From: Raillietiella orientalis
Lineage: Eukaryota
Assembly: GCA_036172245.1 (NCBI GenBank)
Contig: JAYWIR010000101.1
Location: forward strand, 62,001 to 126,000
Direction of reading: 5' to 3'
DNA length: 64,000 nt
The notes below the pieces were generated by a model. It saw only the letters and a list, made by a program, of their open reading frames with translations. It did not search any database and was not told the origin of the DNA. The first letter of the stretch is position 1. The number at the start of each line of letters is the position of its first letter. Below are positions 1 through 64,000 of this stretch, in pieces. Position numbers and translations under genes: made by a program.

Positions 1-73
1 GTACTTTCACACCGGTCAAAGAGACCACAGCAGAAAAAGCCGCTGCGCTTCCGAAGAGGTCGGGTCCGCAAAG

Positions 74-1521
74 TTTGTTACCCGGTCACGGCGGGACGTT
101 TCTTGTTATAAACTAGCTGCAAACAGTTGTTTCCAACCAACGACTACAAAAACCAACAAGGGAGATCCCCCACTGGCACGCAGACCAGGAAAACGGAAGG
201 GACTAGGAAAGAACATAGAAGAAAAACAAAAAAAACAAATAGGAGGAATGGGCCAAGGAACTTTGGTAATGCTCCGTATTCACCGGAAAAAATAAAAAGT
301 AAAAGCATCAAAGGCACTAAGGAGAAAATGGGAAGTGGGGAGCCAGAACAAAAATAAAGTGAACAGGGGAATGCAGGAAGATGACCGGGTTCGTCGTTCC
401 AAACCGTGTATCATACGGCGATAAATGCCAGTAAGCTCCTCCGTTGCATTTTCGTCCAGGTGTCGCCACCCAGCTGCTGCTCTGACGAAGTCGGCTGCCT
501 TCCTGGCGACACAGCATCGCTCAACAGTATTGTCCAGCACGTCTCGGACCGTGACGATGACGCGGATGCAACCAACTGTAGAAATCATTGGAGCCGTCGA
601 AAGTCCGTGGGCTTGGAAGAAACTTCGCACCACTTCTCGGGCGGTGACCCTCGGTAGCAGGAGTGCTGCTTCCAACTTCCGCCAGGGTTCCTGGAGGGCA
701 CTACAGTCCAAAACAAGGTGCACAAAAGACTCCGTCGCACCGCACCGGCCACAGAAGGGTGAAGCCACCCCACCGAATACTCGGTGGCGCCGCTTGTTGT
801 AGCGCAAGCCCCAGTGCAACAAGAGAAAGACGCCTTGCTTCCATGCAAGGGGAAACTTCGAGCCGTCGAAACAGCAGGAAGGGATTAGAAGTTCCTCCGG
901 GGAAACACCAAAAGTTCTTCCCACCAAAGTAACCCATTTGGTGTAGCACGAGGAGTGGCGGCATCCGCAAGCTCGCTCGTGGCCCATTGGCCAAGTGGTT
1001 TCGTTATTCCTGCAATGGTGCAGGGGAACTCCCACCTTGACGGAAAGCTACTGTCTTCTCGAAACTCGAGGGAACACAATGCTCCGGCAAGGACGTATCG
1101 GCCAGGGAGGAAAACTTCACATCGTCATGCATCACATCTTGAAGTGACCAAGGTTGAAAGTGACGCAGGGAGGGAAGATTTTCTAGGCTCATTCCTAAGG
1201 ATGCAGCCAAGCAATCAATGGATTATTGCCGCCAAGCATTGTAGTTCATTGGGCGGCAGGAAATCCATGTATTTGCTTCCAACATGGTGGTGAGCTCCCT
1301 CAAAGGATACCCAAATCCCTGTCTCCTGTGAAGCATGTCTGTCACCAGGGAAAGAAGTCCTTCGCTGCCGGCACACCTCCGTAGCAGGATGCGCGCGGGC
1401 GCACACAGGAGGGAAGTCTATAGCTCGGCACACAGTGCCAGGATCCGAAACTGCACTTGCAGTCCGATCCGCTTTATCGTCAGGATGCCAAGACCGACAT
1501 CGCGGCATGCGATGACGTCAC
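74..1521 (-). mobile_element. 3' part of an L1/Tx1-like non-LTR retrotransposon (copy D): degenerate ORF2 C-terminus plus 3' UTR
   Basis: Minus-strand translations match ORF2 of the 3808-9724 copy (GLGILTIKRIGLQVQF; ELADAATPR; zinc finger CGRCGATESFVHLVLDC) across frameshifts. T-rich 3' UTR ends in the family terminal stem-loop at about 74-104. Confidence 0.85.
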
Positions 1522-1522
1522 C

Positions 1523-3814
1523 GCAGTGAGTGGACGTGTTTTTGTGGAGCTCCCGAAAACCGTTTTTTTCGCGGGTGTTTGTGGTGTTTTTTGAGCGGTT
1601 GTTCCTGGGCAGAAATGCCCGAGGACGACGCCAACACGGCCTAGGGGAGCGAACGAGCGTCGTCCCCCCAACCCATGGATGTGGGCGCCATCTTCCCCAC
1701 AGATTCGTCCCCCGCCCTGGCGAGGGCTTGGAGCGCGGTGGTGGCGGCGCCTGCGCCACCCCCCGCAGAGGAACAGCGGGCCTATGAGTCCCACGGATAC
1801 AACCCAGCCCTACTGTATAAGGTAAGTGGGCTTTATTCTCTTGCGATGTTGAGAACGTTTGCCGCGGAATTTGAAAAACTGAAAGTGCCGGAAGAAGAAG
1901 TTCTCGGCCTTTCCGTTCGCAGTGGCGGTCAGCTAGTGGAGCTGAACTGCAAAACTGCAGGAATGACTCAGCAGTTGCTGAGATGCCCGGTGACCGTGAA
2001 CGGGAGAAGGATCTTCCCGTTTACTGCCGACAAATCAATCGTCATCCACCTGACCGGGTTGACGATGCGAATGGCGAAAAATGCCGTTAGGCAGGAACTG
2101 GAAAAGTACGGGACCGTCCACGCTCTGTGGGCTAAGCCGAACACCCTGGGCTATACTAGGGCGTTCAGTGGCTATGCCGCCGCGCGTGTGACAGTCCGCG
2201 AGGATAGTGGTTTACCCCACCGACTTCAGGTCGATGAAGAATACATTGATCTGTGGTACATAGGGAAACCCAAATTCTGCGGAAACTGCGAGACTACAGG
2301 GCACCTTAAACGGAGGTGCCCCAACATCGTGTGTCTACGCTGCGGTAACAAGGGCCACGTAAGAAAGGTGTGCCCTCTTCGTTTTGCTTCCACTCCTGTT
2401 GGCAACAAGAGAACAGAGTCGCCACAGGAACCGGACAAACAGGATCCCCAATCGAGTGAAACCTCCCAGACAGGCGAGATATCGACGCCAGTGGAACAAA
2501 AACCGGAGGAAGGCGAAACTGTCGCCGAAAACAGTTGGCAGTTGGTGAAAAAGAAGGAGAGCAAAGGGAAAGGTAAGGCCCCCAAGAAAACGGTGAAAAT
2601 GGTGGAAAAAACCGTCCGCCGTTCCACCGTGCACATCGATCGCGTTCCCGCGAAGGCTTCCACCAGCAAGCCATCGATCGATACCGCACCCGCGGCGTCG
2701 ATCGATAAAGCGGTTCCGGCTTCGTGCGGCGAAATCGCTACGGTCGCGATCGATAGCGCGGCACACGTTGCCGCGATCGAATCTATTGTTCCAGTCCAGT
2801 CCACTGGAAGCGTTGTAGTGGCGAGCGAAAGCTCAGCCGCTGCGGTTCCGAACGATAGCGCGCCAGTTGCCGCTATCGAATCGGTTGTTACGTCACCCGA
2901 CTCGCCAACAGGCGGCGAAATCCGTGATGACGTGGAACGCATCTCTGATGCAAACTTCGCGCAAGCCGCGGAAGAGTTGGCTGCCTTCCTGAGGCAGCCC
3001 GTCAAGGCCGAGAAGAAGGCCGTTCGACGTCCGGCTACGGCAAAAGACCCGGAAACCTCCGAGTCTGACGCCGAAAGCGGGAACTCGCCCTCCGTTGGCT
3101 TGCCGAAAAGAAAACATAAAAATGCAACAGGTGCTCAGGAAGAGGTTGAAATGGCATCTGACAGCGAGGAAGAGTCCATGTGCGTTGCACAATGCGACTC
3201 CGTGCCTGAGAGCATCCTTTACCAACTGTTAACACAGTCCACGGCCGACGGAGTGAGCGATGCTCCTGAACACTCCAACGACATGGACCCGGACCACCCG
3301 TCTTCTGAACAGGAGGCGGTTTCTTCCACCCCACCATAACAACACCATTGCGTGGACTCGCCTCCTCTAGCCGCTTGCGAATAACCTGTTGGAACTTCAA
3401 CGGGTTGAGCAGCGACGGGAAGAGGCGAGACGTAGCCGCCATTCTGCGAAACTTCGACCTGGCCCTACTGCAAGAGACTCACGTGCTCACAACAGAAGCA
3501 GGCCAGGATTTCGAAAGAATCACAGGAGGGCGGCTACTGTGGAGGAACGGAACAGACTACTCCTGCGGAATGGCCTTTCTGCTGAAGCCGGCAGTCGAAA
3601 ACTCTCTGCGTAGCGTTCGCTTCGACGGGGACGGTCGAGTTGGACAGCTTGTTCTCAAGTGGTCCGAATCGATCGCCCTCGTTGTGACGAACAGATACGC
3701 GCCAGTGAGCAACCACGGGGCCGAGGAACGCACTGCGTTTTTCGAATCCCTGCGGTGAAACTGGCTGGATGAAGCAGGCGTACGGAGCGCGCCCCTCATC
3801 GCGGGAGATTTCAA
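1523..3814 (+). mobile_element. 5' part of an L1/Tx1-like element (copy A): 5' UTR, ORF1 and start of ORF2, cut off by copy B
   Basis: 5' motif GGACGTGTTTTT at 1532-1543 is shared with copy C. A gag-like ORF1 is followed by an AP-endonuclease start ending at AGDFN. Confidence 0.88.
1675..3339 (+). CDS. LINE ORF1 (gag-like nucleic-acid-binding protein, two CCHC zinc knuckles)
   Basis: 554 aa open frame with CGNCETTGHLKRRC and CLRCGNKGHVRKVC (CX2CX4HX4C) and a low-complexity C-terminus. N-terminus is homologous to ORF1 of copy B (GYNPALLYKVSG vs GYRPALRYKVSG). An in-frame upstream ATG at 1615 is blocked by TAG at 1642. Confidence 0.85.
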   Translation: MDVGAIFPTDSSPALARAWSAVVAAPAPPPAEEQRAYESHGYNPALLYKVSGLYSLAMLRTFAAEFEKLKVPEEEVLGLSVRSGGQLVELNCKTAGMTQQLLRCPVTVNGRRIFPFTADKSIVIHLTGLTMRMAKNAVRQELEKYGTVHALWAKPNTLGYTRAFSGYAAARVTVREDSGLPHRLQVDEEYIDLWYIGKPKFCGNCETTGHLKRRCPNIVCLRCGNKGHVRKVCPLRFASTPVGNKRTESPQEPDKQDPQSSETSQTGEISTPVEQKPEEGETVAENSWQLVKKKESKGKGKAPKKTVKMVEKTVRRSTVHIDRVPAKASTSKPSIDTAPAASIDKAVPASCGEIATVAIDSAAHVAAIESIVPVQSTGSVVVASESSAAAVPNDSAPVAAIESVVTSPDSPTGGEIRDDVERISDANFAQAAEELAAFLRQPVKAEKKAVRRPATAKDPETSESDAESGNSPSVGLPKRKHKNATGAQEEVEMASDSEEESMCVAQCDSVPESILYQLLTQSTADGVSDAPEHSNDMDPDHPSSEQEAVSSTPP

Positions 3815-3816
3815 TC
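3348..3816 (+). pseudogene. Truncated ORF2 AP-endonuclease domain of copy A
   Basis: TCWNFNG, LQETH, NRYAP and AGDFN motifs; in-frame TGA at 3756-3758; truncated at the copy B junction. Confidence 0.85.
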
Positions 3817-3894
3817 GAGTGCATACGTGTTTCTCTTCGCTCTCGTCTCCGTGCTTTCATCCGCTTCATCTTGGCGTCGTACATTTTGACGACG

Positions 3895-5817
3895 ATGTCG
3901 ACCCAACCCGAAGCTACTGAAGTTGGAGGAACAGCATCCGGATCTGCAATCGCGGAACCGACGGACGCCTCCACTTCGTCTTTTTAACCAATGGAGAGGA
4001 GTTTTGCTGACGTTGCTGCCACAGCAGCCGTCAATGGGAAACCACTCGACGAGTCGGAGTTGCGGGCATACGTAGCCCAAGGCTATAGACCTGCTCTCCG
4101 ATATAAGGTGAGTGGCTTTCTTTCTGCGCGCGACGGGAATCAGTTCAACGATGAACTGACCCGTGTTCGCGTGCGGGAGGAGGATCTTCTCGCCATTATG
4201 CCCGTAAAAGACATGGGCTATTTCAAGGTGCGTTGCAAAGACGCTGCACTTGTGCAACGCTTGCTGCGCACCCCGTTGTCGATCCGTGGCCAGAAGGTCT
4301 TCCCGGCCGCCATGGACGACTCATTTGTGGTGGAGATTTTCGACATCGAGTCGGAAATCTCCGATATTGATATTCGGAACGCGTTGGCGAAATTCGCCAC
4401 GGTCCATGCGCTGTGGAGGGTGCGTAGCAACCTCAAGGACTTCCCGTCCATACACAGCGGAGTCGCTGGAGTCCGGCTTACAATGCCGGACCGCCGTCTG
4501 CTGCCCACCAAACTGCAGGTGAAAGACACGGTCGTTCACCTGTGGTTCGTGGGCAAAGTAAAAACGTGCGAGCAATGCGGGAAGGAGGGGCATTGTTTGG
4601 ATAAATGACCCTCTGGAAAATGCCGTTATTGCAAACTATCCGGGCACCAATTGAAAAATTGCCCGGATCTTTGGCGAAAAAAGGCAGCCGCGGAGCTCCA
4701 TCTTAGAAAACAAAGCGCGGATAAAAAGAAAAAATCTGCGAAAAACCTGGAGACCCCACGGCAGAAATTCGGTAAAAACGCAAGGTGGAATGTCGCCCCA
4801 AAGCAGCAGGAAACCTCGCACGCGAAGCCCTGCGCACCCCCTCTCGCGGCAGGGGAGCCGCAAAAGAAAGGGTGCGGGGAATCCGGGGCAATGGTAAGTC
4901 CCCCTAGGCGCAATAGCTGTCCTTCCCAAGCACGCCCGGCTCTCTCGGAGTTCGCTCAACCGGCGGGGACGTCAATGGACAACGGCGGTAAGGACACTTC
5001 CAGTACCGTCAGATCCATTCCTTCACCTCCTGCAGTGGCTGAGAGGCCCAAATCGGGTAAGAAGGGTTGTGCCGTGTCGACTTCGAAAGTCGGCAAAAAA
5101 AAATCCGCGTCGCGATCCAACACCGCGAAAGCGGAGAAAAATCTCACGCCGTCGCAGTCGGAGAGCAAGCTCTCGACTGGCGCGGATGCCATGCCAACGA
5201 AGAAATCAAAAGCCCTTCCGAAGGCAGCGTCCATGACGAGCGTGTCGGAGCCATCCAAAGTGCTCCCGGCCAAAGACGCGGATGGCTTCAAAGATGGCAA
5301 TGGAGCACAATCTCCATTTACGGCGCCACGCGAAGTGAGGAACCGTAATGAAGTAAAGAAGACTTCAGAAAAAGTCCCTCGTGCAACTGCGCGTGAGCAC
5401 GCTGAAAACGCGCGCGCCGGGAAAGCAGCCGTCACCAAAAGCGATGCTCTGGTGACGGAAAACGAAAACAGAACAGCTGTCAATCCAGCAGAACCTGTCA
5501 CTACTTCGCGGAAGGCCGAAACCCGATCGAACAAGCGCCGGTCGGACTCCGAAATGGATGCCGTTCCGATCACCGAGACGAGGACAACTCGTTCGAAAGC
5601 GTGTGCGCGCCGATCAAAAGTAGGCAGCCAGGCAACGCTCGCCGCGAAGCAACGCGAAGTCTCCACGAAACCCGACGGGGTCCAGCCTGGCGTGGAGGCA
5701 TTACATGCATGCAGCACGACAGAGGACGGTGGCGACCGTCCCCTCAGGCCAGTCGTGCTGCTCGCCGTCTGCTCGCCGGATAAAGCGAGCAAAAAGCTGC
5801 CACCTTCCCAGCAGTAA
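3895..5817 (+). pseudogene. LINE ORF1 of copy B (two CCHC knuckles), interrupted by two in-frame stops
   Basis: Single frame from ATG 3895. TAA at 3985-3987 (TCG in copy C). TGA at 4606-4608 replaces the last Cys of CEQCGKEGHCLDKC. Second knuckle CRYCKLSGHQLKNC. Basic/Ser-rich tail. Confidence 0.85.
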
Positions 5818-8800
5818 TGCGGGGAATCGCGTCTTCTCGTCGTCTGTCCGTAACGTGTTGGAACGTGAACGGACTGCAGAACGACGAGAAGAGGCGATTA
5901 GTAGACAACGCCCTGCGCCCCTTCGACCTCGCGCTCCTGCAGGAGATTCACGTAATCTCCGACGAGCAGGCAGCCGAAATCGAGGAGCGCGCAGGCGGAA
6001 CGCTACATTGGCGGTGCGGCGGCGCACCCACGTGCGGCGTCGCGTTCCTCGTAAGAGGAAAAATGGCGGAAGCGGTGCGTAGTGTTCGTTTCGATGACGA
6101 CGGACGGATAGGCCAGCTTGTCATCAAGTGGTCCGAGTCCATCGATCTCGTCGTTACGAACGTCTACGCGCCGAGTGGCTCTCGCTACCTCGGAGAAAGA
6201 GTAGCTTTCTTTGGTGAGGTGCAGAGCCAGTGGCTCAACAACTCCGGCTTCCAAGTGGCGCACCTCGTCGCTGGGGACTTCAACGTCCGCCTGCTCTTGG
6301 ACGATTGGAGCCGCCCGAGGGAGCGCGCGCTGCCCATCGAGATGTGCGCGTCCGTGCACGCCGCCAACTTGATGGTTAGCGAACCTGGAATGGAAAGATC
6401 GCTCGATCACGTTTTCCTCGATGAAAACCTGCATTCGCGTGTGGGTAGGAGAGGAAGATTGTTGACTGAGCTTTCTGACCACCACAGGTTGGAGTTTGAG
6501 ATCCTTCCGCCAGGCAGGGGGCCTCCGTTGCAAAGCTGGAGGATGCAGGCGGATTGGCTTAGCCAACCGGAGGCTGCGGAGCATCTACGTGGATACCTCC
6601 GAGGCTTTGCCATTCAAGAACTTGCGGACTGGGACGATCTCAAAAGATCTGTCCGCGAGTTCTGTTGCCAATTCCCCTTGCACCGGCTTCCACGCGGTTT
6701 CGGAGAGGGCGTGGCCAACAGTAGAGACTTTCTGCAGGCCCGCACGTTTTCGACACGCGCGAATGTCGGGCGTCTCGCAGAGTACAAGGCGAGGGCCGAG
6801 CGCCAGGTCTGGCAGTCCGGAGCAGCATTCCTGTTGGACGACAAGGGCCAGGAATGTTCGGCACCAGCCGAAGTACGCCGCATTGTGAGGCGCTACTACT
6901 CCTCGCTCTACGCGGAATCCCCGACGGAGGATATTCTTTCTGAGATACTCCTGTCTCAGGATGCTCGTGTTGTCGGCGAGGAGGAACGCGAACGTCTCGA
7001 CGAGCCCTTCACGGCGGATGAATTTTCGTCCGCAATCGCTGGGCTGAAGAGACGAAAGGCGCCAGGCGAGGATGGGCTCCCTGCAGAGTTTTATCAGTGC
7101 TTTGCAGTGGAGCTCATTCCCTTGATGCTGAAACTCGCGACGCTGATGAGTGAATCCAGGAATGTCCCTGATTCCTTCCGCTCAGCGAAGGTGCGTCTCC
7201 TTCCGAAAGGCGGAGACTTGCGTCAACTTAACAGCTGGCGTCCGATCACCTTGTTGAACTCGGACGTCAAGTTGTTTTCCAAGCTGTGGGTCGCGCGGTT
7301 AGGAAGAATCGCGGAATCTGTGGTGAGCCCGGAACAAACCTACGCGGTTCCGGGACGATCCATGGAGGCGAACATCCTTTTCGCGCGTAGATGGATGCAG
7401 CTGCAGGAAGTTGTGGCGCAGCAAAGCCAGGCTGCTGCGAAAGTCACTGCCGCAGGCAAAAAGAACAGGCGCCGACGGCAGGAGGGAACGCCAGGTGCCT
7501 TGGCGGTCGCGGTCGATCTCCACAAGGCGTTCGACTGCGTCAACCAGAAGCTGCTTTTGGAGCTTATGGAACGCCTTGGGTTCCCGGCGCAACTCCTGCT
7601 GTATTTGCGCGCGTGCTGGCGCCACGCGCTAACCTGCATCACTTTTAGCGGCTGCCGCGTGTATGGTATTTCCGTTCGTAGGGGCATGCGACAGGGCGAC
7701 AGCTTAAGCCCGTTGCTCTTCAGCATCTTCTTTGAGTTGGTGCTAAGAGCATACAGGCTGACGCTGTCTCACTTGCCAAGCTCCTGCCCGGGAACGTCTG
7801 CCGTCGCCGCCTATGCTGATGACTTGCTTCTTCTGCTCCCCATGTCCACCCCGGCGTCCAGTGTCGAGGATTTCTTCGACCTGATTCGTCGGGGAGCGGG
7901 CGTGAGCGTGAACAGAGAGAAGAGCGTGGTCGTTCCTGTGGGTACGTCGTGGGAGGGGCAGTCCAACTGGATCCGCCTGGGGATGCCCATGGGCGGGTAC
8001 TTTAAGTACCTTGGCGTTCCGTTGGGCGCTTTCGGCGCAGCCGAAGCGTGGGCGGACTGTCTTCAGAAAGCAGAGTTGGCCATCAGCCCGTTCTTTAACG
8101 GCAAGTTTACCTTGCAGGAACGGGCGACTATTTGGAACACCTTTGTGGCCCCCCTCCTACGTCCCCTGTTTTTTGTTTTGGACCCCCTCCTATGCGGCAA
8201 AACAGCGATCTAAACGCCTGCTCAGGAACGCTCTCTGGGGTCCGGCGAGATCCAGAATCCGCCTCAAAGATTTGTTAGCTCCGCGTCGGGATGCTGGTTT
8301 AGGTATCTTGACAATGGAGCGAATCGGACTGCAGGTGCAGTTCCGACTGCTGGCACTGTGTACCCAGCTATGGACATCCCCCCTGTGTGTGCCAGCCCGC
8401 ATTCTCCTGCGGAGATGCGCCGGCAGCGGAGGATTTCTCTCGCTTTTGCCGGGCACTCAATACAGGAAGCGGGGTTTCGGGTTTCCATTGCGGCAGTTGA
8501 CCGCAGTTCTGGAAGCTCACTCGTGGATCTCCTGCCGCCCAATGAACTTTGAAGCTTGGCGGCAGGAGTCTGTTGAATCCTGGACGGCGTTCCAAGGAAT
8601 ACGCCCTGAAGATCTTCGCTCCCTGCGCCAATTTTTTCCACGATCCTTGGAAGAAGTGCTGCAGGACGAGGTGAAGTTTTCTACCCTGGCTGCCACGCCT
8701 CTTGCCGCAGCGCTGTCTGCCCTCATGGCAAGAAACGACAGTTACCCATTGGCGAGGTGGGAGGTTTCCTGCACGATAACGGGAAAAACCAAAATCCTTG

Positions 8801-9411
8801 GCGCCTGGAAGACGAGTGAGTTGGCGGACGCCGCCACTCCTCGTGTTACTGCAAAGGGACTCCTCCGGTAGGCAGAAGAACTTGCTGTCACCCCCGAAGA
8901 ACTTGTAATCCCTGCACAGTGTATTGACAGTTCGCTGCTCCTTCTTGCTTGGAAACAAGCCGTGCTGCTTTTCGTTCACTGGGGTTTTCAGTGCAACGAG
9001 CGTTGGCATCGTGACTCCGGGGGACTTGCGTCTGCGAACTGCGTTCGGTGCGGATCGACGGAGTCGATTCCGCACCTACTTCTGGACTGCGGTGTCCTAC
9101 AAGGACTGTGGCGTAGGCTGGCAACAGCACTGATGCATCCCGTGGACACCGCAAGAGACTTGCTGCGACGATTCTTTACGCCGAGCGGGCTGTCACTAAG
9201 CGCAAGGATTGCAACCATCGGTTGCATACGCGCGACAGTTTCCGTCCGCCAGGCGTTGGTAATCAACGGACAGCACCAGGAGGTAATCAGCAAAGCATCC
9301 TTCTACATGGGAGCATCCGCTAGATGGCCTCATTTGACAGAGGAGACAAAGAGGAATCTCGCCGCAATACACCGCCGGTTTACACACCCTCAGCAGCGGC
9401 CAACCCGGTGA
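5817..9411 (+). pseudogene. LINE ORF2 of copy B: AP endonuclease, reverse transcriptase, C-terminal zinc finger
   Basis: EN motifs WNVNG, LQEIH, NVYAP, GDFN, LDHVF, SDH. RT motifs APGEDG, WRPITLLN, DLHKAFD, GMRQGDSLSP, AYADD, KYLG. Zinc finger CVRCGSTESIPHLLLDC. One frameshift near 8185 and one TAG at 8869-8871. Confidence 0.93.
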
Positions 9412-9724
9412 TCGTTGCCCTACCCTCCATAAACTAGTTTTGTATTTTCTTTTTACACCCGCGTCCCCATAGGCTCCAGAACATTTTAGGTGCTCATCGT
9501 TTGAATCCCCGTGAGTACGGAGCCTAACCAAAAAGCCTTTTCCCTTCCCTCCAGTTTTTGATTTTTGTTTGTTTCCCCTCATTCCCCCCACGCTGCGAGC
9601 GGTTTGTTTACCAGGCCTGCGTGCCGGTAATTTTTCTATGTTCTCTGTCGTTCTGTTGGTTGGGCACATTGTCCCTGACCAGTTTATTATTATTAATAAA
9701 CGCCCCGGCGTGACCGGGTGATAA

Positions 9725-10149
9725 ATTTCAATCGAGTGCGGACGTGTTTTTCTTCGCTCTCGTCTCCGTGCTTTCATCCGCTTCATCTTCGCGTCGTACA
9801 TTTTGACGACGATGTCGACCCAACCCGAAGCTACTGAAGCTGGAGGAACAGCATCCGGATCTGCAATCGCGGAACCGACGGCCGCCTCCACTTCGTCTTT
9901 CTCGCCAATGGAGAGGAGTTTTGCTGACGTTGCTGCCACAGCAGCCGTCAAAGGGAAACCACTCGACGAGTCGGAGTTGCGGGCATACGTAGCCCAAGGC
10001 TATAGACCTGCTCTCCGATATAAGTTGAGTGGTTTTCTTTCTGCGCCCGACGGGAATCTGCTCAAGGATGAACTGACCCGTGTTGGCGTGCGAAAGGAGG
10101 ACCTTCTCGCCATTATGCCCGTAAAAGACATGGGCTATTTCAAGGTGCG
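9725..10149 (+). mobile_element. Head-to-tail 5' fragment of the same LINE (copy C)
   Basis: Ungapped direct repeat of 3808-4232 (offset 5917) with about 20 substitutions counted by eye; ORF1 start ATG at 9812. Confidence 0.92.
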
Positions 10150-12719
10150 CTGGCAATCTTATTTTCTAGGTTGTATTCGTTCCTCGCCGGAGAGAAATAT
10201 TGCAAAGGTTCCGAATAGGCAGCCGCACACCGTTTCGTAGTTGGTCAAATGGAGAGGCCTGAAAGAGCCTGCAAGCCGCCCTTCCCTTACATGTTCCGTG
10301 AAAGCAGCAAGTCATCCATACAAAATTCAAATAGAAGGTAATCAAAGATAAAGAGGAATTCCGCCTTACGTACTAAGAACATATGTTTTAAAGTTATTCC
10401 TATTTCGTGGTGAATCACATGGATTTTGACAATCTCACTGTTACGGGATGGCTCGAGCACATTTGGTTCGCTTCAATGAGGTAGCGGGAAAAAAGCGGAT
10501 CACCGCGTATTGGAATCCGCTTCCATTTTGTTCTCATGCAATTTCTTTCAAATAGAACAGAGTGCTCTTTTCCGCATACTATGTAATAACCAAGTCAGTC
10601 CACTGTGAAGTCTTACGATTACACGAGTGCTTTGATGTTCTGTAGCTCGCTGAGCGACGTCCTCTCTTTTCAAGAGGAGCAGACCAGACGCTATGCACAT
10701 CGGAAAGTGGATGGCTTCTCTTTCGGGATTCACATCGCTAGCTTGGGGATTCTTCTCGATGACAATCAACCTTTCTAGTTTTGCTTTCTCTTTGATCACT
10801 TAGTCGAAAGCTTCTCACAGCCCTGTCTACTCTGAGAGGAAGAACTTCAGCCGGGGGGATAGTAGCTCTTCCCAATGTTGCAAGGTGTGGAAGCAGCTCA
10901 CAGTCGCCGAGCGAGCGAGCAGAAAAACGCTGCAGGTCCACATTCTCGGGCAATAACATCCGCTCTGGTGGTTAGGAATATTGGGTCGAACTCTACAAGA
11001 AACGCCTTCTCTCCTGGTTGAGCCAAAGAGACGATGGTATCTGTCGCCCTCTCTGTGCTCATGTAGTTCTGCTGATTCTACAGGTGAGCAACGCTTTTCA
11101 TTTCAAGTGAGGCCTGGATGGCAAAGAGAGGTTTTACACTCCGGATGACCCTTGAACATGAATTGACTCTTCAAAAGTTGGGTCCGATTATTTCCTTGTG
11201 ACAAAAGCTTCATTGGAGATGTCTTTGAAAGTCATGGCTGCCTCAATCAGCAGGGATAAAAACATATGCCTGCTGACCAGGACTTCTTTTGGTATTGAGG
11301 TCCATGGATGCAACAGTTCCTCTTAAATGCAAGTACATCTGATATCAAAGTCCTTTTCCATTTCGATCCTCCAGGAATTTCAACGTTTTCCAGAGAGCTT
11401 GAAGAGTGCTGGTAAGGGCTGGTAGCGGTACCTTAATCGAGCAGTGCAGTATAACTACAGCGTTGGTTCACCGCATACTAAAGAAATCAATGTATATAGA
11501 AAGGTGAGATGTGACCTATTTTATCCCCTTGGGCGATTCCGTGTTGCACCATCTAGGAGGATTGCTGCCGATAAGCAGGAAGTTGCGGTGCCGACCAAAC
11601 TGTCAAAGTTCGGTGCTGTTCATGATGGTTGCTACCAAGAAAGTGTTACACCAGGCTTTCAGCACGTACAGTGGGCTGGAAGAAATGCGTACGCGTGCCG
11701 CGAATAGGCCACATATCTTAGAAGAACTATGGCTTAACAAAGAAATCGTCAGGTTTTGCTTGGTCAGGCCCAAAGTTGTACACTCTGTAAGGTCACAGGA
11801 AACGAACATCAGGCTCTCCCGCTGCAGTGAAGCCGCGAAAATTTTTCATTTGCAGGCAACTTGGTCAACTAATGAAAGAGAAATAGGTGCACGACAAGAA
11901 CAAGTCCTCGCAAAAAGATCTTTGGCACAAAAAGCCAAAAGCGTACCAGAAGGATCTTTGCTTACTAAGAAAATGGTACCAAGGACACAATGAAGGAAAG
12001 TGCAATACCAACAGCAGTCTCAGTGACCAAGACGACGCCTAAGGAGGAAAGCGGCTTTAGACTAATAGGGACACTAGTGATACCTTTCTCCATGCACATA
12101 ACGTTCTCGGGCCTGTAGCTTTCGAAGGGTCACAGGTCGTCGCAAAGTTCCTAACGGGATTTAGAGTATAGAATAACCACTTGCGACGCCGAAATGAAGT
12201 ACGCGCAATAAAATTACTTGGATCGAACGGAGGAAGGCACCCCAGAGTTTTTAAGGGGAAAGTAATTTCCCCTGACGAAGAGTTGGGAAGCTGACGAGTA
12301 TCTGAAGAAACGCACAGGGAACCGTGTTGAGCCACAGTATTTCAAGATGAGTTCCTGATTATAATTTCTCCTTCTACTGTGCGATTTGCCACTCCAGGTG
12401 GATAAGCGTGGAACACGGAGTCCTCTTCTCAGGCACAATGAGAAGATCAGAATCTGTGGGCACCTGTGACTGTCACTTTCCGATCTATTTGCATATGTAA
12501 CTTAGATTTACATTTTTGTTGCTTTCGTTTGGTTTTCGTTTCCCTTATGCCTAACCTGCAGAGGTTTTTTCCCTCGTGTGCATCCCGATATGTCGGCAGG
12601 TATTGCATGTAATGAACGTGGCAGATCCGAGCCACTTTGGAACGCCTTGGTGCGCTTCCCTGTTGAAGAAGGAAATAAATACACACCTAGCGCATTCAGG
12701 TGGGAAACCACCATGAACA

Positions 12720-13030
12720 CAACCTTCGAAAGTGCGTGGAACCTCAGTGGCCGACCTACTGCTTGTGAAGGAGGTGCTCTCTCTCACCATGCAGATCATT
12801 TGCGACGTGGAACAATCTTCAGAAGCAATCCTTGGAGGCGAAGTGCGATTTTGCATACATCTTTGGAGTCGCATGCTCCCTTCCTCACCTGAGTTGGGCA
12901 AAGCCAATTGCTTTCTTCGAAGAGGAGAGTCGGATGGGTCACCGGCGTTCAAGTGACCTGTCACAATGAACCTAATCATGACCAACGCGTACGCTCCCTT
13001 TAACTGTGATAACTATCGAAACAGAGTTGA
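12720..13030 (+). mobile_element. Degenerate LINE AP-endonuclease fragment
   Basis: SAWNLSG, DLLLVKEV and NLIMTNAYAP resemble TCWNVNG, DLALLQEI and DLVVTNVYAP of copy B. Confidence 0.55.
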
Positions 13031-13319
13031 CTTTGAAAGATGGTTGTGTGAGCCGTGATTGTAGCTATCGAACTGTAGGATGACACCATACAGCAGGCAA
13101 AATCCTTTCTGATTTGTCTGCATTTAAACGAAGCATTTTCTAAGTCTGCGCCGAAAAGTCAGTACGATATGTGCGGGGTGCATGTCACTAATCCGTGGGT
13201 CGAGAAGCGTGTCAGGTCCGGCACCCTCGACCACGCATGCCCTTGTGCGGACCTCTGTGCGGGAATGGGTTGACGACAACATACGAAGCCTACCGTTGTG
13301 AGATTATAGGAGCACAGAG

Positions 13320-14400
13320 TTTCATTAAGCTACTGTGGAGAAGATGCGGAGCACGTCCCAAGGCCGGATCAGCCATCGGAACAGGAAGAGGAACTCCGAA
13401 CCATGCCGACCGGATGTTCCATCGACACGGTCATGGATTGAGATGGACCACAAAGATTCCGTGTTGGTGGCATTCTTCTCATCCATTTTTAATCTTGTGA
13501 AAAAGGAGCGTGTCAGGAAAGCGTCTTGCAACACCTTGATCCTGGAGGGCAGCTTGATTTTTCACGGCTCCGGTGACAGAACAAACCTGGCAGACGGTGC
13601 CGCAGGCCTGCCAAAGGTCTGACGGCGAATTGTTTGCTCCGTCGTATCACGAAGGCTCCGTGGTGAGGCAGCACTGAGAGCAATTCATGTACATCAAAAA
13701 GAATTTCTTCCCTCATCGGCTATACTGGTGGACAACAGAATATTTCAAAGTGATCCCATAAAGGATGGACTGCAATCTATTTCAAAGAAAAGCATAAAGC
13801 TCACTGCGGGTTACGAGCGTTTCTCGCCTGGTTATCGGCTAGTCGGCGACTGAAAGCTGGAAAACTGGCTGCCATCGGATGGTGTATCAACGTGACAGCA
13901 AGTCTGCGTGTGAGACGTCCAAAATTGGGCAAATTGGACTCCTTCACTTTATCTGCAACCTCTTTGCTTTCCTTCATACGGTACACTTCTAAGCTTCTTC
14001 TCAATCTGCTTTTTGAAATTGCCGTACTGCAAGAAACGATCACGAGCCTCATCGACCCCGAATGAAAAAGTGGAAATCCAAAATCCAAGCTTTGTTATTT
14101 CGTCAACCATAAATTCGTTGGTGCGAATGTGCTGCTTGTATGTTACACCCGAGGAAGAAAATTTGCTAATACGATGTTTTCACAGCGATCTTGAATTGAG
14201 TATTCGCTTTAGGTGATGGTCCATCTGATGAGCTATGAACAATCTCATCAGCCATTCCGTGCTGCAGGCCATTCTTTAAAAGGTTGGGAGATGCATACTC
14301 TCTACTTTCTACTTTTCCCTCACAGACTAAATCTGCTGTGTCATCAACTAACTTCACCCGATTGACTGTATCACTGAAGAAGTTGGTCAGTTAAGCGCAG
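13320..14400 (-). pseudogene. Putative endogenous viral element: decayed Mononegavirales-like L polymerase fragment (block IV-V region)
   Basis: Frameshifted peptides in colinear order: ADEIVHSSSDG, SKEVADKVKE..GR..AVTLIHHPM, PSFMGS, IHDRVDGTSGRHGS. These recall L motifs (CS..LAD.LR..SW..G.T.PHP, GxxT, HR). Resemblance by eye only. Confidence 0.45.
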
Positions 14401-15789
14401 GCGATTCCAAAAGGAAGACTCAAGGAAACAAAGAGTGACTACTCGATTCGACTTCTTCTGGTGCTGCATCAATCCCTGTTCAGTACGTATTAAAAACTTT
14501 CCAAAAAGGAACATAAATTTCTCGAATCAGATTGTGTTGAAACATTACTCACAAATGTGCATATGGAAATACATTTCTCGAATCATTTTTTCAGAAACAC
14601 ATGCAACTATGTCTGTATGCATTTTAGAGACATATTCGCACTTTGTGCTGAATGTGCCCATCTGTGAACGTATCAGTCATACGCACGCAAGCAGCACTGT
14701 AAACCGAGTATTACCTCGGCAGTGCGAGCACATAGAAGTACAGCATTCCAATCTAAACAAGGAAAATCATCCGTGTGTTCATTGCATTGCTCATAAAGGT
14801 TTTCTGAATGCTGGTATTAATATTTTTGAGGATGAGTCGTAAAGATGCCTATAAGGTGTTCAGATGTGTTGGTAGGAATAGTGGTGTGTTCTTAATGTTG
14901 AATTCTTATTTAAAAGGTTTGAAATCACAACGACAAAATGGAGTATTCAGGGGAAAACCATTCGGGGTGATTAAAAATTTCAATTTCGGTGCTGCAAATA
15001 AATAGGCACTTAGAGGGGTGTGCAAGGATGCATTGGAACACCAAAGGGGAGGAGCGGATGGACTCTGTATTTAGGGAGATTTCCACGCACACATTTCTCT
15101 TCAAAATGAAGGCATCGTTCCAGAAAAAACTTTATCTTACTCCGAACATCAAATCCTTCATTGGTAGACATTCTATTCACTTGAAACTCTGAAGGGGATA
15201 TGTTAAAAAGAAAAAGAGTTCAGAGCGTTACCATGAATGCTAATCAGCATTACGAAAGTTTGCGTGTCATTTGAAGAACCACATGACGCACTAAGCCGCC
15301 GCATGCTTCACGCTGTACAAGGAGAAGAATCTCGGGACTGGCATCAAGGATTCCCCATTCCCAAGCATAAGGGGCAAAGCGAAAGAAACGCCCAGGAGGC
15401 CGTGACGAGTCACCTAGAGTCTCCCTGCGAATAAAGTGGAGAATGCTGCAGGAAAATGCAAAGGCGAATGGAAGGTTGTGGAGCGGTGAAATGACAAGTG
15501 CTAAAAGAATAGAAAGCAAACTTCATCCCTGAGCACTTGCAACTCCACTGGCGTGACACATTCTCCGCTGAACGGCGAACGCTTTACCCGGAACCCACAG
15601 GTTCGGTACCCGGGGAGGAGCCCTCGATAGCGTGCAGCACGGTGGAGCCAGGTGGCGACTGCGCCCTTGGCGTGCAGCGCGGTGCAGGGTGGTGGCGACT
15701 GCGCCCTACAGCCCGTCGTGCTGCTCACTTCCCCTTCGCTGAGTGAGACGTACACCAAGGCCTTGCTTTGTCAGTCGTTATGAAAGCAA

Positions 15790-16560
15790 TCGAGGCTTCT
15801 CGTCGTGTTGCCGTGGCGTGCACGAAACTGAACGGTCTTCAGCACGAAGACTGGAGGCGACAAGCAGCAAACGCTGTGTGCGCCATCGATTTAACGCTCC
15901 TGCAGAAGATTCACCTTCCCTAATGGGTAGGCTGGCGAAATCGAACAGCGCTCATGCAAAGCTCTACTGAGGCGGCGCGAAGTCGCTCATACGTGCGCCG
16001 CGGCTTTTCTTGTGCGAGCAAATTTGGCAGGAGCGCCGGCAAAGCTCCCTGGGAAGCGGATGGCAGAGTGGAACAGCTTGCACTCAAGGGCTACGACAGG
16101 TTCGTCCTGGCCGTACCCAAAGTGTACGCGGTGAGCGGTGCCGTTCGTTGGGCTGTACAAGTTGAGATCTTCGGCAGCGTTCTGAGCTAGTTGCTCACTC
16201 GTGCAAACCCTACGGTGGGGCATCTTATTGCTGCTTCCACCTACTTTGCGAGAAAAGCTCCTACAAAAGAAAAAGGTTGGTGGTTGACGAGATATGCGCG
16301 TCCGTGAAGGCATGCAACTTGCTTTCTATCGACCCTGATATGACGGTATGGAGGTCTCATGTGTTCCTCGAGGAACACCCACTATCTCGAGTGGGTCGGA
16401 GAGCATCCAGGCCGTCGGTTCTTCCAGAAGATAACAGCCTCGAGTTCGAGATGATTCCACCTAGCAAGGGACATCCGATCCGTGTTTGGCGGATGCCTAA
16501 GCACGGACATAGCCATCCGGAGGCGGCGAAGCAGTTCCACCGGTAACTCCGCTGCTTCTA
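15790..16560 (+). mobile_element. Degenerate LINE ORF2 endonuclease fragment
   Basis: EICASVKACNL...HVFLEEHPLSRVGRR...LEFEMIPP...WRM aligns to copy B EMCASVHAANL...HVFLDENLHSRVGRR...LEFEILPP...WRM. Confidence 0.75.
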
Positions 16561-16679
16561 CATAAGTGATGCCGCTTCTCAGCCGGATGCGCCGAGGCGT
16601 TCATTCTTTCGAATCAAACATGGAAAATCTGAGGCTCAACCTGTCATCTAGCTACGCAGAAACAACGCAGAGCCTGTCT

Positions 16680-17450
16680 TGTCACCGGTTTGCAGGCTGG
16701 TTCGGGCCACCACCACAGCAAAATTGGTTTAGAAAAAAAAAAAAATAAAAGTGAAAAAACAACTGGAATATAACATCTGGCAGGAAACGGAAGAGATTAC
16801 AGTGAGCACGGGTGCCGTTACATTCTTCCTAAGATGCCGGCAAGCTATTCTTTCATTTGGGTGTCCAGGTATGGCCATCCTTTTCGCCATTCCTCAGGAA
16901 TTCGACGCCACAAAGGATGGCACCCTTATCGCATGTTTGCAGTTGCCATCTCCAGGCAGCGACTATCCGGTGGAAGCAGCACAGGGCTGCTAACGGGGCT
17001 GCTGGCCGGAGGGCGTCGCAATTGAAGAAGGTTTCAATTCTCTCTCTGCGGCTGCCGCCGGGATTTCCGAGAGCCGCGGCAGCGCTGTTCCAAAGGCGAC
17101 CCAGGGCAACACAATCTTCAAAGAGGTTTCCAGTGGGTTCACGCTCGCTACACCGTAAATCATTTGCGTTTACCGATCCTAGTGTCCAGTGGGGCCGGAG
17201 GGCGCTGCACGGAAAAACCCAGTGCAACCCCACGAGCGCCGACTCCTGCCACTTCAACGAAGGGCTAAGGGTGTCCAATAATACAGAAGGCCACATCTGC
17301 TGTTCCAACGGAACTTTCAGCAGCCCGTCCCAGCCCAAATGTCTAAAAGGAGTGGTAACCCTAGACGAAATATCGCAGAGATTTTTCGATTTCCATTTTG
17401 CTATCCTTTTCTCCGTATTGGAGATTTTTTCTTAAAGTTCCCATGCCTCC
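16680..17450 (-). mobile_element. Degenerate LINE ORF2 3' end and 3' UTR
   Basis: KWQESALVGLHWVFPC...LFEDC..LGRLW matches the ORF2 C-terminus; T-rich UTR; degraded terminal hairpin near 16680-16697. Confidence 0.65.
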
Positions 17451-18698
17451 GCGGTGTTTGTGTCCAGGTGGTCTACAAGCGGTGACAACATTGCAGCGAG
17501 AAGAATTTTCCTTGCCTATATTCGTTTCTGAGGGTTTTCTAACTCCTACTGGAGCGTGAGGGGTTGTTGCACGCAAACAGGTCTCCACCCATCTCCATCA
17601 TCGTCCTGGCCCCACGAAAGGCAGCGTGGCGCGCTCCCGCAGATTCGCGAAATGGAACCTGTGACCTTCTCCTTCCTCCTGGGCAGAACACTTACGACCT
17701 ATGGGCCAACTGAGAAACACGCACGTTCACGAATGAGTTTTTCAAATGATTGGATTGATGTTTACGTTGGCAGTCCGATCCTTTCTTCCCGATTTGCAGG
17801 GACGATTCGTCCGAAGGAAACGTCGCCGAGCCCAATGATGATGATACCCGTGGGATGCCTTGCGGCTACCAATAGGTCGCCTGATGGCGCATCCGCCTAT
17901 CCAAAGTGCCGCACGTGCAGGAAACATCGCCCTCCGACCCGCTGCCGAGGCTGCACAGTCTCGACTGGTAACACTCCTGGATTTCGGGAGGCAGGTTGCC
18001 GCGGAAACAAAGAAAGCCGTCCTGGAGAACCTTCTAGAAGAGAAGCCATCATAAGATGCTGACGAACGGAAAGGCTTGCGCGATCATTGGCTGATCAGAG
18101 TGACGCAGGGGGGGCAGAGGAGGGGCCGCATCGTTGGTGCCGCGGCCATGTTCATGGAACGAATGCGTGTCGCCGCCGTTCAGCAGCGGTGCATTCCGTG
18201 CTGTCTCTTTGATTCGATTCGCCCCGCACCGAAAAGAGGTGGGGGAAAAGGTCTCGGATTCCACCAGGCCGTCGTTTCACGAGGCTGCGGGAGCGCGAGG
18301 GGCTGTGGCGGTGCCCGGCAACGCAATAAGAAGTCCAGCAGCGGGTCTTCTGGGCGCGGGCATCCGGTGCGCGGCGGCTCTGAGCGTCGCAGCGGCAACA
18401 CCCTCGGGTGACTTCCTCCCACTTTGGATAGGAGGCATTCCGTAGGGCGATGGGGACCCGTTCGACTTAACACCCGGCCAGCTGATCTCCACTCGCCGAG
18501 CCTTCACGGAGACTGCGAGGGTTGTCGACTTTCAAAACCTTTTTCTCTTTCTCCTTCTAACATTGGCTTCAGACAGTAAGGCATGAGCTTCCGGAGCAGT
18601 TTCTTTTTCCAAACCTCACATTTCCAGAAAAAGCCGTAATTGCTAATCCCGCAATTCGTTATCTAACTATCTTTTCGCAGCTGCTTAAAACAACAAAA

Positions 18699-19560
18699 AG
18701 CCAGCGTCGGAGGCCTTGTGGTTAAGGCTTCCGCGTGTGGCACCGTGCGTCGCGGGTTCGAATACTCCGGCAGAAACTCTGACGCCACTGCGTCGTTTGG
18801 GTTCCGAGTTTCTCCTGCAACGGCGCTGGTTGACCGAGACATTCGGGCGTGGCACCGGCGGTGGATTAAGCCGGAGGCCCCCGATGAAGGCCGGAACAAT
18901 GGGAGTCGACCTTCGGGTCCTTCCAGGAATAAAGGAGTGGTGAGTTCCCCCTCCTGTCGTACAACGGAGAGCGGACCCCCCCACCGGGAGACCCCTCCGG
19001 TTTCAAGATGGATCAGGAGCCCTCACGGGCACCTCTCCAGTTGTTCAAAGGAGCGGACCCTCCCCGTTGCGGGGGGTCCCTCCGAGTCGTCGCCTCTTCA
19101 CAGAGTGTGCACAAGGAAGCAAGCGAGAGCGATTCCCTGCGGGATGCTGCAGCGCTCCTTCTGAGTTTCGGAAGCGCCCCTTCGGGGATCTCTTCAGAGG
19201 AGTGAACAGGAGCGGTTCCCTTGCGGGTTCCCTCCCGAGAAGAAATTCCTACAAGCGGATCCTTTCCGGTTTTGCTTCGGAGAAGTTGAAATGGTGAGGA
19301 CCACCCCCCTCCCAGGGGGTGTCCCCCGGAGATAATGTGGAAGGAGATTCCCTTCGGGTTTCACCTTCGGAGACAACCAGGGTGGGAGGTGAGATCCCCC
19401 CCGTCCGGGAGGATCCCTCCCCAAGCGTGAGAGGAACGGACTCCGAGCCCTTCCTGAATTCATAGGGCGGACCCCCATCCAAAGGTGCCCCCTTTCCTGA
19501 ATAATTACACTGAAGAATTACACGCCCCTCTGAGGGTTGCCGCGGGCGGAGGGGCGTGGA
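18699..19560 (+). mobile_element. tRNA-derived SINE-like element with tandem hairpin-array body (copy S1, apparently full length)
   Basis: A-box-like AGGCCTTGTGG at 18711-18721 and B-box GGTTCGAATAC at 18755-18765. About 14 GGAG...CTCC-type hairpins at 18900-19490. Terminal 10-bp stem CACGCCCCTC/GAGGGGCGTG. AACAAAA on both flanks (18692, 19561) is a candidate TSD. Homologous copies lie elsewhere in the window. Confidence 0.75.
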
Positions 19561-19569
19561 AACAAAATA

Positions 19570-19980
19570 GTGTGTTTAATTTTCAGAAAAGAGCCACGTG
19601 CGCCGCGAGGCACGCAACCAGCTCTGAGTTACTTAGCAAACCAAAAAAAAGAAGAAAAAAAGAGAAAACTCTTAATAAAAAAAAAAAAAAATGAAAGAAA
19701 AGAAACCTGAAAGAAAAACGGCGAAGTCAGAAGAAAAAGAAGAACCCAAGGATTTCCATAGTCCTAGGCCAATAATAACGATCTCCTCGTGGGGGTCGCT
19801 ACTGGCCTTTAAAAAAAAATAAAAAAACTCAATGAAACCTTGAAAAGAAAGAAAAGGAATTCTTTGCATTCGAAATTGATGCACTCAGTTCATCGGACCG
19901 AATCTGTGGGCACTTTATTCGCTTGGGAGAAGTTGCCATCTTCTTTGGAGTGTTCCGAGGTAGCCAAGCACATTTTACGT
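19570..19980 (-). mobile_element. LINE 3' UTR / ORF2 end fragment
   Basis: T-rich UTR on the minus strand preceded by a WQLLPSE-like ORF2 tail; contains a hairpin at 19591-19625 that is repeated at 61676. Confidence 0.45.
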
Positions 19981-20019
19981 ATTTGCTAAGCTTTGCGACC
20001 CGACTTCCAGTTTGCCCGC

Positions 20020-20395
20020 TTAGGAGGAGATGAAATGGAGCAGACCACCCCCCGAGAGGTCCCTCTGAAGAGAATGAGGAAGGAGATCCCCTTCAAGGTT
20101 CTTCTTCGGAGACAACCAGGGTGGGGGTGCGATCCCCCCTGCCTCCGTGTGCGGGACCGAGCGTTGCTAGAAGCCTTCGCGTTTGCTGAGTGCACGAGCT
20201 GGGTTCCCTTCTGAGAAGAAGCAGAGGAACGGTCCCTTCCGGAGGGAATCACAAAGAGCTTTCCTTCGGGGTTCCCTTCGGAAAGAGCCAGGGTGAAGGG
20301 TTTCTCCGGAGCCCTTTCTGGATTAATGACTTGGTCCTCTCCCGGATCGCCCTTAACTTGGAGAGTCAACACGCACCCTTGGGTGGTGCGGAAAC
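20020..20395 (+). mobile_element. 5'-truncated copy of the hairpin-array SINE (S3)
   Basis: Shares CTTCGGAGACAACCAGGGTGGG with S1 and the 3' block AACTTGGAGAGTCAACACGCACCC with S2/S4. Confidence 0.75.
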
Positions 20396-21624
20396 CGTGT
20401 CAAAGGACAAACAGTCGCATGCAGCCCACGCTGTTTTCTCAGAGAACGCAATCAACGAATGAAGGGCATCATTCCAGCCGAAAGCGGACGCCAATGATTG
20501 ACCGCGGCAGCTTCTCAACAACCTCTGGTTTTTTGGCAGGTGGCGCGAGGACAGAGGATGTTTGAGGTCGACTATATGCTCCGAAGGGACTCGGGACTCC
20601 GGGGCGAGGAAAGAGCGATCGTGCTTGGCGCCTTCCGGAACGAGACGAGACGGAAACGCGACGACTCCATCCCTGGAAGACCAGACAAAAGAAGGGAAGG
20701 AGGACGCTACCGCGGACCAAGCTCGTCGCTCTCCCTGCAGCCGAACGTCGTTGTCAGTGGAAGCAACGCCCTAGATCCAGGAGATGAAGGTACTTTGCAG
20801 TCCGGCAAGCCCTACGGAAAAGAAAGGGAAGAGAAATGGTGTCTTCTCGCTCACCCCACATTCGCAGCTCGGCGATCCAGTTGCAAGCGATACCCCGGGC
20901 TCGACGCGCTGACTGCCTGAAGGACAGTGAGTCCACAGAGGACGGCGGCGTTCTCACGAGGCGTGCCACCTAAACCACATTCTCAATCAGCGCGCGCTGG
21001 CAACTCGAATGCGATCGCCGAGATGCTGGAAGCACTGGCATTCCAGATCAAGATGTCCATCGAAGGCAAGCTGGCAGGGAGTGGCCTCCTGGTGATCCAT
21101 TCGTGGAGCAAACTCCCAAGTGAGACGCCGGAACTGGTGCTCCGCAGAGACGGATGACGTCTTTCGTGCCTACGAGCAGTCATCTGCTGCTGCAGGAAAG
21201 GCAAACGCAACGCGAGGAGCCTCAGGTCGATTGCCCGTTCGGCCGCCAGGAGGGGCACTTGCATCAGTGCGAAAAGGTCGCCGCAGCCTCCACGTGGCCA
21301 CATCATGAGGGCTGAAGAAGGGTGGAACCGCAACAGCGGGGAGGCGGTATGGTCCCGAGCCTCAGACGCCCCCGGGACAGACGCCTTCTGAAGCGCAGGC
21401 TGGTAAGGCCACCCAGAGACAACTTACCCTCAAGAACCGCAGCCCCCTCGGGAGAAAAGGAAGCGCACGATTGATTGAGAAGGGAGAATCTCTCCATCAT
21501 CTCCATCGAAACGTTTTGCTCCGAGCAGTTCTGCCTCCTATGCTGGAAGCATGGGCTAGAGAACGCTGGCTGGGACGAGCCACTCCTTGAAAACCACAGC
21601 GTCTCGTTCAGAAGACCAAACCGA

Positions 21625-21675
21625 GGGCAGGGAACCCCGAAGGAAACCCCCGCCTTGGTTGTCTCCGGAGGAAAG
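21625..21675 (-). repeat. Short fragment of the hairpin-array SINE
   Basis: Reverse complement TTCCTCCGGAGACAACCAAGGCGGGGGTTTCCTTCGGGGTTCCCTGCC matches about 27470-27517. Confidence 0.7.
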
Positions 21676-24081
21676 AACATTCGGAACCGAGGGGGTGATC
21701 ACTGCCTGAAAGAGCGACGCCCACGGGGAACAGCAGCGTTCTCACATGGCGCGCCACCTACACCACATTCTCTTACGGCGAAGATAACGGTGATACCCCC
21801 TCACCTTTCAGCATTTGTTCGCACGCCAGCCGGTTAACGAGAATCGCAAGCACCCAACATGTCGTCTCCTTCGTTACCAGCAGGAACCCGGGCATGTTCA
21901 CGACATGCGTGCGTGTCTGCCGGAACAAGCTCTGCGTGTGCACAAACCAAAAGAAGAAGGAGGCAAAAAAAGAAGAGAGGAAGACAAAAGTCGATCGTTG
22001 GCTGGGAGTGATCGCCGGCGCCCTCCGACTCGCCAAACAAAAAATCGGGAAAAGTGCGAGTGTGCATCGCCCCCGGCCGATCACCCACCGTTTCCTTCGT
22101 CCACGATCGACCGCTGCTTGCCTCCTGCTAGCCACCCGCTTGGAGCTGACCGTACGAACCGTCGTAGGTCCAGCACGAGCGTTTCGGCAGTGCCGGTCGT
22201 CACGGAGACCGGAGCCCCTTTGGGGCGCTCTCAAAGGCGCGTTGGGGGCGGAAGCGCGCCGGCACGCTGCCTGGAGCGCAGACAAAAAATGGCTCCCTCC
22301 GCGAGCAAGCCCTACGGAGAATGCTGCTCGGCTTCTGATCCCAGCTCTTCTGCTTGGTTCCGGGGGAGGGTCGAGGCCATGCCTGGGTCGCAGAGTGCTG
22401 TGTTTCCGTAGAATTGCTTTTTGGCAGGTAGTCATGGTTTCTGGCGCAATCCTCTTGTTTACTAAGGACGAAAACAGCTTCTACGTCGGTTGCTACAGCA
22501 AAAATAATCAGTCCGAAGACCTCGAGCGCACATGCAAGAATTCAATTAATTGTGTGCAGCACACGTTGCGTCTGCTGCTGAGAAGAAGCACCTTTGCTTG
22601 TTTTCCAATCATGGAGAAGTAACGAACCCCAGGGATGAATCCGCTTCAACCCTTGCAGCTGCTCAGAATACGTGATTTTCAGAGATTGGTGCGTTCCATT
22701 GGTACAATCAAATCATTGGGAAACTTTGAATCAAACTTTCTTTTTTCCTGATTCGCTGCTTGGCGATGATCGAAAAACATTCGATTGCGTGGATCCGCCC
22801 ACGCTCGTTGCATGGTAAGGTGCAGGCAAAGGAGCATCGCTCATGAAACCGCATTGACTGGGGATAAATGGGTCAGGATTTCCAGACCGGTGAGCCGTTG
22901 CCTTGAAGAGAACCGAAGATCCAACCAACCAAAGATGAAGATCGCCATGCTATATCCAGAGCTGCTGTTCCTCCTGGGGTAAGAAGATTCTCTGGAGGGC
23001 CTCTGATAGCTCTCGTTTGCAGCACTGCTGTAGCATTTTCTTACCGCGAGGAAGAGACGACCTTCCCTGAAATCATCCCGATGAACTCAACGGAAGAAGT
23101 AAGCCACGCCCGTCGATCCTTTCGGGCGCTTCGCATCCTCGGCAACGCGTAGGATCCGTTCTTCTGCGCGGACGAACTTTGATTCGTCTGTTCCCTCCAG
23201 CGGAGCTGCCCGATCCCAATGGAACGGCGCCTTCGATCCGTAGGTTTTGCTCGCTCCCTCTGTTATTCGGGGTGTGGTCGCTCCGTGTTTTCGGAAAAGC
23301 AGGACGAGCGGTGCCAAAAGGGTTTCACGCAAACATCGCTACCGCGCGTCACCTGCTCTAAGCGCTCGGCAGTGGGATCGAAACTCCAAGAAGAAACTCC
23401 AACTCTTCGCCGGAAGGGTCCTTTCTTACCACCAAACGCGACTCCAAGACTTCGGCTGTCATCGGACCCTGCGTCGCAGAGTTTTCTTAAGGTGTCCCAG
23501 CCAAGGAATGCTGGCGATTCCAGTGGCTCCAATCTTGGTTGCTGCTGGAGAAGACCTCGATCAGCTGCTTCCCTGGCAGCGTCTGCGTAGCCTCTGTGTG
23601 GTGCTTCGTCCGTGCAGCCATCTTGGAAGCGGCATGGAAGCAGAGCGTTTCCGAGGAGGAAAAGCGACGAGTGGAGTTGACTGCCACCGCAGCTTTAAAG
23701 TGGTCACCTCGTGGTCAACGTGTGGGGGGGGAGTTTCCCCTTCCAGTATCCGCAATTCTTTGTGGCTGAAGGCAAATCGCGCGTGGTTGAGATGCACGCT
23801 CTGTATCCGGTGAATTCGAGCTGGAGTCTTCCGACGAATGTTTCCGCCCGCTCTTCGCCCCAGCATCGGGATTATGCTTCGAGGCGGCGCTTCTCTTTGA
23901 CCGCGTAGCCTCAGGTCCAGTTCGACGAAGTCTCTGCCCTTTCTCCTTCTCCTGATACTCTTTTTCTCTCTTCGTTCCTTCGTCTCTTGAGCCCTTTCTC
24001 CCTTCATTTCTTCCGTCCTTCCTCCCCCCTTCCCAGCCTTCCTTTTTCCATTCTTGCTTCTCCGTTCACCCCTCCCTTCAG

Positions 24082-26063
24082 GCGATGCTGCCCACCCGAG
24101 TGCTCGAACAGTACGTTTTTTTCCCTCTTTGCGCGGAGAGGGATGATAAGGAAGGGAGGATCTCCAAGAGCGTTCCTTGGAACCAGAAGCGTTGTCCCCG
24201 TTCCTCATAGACTCCCTCTTCTGTCTTTCCAGGGCATCTTCACCTTTCCGATCAAGGTCGGCAATCCTCGTCAGGAGTTCATTGTGGTCCCGCACTCCCA
24301 GCAATCGCTCCTCTGGTTGCCTTCGGCGGATTGCCACGAGCCCTTCTGCGGTAACCTGCGCGCTCATCGGCGCCCTATCATTGGCGGCAAGATGGTGTGG
24401 TCACCTTCCAGAGGGCCGCAACAAGTTCAACTGCTCAGCGTCCTGGACGTGCCAGGAAGGGGATGGACACCTCCTCACAGATATGATATTGAATAATGAC
24501 TTCGTTGGCTACGGGGCGACGGACAAACTCAAGGTGAACACCCTCCACTCGCAGCTCCCTATCCTCCGGGATGCGTTTCTCATCTCGTTCCCCCTTCCTC
24601 CTCGTCTCTCTCTTTCTCTGGAATCATATCTCGGAAAGAATGGGACAGCGGCGGCTGCAGTCCCTCGAGCAGCGGAAAGCGGAGGACCTCTTGCGGTCTT
24701 GAGGACTTTTCTCTACGCGGTCGAGAGCGTAAAAAGAAGTACCTCGCTTCCGGCAGCTGGGGAGGCGTTGCTCTGCAGCGCTCCTCCAAGGGCAGTGAGG
24801 GACGGTGTAGCTCCCGACCTCTACCCTCCGTCCTCCTTTCATGTCCGCGCCTTCTGAAGTTCTCCTTTCCTCTTCTACAGGTCGGAAACAAGTATCCCAC
24901 AAAAGTCAACTTGTCCCTGATAGTCATGGAAAGCGAGGTTCAGACATTTCCGAAGGATCGGCAACCGGAGGACGGATTTCTGGGTCTCAGTCCCTTGAGA
25001 GACCTGTACTCGGACCCCATCCAGCGTCCCCCGGTGAGGAAGCTGCTCAAGTACTGCAAGCAAAAAGTGCTGGGTTTTTACCTTAACCGGTACGTCGGGC
25101 CTCCCGCGACCTCCCCGGTCGCGCCATAAGGAGGGTAGAGCAGGTGGACAGAACCCTTTTTTCTCTCCTCCCCTCCCAGGACGAGAGGGTCGCTTAGCTT
25201 TTGCACCCTGGAAAAAAGCCACTACCATCCTCCAATCAACTACGAGACCACCGTGGGAGACCAGTGGCTGCTCAACAGCGAACGGTGAGGAGGAGGAGTT
25301 CCTTTCAGAAGGGAGCGTTTCACGGCCCCACTCGCTCCGTTCACTCCCATCCACCTCATACCTCACCTACACCGCTCCCCCGCGGCAGCCATGCCGTGCG
25401 TCATTTTCCCTCCAATCCATCCCTTTGCCTACCCTACGATCGCGCCCCCTGACCTTTCCTGCCGCTCTCTCGGAGGGAACCTCGCCTTGGGGAAGGGAAA
25501 GGAGTTTGCCTCTCTCTCGGTCTCCAGGGTGTCGCTAGGAGGGCAAGAAGTCTGCAAAGGCAGTTGCTATGTGCACATCAACACCGCAAGACCCCATTCG
25601 AGTGTCCCATTGAATGTCTACGATGCGTTGCAGTCCAACCTGCCGAAGGAATCCAAGGTAAGGCGCCAACAAAGATGGCAGGCGGACAGGAGTGCTGGGG
25701 TGGAGGGACGATAGAGTATGTATGCTTCTCTTCCCATACTCCGTAGAACGAGGCCTCCTCTCACAAGTCCAAAGAACTAACCCTGATCTTCGAGTTTTCA
25801 AATTTCACTCTGACCTTCCGGGAGCTGTACAAGCAAAACGAGGTGAAAGCTCTCACTTCCTTCCTGGCATCCCCAGCGCTGAGCATCACGGTCTTTTCCA
25901 GGACGGTAGCTACTCCCTGAACGCTTTATGCAAGCAAAAAGGGTACGACGAAGAAAGAGGCTTCACTCTGGGGACGCGACTCCTGGGTCAATACTACTTG
26001 GTGCTGAACCTGACCGAAGAAGGAAAGAACCACAAAGTCGGCTTCGCAAATCTGAAGCACTGA
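24082..26063 (+). CDS. Spliced pepsin-family (A1) aspartic-protease homolog lacking both catalytic Asp; 5' end unresolved
   Basis: GT-AG exons 24082-24110, 24233-24350, 24412-24533, 24881-25089, 25180-25284, 25528-25657, 25747-25842 and 25902-26063 splice in frame without stops. Landmarks: IKVGNPRQEF, LWLPSADC, DGFLGL, GFYLNR, HY..PINY, VCKGSC, FTLG...QYY...KVGFA. AATAAA near 26108. Confidence 0.82.
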
Positions 26064-26913
26064 GTCCACTGGGCACGAAACCCATGAAAAAAAAAAAAAA
26101 GCGCGTGAAATAAAGAGCACCTACCAAAACAAAGAAAGTGAGGTCGCTAGGCCTACCCATCGCTCTCAACTGTGGATCGACGGCTTGGGGAGAGACGAAC
26201 CTCTTGCCTGGGGGAAGCGTCAAACGTCATGCGGACGCTGTGGTAACCGAACAGGAAACGCCCTTTCGTGAAACACTTCGTTCGTCCACCACCGCAACCA
26301 CCACGCAACCTCCTTTCACTTGTGGCCTTATTCGTCGGACAGCGCGGAATCGGCGACTCTCTGTCAGCCTCTTCGAGCCACCGCGTCCCACCCCGGAATG
26401 CCTGCTGCCTGCAGCTCCTCTGCCAGCACCGAAATGTGGGCCTTCTGTTCTGGAAGCCCCCGAGCGTTAGGCTCCTTGGAAACAGCCGGATGAATCCTCC
26501 TTCCCTTTCTGGCAACAGAGCCGCGTTCGCTTCCTTATGGATGCAAGGCTACCATCGAGGTCCGAGTGCGGGGGCCCCCATCCGAAGGGCATGCCGCTTG
26601 CAAAAGCTGCCGCCCCGCCACACCAAACGATGGATACGGCGGGCACGTGGGCGGGTACAGGAAGGGTTAGCATTCCGCCCGCACCTCCGCTGCGAAAGCG
26701 GCCGGTGAGAACGACCTTCACCTTCCTTCCGCCAACAGCTCCTCTTGTCTGTGTCCGAGCCACAAGAAAACCACCCCTCGTCCCGAGTGTGGCAAGGTAC
26801 CGGTTGGAAAGGGTTCATGGAGGATGGCTTCGGCCATTGGGAATGCACGAGGAGCTGATCTCGGAAGCTTCGATGCTGCAAGCATCGACGGACAAGGAAA
26901 GTGACTCGGCCTC

Positions 26914-27635
26914 GTCGTCTTTGGCCATGTGTCTGCGGTCCCCGCGAGTGGCGCCAAATGTCGCAGGTTCGAATCCCGCTCGGGGAAGCGTCGACGCCAG
27001 AGAAATGGGCGCGTCGTGGGTTCCCAGTCCCCCAGCCCGCAGGATGACACTGGTTGGCCTGTAGATTTCGGGTGCGACACTGGATGCCCCGATGAGTAGC
27101 CGGGGTCTGGAAGTCGACCCTCCGGGGTCCTTCCATGAATCAAGGAGACCTTCGTGGTTCCCTCCGGTTGTGAAAATGCAGTCACCAATTGCTTATCATG
27201 GAGCTGGTTGATATCCCTTTTGGAGAGCTGCCTCTCCTGATTGTCAAAGGTGCCCTTTACAGAAAATGGGAAGTCCCTTCTGGGTTCTCAGTTCGCGTTC
27301 TGGGTTCTCTTAGGAGGAGTAAACGAGGAGCAGTTCCCTTGAGGGTTGCCTCAGGAGATGAAATTCCGGGAATGGGCCCTTTCCGGGTTTCCTTAGGAGA
27401 AGAAACGAGGAGTGCTCCCCCCTTCGGAAGGTCCCTCCGAAGAGAATGAGGAAGAGGTTCCCTTCGGGTTTCCTCCGGAGACAACCAAGGCGAGGGTTCC
27501 CTTCGGGGTTTCCTGCCAAGCGTAAGAGCAAAGGACTTTTTCCTCCAGAGCCTTCTTGGATTCATAAGTGGTCCCTTTCTGGAGTACCCCCTAAATTGAA
27601 GAGTCACCATACGCACCTCCGGGTAACGTGGCTAG
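26914..27635 (+). mobile_element. tRNA-derived hairpin-array SINE (copy S2)
   Basis: A-box-like TGGCCATGTGT at 26922-26932 and perfect B-box GGTTCGAATCC at 26966-26976. Repeated GAGGA..CCCTTCGGG..CCTC-CGGAGA units of about 40 nt at 27325-27520. Colinear with S1. Confidence 0.8.
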
Positions 27636-30600
27636 CACCAGAGAACTTTGTGAGCCTCTCTCCCTGCCCTCAAGGAGGTGAACGAGGTTCTTTATAAAGA
27701 AAAGCGACAGGAACGCAGCTCTGCGCCTTCCGCCGACGTCTTCTTCCTCCCGTGCGGATGGGTACCTGGAGAGAGATTTCTTCTCAGGTGCTGATGAATT
27801 TTTTCTCGCAGCCTCGTAGTCTCGGAAGGAAGTCTGACAGTCGGCGACTTGGAGGCGTTCATTCTCGCGGTAAGAAGCATTTGCACGGAAGACGGGATTT
27901 TTCTCTTCGGCACCGCTCAGGGAGACGACAGGGAAGGAACACCGAGGGAGAGATACAGATGTAAATAACAAGATCAGAGTTTTTCCTGGAGTTGGTATTG
28001 GACGAGAACCACAAGCGATTCCTGTCCTTCTCTCGAGCAGGAGGTTGGCAACAGCAGCCTCAGTCCAGAGTCACAGCCGAGACCGATGCTCTGCTCCTCT
28101 CAGCCGAAGTCGCGCCGGTCGAATGACTGAGGACCTCCTCCACGGAGGACAAGATTTTGCACGAGAAGGCAAACATGGCCCCGCGGAGGAAGCACAGGAT
28201 CGGGGTAACTTCGGCAGCAGAAAGTCCATTTCCTTTAAGTAAAAGTTCTCTCACTATCCCGTGGGGACCATCTTCCTAGAGGGATAGAGCACTGCCAAAA
28301 GGTTTTCAGCTTCCATGAAGTCGAAAGCAGTTTAGCAATGAGTGAGGGAGAGCACCGCGCCGGTCGCGTGGACACCACACCGGGTCAGCTGCGCCCCCTA
28401 AGCGCCACTCCCGCTCGCATTGTTACAGCTGCTATGATCTGGCACGCTACTCCAGAGCTCCGGTCCTTCCTCTCTATCGTGCGGCGGGTATCCAAGGTTC
28501 TGGATTTCCAAGCCGCCAGGAGGCCCGAAATTTTCTTCGTCGCAGCTCACCTTCCACTTGCCCTCCTCTACCCGTTCCTCCCTGCTACGGGAAACAAGCA
28601 GAAAGGCCTCCATGGGAGTCCAGTGCCCAGCACGATACGACTTTACATTCTTTGGTATCCTGGGACGGTTTCTGGGGACGTTTGGCCCCGAGCGCCCAAG
28701 CTTTTCCTGTCTTCAAGTTCGACAACATCCAGGCGTGCCTCTTACTTTTCCTTGAGACGACCTCTCTGGACGGACTGCCTGAGACCAGAAAGTCATCCTA
28801 CCCTTGAGCAGAATCGCGATTCCATCGTGTCGGAGTGACTCTTTTCCCCATTTTATGGCTCTTCCTTTGTAACTTGCATTTCACAATGAACGCTCTGGGG
28901 CCGCCACGTGAGAGAAGGGAGAGCCCAAAATGGATACCAGACAGCAGAGCACGGAGACTGTATCGCCGCCACTCCTCTCCAGAAAGGGGCTCTGCAAACG
29001 CAATGGCGGACAAAAAAGGTGTTGCTAGCAAGGAGACATGTCGCGGGCAGGCTACCTGGCAAAGTGAGGGAGAGGTGAAGGCGTTTCAGTGGCCCCAGAG
29101 TGCGCAGACCCTTTGCCTGATACGATCGAAGAAGGTTGGAGGTCTGGAGTCGACTGCACCCTCAAGGACTTCCGAGTCGACGATTTCCACGTGCACTCGT
29201 ATGAATTGACCAGGCGGCGCAGCGGCCGACCATCCGTGCATCGGCTACACTCTCCTTGAGCGCAGCCGGAATCATTCCTGTGGGGAACAGGAAGTGGTCC
29301 TCCGTGCTCCGCCCAGACACAGTATGCGTTTGCTTCAATCTGATTAAAAAAGCGACAGCAACACTCAATCGGGCAGTCCGCGGCTTTGAGAATAACCTCC
29401 CGTCCGCGCTCACCGAGCTGATTGGAAGAGAGTTATTCAGCTTACGATGGCCTTCACCATTAAGGAAAAGACGCACTCTTTATTGGCGGAAAAGAACGGC
29501 GCCGTCATCGATTCCCCGCATCCACTTCGCCCCTCTTGGAAGCAGGAAGCTTAGTACCTCCGCGGAGAACTTGAAGAACCCCGCGGGGAGACCGTCCTTT
29601 CCTGGCTTCTCCGATGGCAGGGAAGCTCCCCATCGCGGAGAAAGGCTCATCAAGGTGCACGCGGTTATCCACCCCAGTAGCGGCGTCGCTCTTCGGCAGC
29701 TGCTGCTGCACTGCTTGGAAAAGTTTCCACGTACAGTAAGTCTCTTCCCCGAAGCAGACTTTTTTGCCGTGTATATGCAGCTGGAAAACCTCCCTAGACG
29801 TCCGGACTGGACGCAAGATCTGCATCTGGTACTCCGCCAACTTCCGGAGTCGAGGATAAGGGTTTAACGCATTTCAAATATGCGCAAAGCTGCTTCCCAC
29901 CCTCCCTAAGAAACCTTCAGGAAGCATAAAAACGGGAACACCGAAGCAGAATTCAAGGACGGTGACGCCGAACGGGTATCAGTCCTGGAGTTCTTGCATA
30001 GCGGGCCCACGAATCACATAGCTCAAGAGTCCCCTTTCGCTGTGTGTTCTCATGGGATCTCGCAACGATCTTCCAATTTAGGAGGAGCGGGAGCGAGCCT
30101 CTCGTCACCCTGAGAGAGGAGCGCACCGCTTTTGTGGTCCCTCGCATCTGCCTACTACTTGCGCAACCTCGTCGAATTACCTGGAAGACGAACAATTCCA
30201 TGCACCTCGAGACGACTGCTCTGATCCGTCTCTTGCCCCATTTTCGTACCATGCTATCATCCCAGAAGACCCCGGATACTCGGCACCAGCAGAGCACTCT
30301 TCTACTGCAGCGGCTAAGAACGAGCTCCGAGATAAAGCACCGCCCAATCCGGATGGGATGCGGAGCGGCAGCTGAGCAATTTCTCTCTCCCGAATTGACG
30401 GGAGCTGCACTCGAGCCACGTTCTTAGGAGCCCGTCTTGTGAGCCACTGAACCGCGCCTCCGACTCTTCGGCTGGACTAGCGCAGCCAGCAGCCTCCCCA
30501 CGTAACGGAGCATCGATCCTCTCTCGCAGGCGTTCACGACACAACCTAACTGCCCAAGCTGGTCACCTGGGCGGACCAAGGATTGGGACGCCGTAGGCCG

Positions 30601-31799
30601 CAAACACGAGTCGACCTTGGTGGCCTCCGGAGTGTCGGACGAGGTGGCGTTCCACGATTTCCTACTCTCCCTCTAACCGCGCGACAGGGCCGCCCGCCCC
30701 TCCTCACCCGGATCATCTCCATCTCCGAAACCCGCAACCGCCGGAGACCAAGTGGGAAGTTCCGTTTTGTCGGCCTTACGATAGCGTTCGTGTATCGCCC
30801 CCCCCCCCCCGGGGAGTGCCATGGTTTCTGCGCGCTTGGAAGTTGCAGAGGGCTTCGCTTTTGACAACGCAGCTGACCACGGAGCGCGCGCTTCATTTTC
30901 GGAAGCCGCCTGAGTCGGCACACCCCGCGGCCGAAATGCCCGCGAATCGGCGGCTTCCCTGAGAACGGTTCCCCCAGCCCCCAGGTCGACATGCTCAGTC
31001 CGGGAGCGTCCAGTCCTCTGTGAAGGGCTTCGAAAATCGGCGGGAGATTGGATTTTCGGAACGAAGCCGCGAACGGAGGTGAATCGGAAGCGATTTGTCT
31101 GCAGGCACACCGCTCGGTGCAAACACGAAGTAGGGGTCACCGGTGGGATCATGATCCGGACTCCTGAAGGGACGCTACGTGGGGGTAGGATTGCTGCGGG
31201 ACGGGGCTTGTGCTCCACTTGCTTGCACAAGCAGCAGATACCAACCCCTCTTTCTTAACAGTCCTCAAGTTTGCGCGTCGTATCCGCCGTGGCCACCCCC
31301 GAGAGCCGAAAAGACTTACCTTGAATAGGAGGGTGCATGGTAGCTCGGGAATACGCATGCCATGCCGCTCTCTCTTGGTCCAAAGATGCTTTTCTCCTAG
31401 CAGAACCGCCGCCAGCACGTCGCTGTCTCAGGCATGGACGACGACGTCGAGTGGAAGGGCCGCTTCGCCGCTAGGCGCCAAGGCGCCACCCGGATGGCAA
31501 TCGGCGACTTGCTCCATGGGGCGTGCCCATGTCATCTCCGGAAAGCTTCCGCCGTCCGAAGGCACCAGCCGTCAGCCTGGAAGGGCGGTGCGGGTGAGCA
31601 TCCGTGGCGTGCATAGTTTGTATGTAGCTGAATGTGTGCATCCAGTACATATATGCACACACAAACATATCCGCGTACACGTACATGAAGATGGGTGCAC
31701 GAATGCAGAGATGCAGAAAGAAGTGTCAGAGCACTTCTTTCTCCTCAAAAGCATCTATGAATGTCGATGAATGCGTATCCACACAGAGATGTCGGAGGC

Positions 31800-33275
31800 T
31801 GCAAAGAGACGTTCCTCCGCTTTCGAGGAGTATTGCCAAGCGTTTCTGCAGCCGTGTAGGTAATCCCACAGCAGCGCGACCCTGCCACGAGGGCCCTCCG
31901 CCCTGTGACACGAAGGTAGCCAGATATTAACTTGAGAAAAACAGAGGGTTGAGAGCGGATGCTGCCGTTTGAGGGCTTCTGGGAATCGGGGAACCGCGAC
32001 GCTCGGTCGTATCCTTCGCGGTATCCTCGAGTGCGGATGCCGAGAGCGGAGGATGCGAATCGCGGACCACGTGTTTATCTGATCCGCTTTCTCTTCCCCT
32101 CGAGCGATTCCATTCTCACGGGACAGAAGAACACTGCAAGACTCCCCGGAGCAACATCTCAGCTCAGCATCTCCGCGTTGTTGCGTTGAGTCCACTGAGG
32201 GCTTCCCTTCCTCTGAGATCGCCGGATGGGCGATTGCAGGAGGCTTCAAAACCCAAAGCCTCGCGAGTTGTCATGGAAACGGAAATGATGAAAGAATGGG
32301 AGGGGGGTAGAGGGGAAGATGAAAATCAGCTTTCCCACCTCCACATTAGCTCGAGCGAGGCGGAGAACTCCTGCCTCGTCCGGAAAGGGAGGCACGCTCG
32401 ACAGCCCCTGCAGGAGATCGTGCAGAACCCACGCAAGCTGCTGTGGGCCTCGTTCACCCCCCCTTGCCCTAGTGCTGCCCTCCTTCAAAAACGCCAGGGA
32501 CAGCAACGAATCGGCAAAGTGGGAAGTATCCTGCCTCATTGAAGCCAGAAAAAAGCTGTTCGACGCGTGGACCACTCGGCAGCTAGCGGACGCTGCTAGG
32601 GTTGCGTTGGGGAGTCCCACGCAAAGCACGCCTCCATCATTGGACACGGGCGAGTGTGGATGCTTGCTGTGGAAGATGCGGCGACAAAGAGACTTTGCTG
32701 CACCTTCTGCTGGACTGTGCCGCCCTCCGACTCCTCTGGGATTGTCTGTCGATGATCCTAGCTATTCCCGAAGGTGACCACAGGGACGCCTCTCCGTTCG
32801 CTCCGATCTTCCACCAGCCGCGTACCTAACAGTTCTCTGCTGCATTCGCGGAATTCTCTCCATTCGCGGCCTGGAACGCGACATGAAGAGGTCAGAATGG
32901 CAGGGACGCCATCCATTGGACACGGATCTTTTTAAGGGCCGCATCCAGATGACCCCACCGGGGCTATATGAGAACGCAACTTGTTGGTATCCTGGGCAGG
33001 ATACAGAAGACGTCTCCAGACGAACAGTGATCTCTTATCCTCCATCCCTTTCCCTCCCTAAGAAACATCCGCTCCGCCCCCATTTTTTCATTTTTTTTGT
33101 TTCTTTTTGTTTGTCATCTTCCCTCCCCCTTCGTCACGGAAACGGAACTTGCCGGTCTACAGACCGGTGACCGACAAGTTGCAGTGGCCTGGTGAACCAA
33201 GTGGTTCACCACAGGAACGTTAATTGTATTTTTATTATTTTTATAATAAATGCCTGGCAAATCCGGGTGATAAAC
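31800..33275 (+). mobile_element. 5'-truncated degenerate LINE (copy F): ORF2 3' end, 3' UTR, terminal hairpin
   Basis: KWEVSCLI...AWTTRQLADAA and CGRCGDKETLLHLLLDC; AATAAA at 33245-33250 followed by CCTGG-CAAAT-CCGGGTGATAAA. Confidence 0.8.
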
Positions 33276-34169
33276 CTCCATACCAATGCACCTGACTGCA
33301 GCGGCAAAAGAAAAGACAATCACGGGAACATCGCTGTGCTCCTTTTCACCCTCAAGGTCAAGTCTCTTGTGAAAAGTGGATTCTTTGACGGGGGGTCCTC
33401 TTTCGAGTGCGCGAAACTCGAAAAGGAGATGCAGGCTTCCGTCCCCGATGGCCGCTCTAGAAGGAAGGAAAGAAGTCAGGTTCTCTCGCAGAGCCTCTCG
33501 GCTGAGAAAGCAGATATCCGGAGGCGCGTGTGACCTTGAGGGAGCAGCATCGTCAGCGCGACCGAAAAGTTCCACGGCTTCGCAATGTCTCGGCAAGTCG
33601 GGCACTGGGATGTGTCTGGGAGTGCGGCACGCGCCACTGAACGCATCTCGCCCTTCGCGGAGCCTCTCCCGTGCTTTCATGGCGGCAGAGCCGCGTAGGT
33701 CCGACCAGGCGGCCACAAAGAGCGAGTCAAGAGGCTCGTGGGCGGAGAGGTACTACTTGCTGGTCGGCCACGGGCCGCAGGCGACCAACCCGCAGGCGGG
33801 GAGACCAGCGACCGGGTTTGCATGACCGTGTGCCATCGAAGTTGGCGTGAGCACCACCCTGCACGACCTGCAGCAGAGTCTCGATGGCAGTCGCGTCCGT
33901 CTGCGCTGAACGCATGGTCGCCGCCATTTTGTAGGTGCTCAAGAAGGGAGGAGTCGCTTCCGAATGCGGGCTGTCCAGGAGACTCATGTGAGCGCCCTGT
34001 GGCTGGAGGGCGGAGCCGCAGGGCAGCTGAAGAGAGCCAGGGGGAGGACCCTGGATCCACTCAGCTCGTTTTCCCTGTCCCGCGGTGAACTGGAGGAACT
34101 GGAGAGAGTACCTTTGACCCCTATGCGCACTCAGGAACCGTTCGCCTAGGAAGTTTCGGAGCTCTTGGA

Positions 34170-34690
34170 GGCTGCGCACGCCACCTGAGGGTGCGTGGTA
34201 ACTCTTCAAGTTAGGGGGCAACCTCGTAGGGATCACCCCATTGATTCAGGAAGGTTCCACAGAAGGGAATCCGTTCCTCTTATGCCTGGGAGGGGAACCT
34301 CTCCCTTATTCTCTCCGGAGGGAACTCTGAAAGGATCCACCCTTTCTTTGCTACTCCCCTGGACGAATGGACGCTTCCCAATCTCTCCGGAGGGCTGCTT
34401 CCCGAAGGAAGCAGCGTCCTCCTTACAGTCTGAAGAGATAGCCCTCCGAGGAGAATATCAACCAGTTCCATGGTACGTGATAATACGGCTCCGTTCTCGC
34501 AGCTGAAGGAGAGCTCCGAAGGGCTCTTTGGCTCCTGGAAGGACCCTAGAGGGTGAACTTCCAACACCAGTCACTTTACGGGGTCATCCTTTCCCCGGCT
34601 TCCAGCGGAGCCGCACCTTTTGCTGGACTGTGTCACCAGCGTCATCTTGCGGGGGGAACTTGAACTCACGACGCACCCCCATATCTCGGC
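34170..34690 (-). mobile_element. Hairpin-array SINE (copy S4), head interrupted by a LINE 3' end
   Basis: Reverse complement is colinear with S2 (GCGTCGTGAGTTC; GGAAGTTCACCCTCTAGGGTCCTTCC; CTTCCTTCGGGAAG; AACTTGAAGAGTTACCACGCACCC). Confidence 0.78.
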
Positions 34691-34699
34691 TTTGATCCT

Positions 34700-35730
34700 A
34701 TATTTTTCCCCGTTCACGCCAAGGCGTTTATTGTAGAAAAAAAAAAAATTCCTCCTTTTGCTGGCAGAAATGCGGCCATCTTGCCGTCTTCCTCACGAAG
34801 AAGCAAACGATTGGGATGACCGCACCGTTCGATTGCCCTCTTCCGGAGCGGCTTCTCGCAGCCGCCGCAATCCCTCGAAGACAGCACTGAGCTGCGCAGA
34901 GCAGGCGAAATCGAGTCGCGCGCGAAGCGTGGCGTCGTCCTGCCGTCGTCCATCGACAGTGGGAGGGCCGCAGCGAAGCGTCTGCTGGCGCTCTGGAGGG
35001 AGACGCAATCCAGCAACAGGTGCGGGAAGGTTTCCCATCCCCCGCAACTGGCACTGTGCCTCGTTCAGTTGCGGACTCGCACGCCACATGGGATCGCCCA
35101 GTGCGACAACTGTAATGCCGAGTCCTGCCCCACTTCATGGCTGCAGGCTCGTGCTGTTTCTTTCCGCTCACGCCTGAACTGTTCCCAGTGTCCAGGTACC
35201 ACGGTCGCCAGGGCGGCAAGGAAACCCAACCGTTCTCCAGGACCGAGACAGCCATTTTCTGAAGCTGGCACCCTGGTCTCGGGGCAACTCTCGGCCGGTG
35301 GCCATGAGCGAAGAGGGTACCGAGTCCCTCGGCGCCGGCTGCTCTCTTGGACAGCGTCCGACGCGGAAGCACCAGTGTGTTCTGCAGAAATTCCCTGCTA
35401 GGGCTCATCTTGGAGCTGATGCTCCACCCTCTCCAGCATCAGGAGACCGAGTCCAGCATACCGAAGCGGCGCGCACACAATTCCTTCAAGCGGACCCTGA
35501 ATCTCTGCACTCCCCAGAGCTCGGAGGGAAGGTTGCGCCACTCATGGGGCTGCCCTTGCGACCACGCTCAGATGCGAAAGAGGTGGGTCTGATGGTGCCG
35601 CATCTCGGGGAAGACTGCAGTGACGAGCACGTGCCAAGAGCTCTGGCAGCGACCTCCTCAGGCCGGTAGGACGTCCTCTGTGACGATTCCTTTCAGAAGC
35701 TCTGCGACCTGAGGAGGGTGTGCGCCTCAC
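34700..35730 (-). mobile_element. Degenerate LINE ORF2 3' end (copy G)
   Basis: Zinc-finger-like peptide (GCGGWETFPHLLLDC) and terminal AATAAACGCCTTGGCGTGAACGGGG at about 34732-34708. Confidence 0.7.
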
Positions 35731-36699
35731 CGTCGAACGCTGACGCGGGTGGAGTCAGCCCTGTTTCCAGAATGGCACAGACTCGAACAGGAAAAGAAGA
35801 CTAAGGTGGAAGTGGATGATGTCCTGGGTACAGCGGTAAAGGGGAGAGCATGAGCGGTGCACCCTTTAAGGGAGGACGCGTCTGCATTGCCGGGAGCCGC
35901 TGGCGGTAGACGGCGCAGTGGACGACTCACCTTCCCCTCGTCCGCCGCGCAGTCTGCCGCCACCCCCCGTTGCGTCGTCAAGGAGACGTCCTTCTGACTT
36001 CCTGTTCCCCTCCCCCCTACTTTCACAGCTTTCCCGTGACACCGGCTTGCTGCAAAGCAGCGAGCTGGCAGGCGGGCGGCAGCTGCGGGTGAGCGGACGA
36101 TCCTTCGAATCGTGGGAGACGAAGCAGTGGTAACCGCATCAAGCAGGTGGGGGACCTTAGCGAGGTACCATGATGAGAGCTACCGAGAGCATGGTGAGGC
36201 ACAGATTCGTTTTTCACGCAGTGAAATGACGAACCTCGCAATCCACGCCGAGCCGGGGCTGACCTGTTCAAGGCACAACCGGGACCACGGAGGAAGACCA
36301 CGTCTTCGTTGAATGATCCGGCGGGGCAGCAGCGAGACAAATGGATCCCTCGGAGGACCCTGCAAGCCAATTGCGAACCGCGTAATCGCCAGCTATTCGT
36401 TGAGGTGGGACCACCTCGTTGACGAGGTCGGCAGAAGCCAGACCGCGGTTGCGGCAGAAAGGTTCTTTCCTTGTTTGTTGCACTCAACCTCGAAATTTCC
36501 GATGGAACTACGCTGATCGGCGACAAGAAATCGGAAGCCACCGCTCGTCGCCAGCCACCCAATACTCAGCACATCCCGCGCCAGCAAAGGTTGCAAGCCT
36601 GTGGGCAGTCAGTCGCGAGAAAGGTCGTTCGTTCTACCGATTCGTTCGTTTCTACTGATGAGTGATGGGGCGCAGCCTTCCAGTCACCAGATCAGTGGG

Positions 36700-37650
36700 T
36701 CGCTCTTTCTGATGTATCTCTTTCTCGACCAAGAACAATTTGCCTTTTCATCTGGAAGTTTCCATCGATATAATTTTAAAATACTGAGAAGGTGATTTGG
36801 TAACTCTGAGCGCATGGCCGCGAACGCAATGGGCCGATATGCTTCCGTACAAAGGAGTTCGTGCATATCGAAAAACAAGGTGAAGCATTCAAAAAGGGTC
36901 ACACGAGAAATTAAGGAGCAAGGAAGATCTAATGACAGGTGTTTCTGAAGCAAATCCGATATTCATCGCAGATTGTTCATTGAGGTTGTAAAAGAAATCC
37001 AAGTCGGTCGATAATTCCTGAGTCAATGCCTTCAGTCCATCAAAAGCGTTAAGGAATGATAAGTTAAACATAAACGGAGGCAAGGGTGTGATAAAGAATT
37101 TCAACAGCAATAAGAGATAAAAGGAATATCTTATACATTTGATTTCCGAATTGTCAGATGTATGAGTTGTGAGTCGCAAATCATACATTTGACTCAGACT
37201 CAACATCCAGGAGGTCTGAAAATAATACTAAGGATTCAAATAAAGACGCTTAGCTGTCAAAATTCCAAATATCTTCTGAAGCGTATAAGGACAATAATAA
37301 GAAAAAAATATGCAATGAAGTAAGATAGTTATCAGGGAAGTTTCTATTTGTAACAGTATATTTTGAATAGGAATTATGTTTCTCAGTGCGAAAGATTCAT
37401 GGATGAAACTAATGATTGCAGGTACAGTTAAGGGAAAGGAAGAAACTTTCATCTGAAAATCAATGAAAGGTAATGATGGTGATTCTGTCCTGTACTATAC
37501 AGCATTGGATCAACACAGAGTCCGAGGATATTGAGCTCATTGTAATGATGGGATTTTGATCGTAGTAATTCTGCGTATGCTTTTCGTGTCCAAGCTGTTG
37601 GCCTCACTTTGGAGGATTTCGTTGTGGAGTTGTGGCCTGCTGACAAGTTG
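36700..37650 (-). pseudogene. AT-rich decayed coding fragment, possibly viral L protein N-terminal block
   Basis: Peptides LVLFSDLL, FGNQMYKI, NAFDGLKAL and LLSILKLYRWK loosely recall L block I. Composition differs from the flanking LINEs. Confidence 0.25.
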
Positions 37651-37696
37651 CTGCGATGGCAAATAGCATAGCGGCTTCAATAATCCCACTACCGTC

Positions 37697-39519
37697 GTTT
37701 CCCACCCGGGTGTGCCGGGGCGTTTATTGCTAAACTATCCGGGAACAGAGTTCCCGGACAAGGGACACAGAAGAGACGAAGGAAGGGGGGACCGGGGTGT
37801 CGGGGATCCCCGACACCCAGGTCGGTATACCGAAAGTCCGAACGGGAGGGAGGGGACCACAAATACACATATAAAAAAATTAAAATATGGGGAGGGGAGG
37901 GGACAGGAGTCTTTGGTACGGCCGTTCCTTTCTTTCAGATCCGGCTGTGGATGCCGGGGATCACTCTCCTAACGCCCTCTGGAAGATGGGTCCACTCGGC
38001 AGCCGACGCCATGTTCACGCCGGCTACTCCGGTGGCCTGTTGACGAAGAATGGCCAACTTCTCCAGCTGTCGATGGGTCTTATCGATGGCGCGGGTGCAA
38101 CAGACCGTTGCGATGACGGCACCTAAAGACAGGTCACCTGGAGTGAAGAAGCGGCGCATCAAGTCTCTTGCGGTGTCCCCCTGGTGCAGGAGAGCTAAGG
38201 CCAGCCTATGCCACAGTCCTTGGAGGACACCGCAGTCCAGGAGCAGGTGGAGGAGCGTTTCCACTTCCCCGCACGGCTTACAGTTCGGGGAGGCAACTCC
38301 CCCGGAAACACGGTTCGTCCGCGGGTTGGAGTGAAAACCTCAATGCACCAGCATGGTGGCGTCCTGTTTCCAAGTTGAAGGGAACACGGAAGTGTTGAAA
38401 CAGGAGGGAGGGACCACAAGTTCTTCGGGGGGCACACTCAAGTGGTCACTTCACCGAAGGAGTCCCTTCGGGATGTGGCGAGGCGTGGCGGCGTCTGCCA
38501 GCTCGCAAGTCCTCCAGCCGCCTACGGGTCGTGTTGCTCCTGTGATGATACAGGCGTCCTCCCACCTCGGAGGTAGGCAGCTGTCATCACTTGCCCTGAG
38601 AGCTGACAGCGCGTCGGCGAGTGGCGTGATGGCCAGGCAAGTCCACTTCTCCTGGCTGTTCCAGAACTTATCCACCGAGCAATACGGGAAGAGGTTGGCG
38701 CAACGGAGTTCCAGAAGATAAACATCCTGGTGCTTTGCCCAGCCATGCAACGATTCCTGCCGCCAGGCGTCAAAGTTGGTTGGGCGGCAGGAGATCCATG
38801 CGTGGCCTGCCAGGATCCGGTAGAGGGGTTTCAAGGGGAAAGCGAAGCTTCGCGTGGCGCGCTCCGTATGCGTTCGGAGAGACAGAAGTCCATGGCTGCC
38901 GGTACAGCGCCGCAGGAGCAGGCGCGCGGAAGCACACCACGGAGTGGACCAAAAGTTGGCGCACAGGGTTAACATTCAAAGCTGTACCTGCAGATCGATT
39001 CTCTCCAGAGTCAAGATGCCCAAGACGGCATCTTGACGCGGAGCCGTCAAGTCTTTGAGTCGGATCCTGAACTTCGCAGGTCCCCACAGAGCGTTCCTCA
39101 ACAGGCTTTGCGCCAGGAGTTTGACCAAGTAAGGGGACGGACAAACAAAAAGCAAGGGGCGTAAGAGGGGGGCAACGAAGCTGTTCCACAGGGTGGTCCT
39201 CTCCGGCAGGAGGAACCTGACAAGGTGGAACGGGATTAAAGCACTCGTAGCCTGCCGAAGGCAGTCCGACCACTCTTCCACTGGGCTGATGTTCCCCAGC
39301 GGGACGCCTAAGTACTGGAAAGACGGAGCGGTCGGGATCCCCAGGCGGATCCATTCCGACTGCCCCTTACACGCCGCACCAACAGGAACCATCACGCTCT
39401 TGCCCCGGTTTACGTTCATGCCCGCTCCCGGAGAATCAGTTCGAAGAAACCCTCGAGACTGGACGCCGGAGTGGTCATGGGTAAAAGGAGAAGCAGGTCA
39501 TCAGCACAGGCTGCGACGG
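37697..39519 (-). mobile_element. 5'-truncated LINE (copy E), from the RT YADD region to the 3' terminus
   Basis: AACADDLLLLLPM, FQYLGVPLG, LLRNALWGP, ETLLHLLLDC; terminal AATAAACGCCCCGGCACACCCGGGTG at 37728-37703. Confidence 0.88.
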
Positions 39520-39830
39520 GTCGTCCGAACGTGGCCGCAGAATTACAGGCCTACATAAAGTAGGGATACAACCCTGCCCTCCTTTATAAGGTTGGAAATT
39601 TGTATTCACGGCTAGCCACGCGGAAATTCGGTAATGTGATCCGTAAGATGGGCATAACAGACGAGGAGATTTTGTGCTTCTCCTTACGGAGCGGCGAGCA
39701 GTTCGCGGAGCTCATCTGCAGAGATGCAGCGCTCACGCACAAACTGCGAGGCACGCGCGTACCATTCGAGGTAGGAAGTCTCCTACCGCACACGGTGGAT
39801 CATTCGTCTTTGTGCTCTTGCAGCTCGATT
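39520..39830 (+). mobile_element. LINE ORF1 N-terminal fragment
   Basis: ELQAYIK*GYNPALLYKVGNLYS...EEILCFSLRSGEQFAELICRDA aligns to ORF1 of copy A. Confidence 0.8.
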
Positions 39831-42800
39831 TGCTGACCCTGGACTAGCCCGACACTCGGCAAAGATTTGACTTCATGGGAGCCGACAGACAGTGCTCGCT
39901 CTCTAGATCTTCTTCCCTAGCTGCATAGATGTGTTTCGTTTCCACGGGATCGTTCCTCTTCAGAAAACTGAAGAGGAACGATCGTACGAGCGAGTGCACT
40001 CGGTGCTGACTTGGAAAGGACAATTGCAATGCGTGTTTCGATGGGTTGACGGACTCGAAGGGCGGGAACCCTGGAGTCCCATGAATGACATGAAAAGCTG
40101 ATTTTTGGAGGCAGCTAAAATGTTTTTATTTTAAAAAAACGAGAATTTGCTGCGCCTTTCTTGTCCGTTGGGAAATACAAATTGCGAAGGGAAGCTTCCA
40201 GAAATTCAGTGCTTTTAATTTGTGAATGGACTCCTGGAGTCGGTCTGGCGTGAGCAGTTCACCAAGGAGCGAAAACGAGCGCTCGTGGCCCAAAACCAAT
40301 GTTTGAGAAATCTCCGCATTCTCGCCGGTAGCTGCAGAGATGGATGGGATGACCGATGGTTGAAGTCCGCTTGGGAAAACCGAGTTTCAACATGGGTGCA
40401 AGAATAGGGAACCTGACGTTCCCGTTCCCAAGAGTGAGAACTCGCTCCTTCACATCCTAGTGTCACGGAGGCTGGAGGCAGCGGGTCAGAGTTGGGTTCG
40501 TTCCCGGAGTTCCGAAACGGTCTTCATGCCGTTTTGCGTGTGGATGTTTCGACTGATCACGTGGTGGGCGTTTTCTGCAACTGGTGGTGACCATGGTGAC
40601 GAAGAAGATTCGCTCGCAATAAGTCGCTCAGAATCGGACCGTCCTCGTCGAGAATTTAGCGCCCATTGCCTTTCCTGGCAACTTGTTTCGAATTGCATGC
40701 GTCTTCGTGGAGGACCGTGCAGAGTCCTGGTCGTCGTAGTACGGCCCGTTGTTCGAATCCGTAGATTTTGAAAATATTTGACTGCGGAAGTGCATAATTC
40801 CCTGCCAACGAAGGGTCTGATGCGCCTCACCAACTTTCCCTCCTTGCAACTGCAATTCAAGGAATGCTGTTCGTCTTATTTTCCTGTTTCCCAATTCTCA
40901 TAGGAAGAACATGCAAGAGCTTCATACGTGGGTCCGTGCGAGGACAAGAGGTTGCTGCTGATGCTAAATATAGGGACTTGCTAAAGAAGTAGGCATTTCA
41001 GGTTAATCCCTATGCATATGCCTGTTGATTTTTGCCTTTGCTAGAACACTAGTTGTGAAGAGCTTCTGTACCCGATGGGGATAAAGCATGGGGATCGTCG
41101 TGTGATTTGCAGTGCACGATTCGTGTTTGATGGCCAAAGAGGGATTGTTTGCAGAAAGTGAGGTCGACGTTTCCGAGTTTGTCGTCACGTTTTTCTCCTA
41201 CTGTCTCTTGGATGTCTCCCTTTCTCCCTTGGGCAACAGAAATAAAGAGTGCTGGATAACCGGGGCGCTCATTTTGTATGGTATACTCATGGGTTTTGTA
41301 GTACACATGTGCACAATATGTTCTGTGTGCACGGCTAGTGTAAGATGTATGTGTAAGATGTATATGATGCATGTGTGCAAAAGGCACTACGTATGCGTGA
41401 TCGCAGCACTGCATTTGCGAGGTTGCCCTCTAATGAGTGCATACTGTGGAAAGAGCACAGTGAAACCTGCGAGTTCTTTGAGCCCATTTTCGGTGGGTGA
41501 GATGTTGCCCCGAGCGGCCCGTTGCCCTTTTTCAGTGCGGAGGGGTGCGGTTCGATACAGCCCACAATCAAATTATTACGTATATTTATTTTATATATGT
41601 TAATGATAAATCATTGTTTAGATGGATGTATATGATAAGGATTACAAAAAGGAAACATGGATGTTTGTTATCAATATTGATGTATGTTTATGTGTATAAT
41701 GACATGGTATTAAGTGAGTGCATAAGCATCGAATTTTGAATAAATGGCTACATTGAAAAATACTGAAAAGAAAGGGAATAGCAGACGAATCGGAAAGTCA
41801 AAAAGAGAAATTTTCTATTTCATTTTTCCATCATTTCCAACGCTCAATAAATGAAGCATTCTCAGGATATAATGAGTTTTATATTTTCAGGATTTTCATG
41901 GTTCCATAAGTTTCAAAAGGGATTTCATTTATACTTTCATTTATATGTATAAATGTATTTTGATTTTTAATAAACAAATATGTGTGTTTGTTTTCATATA
42001 AATACATAGTTTTGATTATATTGATAAACATGTCTGTTAAAATAAATTTGTGTGCTAATTTAAATCTACATATGTACAGAAATACACATATATATCAATA
42101 TGCATGAAAGCTGTGTATGTTTCTTTCTCTAATCCTTATATATGTATTAATCGATACATTAATCTGTATATAAATTTCCATATCGGTATAGGCGATCAGC
42201 ATATGTATATACCTTCGCGACCTTTCGGGGGATTTTGGCAGCTCGGAATTTGGTTCGAATGCGTCCCGCAGGGCGGCGCATATATTTGGCAACAAAAATT
42301 TCGATGACGGAACAAAAATTGATGAAGATGAATTCCACTTTGACAGGGAATACCATTCTTTCGATTTTGCGGGTTTCAAGCAGTTCCGTCTGGGCTTATA
42401 AGTTCCACTGGAATGAAAAATGAGGTTTTCGACATTGTATGCCACGAAGAACTCGTCGTTTCAGTAGTTGTGGTGGCTGCGACCCCACGGGGTCACCGCC
42501 TGAGGCTGCACACACGGCGAAGATTGGGTGAAATCTCCACATCGTTGCGTGACACCAGCAACCCACGTTCCGGAGGTGTTTGTTCCGTGGTGTTTGGAAT
42601 GGAAGCTGCGTGTCTTCGTCGCGTGCCAAAAGAGACCTTGTGGATGCGACCGGCACTCCGTTTCCAGGGGAACTGCTGCAACGTCTTCCTTGTGGTGCTC
42701 GCGCCTGCGGGAAGTGCGGCCCGGTTCACGGTCATGAGGAGTGGGGGTTGACGTGCTCTGGGCTAGCTGCGACATCGGCGGTCAACCGGCAACAGGAAGG

Positions 42801-45230
42801 GGAACGCCTGCCAGAAGCGGAGTTGCGCAACGTGGAGCCAAACCTACGGTCAAGTCAGCATTCCTGGATCGAGTGAAGGCGGCATGAAAAGAAATACGCT
42901 GTCACCGAAAGGTTGGATGGCTACCGATGCGACTCGCGCTCGAGCTCGGGTGGGAAACAAAAATGCCAATCTCAGGTTACTCCCTCTTCCAGCTTTAGCA
43001 AAAATGCCGGATGGCCCTAAACACTGGTTTTTGTGTTCGCATCTCTTTCTGTTCCTCATAAATTCGTGTCTGTATCTTTAGACTGCTTACCAGACTGCAG
43101 ATCTCAACCGGACACGTTGGAATTAGGGAAGCTCTGCCTTTCCTCTATCGATTTTTCTACGGAAAAGGAGCAGCAGCGAATGATTCCTTTTGTGGAAAGC
43201 AACGAATTGGACCTCCCACCCGTGGAACCCTCTCCCTCGTATCGGTGGATCCGTGGACTATCTTCTTCTCTGCCCCTCAATTGGCAGTGGCCAGCGCACT
43301 GCCATTTGTTCGCCAATTCCAAGTTTACGTACGTTTCAGAATTCAGCTGTTGGAGAAAATCCGCAAATATTAAAATTGGATACCTTTCTTTTAAAACTGC
43401 TATGAAATACGAACGAGCGATTTTCTTCATGGAAGCGTCAACACATAACAATGGATAAACTAAAGTTTCTGCACTTGGGCGGTGGAGACTCTCACCATCT
43501 TATGGAGAGGGAACAGCCAGAAGATTCAACGAGACCAAACAACACCTTCTTTTGTTTATTCTGCTCTGACCGGAATGTCCCATACGTGCCTACGTCTCCA
43601 TGAAAATCCCATGAGTGATTGGTACCCCCTGCACTCCACATTTTTTTTTCCTTTGCGGATTCTGCGAACTTCCTGCTCGAGGATTATGAAATCATCGAAT
43701 TCATAATGAAAAGATACTTTTTCTGTGCAAAAGGCTCTAATTGAGAGCGTCCGTTTCGAATTCGCAGTGGTCTTCGCTATGCCATCGTTGTTCAGTTCAG
43801 TGTTTCTTTCCTATTTGTGGTTTCATTCTATATTCGTTCGATCACGTGGTCAATCAAAGAGAACAAGGAGCGAGCTTCTAGAAGAGTACTCTTAAAAGGA
43901 GGATGGGCATTACAAGGCTCAGAATACCATCTCCGGATGACCATGACTTTGTGAAAATGCGAGTCGTGGGAAATGATGCATGCAGTTTGCTATACACTCC
44001 AAGTTAGGTGATTCCCCCTTTCATGAAGATTCTCTACAAGTATGAGGTTTTTCTGCCCACTTGGAGATCACCAAGTTGCCACAGCAACAGAACTGCGCGC
44101 AACATTTCAGCTGAGGACGCTGCAGCGACATCGGTCAGCGGACCGAAGTGCTGCACTCAGGAGTGCAATACAAAGTCGAGTGGGCAGGGTCACCATTTGA
44201 TGTGGTTTCCCCGAAACCACGGTCGTCCTCTGTATCCATCCTCCCCGGTAAGAAACAACGTACCGGAAAAGCATGCCGAGTGCGCGACGAACTCCGATGA
44301 GGGTGAGGAAAAAATGGGACTTGGAATGTGCGCAGCCAAAGGTTCTTCTCTTCCTACGCAGAAATCGTCTTCAGGATTCTTCAGCACCTCGAGCCACACG
44401 TTGGTGGTGGTGGTGGTGGTGGTGGTCTTTGCAACTCCCCTCCGTGAAATGCAATGATGCCGTCCGCCCTGTCCTGCATGGTCAGGTCCGATTTGCCCCT
44501 ATGGAAGCGCACGAAATGGGATGGCACACAAAAAGATGAGATGAGGAACCCACGGTCCTTCCCACCTTGTGGGTTGGGAAACGGCAGCGATGCTGACTGA
44601 CTTGGAGCTTCGTGCCCGAAGGCGAAGCGAGCGCCTCGTCTCCGGTGGTTGCCAGTCCGTCGATTTTTCCCTTCGGTGGCACGAAGAGGCTCCAACGGTT
44701 GTCGTCCGTGCGCGTGGCAACGGAACGTGTGGCTTCCCTGGCCATCTCCGCGGAGGAATTCTCCGGCCGTGCGGACAATTCCTCCGCACGGCCCGAGAAT
44801 TCCTTCAACCCTCACCTTGTTCGTCCGGCCCACTCCTGCGGGACGCTGCGAGTCTTCGATGGTGCGAATTCGGAGTGGGCAGCGGCGAAATCGCGTTTGA
44901 GAGGAATCAAACGCTCTCGAAGCATCGTCATCTCTCAGCTGCATCTTTCACCCACACTCAAAGAGGAATCGCGATGGGCCGACCCCGCTCCGTTCCTGTC
45001 TCCTCTCCGCAGCAGGCACTGCTCGGCAACGTCTGGAGTCGGTGCCGCCGTTCTTTAATCGTCTTCGAGTAACGCTATGTCTCCCCAAATCGATCACGGA
45101 GAGTTGGGAGCATCCGCGGGTTACGGGAGCGCCTCTGGAGGTTTATCTCCCACGGTGCAGACGCCATGCCCCTTTGCATGCTTGTGACGTTAGCTATCAA
45201 AGCGAATCTGATCGTCACGGCTTCACAACC

Positions 45231-45356
45231 CCATGGGTCCCAGAATGTTTGAAAATGATATTACGAAGCCTGGAAAGGAGATTGTTTGGTACTCGTGGTT
45301 TCGACACTCGTCACGAGTTCCGGAGTGAAGTACCGACAAGTACCGAGGTACCACTG
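45231..45356 (-). mobile_element. Partial copy of the Tc1/pogo-type MITE
   Basis: Reverse complement of about 63597-63722, including the TIR CAGTGGTACCTCGGTAC, followed by TA. Confidence 0.8.
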
Positions 45357-45599
45357 TATGCAAAAACATTCAACTCTTTCATGAAAAAAAATGAAACTTA
45401 CCTGCAAGCTTCGAAGCTTGCGCATATCTTTTCCTTGAACTAAAACTGTGTTCGATCTTCATGGGCTAAAAGAGACACTTTCTGTTCTTCCGTTGCACCT
45501 TGTTGTAGATTCATGGAGTCATCCGAAGGATGCCTTAGACGGTGTGTCCAGTGGACTGTCCCTCCTATGTTGGATGAATCAGGCTTCCAACGGGCGCCT

Positions 45600-46500
45600 C
45601 ATCCTCACACACAAACCGCTTCGGGATGCCCAACTCACGGATAACTACCGTTCCGCGGGCTCCACGTACTTGGGCCTGAAGGCCTTTCCTCGTGAGCAGC
45701 AAGGCGAACTCCTGACACTTCTTTTCCCTTTCCGATCTCGTGAGGCTGGATAATTCTTCCTTGTTTTTGAAGGGACAGGAGACTCCACGGATAAGCACTT
45801 TGATTCTGCAGAACCAGATTCGTTTTCAGGCTGAAACGGACCCAGACACAGCCTTGTTGGCCGACCTCCATCCGCAGGAGCGTGAATCGGCGAATGCTGA
45901 CATCCCGCGTGCTATAGCGACAGGACTCCCTCGGTGGAGAGAACTATCTAGTGTTGCCTCTGACGAACTTGTGCTCCCTCATCTTTGCGTGAACACTTCC
46001 GTGCTCACACTTTCGTGGAATCAGGACGTGCTGCTCTTCCTGATCTGGAGATTCCAGAGCAACGAGCGGCGACACTGCGTTTCCGCAGGGGTTGCCACCT
46101 CCGAACTGCGCTAGCCGAGTCGATCTCGCCAGTCGATCTCTACATTTTCTTGGCTGCGGTGCACTTCAGGAACTAAGGTGGAGGAGGCTGGCAGCAGCCA
46201 CTCCTGCACCAGACATCGCTCGAGATGTGCTGCGACGGCTCTTAGCGCCTGGAGGACTCTCGACAGGCGAAATGGTCGCAACCACGGGGTTGCATCCGCG
46301 TCATCGTAGCCCTCCATGTGCTGGAGACGACCACGCAGCGAAGGCAGGTCACCAGGATGGCAGCCGCCTGCATGAGAACAGGTGACCTCACCTGGAGAGA
46401 GAAGTAAAGGAGGGGTTCGCCGCATCCAGGGCTGGTTTGAGGAGAGCTAGGAACGGCGAACACCGGCAACCCTTTCCCCCGGCCTCCCTTTATTTTATTT
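45600..46500 (+). mobile_element. Degenerate LINE ORF2 3' fragment
   Basis: ELVLPHLCVNTSVLTLSWNQDVLLFLIWRFQSNERRH aligns with copy B ELVIP...AWKQAVLLFVHWGFQCNERWH. Confidence 0.7.
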
Positions 46501-46529
46501 TATTTTTCTCGCGGAGGATATGCAGACTT

Positions 46530-46960
46530 ATTCCTTCCGGACAAGGATAGTGCGTTTCCCTCATCGAAACATGCGAAACAGTTATTGCAGAGTAGGAACG
46601 TTGATCCATTCTATAAATCTCTGGAAATTCTACACGCAACACAGCTAGATGGACTAGGCTTTCGTGTTCTGAGATCATTCTTAAACCGTAGTCCATTACA
46701 AACGCTGCAAACGTGTCCAAACGGATTATTTGTCACAAGAACAGTCAATGAAGACGGTCACACATCCGCATCTTGTACTCCTGGTTGAGCTATTTGTGTT
46801 CTCTATGATCCCTTGGACGTCTGTGTCTGAGCATCCTCATGGTATTCTTCATCTTGTTCACATGTGCATTTTCAATTTGCTCTCATCTCCCGCATACGTT
46901 CAGCTGCCGTCTTTGGAACTTTCTCCTCTTTATGTTGTCTACGTTTAGCTCCGTGCGGTA
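46530..46960 (-). mobile_element. Helitron-like Rep/Hel N-terminal remnant
   Basis: Frameshifted NNPFGHVCSVCNGLRFKNDL...VLRVEFP...LCNNC resembles the Cys-rich region found upstream of Rep in animal Helitron-type elements (recalled, not searched). Confidence 0.5.
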
Positions 46961-47899
46961 ATACACGCGTGGTAGGAGCAGCTCGTCGTGGCATGTTAAG
47001 TTCACTGGTTGGAGGCAAAGAACTGATATGATCCTCTTAAGTCACGACACTATCCGGAAAGAAACTATTTTGGTCTAGATTGAACCGGATGCAGTACAAA
47101 TTCGTTTCTGCTTTTGTCTATCAGGTTCCACAGTGTTCCCATTTTTCATAACGCTCCTAGTTCAGCCTAGACTCCGAACGTGGACGTCATTTAATTCAAA
47201 AAAGATAAAGGCAAACAGCGCTCCATCCATCCTTCTCCTCTCTGAGGGATACATGGAGAAGAAAAGATTATTTGTGCTGCTGCTGCTGGAGGTATTAGAG
47301 ACTCCCTTCTCTATGAAAACCACTTTAAGTGTTCCTGGAAGAAAGGAGAATCGTGGAAGGACTTCCCTCTTCTCCTGGCTCTTTGCGCTGGTCGCTTCGA
47401 GGGAGGAAGTTGGGAAGCTCACCTCCCCTCTCCACGTTTGCCCTCCACGTTTGTCCTCTTCTCATCCGCTTTCCCAACGCTCCACGGACACTTCGGTCGT
47501 ATGCAGCATGCTCTGTGACCTCTAACTCTCCGAGCAGGGCTCCTCTTCTAAGCCTTCAGATCTTTCCATGCAGCACTAGTGGCGGGGCTCTGTTCGTCGC
47601 CGCCGTTTCTACGTGTCCCCTCCCAGGGGACCCCAAGACGCGGCTCCACGGTTGAGCTGTTGTATATCTCCCCCTTTTCCTGCTTTCTCTTTAAGTGCAC
47701 TCTGAGATAGTTCGCTCTCTTCATCATGAAAGAGGGCAGACTAGTTATGTTTTTAAATTATGTTATTCAAGAGTTTCTCATGAAATGCTAGTCTTTGTGG
47801 ACGCTTTCGAAGCGCATAGGCGCCCTGAAAAAAGATCAATGAATGCATCATTCGTACCACTGTGGGTACCTGGTTGAATAGCCACGTTCGGACCACTTT

Positions 47900-48790
47900 T
47901 CCACTCTCCCTTGTCGGCATGAACGCATGCCATTACAGCTCTGCACCATCGAGCCGGTGAGCAACCGGGGAAGAAAGAAGGGAAGCTTATCTGAAACGCA
48001 CCTCGAGACATGAAATGAAGATGCTCGCCTCCCATCTTCTGGAATGGGAAGGGATCGATAAGTTTGTGGAACCTGAGAATTCCTGTGACTTGGATCTCCA
48101 GGTGAAAACTGTGGGACGGAAGGCAACACTCATGAAGAATTCGTGGAAGCCGGAGTAGAAATTTCTTTTTGGCTCTGTCAGATGATCGGGGTCAAAAAGG
48201 GGGAAACGACTTGAGGGAGATTCCACACGTATTCCACGCAGATCACTTCCGTCCCTTCCTTAAAGAAAAAAAAAGGATGTGGCAAATCCCATTAAATGCT
48301 TTTATACAAAACTTTGCATACTTTGTTTCAAAAAAATAGAAATCAGGTTTCTTTCTGATGAAGAGGTCCATGAAAGTGCTCCCAGAGGCAAAAAGGGATG
48401 TTATAGTACACGAAAGAAAGGGTAAGCCTCGATCGTTCCTAGAATCACCTAGACCGGACCCATAATTCAATATATCATTATTTGTTCCTAGGTTCGTCCA
48501 AGCGAGCAAAGTGCCGATTTATCTAAATTCATTACTAAAGTTCAAGTAGACTCCCCATTTGGTAATAAGGTACCACTTGATCAAGGAAGATCTCGCGAGA
48601 TCAGGAAGAATTTGAAAGATATGCAACAACGTCGATCTCCTGCGTTTATTTCAATTTCCAAGCTGTTGTTTGATCTTCCTAAACAGAAGTTTCACGGAAC
48701 TGGAAGAGTAGTACTTGTACAAAAGAGCCATTCAGCTGTGAGTCGCTGGCATCTCCGATTTGTGAGAGTGCTCAAAACAAGGCAGCCGCC
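47900..48790 (-). pseudogene. Putative endogenous viral element: decayed L polymerase fragment (after motif C into block IV)
   Basis: Ordered fragments SREIFLD, LPFLSCTITSLFASG and KMGG..HFMSRG/VSDKL recall L motif E, the P..STIFSAG segment and LGG...F..RG..D.L. Confidence 0.35.
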
Positions 48791-49559
48791 CGGAAGGCAA
48801 CCCAATTGCTAAACGGGACTTTCATTTGCAGCAGTAGAATGCAGGCTGTTAAATGCAACGGATGCTGAATCAATTCCTGAGGAGGATGGAGGTCCTAAGG
48901 CCACTGGAGAACTTTCAGGTGTTCCAGAGGATGCATCGGACCTCTTCTTGAAAAACTGACGCCGATGCAGTGGAATGTTCCTTTCGAAGGCTTTGTCTGG
49001 CGGCACTGCAGCTGTCTGTTGAAGACACGTCCTGCTTTCGCGTGCCCGACGGGTGCACGACCGCTCCGCTTCGAAAACTCCGGTTGTTCCCGTCGTCGCC
49101 GTGTGCTCCCCACCCACCAACGTCCTCCGGGAAGAATCTTCTCTCCGCCCCGCTCGGGTCGGCGACCACGGCGCGGGACGTGCGCAGCGGCCGTGCGGTG
49201 AAAGTGCGTCCCCTGCAGGAGTGTCGCCGCAGTCCCATCGATTCCCTGCAGACGTGCACCACCACCACACCCCGATTTGCTCCCCTGGCCCAGCCGTGGG
49301 GGAGAGCCCTACGAGCGACCCACCAAGTGAGCAGCGGGGATTACACGTGAACATTTTCATGCATCTGGCCATGGGGGAAGTGGGCCCTGATCGAAGCCAC
49401 GGCTCGGGACGCGACTGATGCAGCAATGCTGGGTATTCGCTGGTAGGGGCTGAGAACGGATGAAAATGGAGTTCCATTATCTTGAATTCATAAGATGATG
49501 AGCATTGTGTGCTTGACTGAGATTGCAGGATGAATTCGGGAAGCGCCGATGTGATGCAT

Positions 49560-50275
49560 GATAAACAACTTTGATAAAGCTGCACATGTTAAATAGGAAA
49601 TGGTGTTGAGTTTAGCATCTGGTGAAGACGCAGTCCATTGCTGATATCCTTTTTTTAGTTCTTCGTAAGCCATGAATTGTAAAGCTCCATGAGATATGCC
49701 AAACAGCCCAGGCACCAGTCCTTTGTATAAACCAATGATTCCTTCCCATTTTACAATTTGATGGAAAGCATCCACCATCCCTCGGTTTGTTGCTTCCTTT
49801 AGTTTACCCTCGTACTGTAAACACAGTCGTGTCTTCACCACCCAAATTGGATTTGTGAATAACAATGTGGACAACCTGACACACTTGCAGCTAAAAGATG
49901 CTCTATGGGATTCATCTGAACTTGACACATATGTTCTTTGTAACTGCTCTTGATAGCATTATAAAAGAAAAAATATAAACCCCACGATGCCCCAGCTCCC
50001 ACAATATTTGGCACAGCACCTTTGTATAGACCAGAAACTCCTTCTGCTTGATATATGCAACGGAATGCATGACACAAGCCTTTATAGTGAGGGCGATCAA
50101 TGCAGTTTCCCTCATCAGCAGCAAACCTGATTTTTACGAGATCTAAAGGATGTACTAAAAGTGTTGACAGAACGCCACCACTTATTCCAGCTACTAGATG
50201 TGCAGGCTGGATGAAAGTTAGGTATTTTGACCAGTCATTATGTGCCATCTGCTTTGACAACCTCTGCTCCATCAT
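49560..50275 (-). pseudogene. SLC25A32: Mitochondrial folate/FAD carrier SLC25A32-like, frameshifted and 3'-truncated
   Basis: HLVAGISGGVLSTLLVHPLDLVKIRF, GASWGLYFFFYN, TNPIWVVKTRLCLQY, GISHGALQFMAYEELK. One base is missing near 49875. Homology stops at LSKLF, before the third carrier signature. The CDS is intronless. Confidence 0.85.
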
Positions 50276-50465
50276 TTGCTTTTAAAAGTTTTTTGTATTC
50301 ATTGATTACATTCTGTTGCATTCGTAGTCTGAAAATAAACTTAATGAATACAGACGTGAACACTGTTAATTACCTTTCTAGGTTTTGCTCTCTGTGCACA
50401 TAATAAATAAGAAAACAGGACCCCAAAATTGAAAAGGCAAGTATCGTTCTGGCAAGATATACCAT
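50238..50465 (-). CDS. PET117: PET117-like cytochrome c oxidase assembly microprotein (60 aa, two exons)
   Basis: Exons 50465-50374 and 50328-50238 flank a 45-nt GT-AG intron and give MVYLARTILAFSILGSCFLIYYVHREQNLERLRMQQNVINEYKKLLKANDGAEVVKADGT*. An N-terminal hydrophobic helix followed by VH..Q..ER.RM...V is the PET117 pattern. Confidence 0.72.
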
Positions 50466-53344
50466 AATGTGGCATTTATTAACTTTTCAAGTATTATTAT
50501 CTGTTATCGTGCATAGGTTACTTGAAATTAATAATTGAAGGCAAAAAAATAAATTTATTAATATTTATGATTGGCAAAACAAGCTACACAAAAAAAAAAA
50601 AAACTTAAAGGAAAAATTTAATGCTGGGCATGATTTAAGATTAACTTCTACATCAGGAATGACAGAACAGCAGTTGGAGAGTTTCCACAAAATTTTACCA
50701 ATCTCGATCACAACACTCCGCATTTGGCACCTCACCGCCAGACCATACGCACGTGGCTCGCAATCGTGCAAAAATTGCACAGCGATGCCGCATACGTTTT
50801 TTGGAAAAGTTGGAAATTTGCATTTATATAAAACGAAACCTAACCGTGTGACATTCGTGCCCTTTCAAAAGAGCAAAATATTGTATCGAGATTGCCTTTG
50901 ATGTTTTATACATATTCGTAAGAACACGGATTTGTAAGAACACATATTTATTCAAAATAAACTGGTGTTCAGTTATCCTCAGGAAATAAGTACCTATCTT
51001 GAAGCCTGGCAGCATCATGCTTAAACCTATTTATTTCTTGATTTCAGCAACAAATAAGAATACATTTATAAAAAGAACTGAAATGGGATCGACTGTGCAA
51101 ACGCAATTTGCGTGTGCACATCATCTTATACAGCTATACCTCTATAACTTGAGCCCAAGGAACCTAGAAAAGATTCAACAAAATCGAATCGGAATTATTA
51201 GTTTAGAGAACAAGTAGCTATATTTGTATTTTGAGCTAATGAAGATAGCTTCTAGCAATTCTTGTAATCGTTTCTCTATAATGGTTGGGAAACTATTTTC
51301 CAGAATTTCAGGATAGCAAGCTAATACTTTTCAACTTTTTTTATTCAACCTCCTCTTTTTCGACAGCTGTGGAGTTTTATACCCTTTTAACATTCCCTTG
51401 TGTCTTAGAAACAAATGTATGCTATAACGATCTGTATAAGTGCACCTTACTTTATTACTTAAAAGCTCTCAGGATCTTTACACAAGAGACTTTCTCGAAC
51501 AGGACTTCTATGTGATTAAACATATGTATATATTGGGAGTTCTGTTGAAAAGGCGTATTTGTATAGCAAGCTGTTTTCAAATGATGAGAAGATCGAATGC
51601 CAGAACATAGCCATGAACATGCCAGGAAGAAATAGTTCAATTACTGTTTCGAAAAAGAGTTCTTTAGATTAGCAAATACTTTACATTGTCGTTAGCAAAT
51701 TTGCTAAACATTATCTGATTGTTCCGTGTGAGTTATTTCATCAAGGAAGGTTTTGATCACCTAATCCGATGATCGCTTTTATGAAAAATTTAAACAATAA
51801 AACAAGCTGCAGTGAGGTTTTGGGAGACTCAGTAGTAGATTTTATGGGAATACGCATCGTACGAGATCACCTATTTCGGACTCTACAACCATTATAGCGT
51901 CGTAAAAGTCTACTAGGACTTCAGGTGTTCGTTTTTAATTAATTAAAGTCAATTCTGAAAGTCAAAAAATTTTAGCTGCTCGAGTGACAGCTGTTTACCT
52001 AACTTTTCTAATATGTTTAACAGTGAAAGTTCCTCAGAGAGTGAGATAAATAGTGAGCACCTTGACTGTCCTTAAAAGAGTATTTAGTAATATGGAACGT
52101 CATTGATTACACCAATAAAGGTAACTTCTATCCTTTACAGGATAATCTTTCTTCTCATAAGTTCGAATTTCAATCCTGATAAGAACGAAGCAGGCATCTC
52201 TTGCTGACATGATTCCAAAATGAGTTGCAATGAGTTGAAAACCACTCGTTGCAACCCCTTTTGGAATTTTATTTCAATGCTGTTTTAACAGATTACAATT
52301 TAGGGTTATTGCAATTATTTGAATTATCATATCCTGACAGCAATGTTTAAACCTCCTATCTGATATCAGAGATTATTTTTTTGTCGATCGGCTTGTATTT
52401 TGTTGGTATTAAAATATTAAGTCATTCTCGAAAAGAACTTTATTATGAGTCAGTCAAACAAATCCAGTTGTTTATAGACTTACACGTGTGTGTCTATAGC
52501 ACTCTGTTTAAACTATCTCATTTGAGCGTTTCTATCTCCATGGAGAATACACATCTCGATGCCAAACTGAAAAATGTTGGCTGCTTAAAGTCAAAACTTA
52601 CTTTGAGTACAGTTACACGTTCTATCGATTCTAGCAGCGTTTAGTATTCAAGAGATTTTCCAGCGCAGTTTTCAAAACATCCAAACAACAGCTTCTTTGT
52701 TATACCCCAATAAGTAAAAGGAAAATGCTTAAGCTTGTAATTACAGCCGAGCGATATGTGTTTCCAGTAATGTTGGTTCTTAATCACATTTACACAGTCG
52801 TAAGTCTATTATCATTCGAAAATAAAATTATCAAAAGCCAAAATAAGCACGCAAGATAAAAACTTTTTGAAAAACAAGAATTAAAGATGCTAAGCTGTAT
52901 GCGGCTTTGCGAGCAAAGGAAATCGTCGTCAACTGGAAATAGGGAGGACGACGTCCGCTTGTAATCCGTAGCCTGAGTGCCACAGATTTTGACCTCGTGC
53001 ACACGGCTGCAGGGAGAAGATTCCTAAAAATTAACCAAGGCAGGGAGGGTGCTGAAGTGTGCTGGTGTCATTCAGGACCCTGAACAGCGTTTGAATACGA
53101 GGATCACACACTGTGGCAATTATCGGTCGGTCACTCTGTCTCTTGCACTTGGCACACACCGCGGCCGATTTGACGGCCGCGACGGGAAGGGTTAAGTGAC
53201 GGCAGAAGCGTGATGACCTCCCGTCTCGGTGGTCATCCCTTGCTGCATCCCTTTCGTGCAGCACAGTAGTCTTGTGTCAGATGTGGCCTGAGATTCCGTT
53301 TTCACGTTAACTTTGGGTGGTATCTGCAAATTCAGCATCCCAAG

Positions 53345-56300
53345 ATGGAAAGTGTCGAAGAAAAACTAAAGCGTTATGAGAAGATTTCTTTTCTCGGTGA
53401 AGGACAGGTCAGACTGCAAAAAAAAATTGCTTTGTGAAATTTTTGAAACTTGGGAATTTTGGTTTTTTGCCTTTTTTTTCTTTTTTCAAAAAAAAAAGAG
53501 CTGTCTGTATTGTTGTGACTTAAGTTTTGCACCTTGTCCACAACATTTCGCCTTTCTGACTGTTGACATCCTAAAGTTTCTGCATGCATAACGTGAAGCA
53601 TGACCACTGGTTGACCGAATCCTAACGTGTTATTTGAAGTGTGTCACTAAAGACATCTTTTTGATGACAGTTCTCGTAAATTTCGAGTTACGGTATACAG
53701 CGCTGCCAATCCTTACTGTTACATCAGGTTAAAGAAAATCGGTGAAGTATGCTTAAAACGAATTGCTTCAAAAATCTTGTGTTGTGAAATCACAAGAATT
53801 TTGCGGTGATGATTACTGTGACCAACAGGATTATTTTTTTTGCATGTTTTTGGAGTCTCTATTCCCTGATGTGATTCATGAAGCTAATGTGTTCATTTTT
53901 CTTGTTCTCCATAGTTTGCAACAGTTTACAAGGCCAGAGATGCAACTAATGGAGATATAGTAGCTGTAAAAAAGGTATTATCCCTGCAAAAATTAAGCAT
54001 AAATAATATCATAATCTCTTTATAGATTAAAGTTGGTAGCAGAGATGAAGTGAAAGATGGCATCAATCGAACTGCACTTCGGGAAATCAAATTATTACAG
54101 GAGCTTCATCATCCTAATATAATAGGCCTTTTAGGTAATACTGAATGTAATGGTCTATAAGGAATCATGGTTCATGTTTTATTTACTTTGCTGTAAGAAT
54201 TTTTTGGTTTAGAATCCATTATGTGTAAAAAATATGTATTAATGTTTTTGTGTTTTCTTTACAACCCACACTTTCTGAGAGTTATCAGTATATGATTGCA
54301 CCCATGTTTTTCAGAACCAAGTACTCACCATGCCAATATTTTTTGCCGACACATTTCAAAAAAAAAATAATTAGATAACCTACAGGTCTCATGAGGGTTT
54401 GTTCTCTACTTTCTTGGAAATAATGTTTTGCCTACACTCTTTAGTTTGCTTCCTTAAAGTTGAATTCGTCAATTAGCATTCATGCATTTATTGTTCATAT
54501 GTTTTTTATTCATATGACAACTGGCCAACAACTGGAGTGTTTTTTTTGTGCTGAATTGTTTTTAAGCATTAACAAGTATATTCATGTTTTCTTTCCCTAG
54601 TGATGTAAATAGTTTGTAAAGTGCTCTGATGAGCTGCTAAAACAAAATCAAACCAAAATAAGCTTAGGGTGGCTACACCTCCATTGATATTTCACCTTTG
54701 ATATAAAAACTATGCATGGACATAGGCTATTACATTTTGAGCAGCTTGGAGATTTGTATTGGAATCAGAGATGCCTTTGAAGTACTGCAGTATTTTGGAG
54801 TTAGAAGTTTATTTGACATTAGTTGTTATTTTTTTATTTTTTTAAAGGTCTTTTGCAAGTTTCATTTGTTTGCAAGCAATAACAATTGCTAAAAGCTTTT
54901 AAAAATGCACATTTATTTTAATTTGTATAGAGAAGCTGATTTTCCTTCATAACATGCAGAATAGAAGTTTATTCTGACATACAATAAACGAATATTGAAA
55001 CTTGAATTCTTTGAGTTTCTTTTGTCATAATTTGTATTTGCTTATCAAAAAATTCATAATTGCTTATTTTTTCTGTATCTCAGGGTGTTTTTTCCAAATG
55101 TGGTTTTCTTTTTATGTCTGCCAGTTGAATTTCTTTTTTCGTTTCAGCACTAGAATGTTTAACTTTTTTTCCTGTATTGCTCTGAATATCTAATCTAGTG
55201 AGCTTAACTAGATATGCTGAACAAACATTTTGCAAATTCTTGATAATTGTGGTTCATATTAGAACAATATCTGGTATGATACAGTGCTGAAAATTAAGCA
55301 TTACAATTTAGGTAAACCAATACCAAAGATGCAGAGTAGGAAGATTCTATTGATCTTCATGTGCCAGCATAGTAGAAACGTTTTCTAGATTTTATGTCTT
55401 GCACCTAATCATATTGGTAATTTTGGGTCAATAGGTTTCCATGTAATCAGGTTTATTTGATCAGAATGTAGTAAAACAAGTTTTGATTTTAGAAGTGGAT
55501 GATTCATTTTAATTAATATATCAGCTCTCAATCTTGCAAATTATAAAGATGTATTACTGGGCAGTGTGATGAATTGAATCAATTCATCAAACTTTCAGGA
55601 TGGAGTTTATTTAAATTCAGCAGGTGATTCATTTATTATTGCACACTGCAATGTGGAGCAATTGTTGCCTGCAATTTGTTTGAAATGCCTATTGTACGAA
55701 AAAATTGTGCCTCGGATGGTTGATGAAATTGCTATTTTAAATTCAGAATGGTGATCCAAGAACTTATTCTAACGTTTTTTTTATGTCATGTTGAAATAAA
55801 AAAAACTATCAAAGTGTGACTTTTGGCCAAGTTTTAAGCCTTGAACCCCTTAAGATTTTAAATGTCACTTTCTCTGTGGTCTTACAACTTCTTTACGTTT
55901 TCTTCTTTCTTTAAAAAAAATCTCTGTTAGTGAGAAAATTGAGAATGTTCTAAGCCATCTTTGCTCCTCTGTCATTAAGCAGTAGAGGAGTTCTCTGCTT
56001 CACAGAGAATGAAATGAAATTTTTATTGAATAAACTAAGAAAATTGTAGTTACAGCATAAAGTTGGTTATTTTTGATATGAAAGTATAAGTTTTAGATAT
56101 GATACCAAGTCAGCTCGTTCCGCAAGTAATTCTAAATGTGTTGAAAATATCTCTTTAGTTTTGAAACACGATATACAGAGCATGTTAATTTTGTAACCTA
56201 AATACACAGCAAACCTTGTTGCGATTTTGTAATGTCATATACTACCTCTATTCGCTACCACTGTTGTAATTAGAAGAGTACAAATTATTGTGACTGGTTC

Positions 56301-57376
56301 TGTGACACAATTAAAAATGTGCATTTTTAGATGTCTTTGGTTACAAATCCAATATATCCCTGGTGTTTGACTTTATGGATACAGATCTTGAAGTAATAGT
56401 GAAAGATACAAGCATCATCCTGACACCGGCCCACATAAAATCATATATAATGATGACTTTCAAAGGTTTGGAATATTTACATATGAACTGGATATTGCAT
56501 AGAGTGGGTAAATGCTTTAGAGATATAGTTTATGTAGAATTCGTTTCATAGGATTTGAAACCCAACAACTTACTGATTGATTCCAAAGGAGTACTGAAAA
56601 TCGGGGATTTCGGTTTGGCTAAGTTCTATGGATCACCATATCGTATTTACACTCATATTGTGGTAACTAGATGGTACAGGTATGTTGGACATAGCATTTA
56701 TTTCTGCACTAAAGGTCTTTCTGAAAAGAGCACCAGAATTGCTGTTTGGTGCTCGCATTTATGGAACTGGCATAGATATTTGGGCAGTTGGATGTATTTT
56801 GGCAGAACTATTACTTCGAGTGCCATTTATACCGGGTGATTCAGATTTGGACCAGTTGACCAGAATTTTCCAAGTTTTGGGCACTCCAACAGAGGAGGAC
56901 TGGCCTGTAATAAGCAAACCGCATCCTTACGAAACGTGTTTTATGTTATGTTCCCGTAGGGTTTATCAAGCCTTCCAGATTATATTCAGTTCAAGGCATT
57001 CACGGCAACCCCATTAAAAAATATATTTACTGCTGCTCCCGATGATCTCCTGGACTTGTTGAGTAATATTCTTACTTTAAATCCACTGAAGCGAGCTTCC
57101 AGTTCAGATGCATTGCAAATGCCCTATTTTAGGTAAGAATAATGCTTCTGAGAAATCTAAATTGCTGCTTCATTTAGTAATAAACCACTGCTGACACCCT
57201 GTCACCTGCTTCCTAGGCCTGCCTGTGTTAAGAATGAAAATAATGGAGAATACATTAAAAAATGTATGAAACGAAAACACAATGACACTGGTATTAAGTC
57301 AGGCTGATAAGTTTATGGGGTTACGTAAATCATTTCAGATAAGAGAGATGTCATCAAGAAATTGGTTTTGTGTTGA
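53345..57376 (+). CDS. CDK7: Cyclin-dependent kinase 7 (CAK/TFIIH kinase), 9 exons
   Basis: Exons 53345-53407, 53915-53974, 54026-54134, 56331-56503, 56552-56679, 56729-56906, 56960-57132, 57178-57290 and 57339-57376, all GT-AG and in frame. FLGEGQFATVYKA, diagnostic [36 protein letters not shown]. Confidence 0.95.
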
Positions 57377-58965
57377 TGTTTACACCAGAAAGCATGCACA
57401 TGCTAGTCAGCAATTGATTTCCAACATTGAAGGAATTTTGCTCGTGTGGATAAACTTCAGTGTTTTTTCAATATGGTACTTGTGCAATTTTCTAAAACGG
57501 ATAGGTGCTCGAGTAATCGAAATTGTACAAATTTATATGCAGATTTGCTAGCAGTTCAGGCCAGGGATTTAATGCAAATTTAGCATCAGAAAAGAGATTG
57601 GTGTTGACTTTGTGCACACTTAATTCCAAGATTGTGCAGTATGGAAGATTCCGTCAAAATAAAATTCCTATCATTGGATTGGCATTGTCAGGGATTGTGT
57701 AATGGTGATTGTGGCAGTGTTTTAGCGCATAGATAGTTATACTTTTGTTCAGTTAATTACAAGTTGAAATTATTGGATTTTAAAAAATGATGATTTTAAA
57801 AATCTTCAACCAGAAATAAACATATACCACACACAGAAGTTCTGAGCATTTATTACATTATGCCCAATGCATGCGTGGTTCATTAACCATTCAAGCTTTG
57901 GGGTTTTACCTAGATTTTCTTGTTTATTCTGAAAACGAAAATCAAATCCTGGAATTGAAAATTCAAACAGAACGGTTCTTATTGTTTATTGAGGTGCTTG
58001 GGTGGAGTAAATGATTTTTAATTTTCAGAACCCCACGGCAGTTTCGTGCTCTCTACGATACCTACGGAAAAGACGGCCTTTATGTTTGCTGATTGTCGTT
58101 TAACATTGTACCAACACTTTCCGGTCACAAAAGTGTGAAGACAACTTATGCTAGCATTGCAGTAAAAAGTTGACAGTGTAGTTATGGAGGGGTCTTAAGC
58201 AATAGAAATCAAGTCTAGACGTGGCCTTAGATGGAAATATTCCTAAAGATAATCTTATGTTTATTCGAAATTCCTTATTTTTGTTCCAAAAGAAAATTTT
58301 GCATATATTCGATATGTTTTAGTTTTTAATGTTTTATGTATATAAAGCATACGCATTACTTAGACGTCTAGCATTCTTGTGAGTCATAGGTAAGCACGTG
58401 AAACTATATTTCACCAACAGAATGATTTTTTTGCGGTTCTGGATAGTAGCCTTTACTTTAAAGTTCTGAGTTTAAGAAGAAGAATCAGCGAAAAGTACCA
58501 AACTTAATATGGGATTTTGGGTATTAAACGAAAGTCAATATGAGATTTTACAAAAAATTGTACGGTTTAAATGCGACGGAGGTAAATAATACTCCATATC
58601 GATTAAATACAAAACTAAAGGACAAGCAAGCTATCTTCTGGTAGAGATTGAGCTCTTCATATTCCTAAAGTTCTCTTTTTTGTTCATATTTGTGTCTTGC
58701 AAAAATTGATGGAATCTATGAAGCAGATTATTCATTACAGAGGAATTCCATGAATGGCAGAAAATGGTATCGTTTTTTAGATCATTACTTAGACGAAACG
58801 CAATTAAATCAATCATGTTTCCAAATTGTCTTCATAACCGTAATCTTTACTAGAAGTTCAGACTATCGGAGATCATGTACTTGGGTATTGTAAACCTTAA
58901 TTTGCTAATGAAGTATTTGGTTGTGGGAGCTCCGATTTCCTCGCTGCCAGTGTGCCGCATCGAGC

Positions 58966-59972
58966 ATGTCACTGAAGGTACGGTATGGGGTAGTGGTATA
59001 AAATGCATTTTTTCAATTTTTGTGTAAATGATTATGATATCGAATCAAACCATCTAATTCTGATTAAGCATGTTCAAGAGATTTGTATTGTGTGAACTAA
59101 GCAGTGTTTTTGTAAGTAGGGGTTGGTCAGCCTGGTGACTGGTGGAGCATCAGGACTAGGGAAAGCTACAGCAGAACGTCTGGTAGCACAAGGAGGAAAA
59201 GTGGTAATTTGCGATTTGCCAACCTCAAAAGGAGCTGAAGTTGCCGAAAGCCTGCAACCTTCGTGCGCTGTCTTTGTACCTACTGATGTATGCTGTTTTT
59301 TCTAAATGCACTTGCTTGACTGTTTTGTTCAGGTCCAGATAGAAGCGGATGTGAAAAATGCACTTAGTATCACCAAGGAAAAGTTTGGTCAGCTGAACAA
59401 CGTTGTAAATTGTGCTGGTATTTCAGTTGGATTTAGAATATACAACTTCAAATTTGGTGCTCCTCATTCACTTGACGAATTCATGAAAGTTTTGAGTGTT
59501 AATGCTGGTGGAACATTCAATGTTATACGTTTGGCAGTTGGACTTATGGAAAAAAATCCCCCCGATTCTAATAAACAGAGGGGGGTCATCGTGAACACTT
59601 CCAGTATTTTTGCATTTGAAGGACAATTGGGCCAGTGTGCTTATGCTGCAAGCAAAGGAGCTGTTGCTGCCCTTACTTTACCTTTAGCTAGGGACTTAGC
59701 TTCTATAGGTATTCGTGTAATGGCTATTGCACCCGGTAGGATTAAGTGATTCAAAATTAGTATCTCATTCTTTTGTGACAGGTTATTTTGATACTCCACT
59801 TCTCCATCCTCTTCCTGAAAAGGTTCGTGCTATCCTAGCGTCACTTGTGCCATTCCCAACCAGGTTTGGAAATCCTGAGGAGTTTGCTCTGCTTGTTCAG
59901 AGCATCATAGAAAATCCCATGTTGAATGGTGAAATCATCAGACTTGATGGTGGTTTAAGAATACAAGCATAG
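58966..59972 (+). CDS. HSD17B10: 3-hydroxyacyl-CoA dehydrogenase type 2 (SDR; scully/MRPP2), 4 exons
   Basis: Exons 58966-58977, 59120-59287, 59333-59735 and 59782-59972. [47 protein letters not shown]. Confidence 0.93.
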
Positions 59973-61572
59973 TGCCTTGGTGTTGAAGTAGTGAGCCTGG
60001 GAAGTGATGAGAAGCGAACACAAGTGGACAGTAATAGCAGAACGGAGTGTGCAGTTTTGTAGATCTTGGAATGTTTAACGAATACCAAAAATATCTGTAT
60101 ATTGAAAGATGATTGTGACGAATGCCTGTTCAGCCATTTACAATTCGTGTGATTCCTACGTGGAACCTGGAAGCACCGGATCGAAAATCCCCGAGAACAC
60201 GATCAAGTGAAAGATTCCACGGCTGCCATGAAAGGAAGAGCAGGATGTCTTCCTCCCTGGCAAAACATTCCCGACACTCTGGCGGAAACCGTCATGACTT
60301 TGACAGCAGCATCGAGCAGGTTATTGGACTTTCCCCTTACCCTCCTGCAATGCGGAGCTCTTTCCCCCGGCGGCTTTCAGAGCGACCTCCAGTCGTGCTT
60401 GCCAGTGTCCATTCTAAAAATATTCCATCAGGAATCGAGCGTGGAATGCCTCTTGAGCCTTACAAGGTGCAAAAATCTTGCCGTGTCAGCAGTTCATTGC
60501 CTTGTCACGGCGGGAAGGGGGAAGCAATGTCTTCGTACTTTGGATACGTTTGCGGACCGCATGCGAATTCGCCAGCAGCGCATGCCGAGGAGGCGAACAC
60601 TCGGGACGGATGGGTTTTCCAGGTGTAGGGCTGCTGCAAGAACTTTTGGTCTTTTGCATTGCCATGTGGAAAACGGAAGGCGTGAAGCGGAGCACCAATT
60701 AGCCGACCCCGTCATCTCCTTGTGCTTTCAGCTTGTCGAGCACAGTTTCCCGAGCATTGGCGATTTGCTGGTCCGATCTTCCGAGATTTGATCGCTCAGC
60801 TTCAGAGGAAGATCAGTGATTTTTTGGAATTCCCGTCGCTCCAAGGACGAGCACACACTCGTGAGCTGGAATTTGCTTCTGCCTTCCAGTAGTCTCGCAC
60901 CTGTTGTCCTCGTGACGGAGTAAAAGAAGATGGGCAGTTGGATATTCCGTGGTATTCTGTGTCTTCTTTTTTTTTTTTTTTCAAAAAAAAAATTCCGAAT
61001 TCAAAAATTCCTCTAAGGATTGAGGATTCCATTTTTAACTCGCAGCCTGCAGCGAGCAGAGCCGTCGGCCGCAGGAAATCCAAGGTGATTCGTCCGAATG
61101 GCGCCGCCAGAACGGGAATCCATGGAACACGGGGGGTGCTTTGCCTGCACTGTGGTTCTCCGTCGCCAAGGACGAATTTCCTTTGGATCTCGAGTGGGGG
61201 GGTGGTTTTCCTGAACGGGTGAAAGTCGAGTTCCGTGCCGGCAGAAAAAGCAGCGTTCGATTTGAACGGCCTCGAGGGTGGCACTGCTTGCTCACTTTGT
61301 ACCACCTGTACGAAAGCGAATGTCGGCGGAAAGTCACGCTTCCATGGAGTCGAACTTAGGGAAAAGATCTACTGATTCGAATGCCCCGGATTCCTCGATA
61401 TTCTGATAAACAAATGGGACGCTCTTTACTTTTAGGCAGAGGCTTAGCACATGCAAGCATTCGTGTGGCGTTCAAGGAATGACTCCATATTTCATGGAGT
61501 TCATCTACGCGTCTTTTTGATCCTCGCTCGGCAATTCCTCTTTTCATAGGGAGTTTCGCAACTGTGTAACAG

Positions 61573-61667
61573 GGGTAATTCTTCGAGATGGGGGGATACC
61601 CCGGGAGGGTTCCGCCCTATGAATCCAAGAAGGACTCGGAGTCCGTTCCTCTCACGCCTGGGGAGGC
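61573..61667 (-). repeat. 3' fragment of the hairpin-array SINE
   Basis: Reverse complement of about 19415-19510 (CCGCCCTATGAAT...CTCGGAGTCCGTTCCTCTCACGC). Confidence 0.75.
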
Positions 61668-63596
61668 CCAAGGAAGAGCCACGTGCGCCGCGAGGCACGC
61701 GACCGGCTCTTGAGGTACTCAGTGTACCGAAGAAAAGTCGTCTTTTGATAGGATATTTTCGAAAGATCATTGAATCCTCGCGCATGAATAATGCCAGGGA
61801 CTGAGCAGCTACACGTTTTTGTTTCTTCCACCTTCCTCACGCTTCTAGAATGTGGGGAAACCTCAGAGACTGCTCATTTTGTTTTGGAGTCCGCGGAAGT
61901 GCGTCGCAAACATGGAAGGCGCTCGTCTTGACTTTGCGCGAATACGCGTTTGACCCCACACCCCGCACCCTCCCGGAAACCATCATTCACGTCTTCCAAA
62001 CGGCTTGCAGTTAGCAGCCGAACTTTACGTGATCCTTCGAAAAGAGGAGCAAATCACCTCGGGGCCATGTATCTTTTGTTTTACGTGAGTCTCTTTTTGC
62101 GACGGGAAAAGCCAAAAGTAGTAATCAGAGCTACTTGAAGTCCAGTCCGATGTGGGGACGGTGGCCATCTTCAATGTTAGAAGAACGGGTGCTGGGATTC
62201 GTGTTTCGATCCTTTTCGTCCTCGTCTGTCTCTGCGAATGGTGTGCCGTGCACACGCAGCGACCAGGGCACGTTCCACCGTGTTCACTGCCTGGCTTTCC
62301 TCATCACCTCCACTGGATCTCCCGGTGATCCAGCCTGTGCCTCTGGAGCATTTCTTCGGAGTTGAGAAGAATCATTTCCCTCCGGCTTCTCTCAAGAATC
62401 CGTCAATCTCGTCAGCCAGGGGTTCCCAGAGTGCGACAGGAGCTCTGACTCACACTGGCGCTCTTCTGTCAGCAGAGTGAAGAACCATTCCTCTTTCGTC
62501 TTGTCTTCTCTAAGGCAGAGGATCCATAGGGGGCAGGCGACGTCCACCATCACTGCTTTTCCGCCCACCGTGGAGCACCAGTGGTTCTGGATCTGTCTTG
62601 GATTGGAGACCACTTTTCTCTCGTAGTCGGGACAATCGGTTCTCCACGCCTCTCGGTGACAGTGTCCCTGGTCCAGGTGCGTACAGTGGTTGAAGAAGGT
62701 GACCTGGTAACTCATTCTCCCACACCACGCACCTCCTGCTCCGTGGGGCCGTCGGCACTCTCTCTGACGGGCGCTTGAATTTACAGCTGTTGCCTCCTTC
62801 ATCTGAAAGTGAGCAGACGAGTCCTGAATCGTCACTGCTGAGCGTGAGGATCCGTCGACCCCGGATGCTGCCCCGTCGCAGTTCGGGGTCTTCGACCCGG
62901 ATGCGTTTCGGCGAGGCGAAACCGTCAATTCTTTGCACCCTTGGATAAGACCGGGAGCCGCCAACCCAGGAGTAGGCGTTGCGTTGTAAAACGGAAGTCG
63001 GAAGACTCGAAAGTTGTTGTCTTTGAAGATGGTGATGAGCTGTACGCGGCCATGGCGAAGCCAAAGGAGAGTTTGGTGGGGGCCTGCAGCGATTTCAACG
63101 TTCGAAGGAGAGTCGTAGGACACTGGGCTGTAGGGGGGAAAGACGAAGCGAACCACCTGGTTGCCGTGTCCCTCCGAAGTTTTCCCTTGGGATGGCAGGT
63201 GTCATCCGGTAGAGCGAATGATCCGAGTGGCCTTGGGGACGAAATGACCCTTGCCCATTCTCAACCTTTGAACGGGTGACAAGTCCGGCTCGATTGAGCT
63301 CTGAAGCTCGGACTGTCCGCGAGCGTCATCCGGCGCAACCATTTCGGTGGACAGAACAATCACTGGAGGATGAACCAAGAGTCGGGATACGATGCGGTGC
63401 CTGACAGATGCCTTGAAAGGCGTTGGTTGCTATGGTCAGCGGGACGGTGGCAACCGCTGAAGCCGGAAATACAGCTGAGCTATCGACAACGACGCGGACC
63501 ATATATAGGCAACGAATTTTGCGTTTATCGTAGCAATTAGCTGCTGGAAAAAATAACGTAATGTTTCCATTTCGTATTTTATTCAATTTGGGGTTA

Positions 63597-63976
63597 CAGT
63601 GGTACCTCGGTACTCGTCGGTAATTCACTCCGGAGCTCGTGACGAGTGCCGAAACAGACGAGTACCGAACGCGTTCCTTTCCGGGCTTCGTGGTATCATT
63701 TTCACCCATTTCAGGACCCATGATTGACGCTTAAAGCGCACAGAAAGCACAGAAGAAAAGGAACGATTCGGGAGGCACCCTATAAGGGAGTGCTCGACAC
63801 TGTTCTTCAGCCACCGTGGGACGAAAGCGTTCACTCGTTTCATCTGAGTGGGTGGGGTGATGTCGAGTTCCGAGCATGCGCCGAGTGTCGCAACATTTTT
63901 TTCTTTCCTCTCTTCAAAATGCGACGAGTACTGAGTTTGACGAGCTCCGACACCGTCGAATACCGGGGTACCACAG
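63597..63976. mobile_element. 380-bp non-autonomous Tc1/mariner (pogo/Tigger-type) MITE
   Basis: Imperfect TIRs CAGTGGTACCTCGGTACTCGTCGGT and ACCGTCGAATACCGGGGTACCACAG; TA at 63595-63596 and 63977-63978; partial second copy at 45231-45356. Confidence 0.85.
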
Positions 63977-64000
63977 TACTTTTTAAATTATCAGCTAAAC

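Follow-up and report, generated by a model that had tools for sequence, protein, structure and literature searches.

The stretch of DNA analyzed here, 64 kb in length and referred to below as the window, carries a dispersed and modular repeat family that is fairly likely to represent SINE-like, non-autonomous retroposons of about 0.7–0.9 kb, with a decayed tRNA-related head, a degenerate tandem body of ~41-nt units and a 3' end formed by a stem-loop. The hairpin units of the body are genuine, and nothing shows that these hairpins are maintained by selection. In the model that we favor, the head would be a decayed tRNA-related unit with a B box and a second T-arm-like block behind it; the body would be a tandem series of units in which a purine spacer precedes a G-rich 5' arm, a CCC-loop-GGG core that often carries a UUCG cap, and a C-rich 3' arm; and the element would finish in a 3' domain of ~150 nt that closes with a stem-loop and has no A tail. 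Transcription would start from the element's own 5' end, possibly by Pol III, and the reverse transcriptase of a LINE that recognizes 3' stem-loops would copy the element to new sites, a process that would also yield 5'-truncated copies, while module number would change through slippage or unequal exchange inside the array. The best reading of the present copies is that they are now decaying neutrally. If this model is correct, the family would be a lineage-specific, SINE-like group that is useful for annotating the repeat-rich genome of a poorly sampled animal, as well as an example of a SINE body made by tandem amplification of a hairpin-prone unit, near the upper limit of SINE length.

Copies, boundaries and probable retroposition

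Six homologous pieces were found in the window, with an identical set being returned by blastn, single-sequence nhmmer and profile nhmmer, and none of these searches detected further family members in the rest of the 64 kb. The pieces are as follows.

Copy A: 18699–19560 (+), 862 nt, full length
Copy B: 26914–27635 (+), 722 nt, full length; five tandem modules of 38–43 nt are clear at ~27312–27520
Copy C: 34170–34690 (−), without the first ~90 nt (the first head unit), 3' end kept
Copy D: 20018–20395 (+), 5'-truncated, without the first ~500 nt, 3' end kept
Fragment E: 21626–21674 (−), a single internal module, 94% like copy B, with a 9-nt direct repeat on both sides
Fragment F: 61575–61666 (−), a piece of the 3' domain, 82% like copy A

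The relatives gave blastn identities of 75–82% and nhmmer E values of 1e-7 to 1e-46, copy A having 75% identity to B over 204 nt, 79% to D over 129 nt and 82% to F over 94 nt; these values, together with the profile search, confirm as genuine homologues the five relatives listed in the original prediction. Copies B and C are identical at 402 of 534 aligned positions (75%), and their length differences in the alignment are insertions or deletions of whole modules, while B and E share 94% identity over 49 nt. Five of the six pieces fall inside 16 kb (18.7–34.7 kb), and the copies lie mostly in a LINE-rich, GC-rich island, with a GC content of their own (56–61%) that is similar to that of the LINEs in the window.

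The family has defined ends. The 5' starts of A and B coincide within ~8 nt in the same tRNA-like head, with unrelated DNA upstream, and A, B, C and D cease to be homologous just past one common terminal hairpin. Since the sequence bordering the six copies is unrelated between copies, they spread by transposition and not by segmental duplication, which we could rule out. Truncation is one-sided, in that C and D have lost their 5' ends; fragment E, being internal to the element, is not a 5'-truncated copy. A defined 5' start, a common 3' end and one-sided truncation make up the pattern given by target-primed reverse transcription, and we infer that the copies probably arose by retroposition, through a polymerase and a partner LINE that we likewise infer. 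Other marks of insertion are sparse. Copy A is surrounded by a 7-nt, A-rich, low-complexity target-site duplication, which 14 of 200 shuffles match, and none was found around B, C, D or F. The 9-nt direct repeat around fragment E was matched by 4 of 200 shuffles (window 21609–21690, −), and this fragment may be filler DNA from repair. No terminal inverted repeats were detected, with 408 of 500 shuffles of A and 299 of 500 of B scoring as well as the native ends, and neither a simple-repeat tail, an A tail nor any other common tail follows the terminal stem-loop in A, B, C and D.

LINE remains in the GC-rich part of the window comprise one full copy and at least nine fragments from several subfamilies, of which two features bear directly on the repeat.

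Full-length LINE: 3808–9724 (+), encodes both endonuclease and reverse transcriptase and is a candidate supplier of the retroposition machinery
LINE 3'-end motif: 34709–34732 (−), about 25 nt upstream of copy C and in the same orientation

The same motif ends LINE copies at 9695–9713, 80–104 (−) and 37703–37728 (−), and further upstream of copy C there is weak colinear similarity to LINE 3' regions; its position next to C would fit either insertion of the repeat into the A-rich end of a LINE or a template switch made by the reverse transcriptase. All that the repeat's terminal hairpin has in common with the LINE end is a short ACGC...GCGTG stem, and beyond this stem neither blastn nor nhmmer found nucleotide similarity to the LINE fragments of the window, so that no partner LINE can be named from the window.

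No coding similarity or Pfam match was found inside or beside the copies, and a coding reading of the repeat was rejected, given that open reading frames over the copies have no Pfam matches and that the copies differ by insertions or deletions of whole ~41-nt modules. An rRNA-derived body was rejected as well, the body having no similarity to the LSU-like fragment of the window. Rfam searches on and around the copies gave no credible match, the pattern of the 3' domain was matched at four loci in a metagenome scan, none of them homologous by nhmmer and all of them therefore chance matches, viral contigs gave no match and prokaryote genomes three, all by chance, and nothing related was found in the literature searched for printed stretches of the repeat.

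The tRNA-like head and the tandem body

The layout of the family is most complete in copy A, in which the following features were located.

18699–18785 (+): tRNA-like head, with predicted hairpins, a B box and a weak tRNA-Sec-like alignment
18700–18741 (+): long hairpin of the head, from the predicted fold
18755–18765 (+): B box inside a T-arm-like hairpin, matching the consensus at 10 of 11 positions
18704–18712 with 18777–18785 (+): possible 9-bp acceptor-like closure of the head
18786–18900 (+): another GTTC block resembling a T-arm, near 18800, with linker hairpins at 18804–18846 and 18851–18879
18901–19420 (+): body of ~12 degenerate ~41-nt modules, from the period of 40–42, the module listing and the hairpins
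18911, 19180 and 19352 (+): cUUCGg caps
19421–19560 (+): 3' domain, where homology to the other copies ends
19427–19463, 19464–19493 and 19521–19558 (+): hairpins T1, T2 and terminal T3 of the 3' domain, from the predicted fold
19497–19523 (+): 13-nt tandem duplication, specific to copy A, just before the terminal hairpin

A B box occupies homologous places in the two full-length copies, agreeing with the consensus at 10 of 11 positions in A and at all 11 in B (26966–26976). Across the 64-kb window, B-box matches occur at chance level (6 vs 4.6 expected), and those in A and B would appear to be meaningful solely through their homologous position. The second GTTC block is common to A, B and C, where it forms invariant alignment columns, and the A box was judged by eye against its consensus. 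The tRNA detectors recognized no cloverleaf in the heads: ARAGORN called no tRNAs in the window, and none on the heads even with lowered thresholds, calls appearing there only once the threshold was relaxed to a point at which they contradict each other, and the Rfam tRNA model gave no hit at its gathering score, nor any at E ≤ 10 on stretches of 1–2 kb. The best Rfam match, obtained with 146 nt of the copy A head, was to tRNA-Sec (13.5 bits, E = 3), in an alignment with the 9-bp acceptor-like closure and a 6-bp D-like stem, whereas the copy B head returned nothing tRNA-like except a T-arm match within a Y-RNA-like model. The head thus seems tRNA-like in outline, yet is not a demonstrable tRNA derivative, and the original description of the repeat as tRNA-headed holds for the B box of A and B and for the GTTC block of A, B and C, but not for a tRNA that detectors would accept. 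The broader proposal of a Pol III-type-looking head on a discrete, dispersed and modular repeat is supported by the shared 5' start of the two full-length copies, the shared 3' end of the truncated ones, the unrelated flanks and the lack of terminal inverted repeats. By eye, a T4 run lies inside A near 19270, and T4 and T5 runs lie inside B, which would tend to stop Pol III.

Periodicity of the body was evident from purine/pyrimidine autocorrelation, with a peak at a lag of 40–42 in A, B and D (z 2.9–3.9) and negative values near lag 20. The strongest peak in copy C was at lag 70–72, with a weaker rise near lag 42, and among three control stretches two stayed at or below z 1.9 (1.1–1.9) and one reached z 3.5 at lag 75–77. 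Cutting at pyrimidine-to-purine junctions resolved five clear tandem units (38–43 nt) in B and ~14 modules in A, in agreement with the 35–45 nt modules, and with their number of about 14 in copy A, that had been read earlier. Internal direct repeats at offsets of 68–83 and 173 point to a putative two-module higher-order unit. TRF called no tandem repeat on the array, and the units are therefore less than ~70% alike; the body is a degenerate tandem motif whose number varies between copies. Module listings show a unit in which a GGAG-led purine spacer is followed by a G-rich arm, a CCC-loop-GGG core, often flanked by two U-U mismatches, and a C-rich arm. A strand bias of the UUCG motif, which the original prediction had named as a check, is present in the six pieces (CTTCGG 14 times in sense and once in antisense), and the capping that it had proposed is borne out by eye in copy A, where three of the five CTTCGG sites cap stems no shorter than 3 bp.

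These features bear on two alternatives to a retroposon with its own promoter-like head. The repeat might not be a SINE at all and might instead derive from a Pol II-transcribed LINE family still to be identified, either as its terminal part or by deletion, the tRNA resemblance of the head having arisen by chance. This would agree with a head that fails every tRNA detector, with B-box matches at chance frequency in the window, with the contiguity of copy C and a LINE 3' end, with a length of 0.7–0.9 kb and with a GC content (56–61%) similar to that of the LINEs; we nevertheless regard it as unlikely, as A and B share one 5' boundary below unrelated upstream DNA, coding similarity and Pfam matches are absent in or beside the copies, and there is no nucleotide similarity to any LINE fragment of the window. 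Still less probable, and in our opinion very unlikely, is a DNA-level repeat that was never retroposed, i.e. a MITE, a non-autonomous DNA transposon of Helitron type or a local duplication of DNA that bears a minisatellite. Terminal inverted repeats are missing, the termini, inspected by eye, are not consistently Helitron-like, the flanks are not duplicated, and truncation is confined to the 5' end, against which can be set the clustering of five pieces inside 16 kb, a hairpin potential that is equal on both strands, and a 3' end that consists of a GC hairpin, as Helitron 3' ends also do. A Helitron or MITE as such was rejected on the missing inverted repeats and on the termini as judged by eye.

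Folding strength and pairing between copies

Local folding was computed with a pair span of 50 and compared with dinucleotide shuffles and with shuffles restricted to stretches of 4, 8 and 12 nt. In addition, bodies were cut by composition alone, and the 5' half of one module was joined to the 3' half of another; this cutting sometimes splits hairpins and is cruder than a hand-curated module alignment. The values for the four larger copies are as follows.

Copy A: z −3.95 sense and −4.29 antisense; restricted shuffles −3.3, −3.4 and −4.8; arm swap, native −191.3 vs chimeric mean −173.4 kcal/mol, native reached by 7 of 300 permutations
Copy B: z −1.10 sense and −0.67 antisense; restricted shuffles 0.0, −0.9 and −1.3; arm swap, native −124.3 vs chimeric mean −117.9 kcal/mol, native reached by 57 of 300
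Copy C: z −2.13 sense and −3.17 antisense; restricted shuffles −1.2, −2.3 and −2.1; arm swap, native −94.4 vs chimeric mean −82.4 kcal/mol, native reached by 19 of 300
Copy D: z −1.68 sense and −0.85 antisense; restricted shuffles −1.7, −1.9 and −2.5; arm swap, native −90.1 vs chimeric mean −76.9 kcal/mol, native reached by 17 of 300

In these predictions only copy A appears clearly more structured than its local composition would suggest, with 24 local hairpins, some of them of −19 to −27 kcal/mol, while copy B is no more structured than its shuffles and C and D are weak. The hairpin richness described in the original prediction therefore applies to copy A (z −3.3 to −4.8) and not to B, which stands at shuffle level, or to C and D, in which it is weak. 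The comparison of sense, antisense and shuffled sequence that had been proposed alongside it gave no strand preference, in that sense and antisense fold equally well, with similar energies and with 85 and 75 G-U pairs, respectively. By the arm-swap calculation, about 85–95% of hairpin stability would be generic to the unit; the native arrangement has a small advantage over chimeras in all four copies, which are not independent of each other. A 5' arm taken from any module will pair with nearly every 3' arm, and this property of the repeated unit accounts for most of the hairpin character of the body.

Conservation of pairing was assessed by projecting the local fold of one copy onto another through pairwise alignment, for every ordered pair among A–D. 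On the sense strand, 116 of 363 changed pairs remained standard pairs, vs 112.7 expected for random position pairs with the same letters, and on the antisense strand 100 of 349 remained paired vs 99.4 expected. RNAalifold, applied to the best-aligned stretch of the body (five sequences, 234 columns), found just eight pairs and no compensatory changes, in an alignment whose power is lowered by two rows, out of five, that consist mostly of gaps. The body shows no conserved pairing between copies, and no constraint on pairing can be detected in the decaying copies of the window, as seen in tests that cover six decayed insertions, have low power and are blind to selection confined to a source or master element. 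The original prediction that the relatives keep the pairing is not borne out, given 116 of 363 kept pairs and a body consensus of eight, and its proposal that the RNA is structurally selected finds no support in these tests, given chance-rate pairing, no body consensus, no strand preference and largely interchangeable arms. Template-switch mutation may also produce well-matched hairpin arms without selection.

The 3' domain differs from the body in giving a weak hint that pairing of its hairpins, within the terminal ~150 nt, may be conserved. RNAalifold on five sequences (158 columns) returned 27 pairs with an unfavorable covariation term (+3.28). Of the cells in that structure, 80.9% were paired vs 76.0% after shuffling, a level reached by 4 of 500 shuffles, in a measure for which the tool's own trials gave comparable values in 5–25% of unconstrained alignments; eight pairs had changed on both sides vs 4.6 expected (9 of 500 shuffles reach this), and with partners slid the paired fraction was 37–59%. 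As the tested structure had been taken from this alignment itself, the signal is inflated. The terminal hairpin of copy A has a perfect 10-bp stem, unlike those of B, C and D.

A quite unlikely alternative to neutral decay holds that selection has shaped the body as a multi-hairpin RNA, which would serve as a multivalent scaffold for protein binding or be cut into unit-length small RNAs, and that the present copies descend, in decayed form, from a master with strong structure. The specific complementarity that copy A retains above its local composition (z −3.3 to −4.8), its hairpins of −19 to −27 kcal/mol, the 14:1 ratio of CTTCGG, the slight superiority of native over chimeric modules in all four copies and the paired cells of the 3' domain (80.9% vs 76.0%, 4 of 500) would all fit such an RNA. 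Against it, copy B lies at the shuffle level of structure, the UUCG strand bias can be inherited from one ancestral unit, neither energies nor G-U pairs favor one strand, about 85–95% of hairpin stability survives the arm swap, and the 3'-domain signal is inflated by a structure taken from the tested alignment, with a covariation term that is unfavorable (+3.28). Preserved pairs between copies are, moreover, not in excess, and the body has no consensus structure. A specific form of this proposal, to which we give equally little credence, is that the ~41-nt hairpin units and their GGAG-rich single-stranded spacers would constitute a selected multivalent platform on an unusually long retroposon RNA made by Pol III or Pol II, for which the zinc-knuckle ORF1 protein of the co-resident LINEs could be a candidate binder. 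If that were true, module number would tune the capture of LINE machinery by the parasite, and copy A would be young and still well folded, with B, C and D decayed. Given the z values of copy A and the double changes in the 3' domain, some structural constraint could have acted in the source lineage; were the hairpin array conserved between subfamilies, the family would offer a tractable retroposon RNA that recruits its partner's proteins via repeated structural modules.

Relation to known retroposons and to the surrounding window

Precedents exist for most parts of a SINE-like retroposon with this layout. In the SINEBase article (Vassetzky and Kramerov 2013, PMC3531059), a working criterion of <1 kb is given for SINEs, the 175 SINE consensus sequences span 75–662 nt, and relation to tRNA, 5S or 7SL RNA is taken as at least 60% identity over at least 60 nt. 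Like the tRNA-related SINEs described there, the repeat is <1 kb, interspersed and non-coding, has a B box at tRNA-like spacing and a head-body layout, and occurs with 5'-truncated copies alongside co-resident LINEs. Unlike them, it has no simple-repeat tail, copy A (862 nt) exceeds the 75–662 nt range, and 60% tRNA identity of the head is not demonstrable, the best match being tRNA-Sec at 13.5 bits (E = 3), in A only. The family is nonetheless short (<1 kb), interspersed and non-tandem, with A at 862 nt, B at 722 nt and unrelated flanks.

The hosts of CHRS SINEs are mammals, whereas the host here is an invertebrate-like metazoan. The CHRS SINE is called a "quasioligomer" in the same article, with a degenerate motif of ~20 nt that is repeated more than 10 times and with variants that differ in repeat number (PMC3531059). 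The body of the repeat resembles CHRS/CHR-2, as described there, in being a degenerate tandem motif repeated more than 10 times and varying in number between variants, and differs from it in a unit that is ~41 nt rather than ~20 nt and forms a hairpin-prone quasi-palindrome, the two being likened by description and not by sequence. The combination of a tRNA-like head and a tandem degenerate motif has a precedent in the CHRS SINE. As far as its sequence can indicate, the family appears to combine known features, in that its head is tRNA-like, its body quasi-oligomeric and its 3' end a stem-loop.

SINEs such as UnaSINE1 are mobilized by "stringent" LINEs (UnaL2) through a 3' stem-loop. Like this type, the repeat ends in conserved stem-loops instead of an A tail, and any hint of compensatory change is confined to its 3' domain; unlike it, the 3' tail is not common with the LINE of the window beyond the short ACGC...GCGTG stem, and terminal short tandem repeats are absent. 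In Matetovici et al. 2016 (PMC4758252), UnaSINE1/UnaL2 are named, 3' ends common to SINEs and stringent LINEs are discussed, and stable hairpins in invertebrate SINE bodies are treated as possibly functional. With the SINEs carrying the Vhc subdomain the repeat shares a body that is predicted to fold into stable hairpins; Vhc is, in that account, a single 40-bp hairpin conserved across phyla, whereas the repeat has many paralogous tandem hairpins, whose pairing, unlike that of Vhc, is not detectably conserved between copies.

The window is sharply split between a transposon-rich part (1–48000, mostly 53–60% GC with a dip to 46–48% at 10–16 kb, CpG observed/expected 0.95) and a gene-bearing part (50000–60000, 31–38% GC, CpG observed/expected 0.62). 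Its genes lie in the AT-rich DNA of 31–38% GC, where a kinase exon is present in addition to the following, and they mark the host as a metazoan that has no close named relative among the proteins searched.

49491–50281 (−): mitochondrial-carrier exons
59306–59746: exon of a 3-hydroxyacyl-CoA dehydrogenase type-2-like gene, with best named relatives in insects, molluscs, arachnids and rotifers at ~52–69% identity

Several other features were noted in the window. A hairpin-forming repeat of ~63 nt occurs just twice, at 19589–19651 (+) and 61674–61737 (+), with 84% identity and a 25-nt exact core, each time 8–30 nt from a piece of the SINE-like family; next to copy A, a long A-rich tract (19640–19850) comes after this repeat, which may represent the 3' terminus of a different retroposon. 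A weak match to eukaryotic LSU rRNA (59 bits, model positions 665–1302) extends over 62964–64000 (+) and runs off the end of the window, with no SSU or 5.8S rRNA upstream, and a 61-nt LSU-like piece within it (63595–63655) recurs inverted at 45298–45358 (93%); these matches look like dispersed rRNA-derived fragments. A long GC hairpin lies at 5707–5763, just upstream of the start of the LINE endonuclease/reverse transcriptase ORF, in a stretch (5000–5860) that folds far better than its shuffles (z −5.6), and it is kept at 74% at 15670–15726, within a second, diverged LINE fragment in which TRF reported a 40-nt tandem duplication (15630–15707). Finally, a 428-nt direct repeat of 95% identity, at 3808–4235 and 9725–10152, indicates that a second LINE copy begins head-to-tail directly after the end of the full-length LINE.
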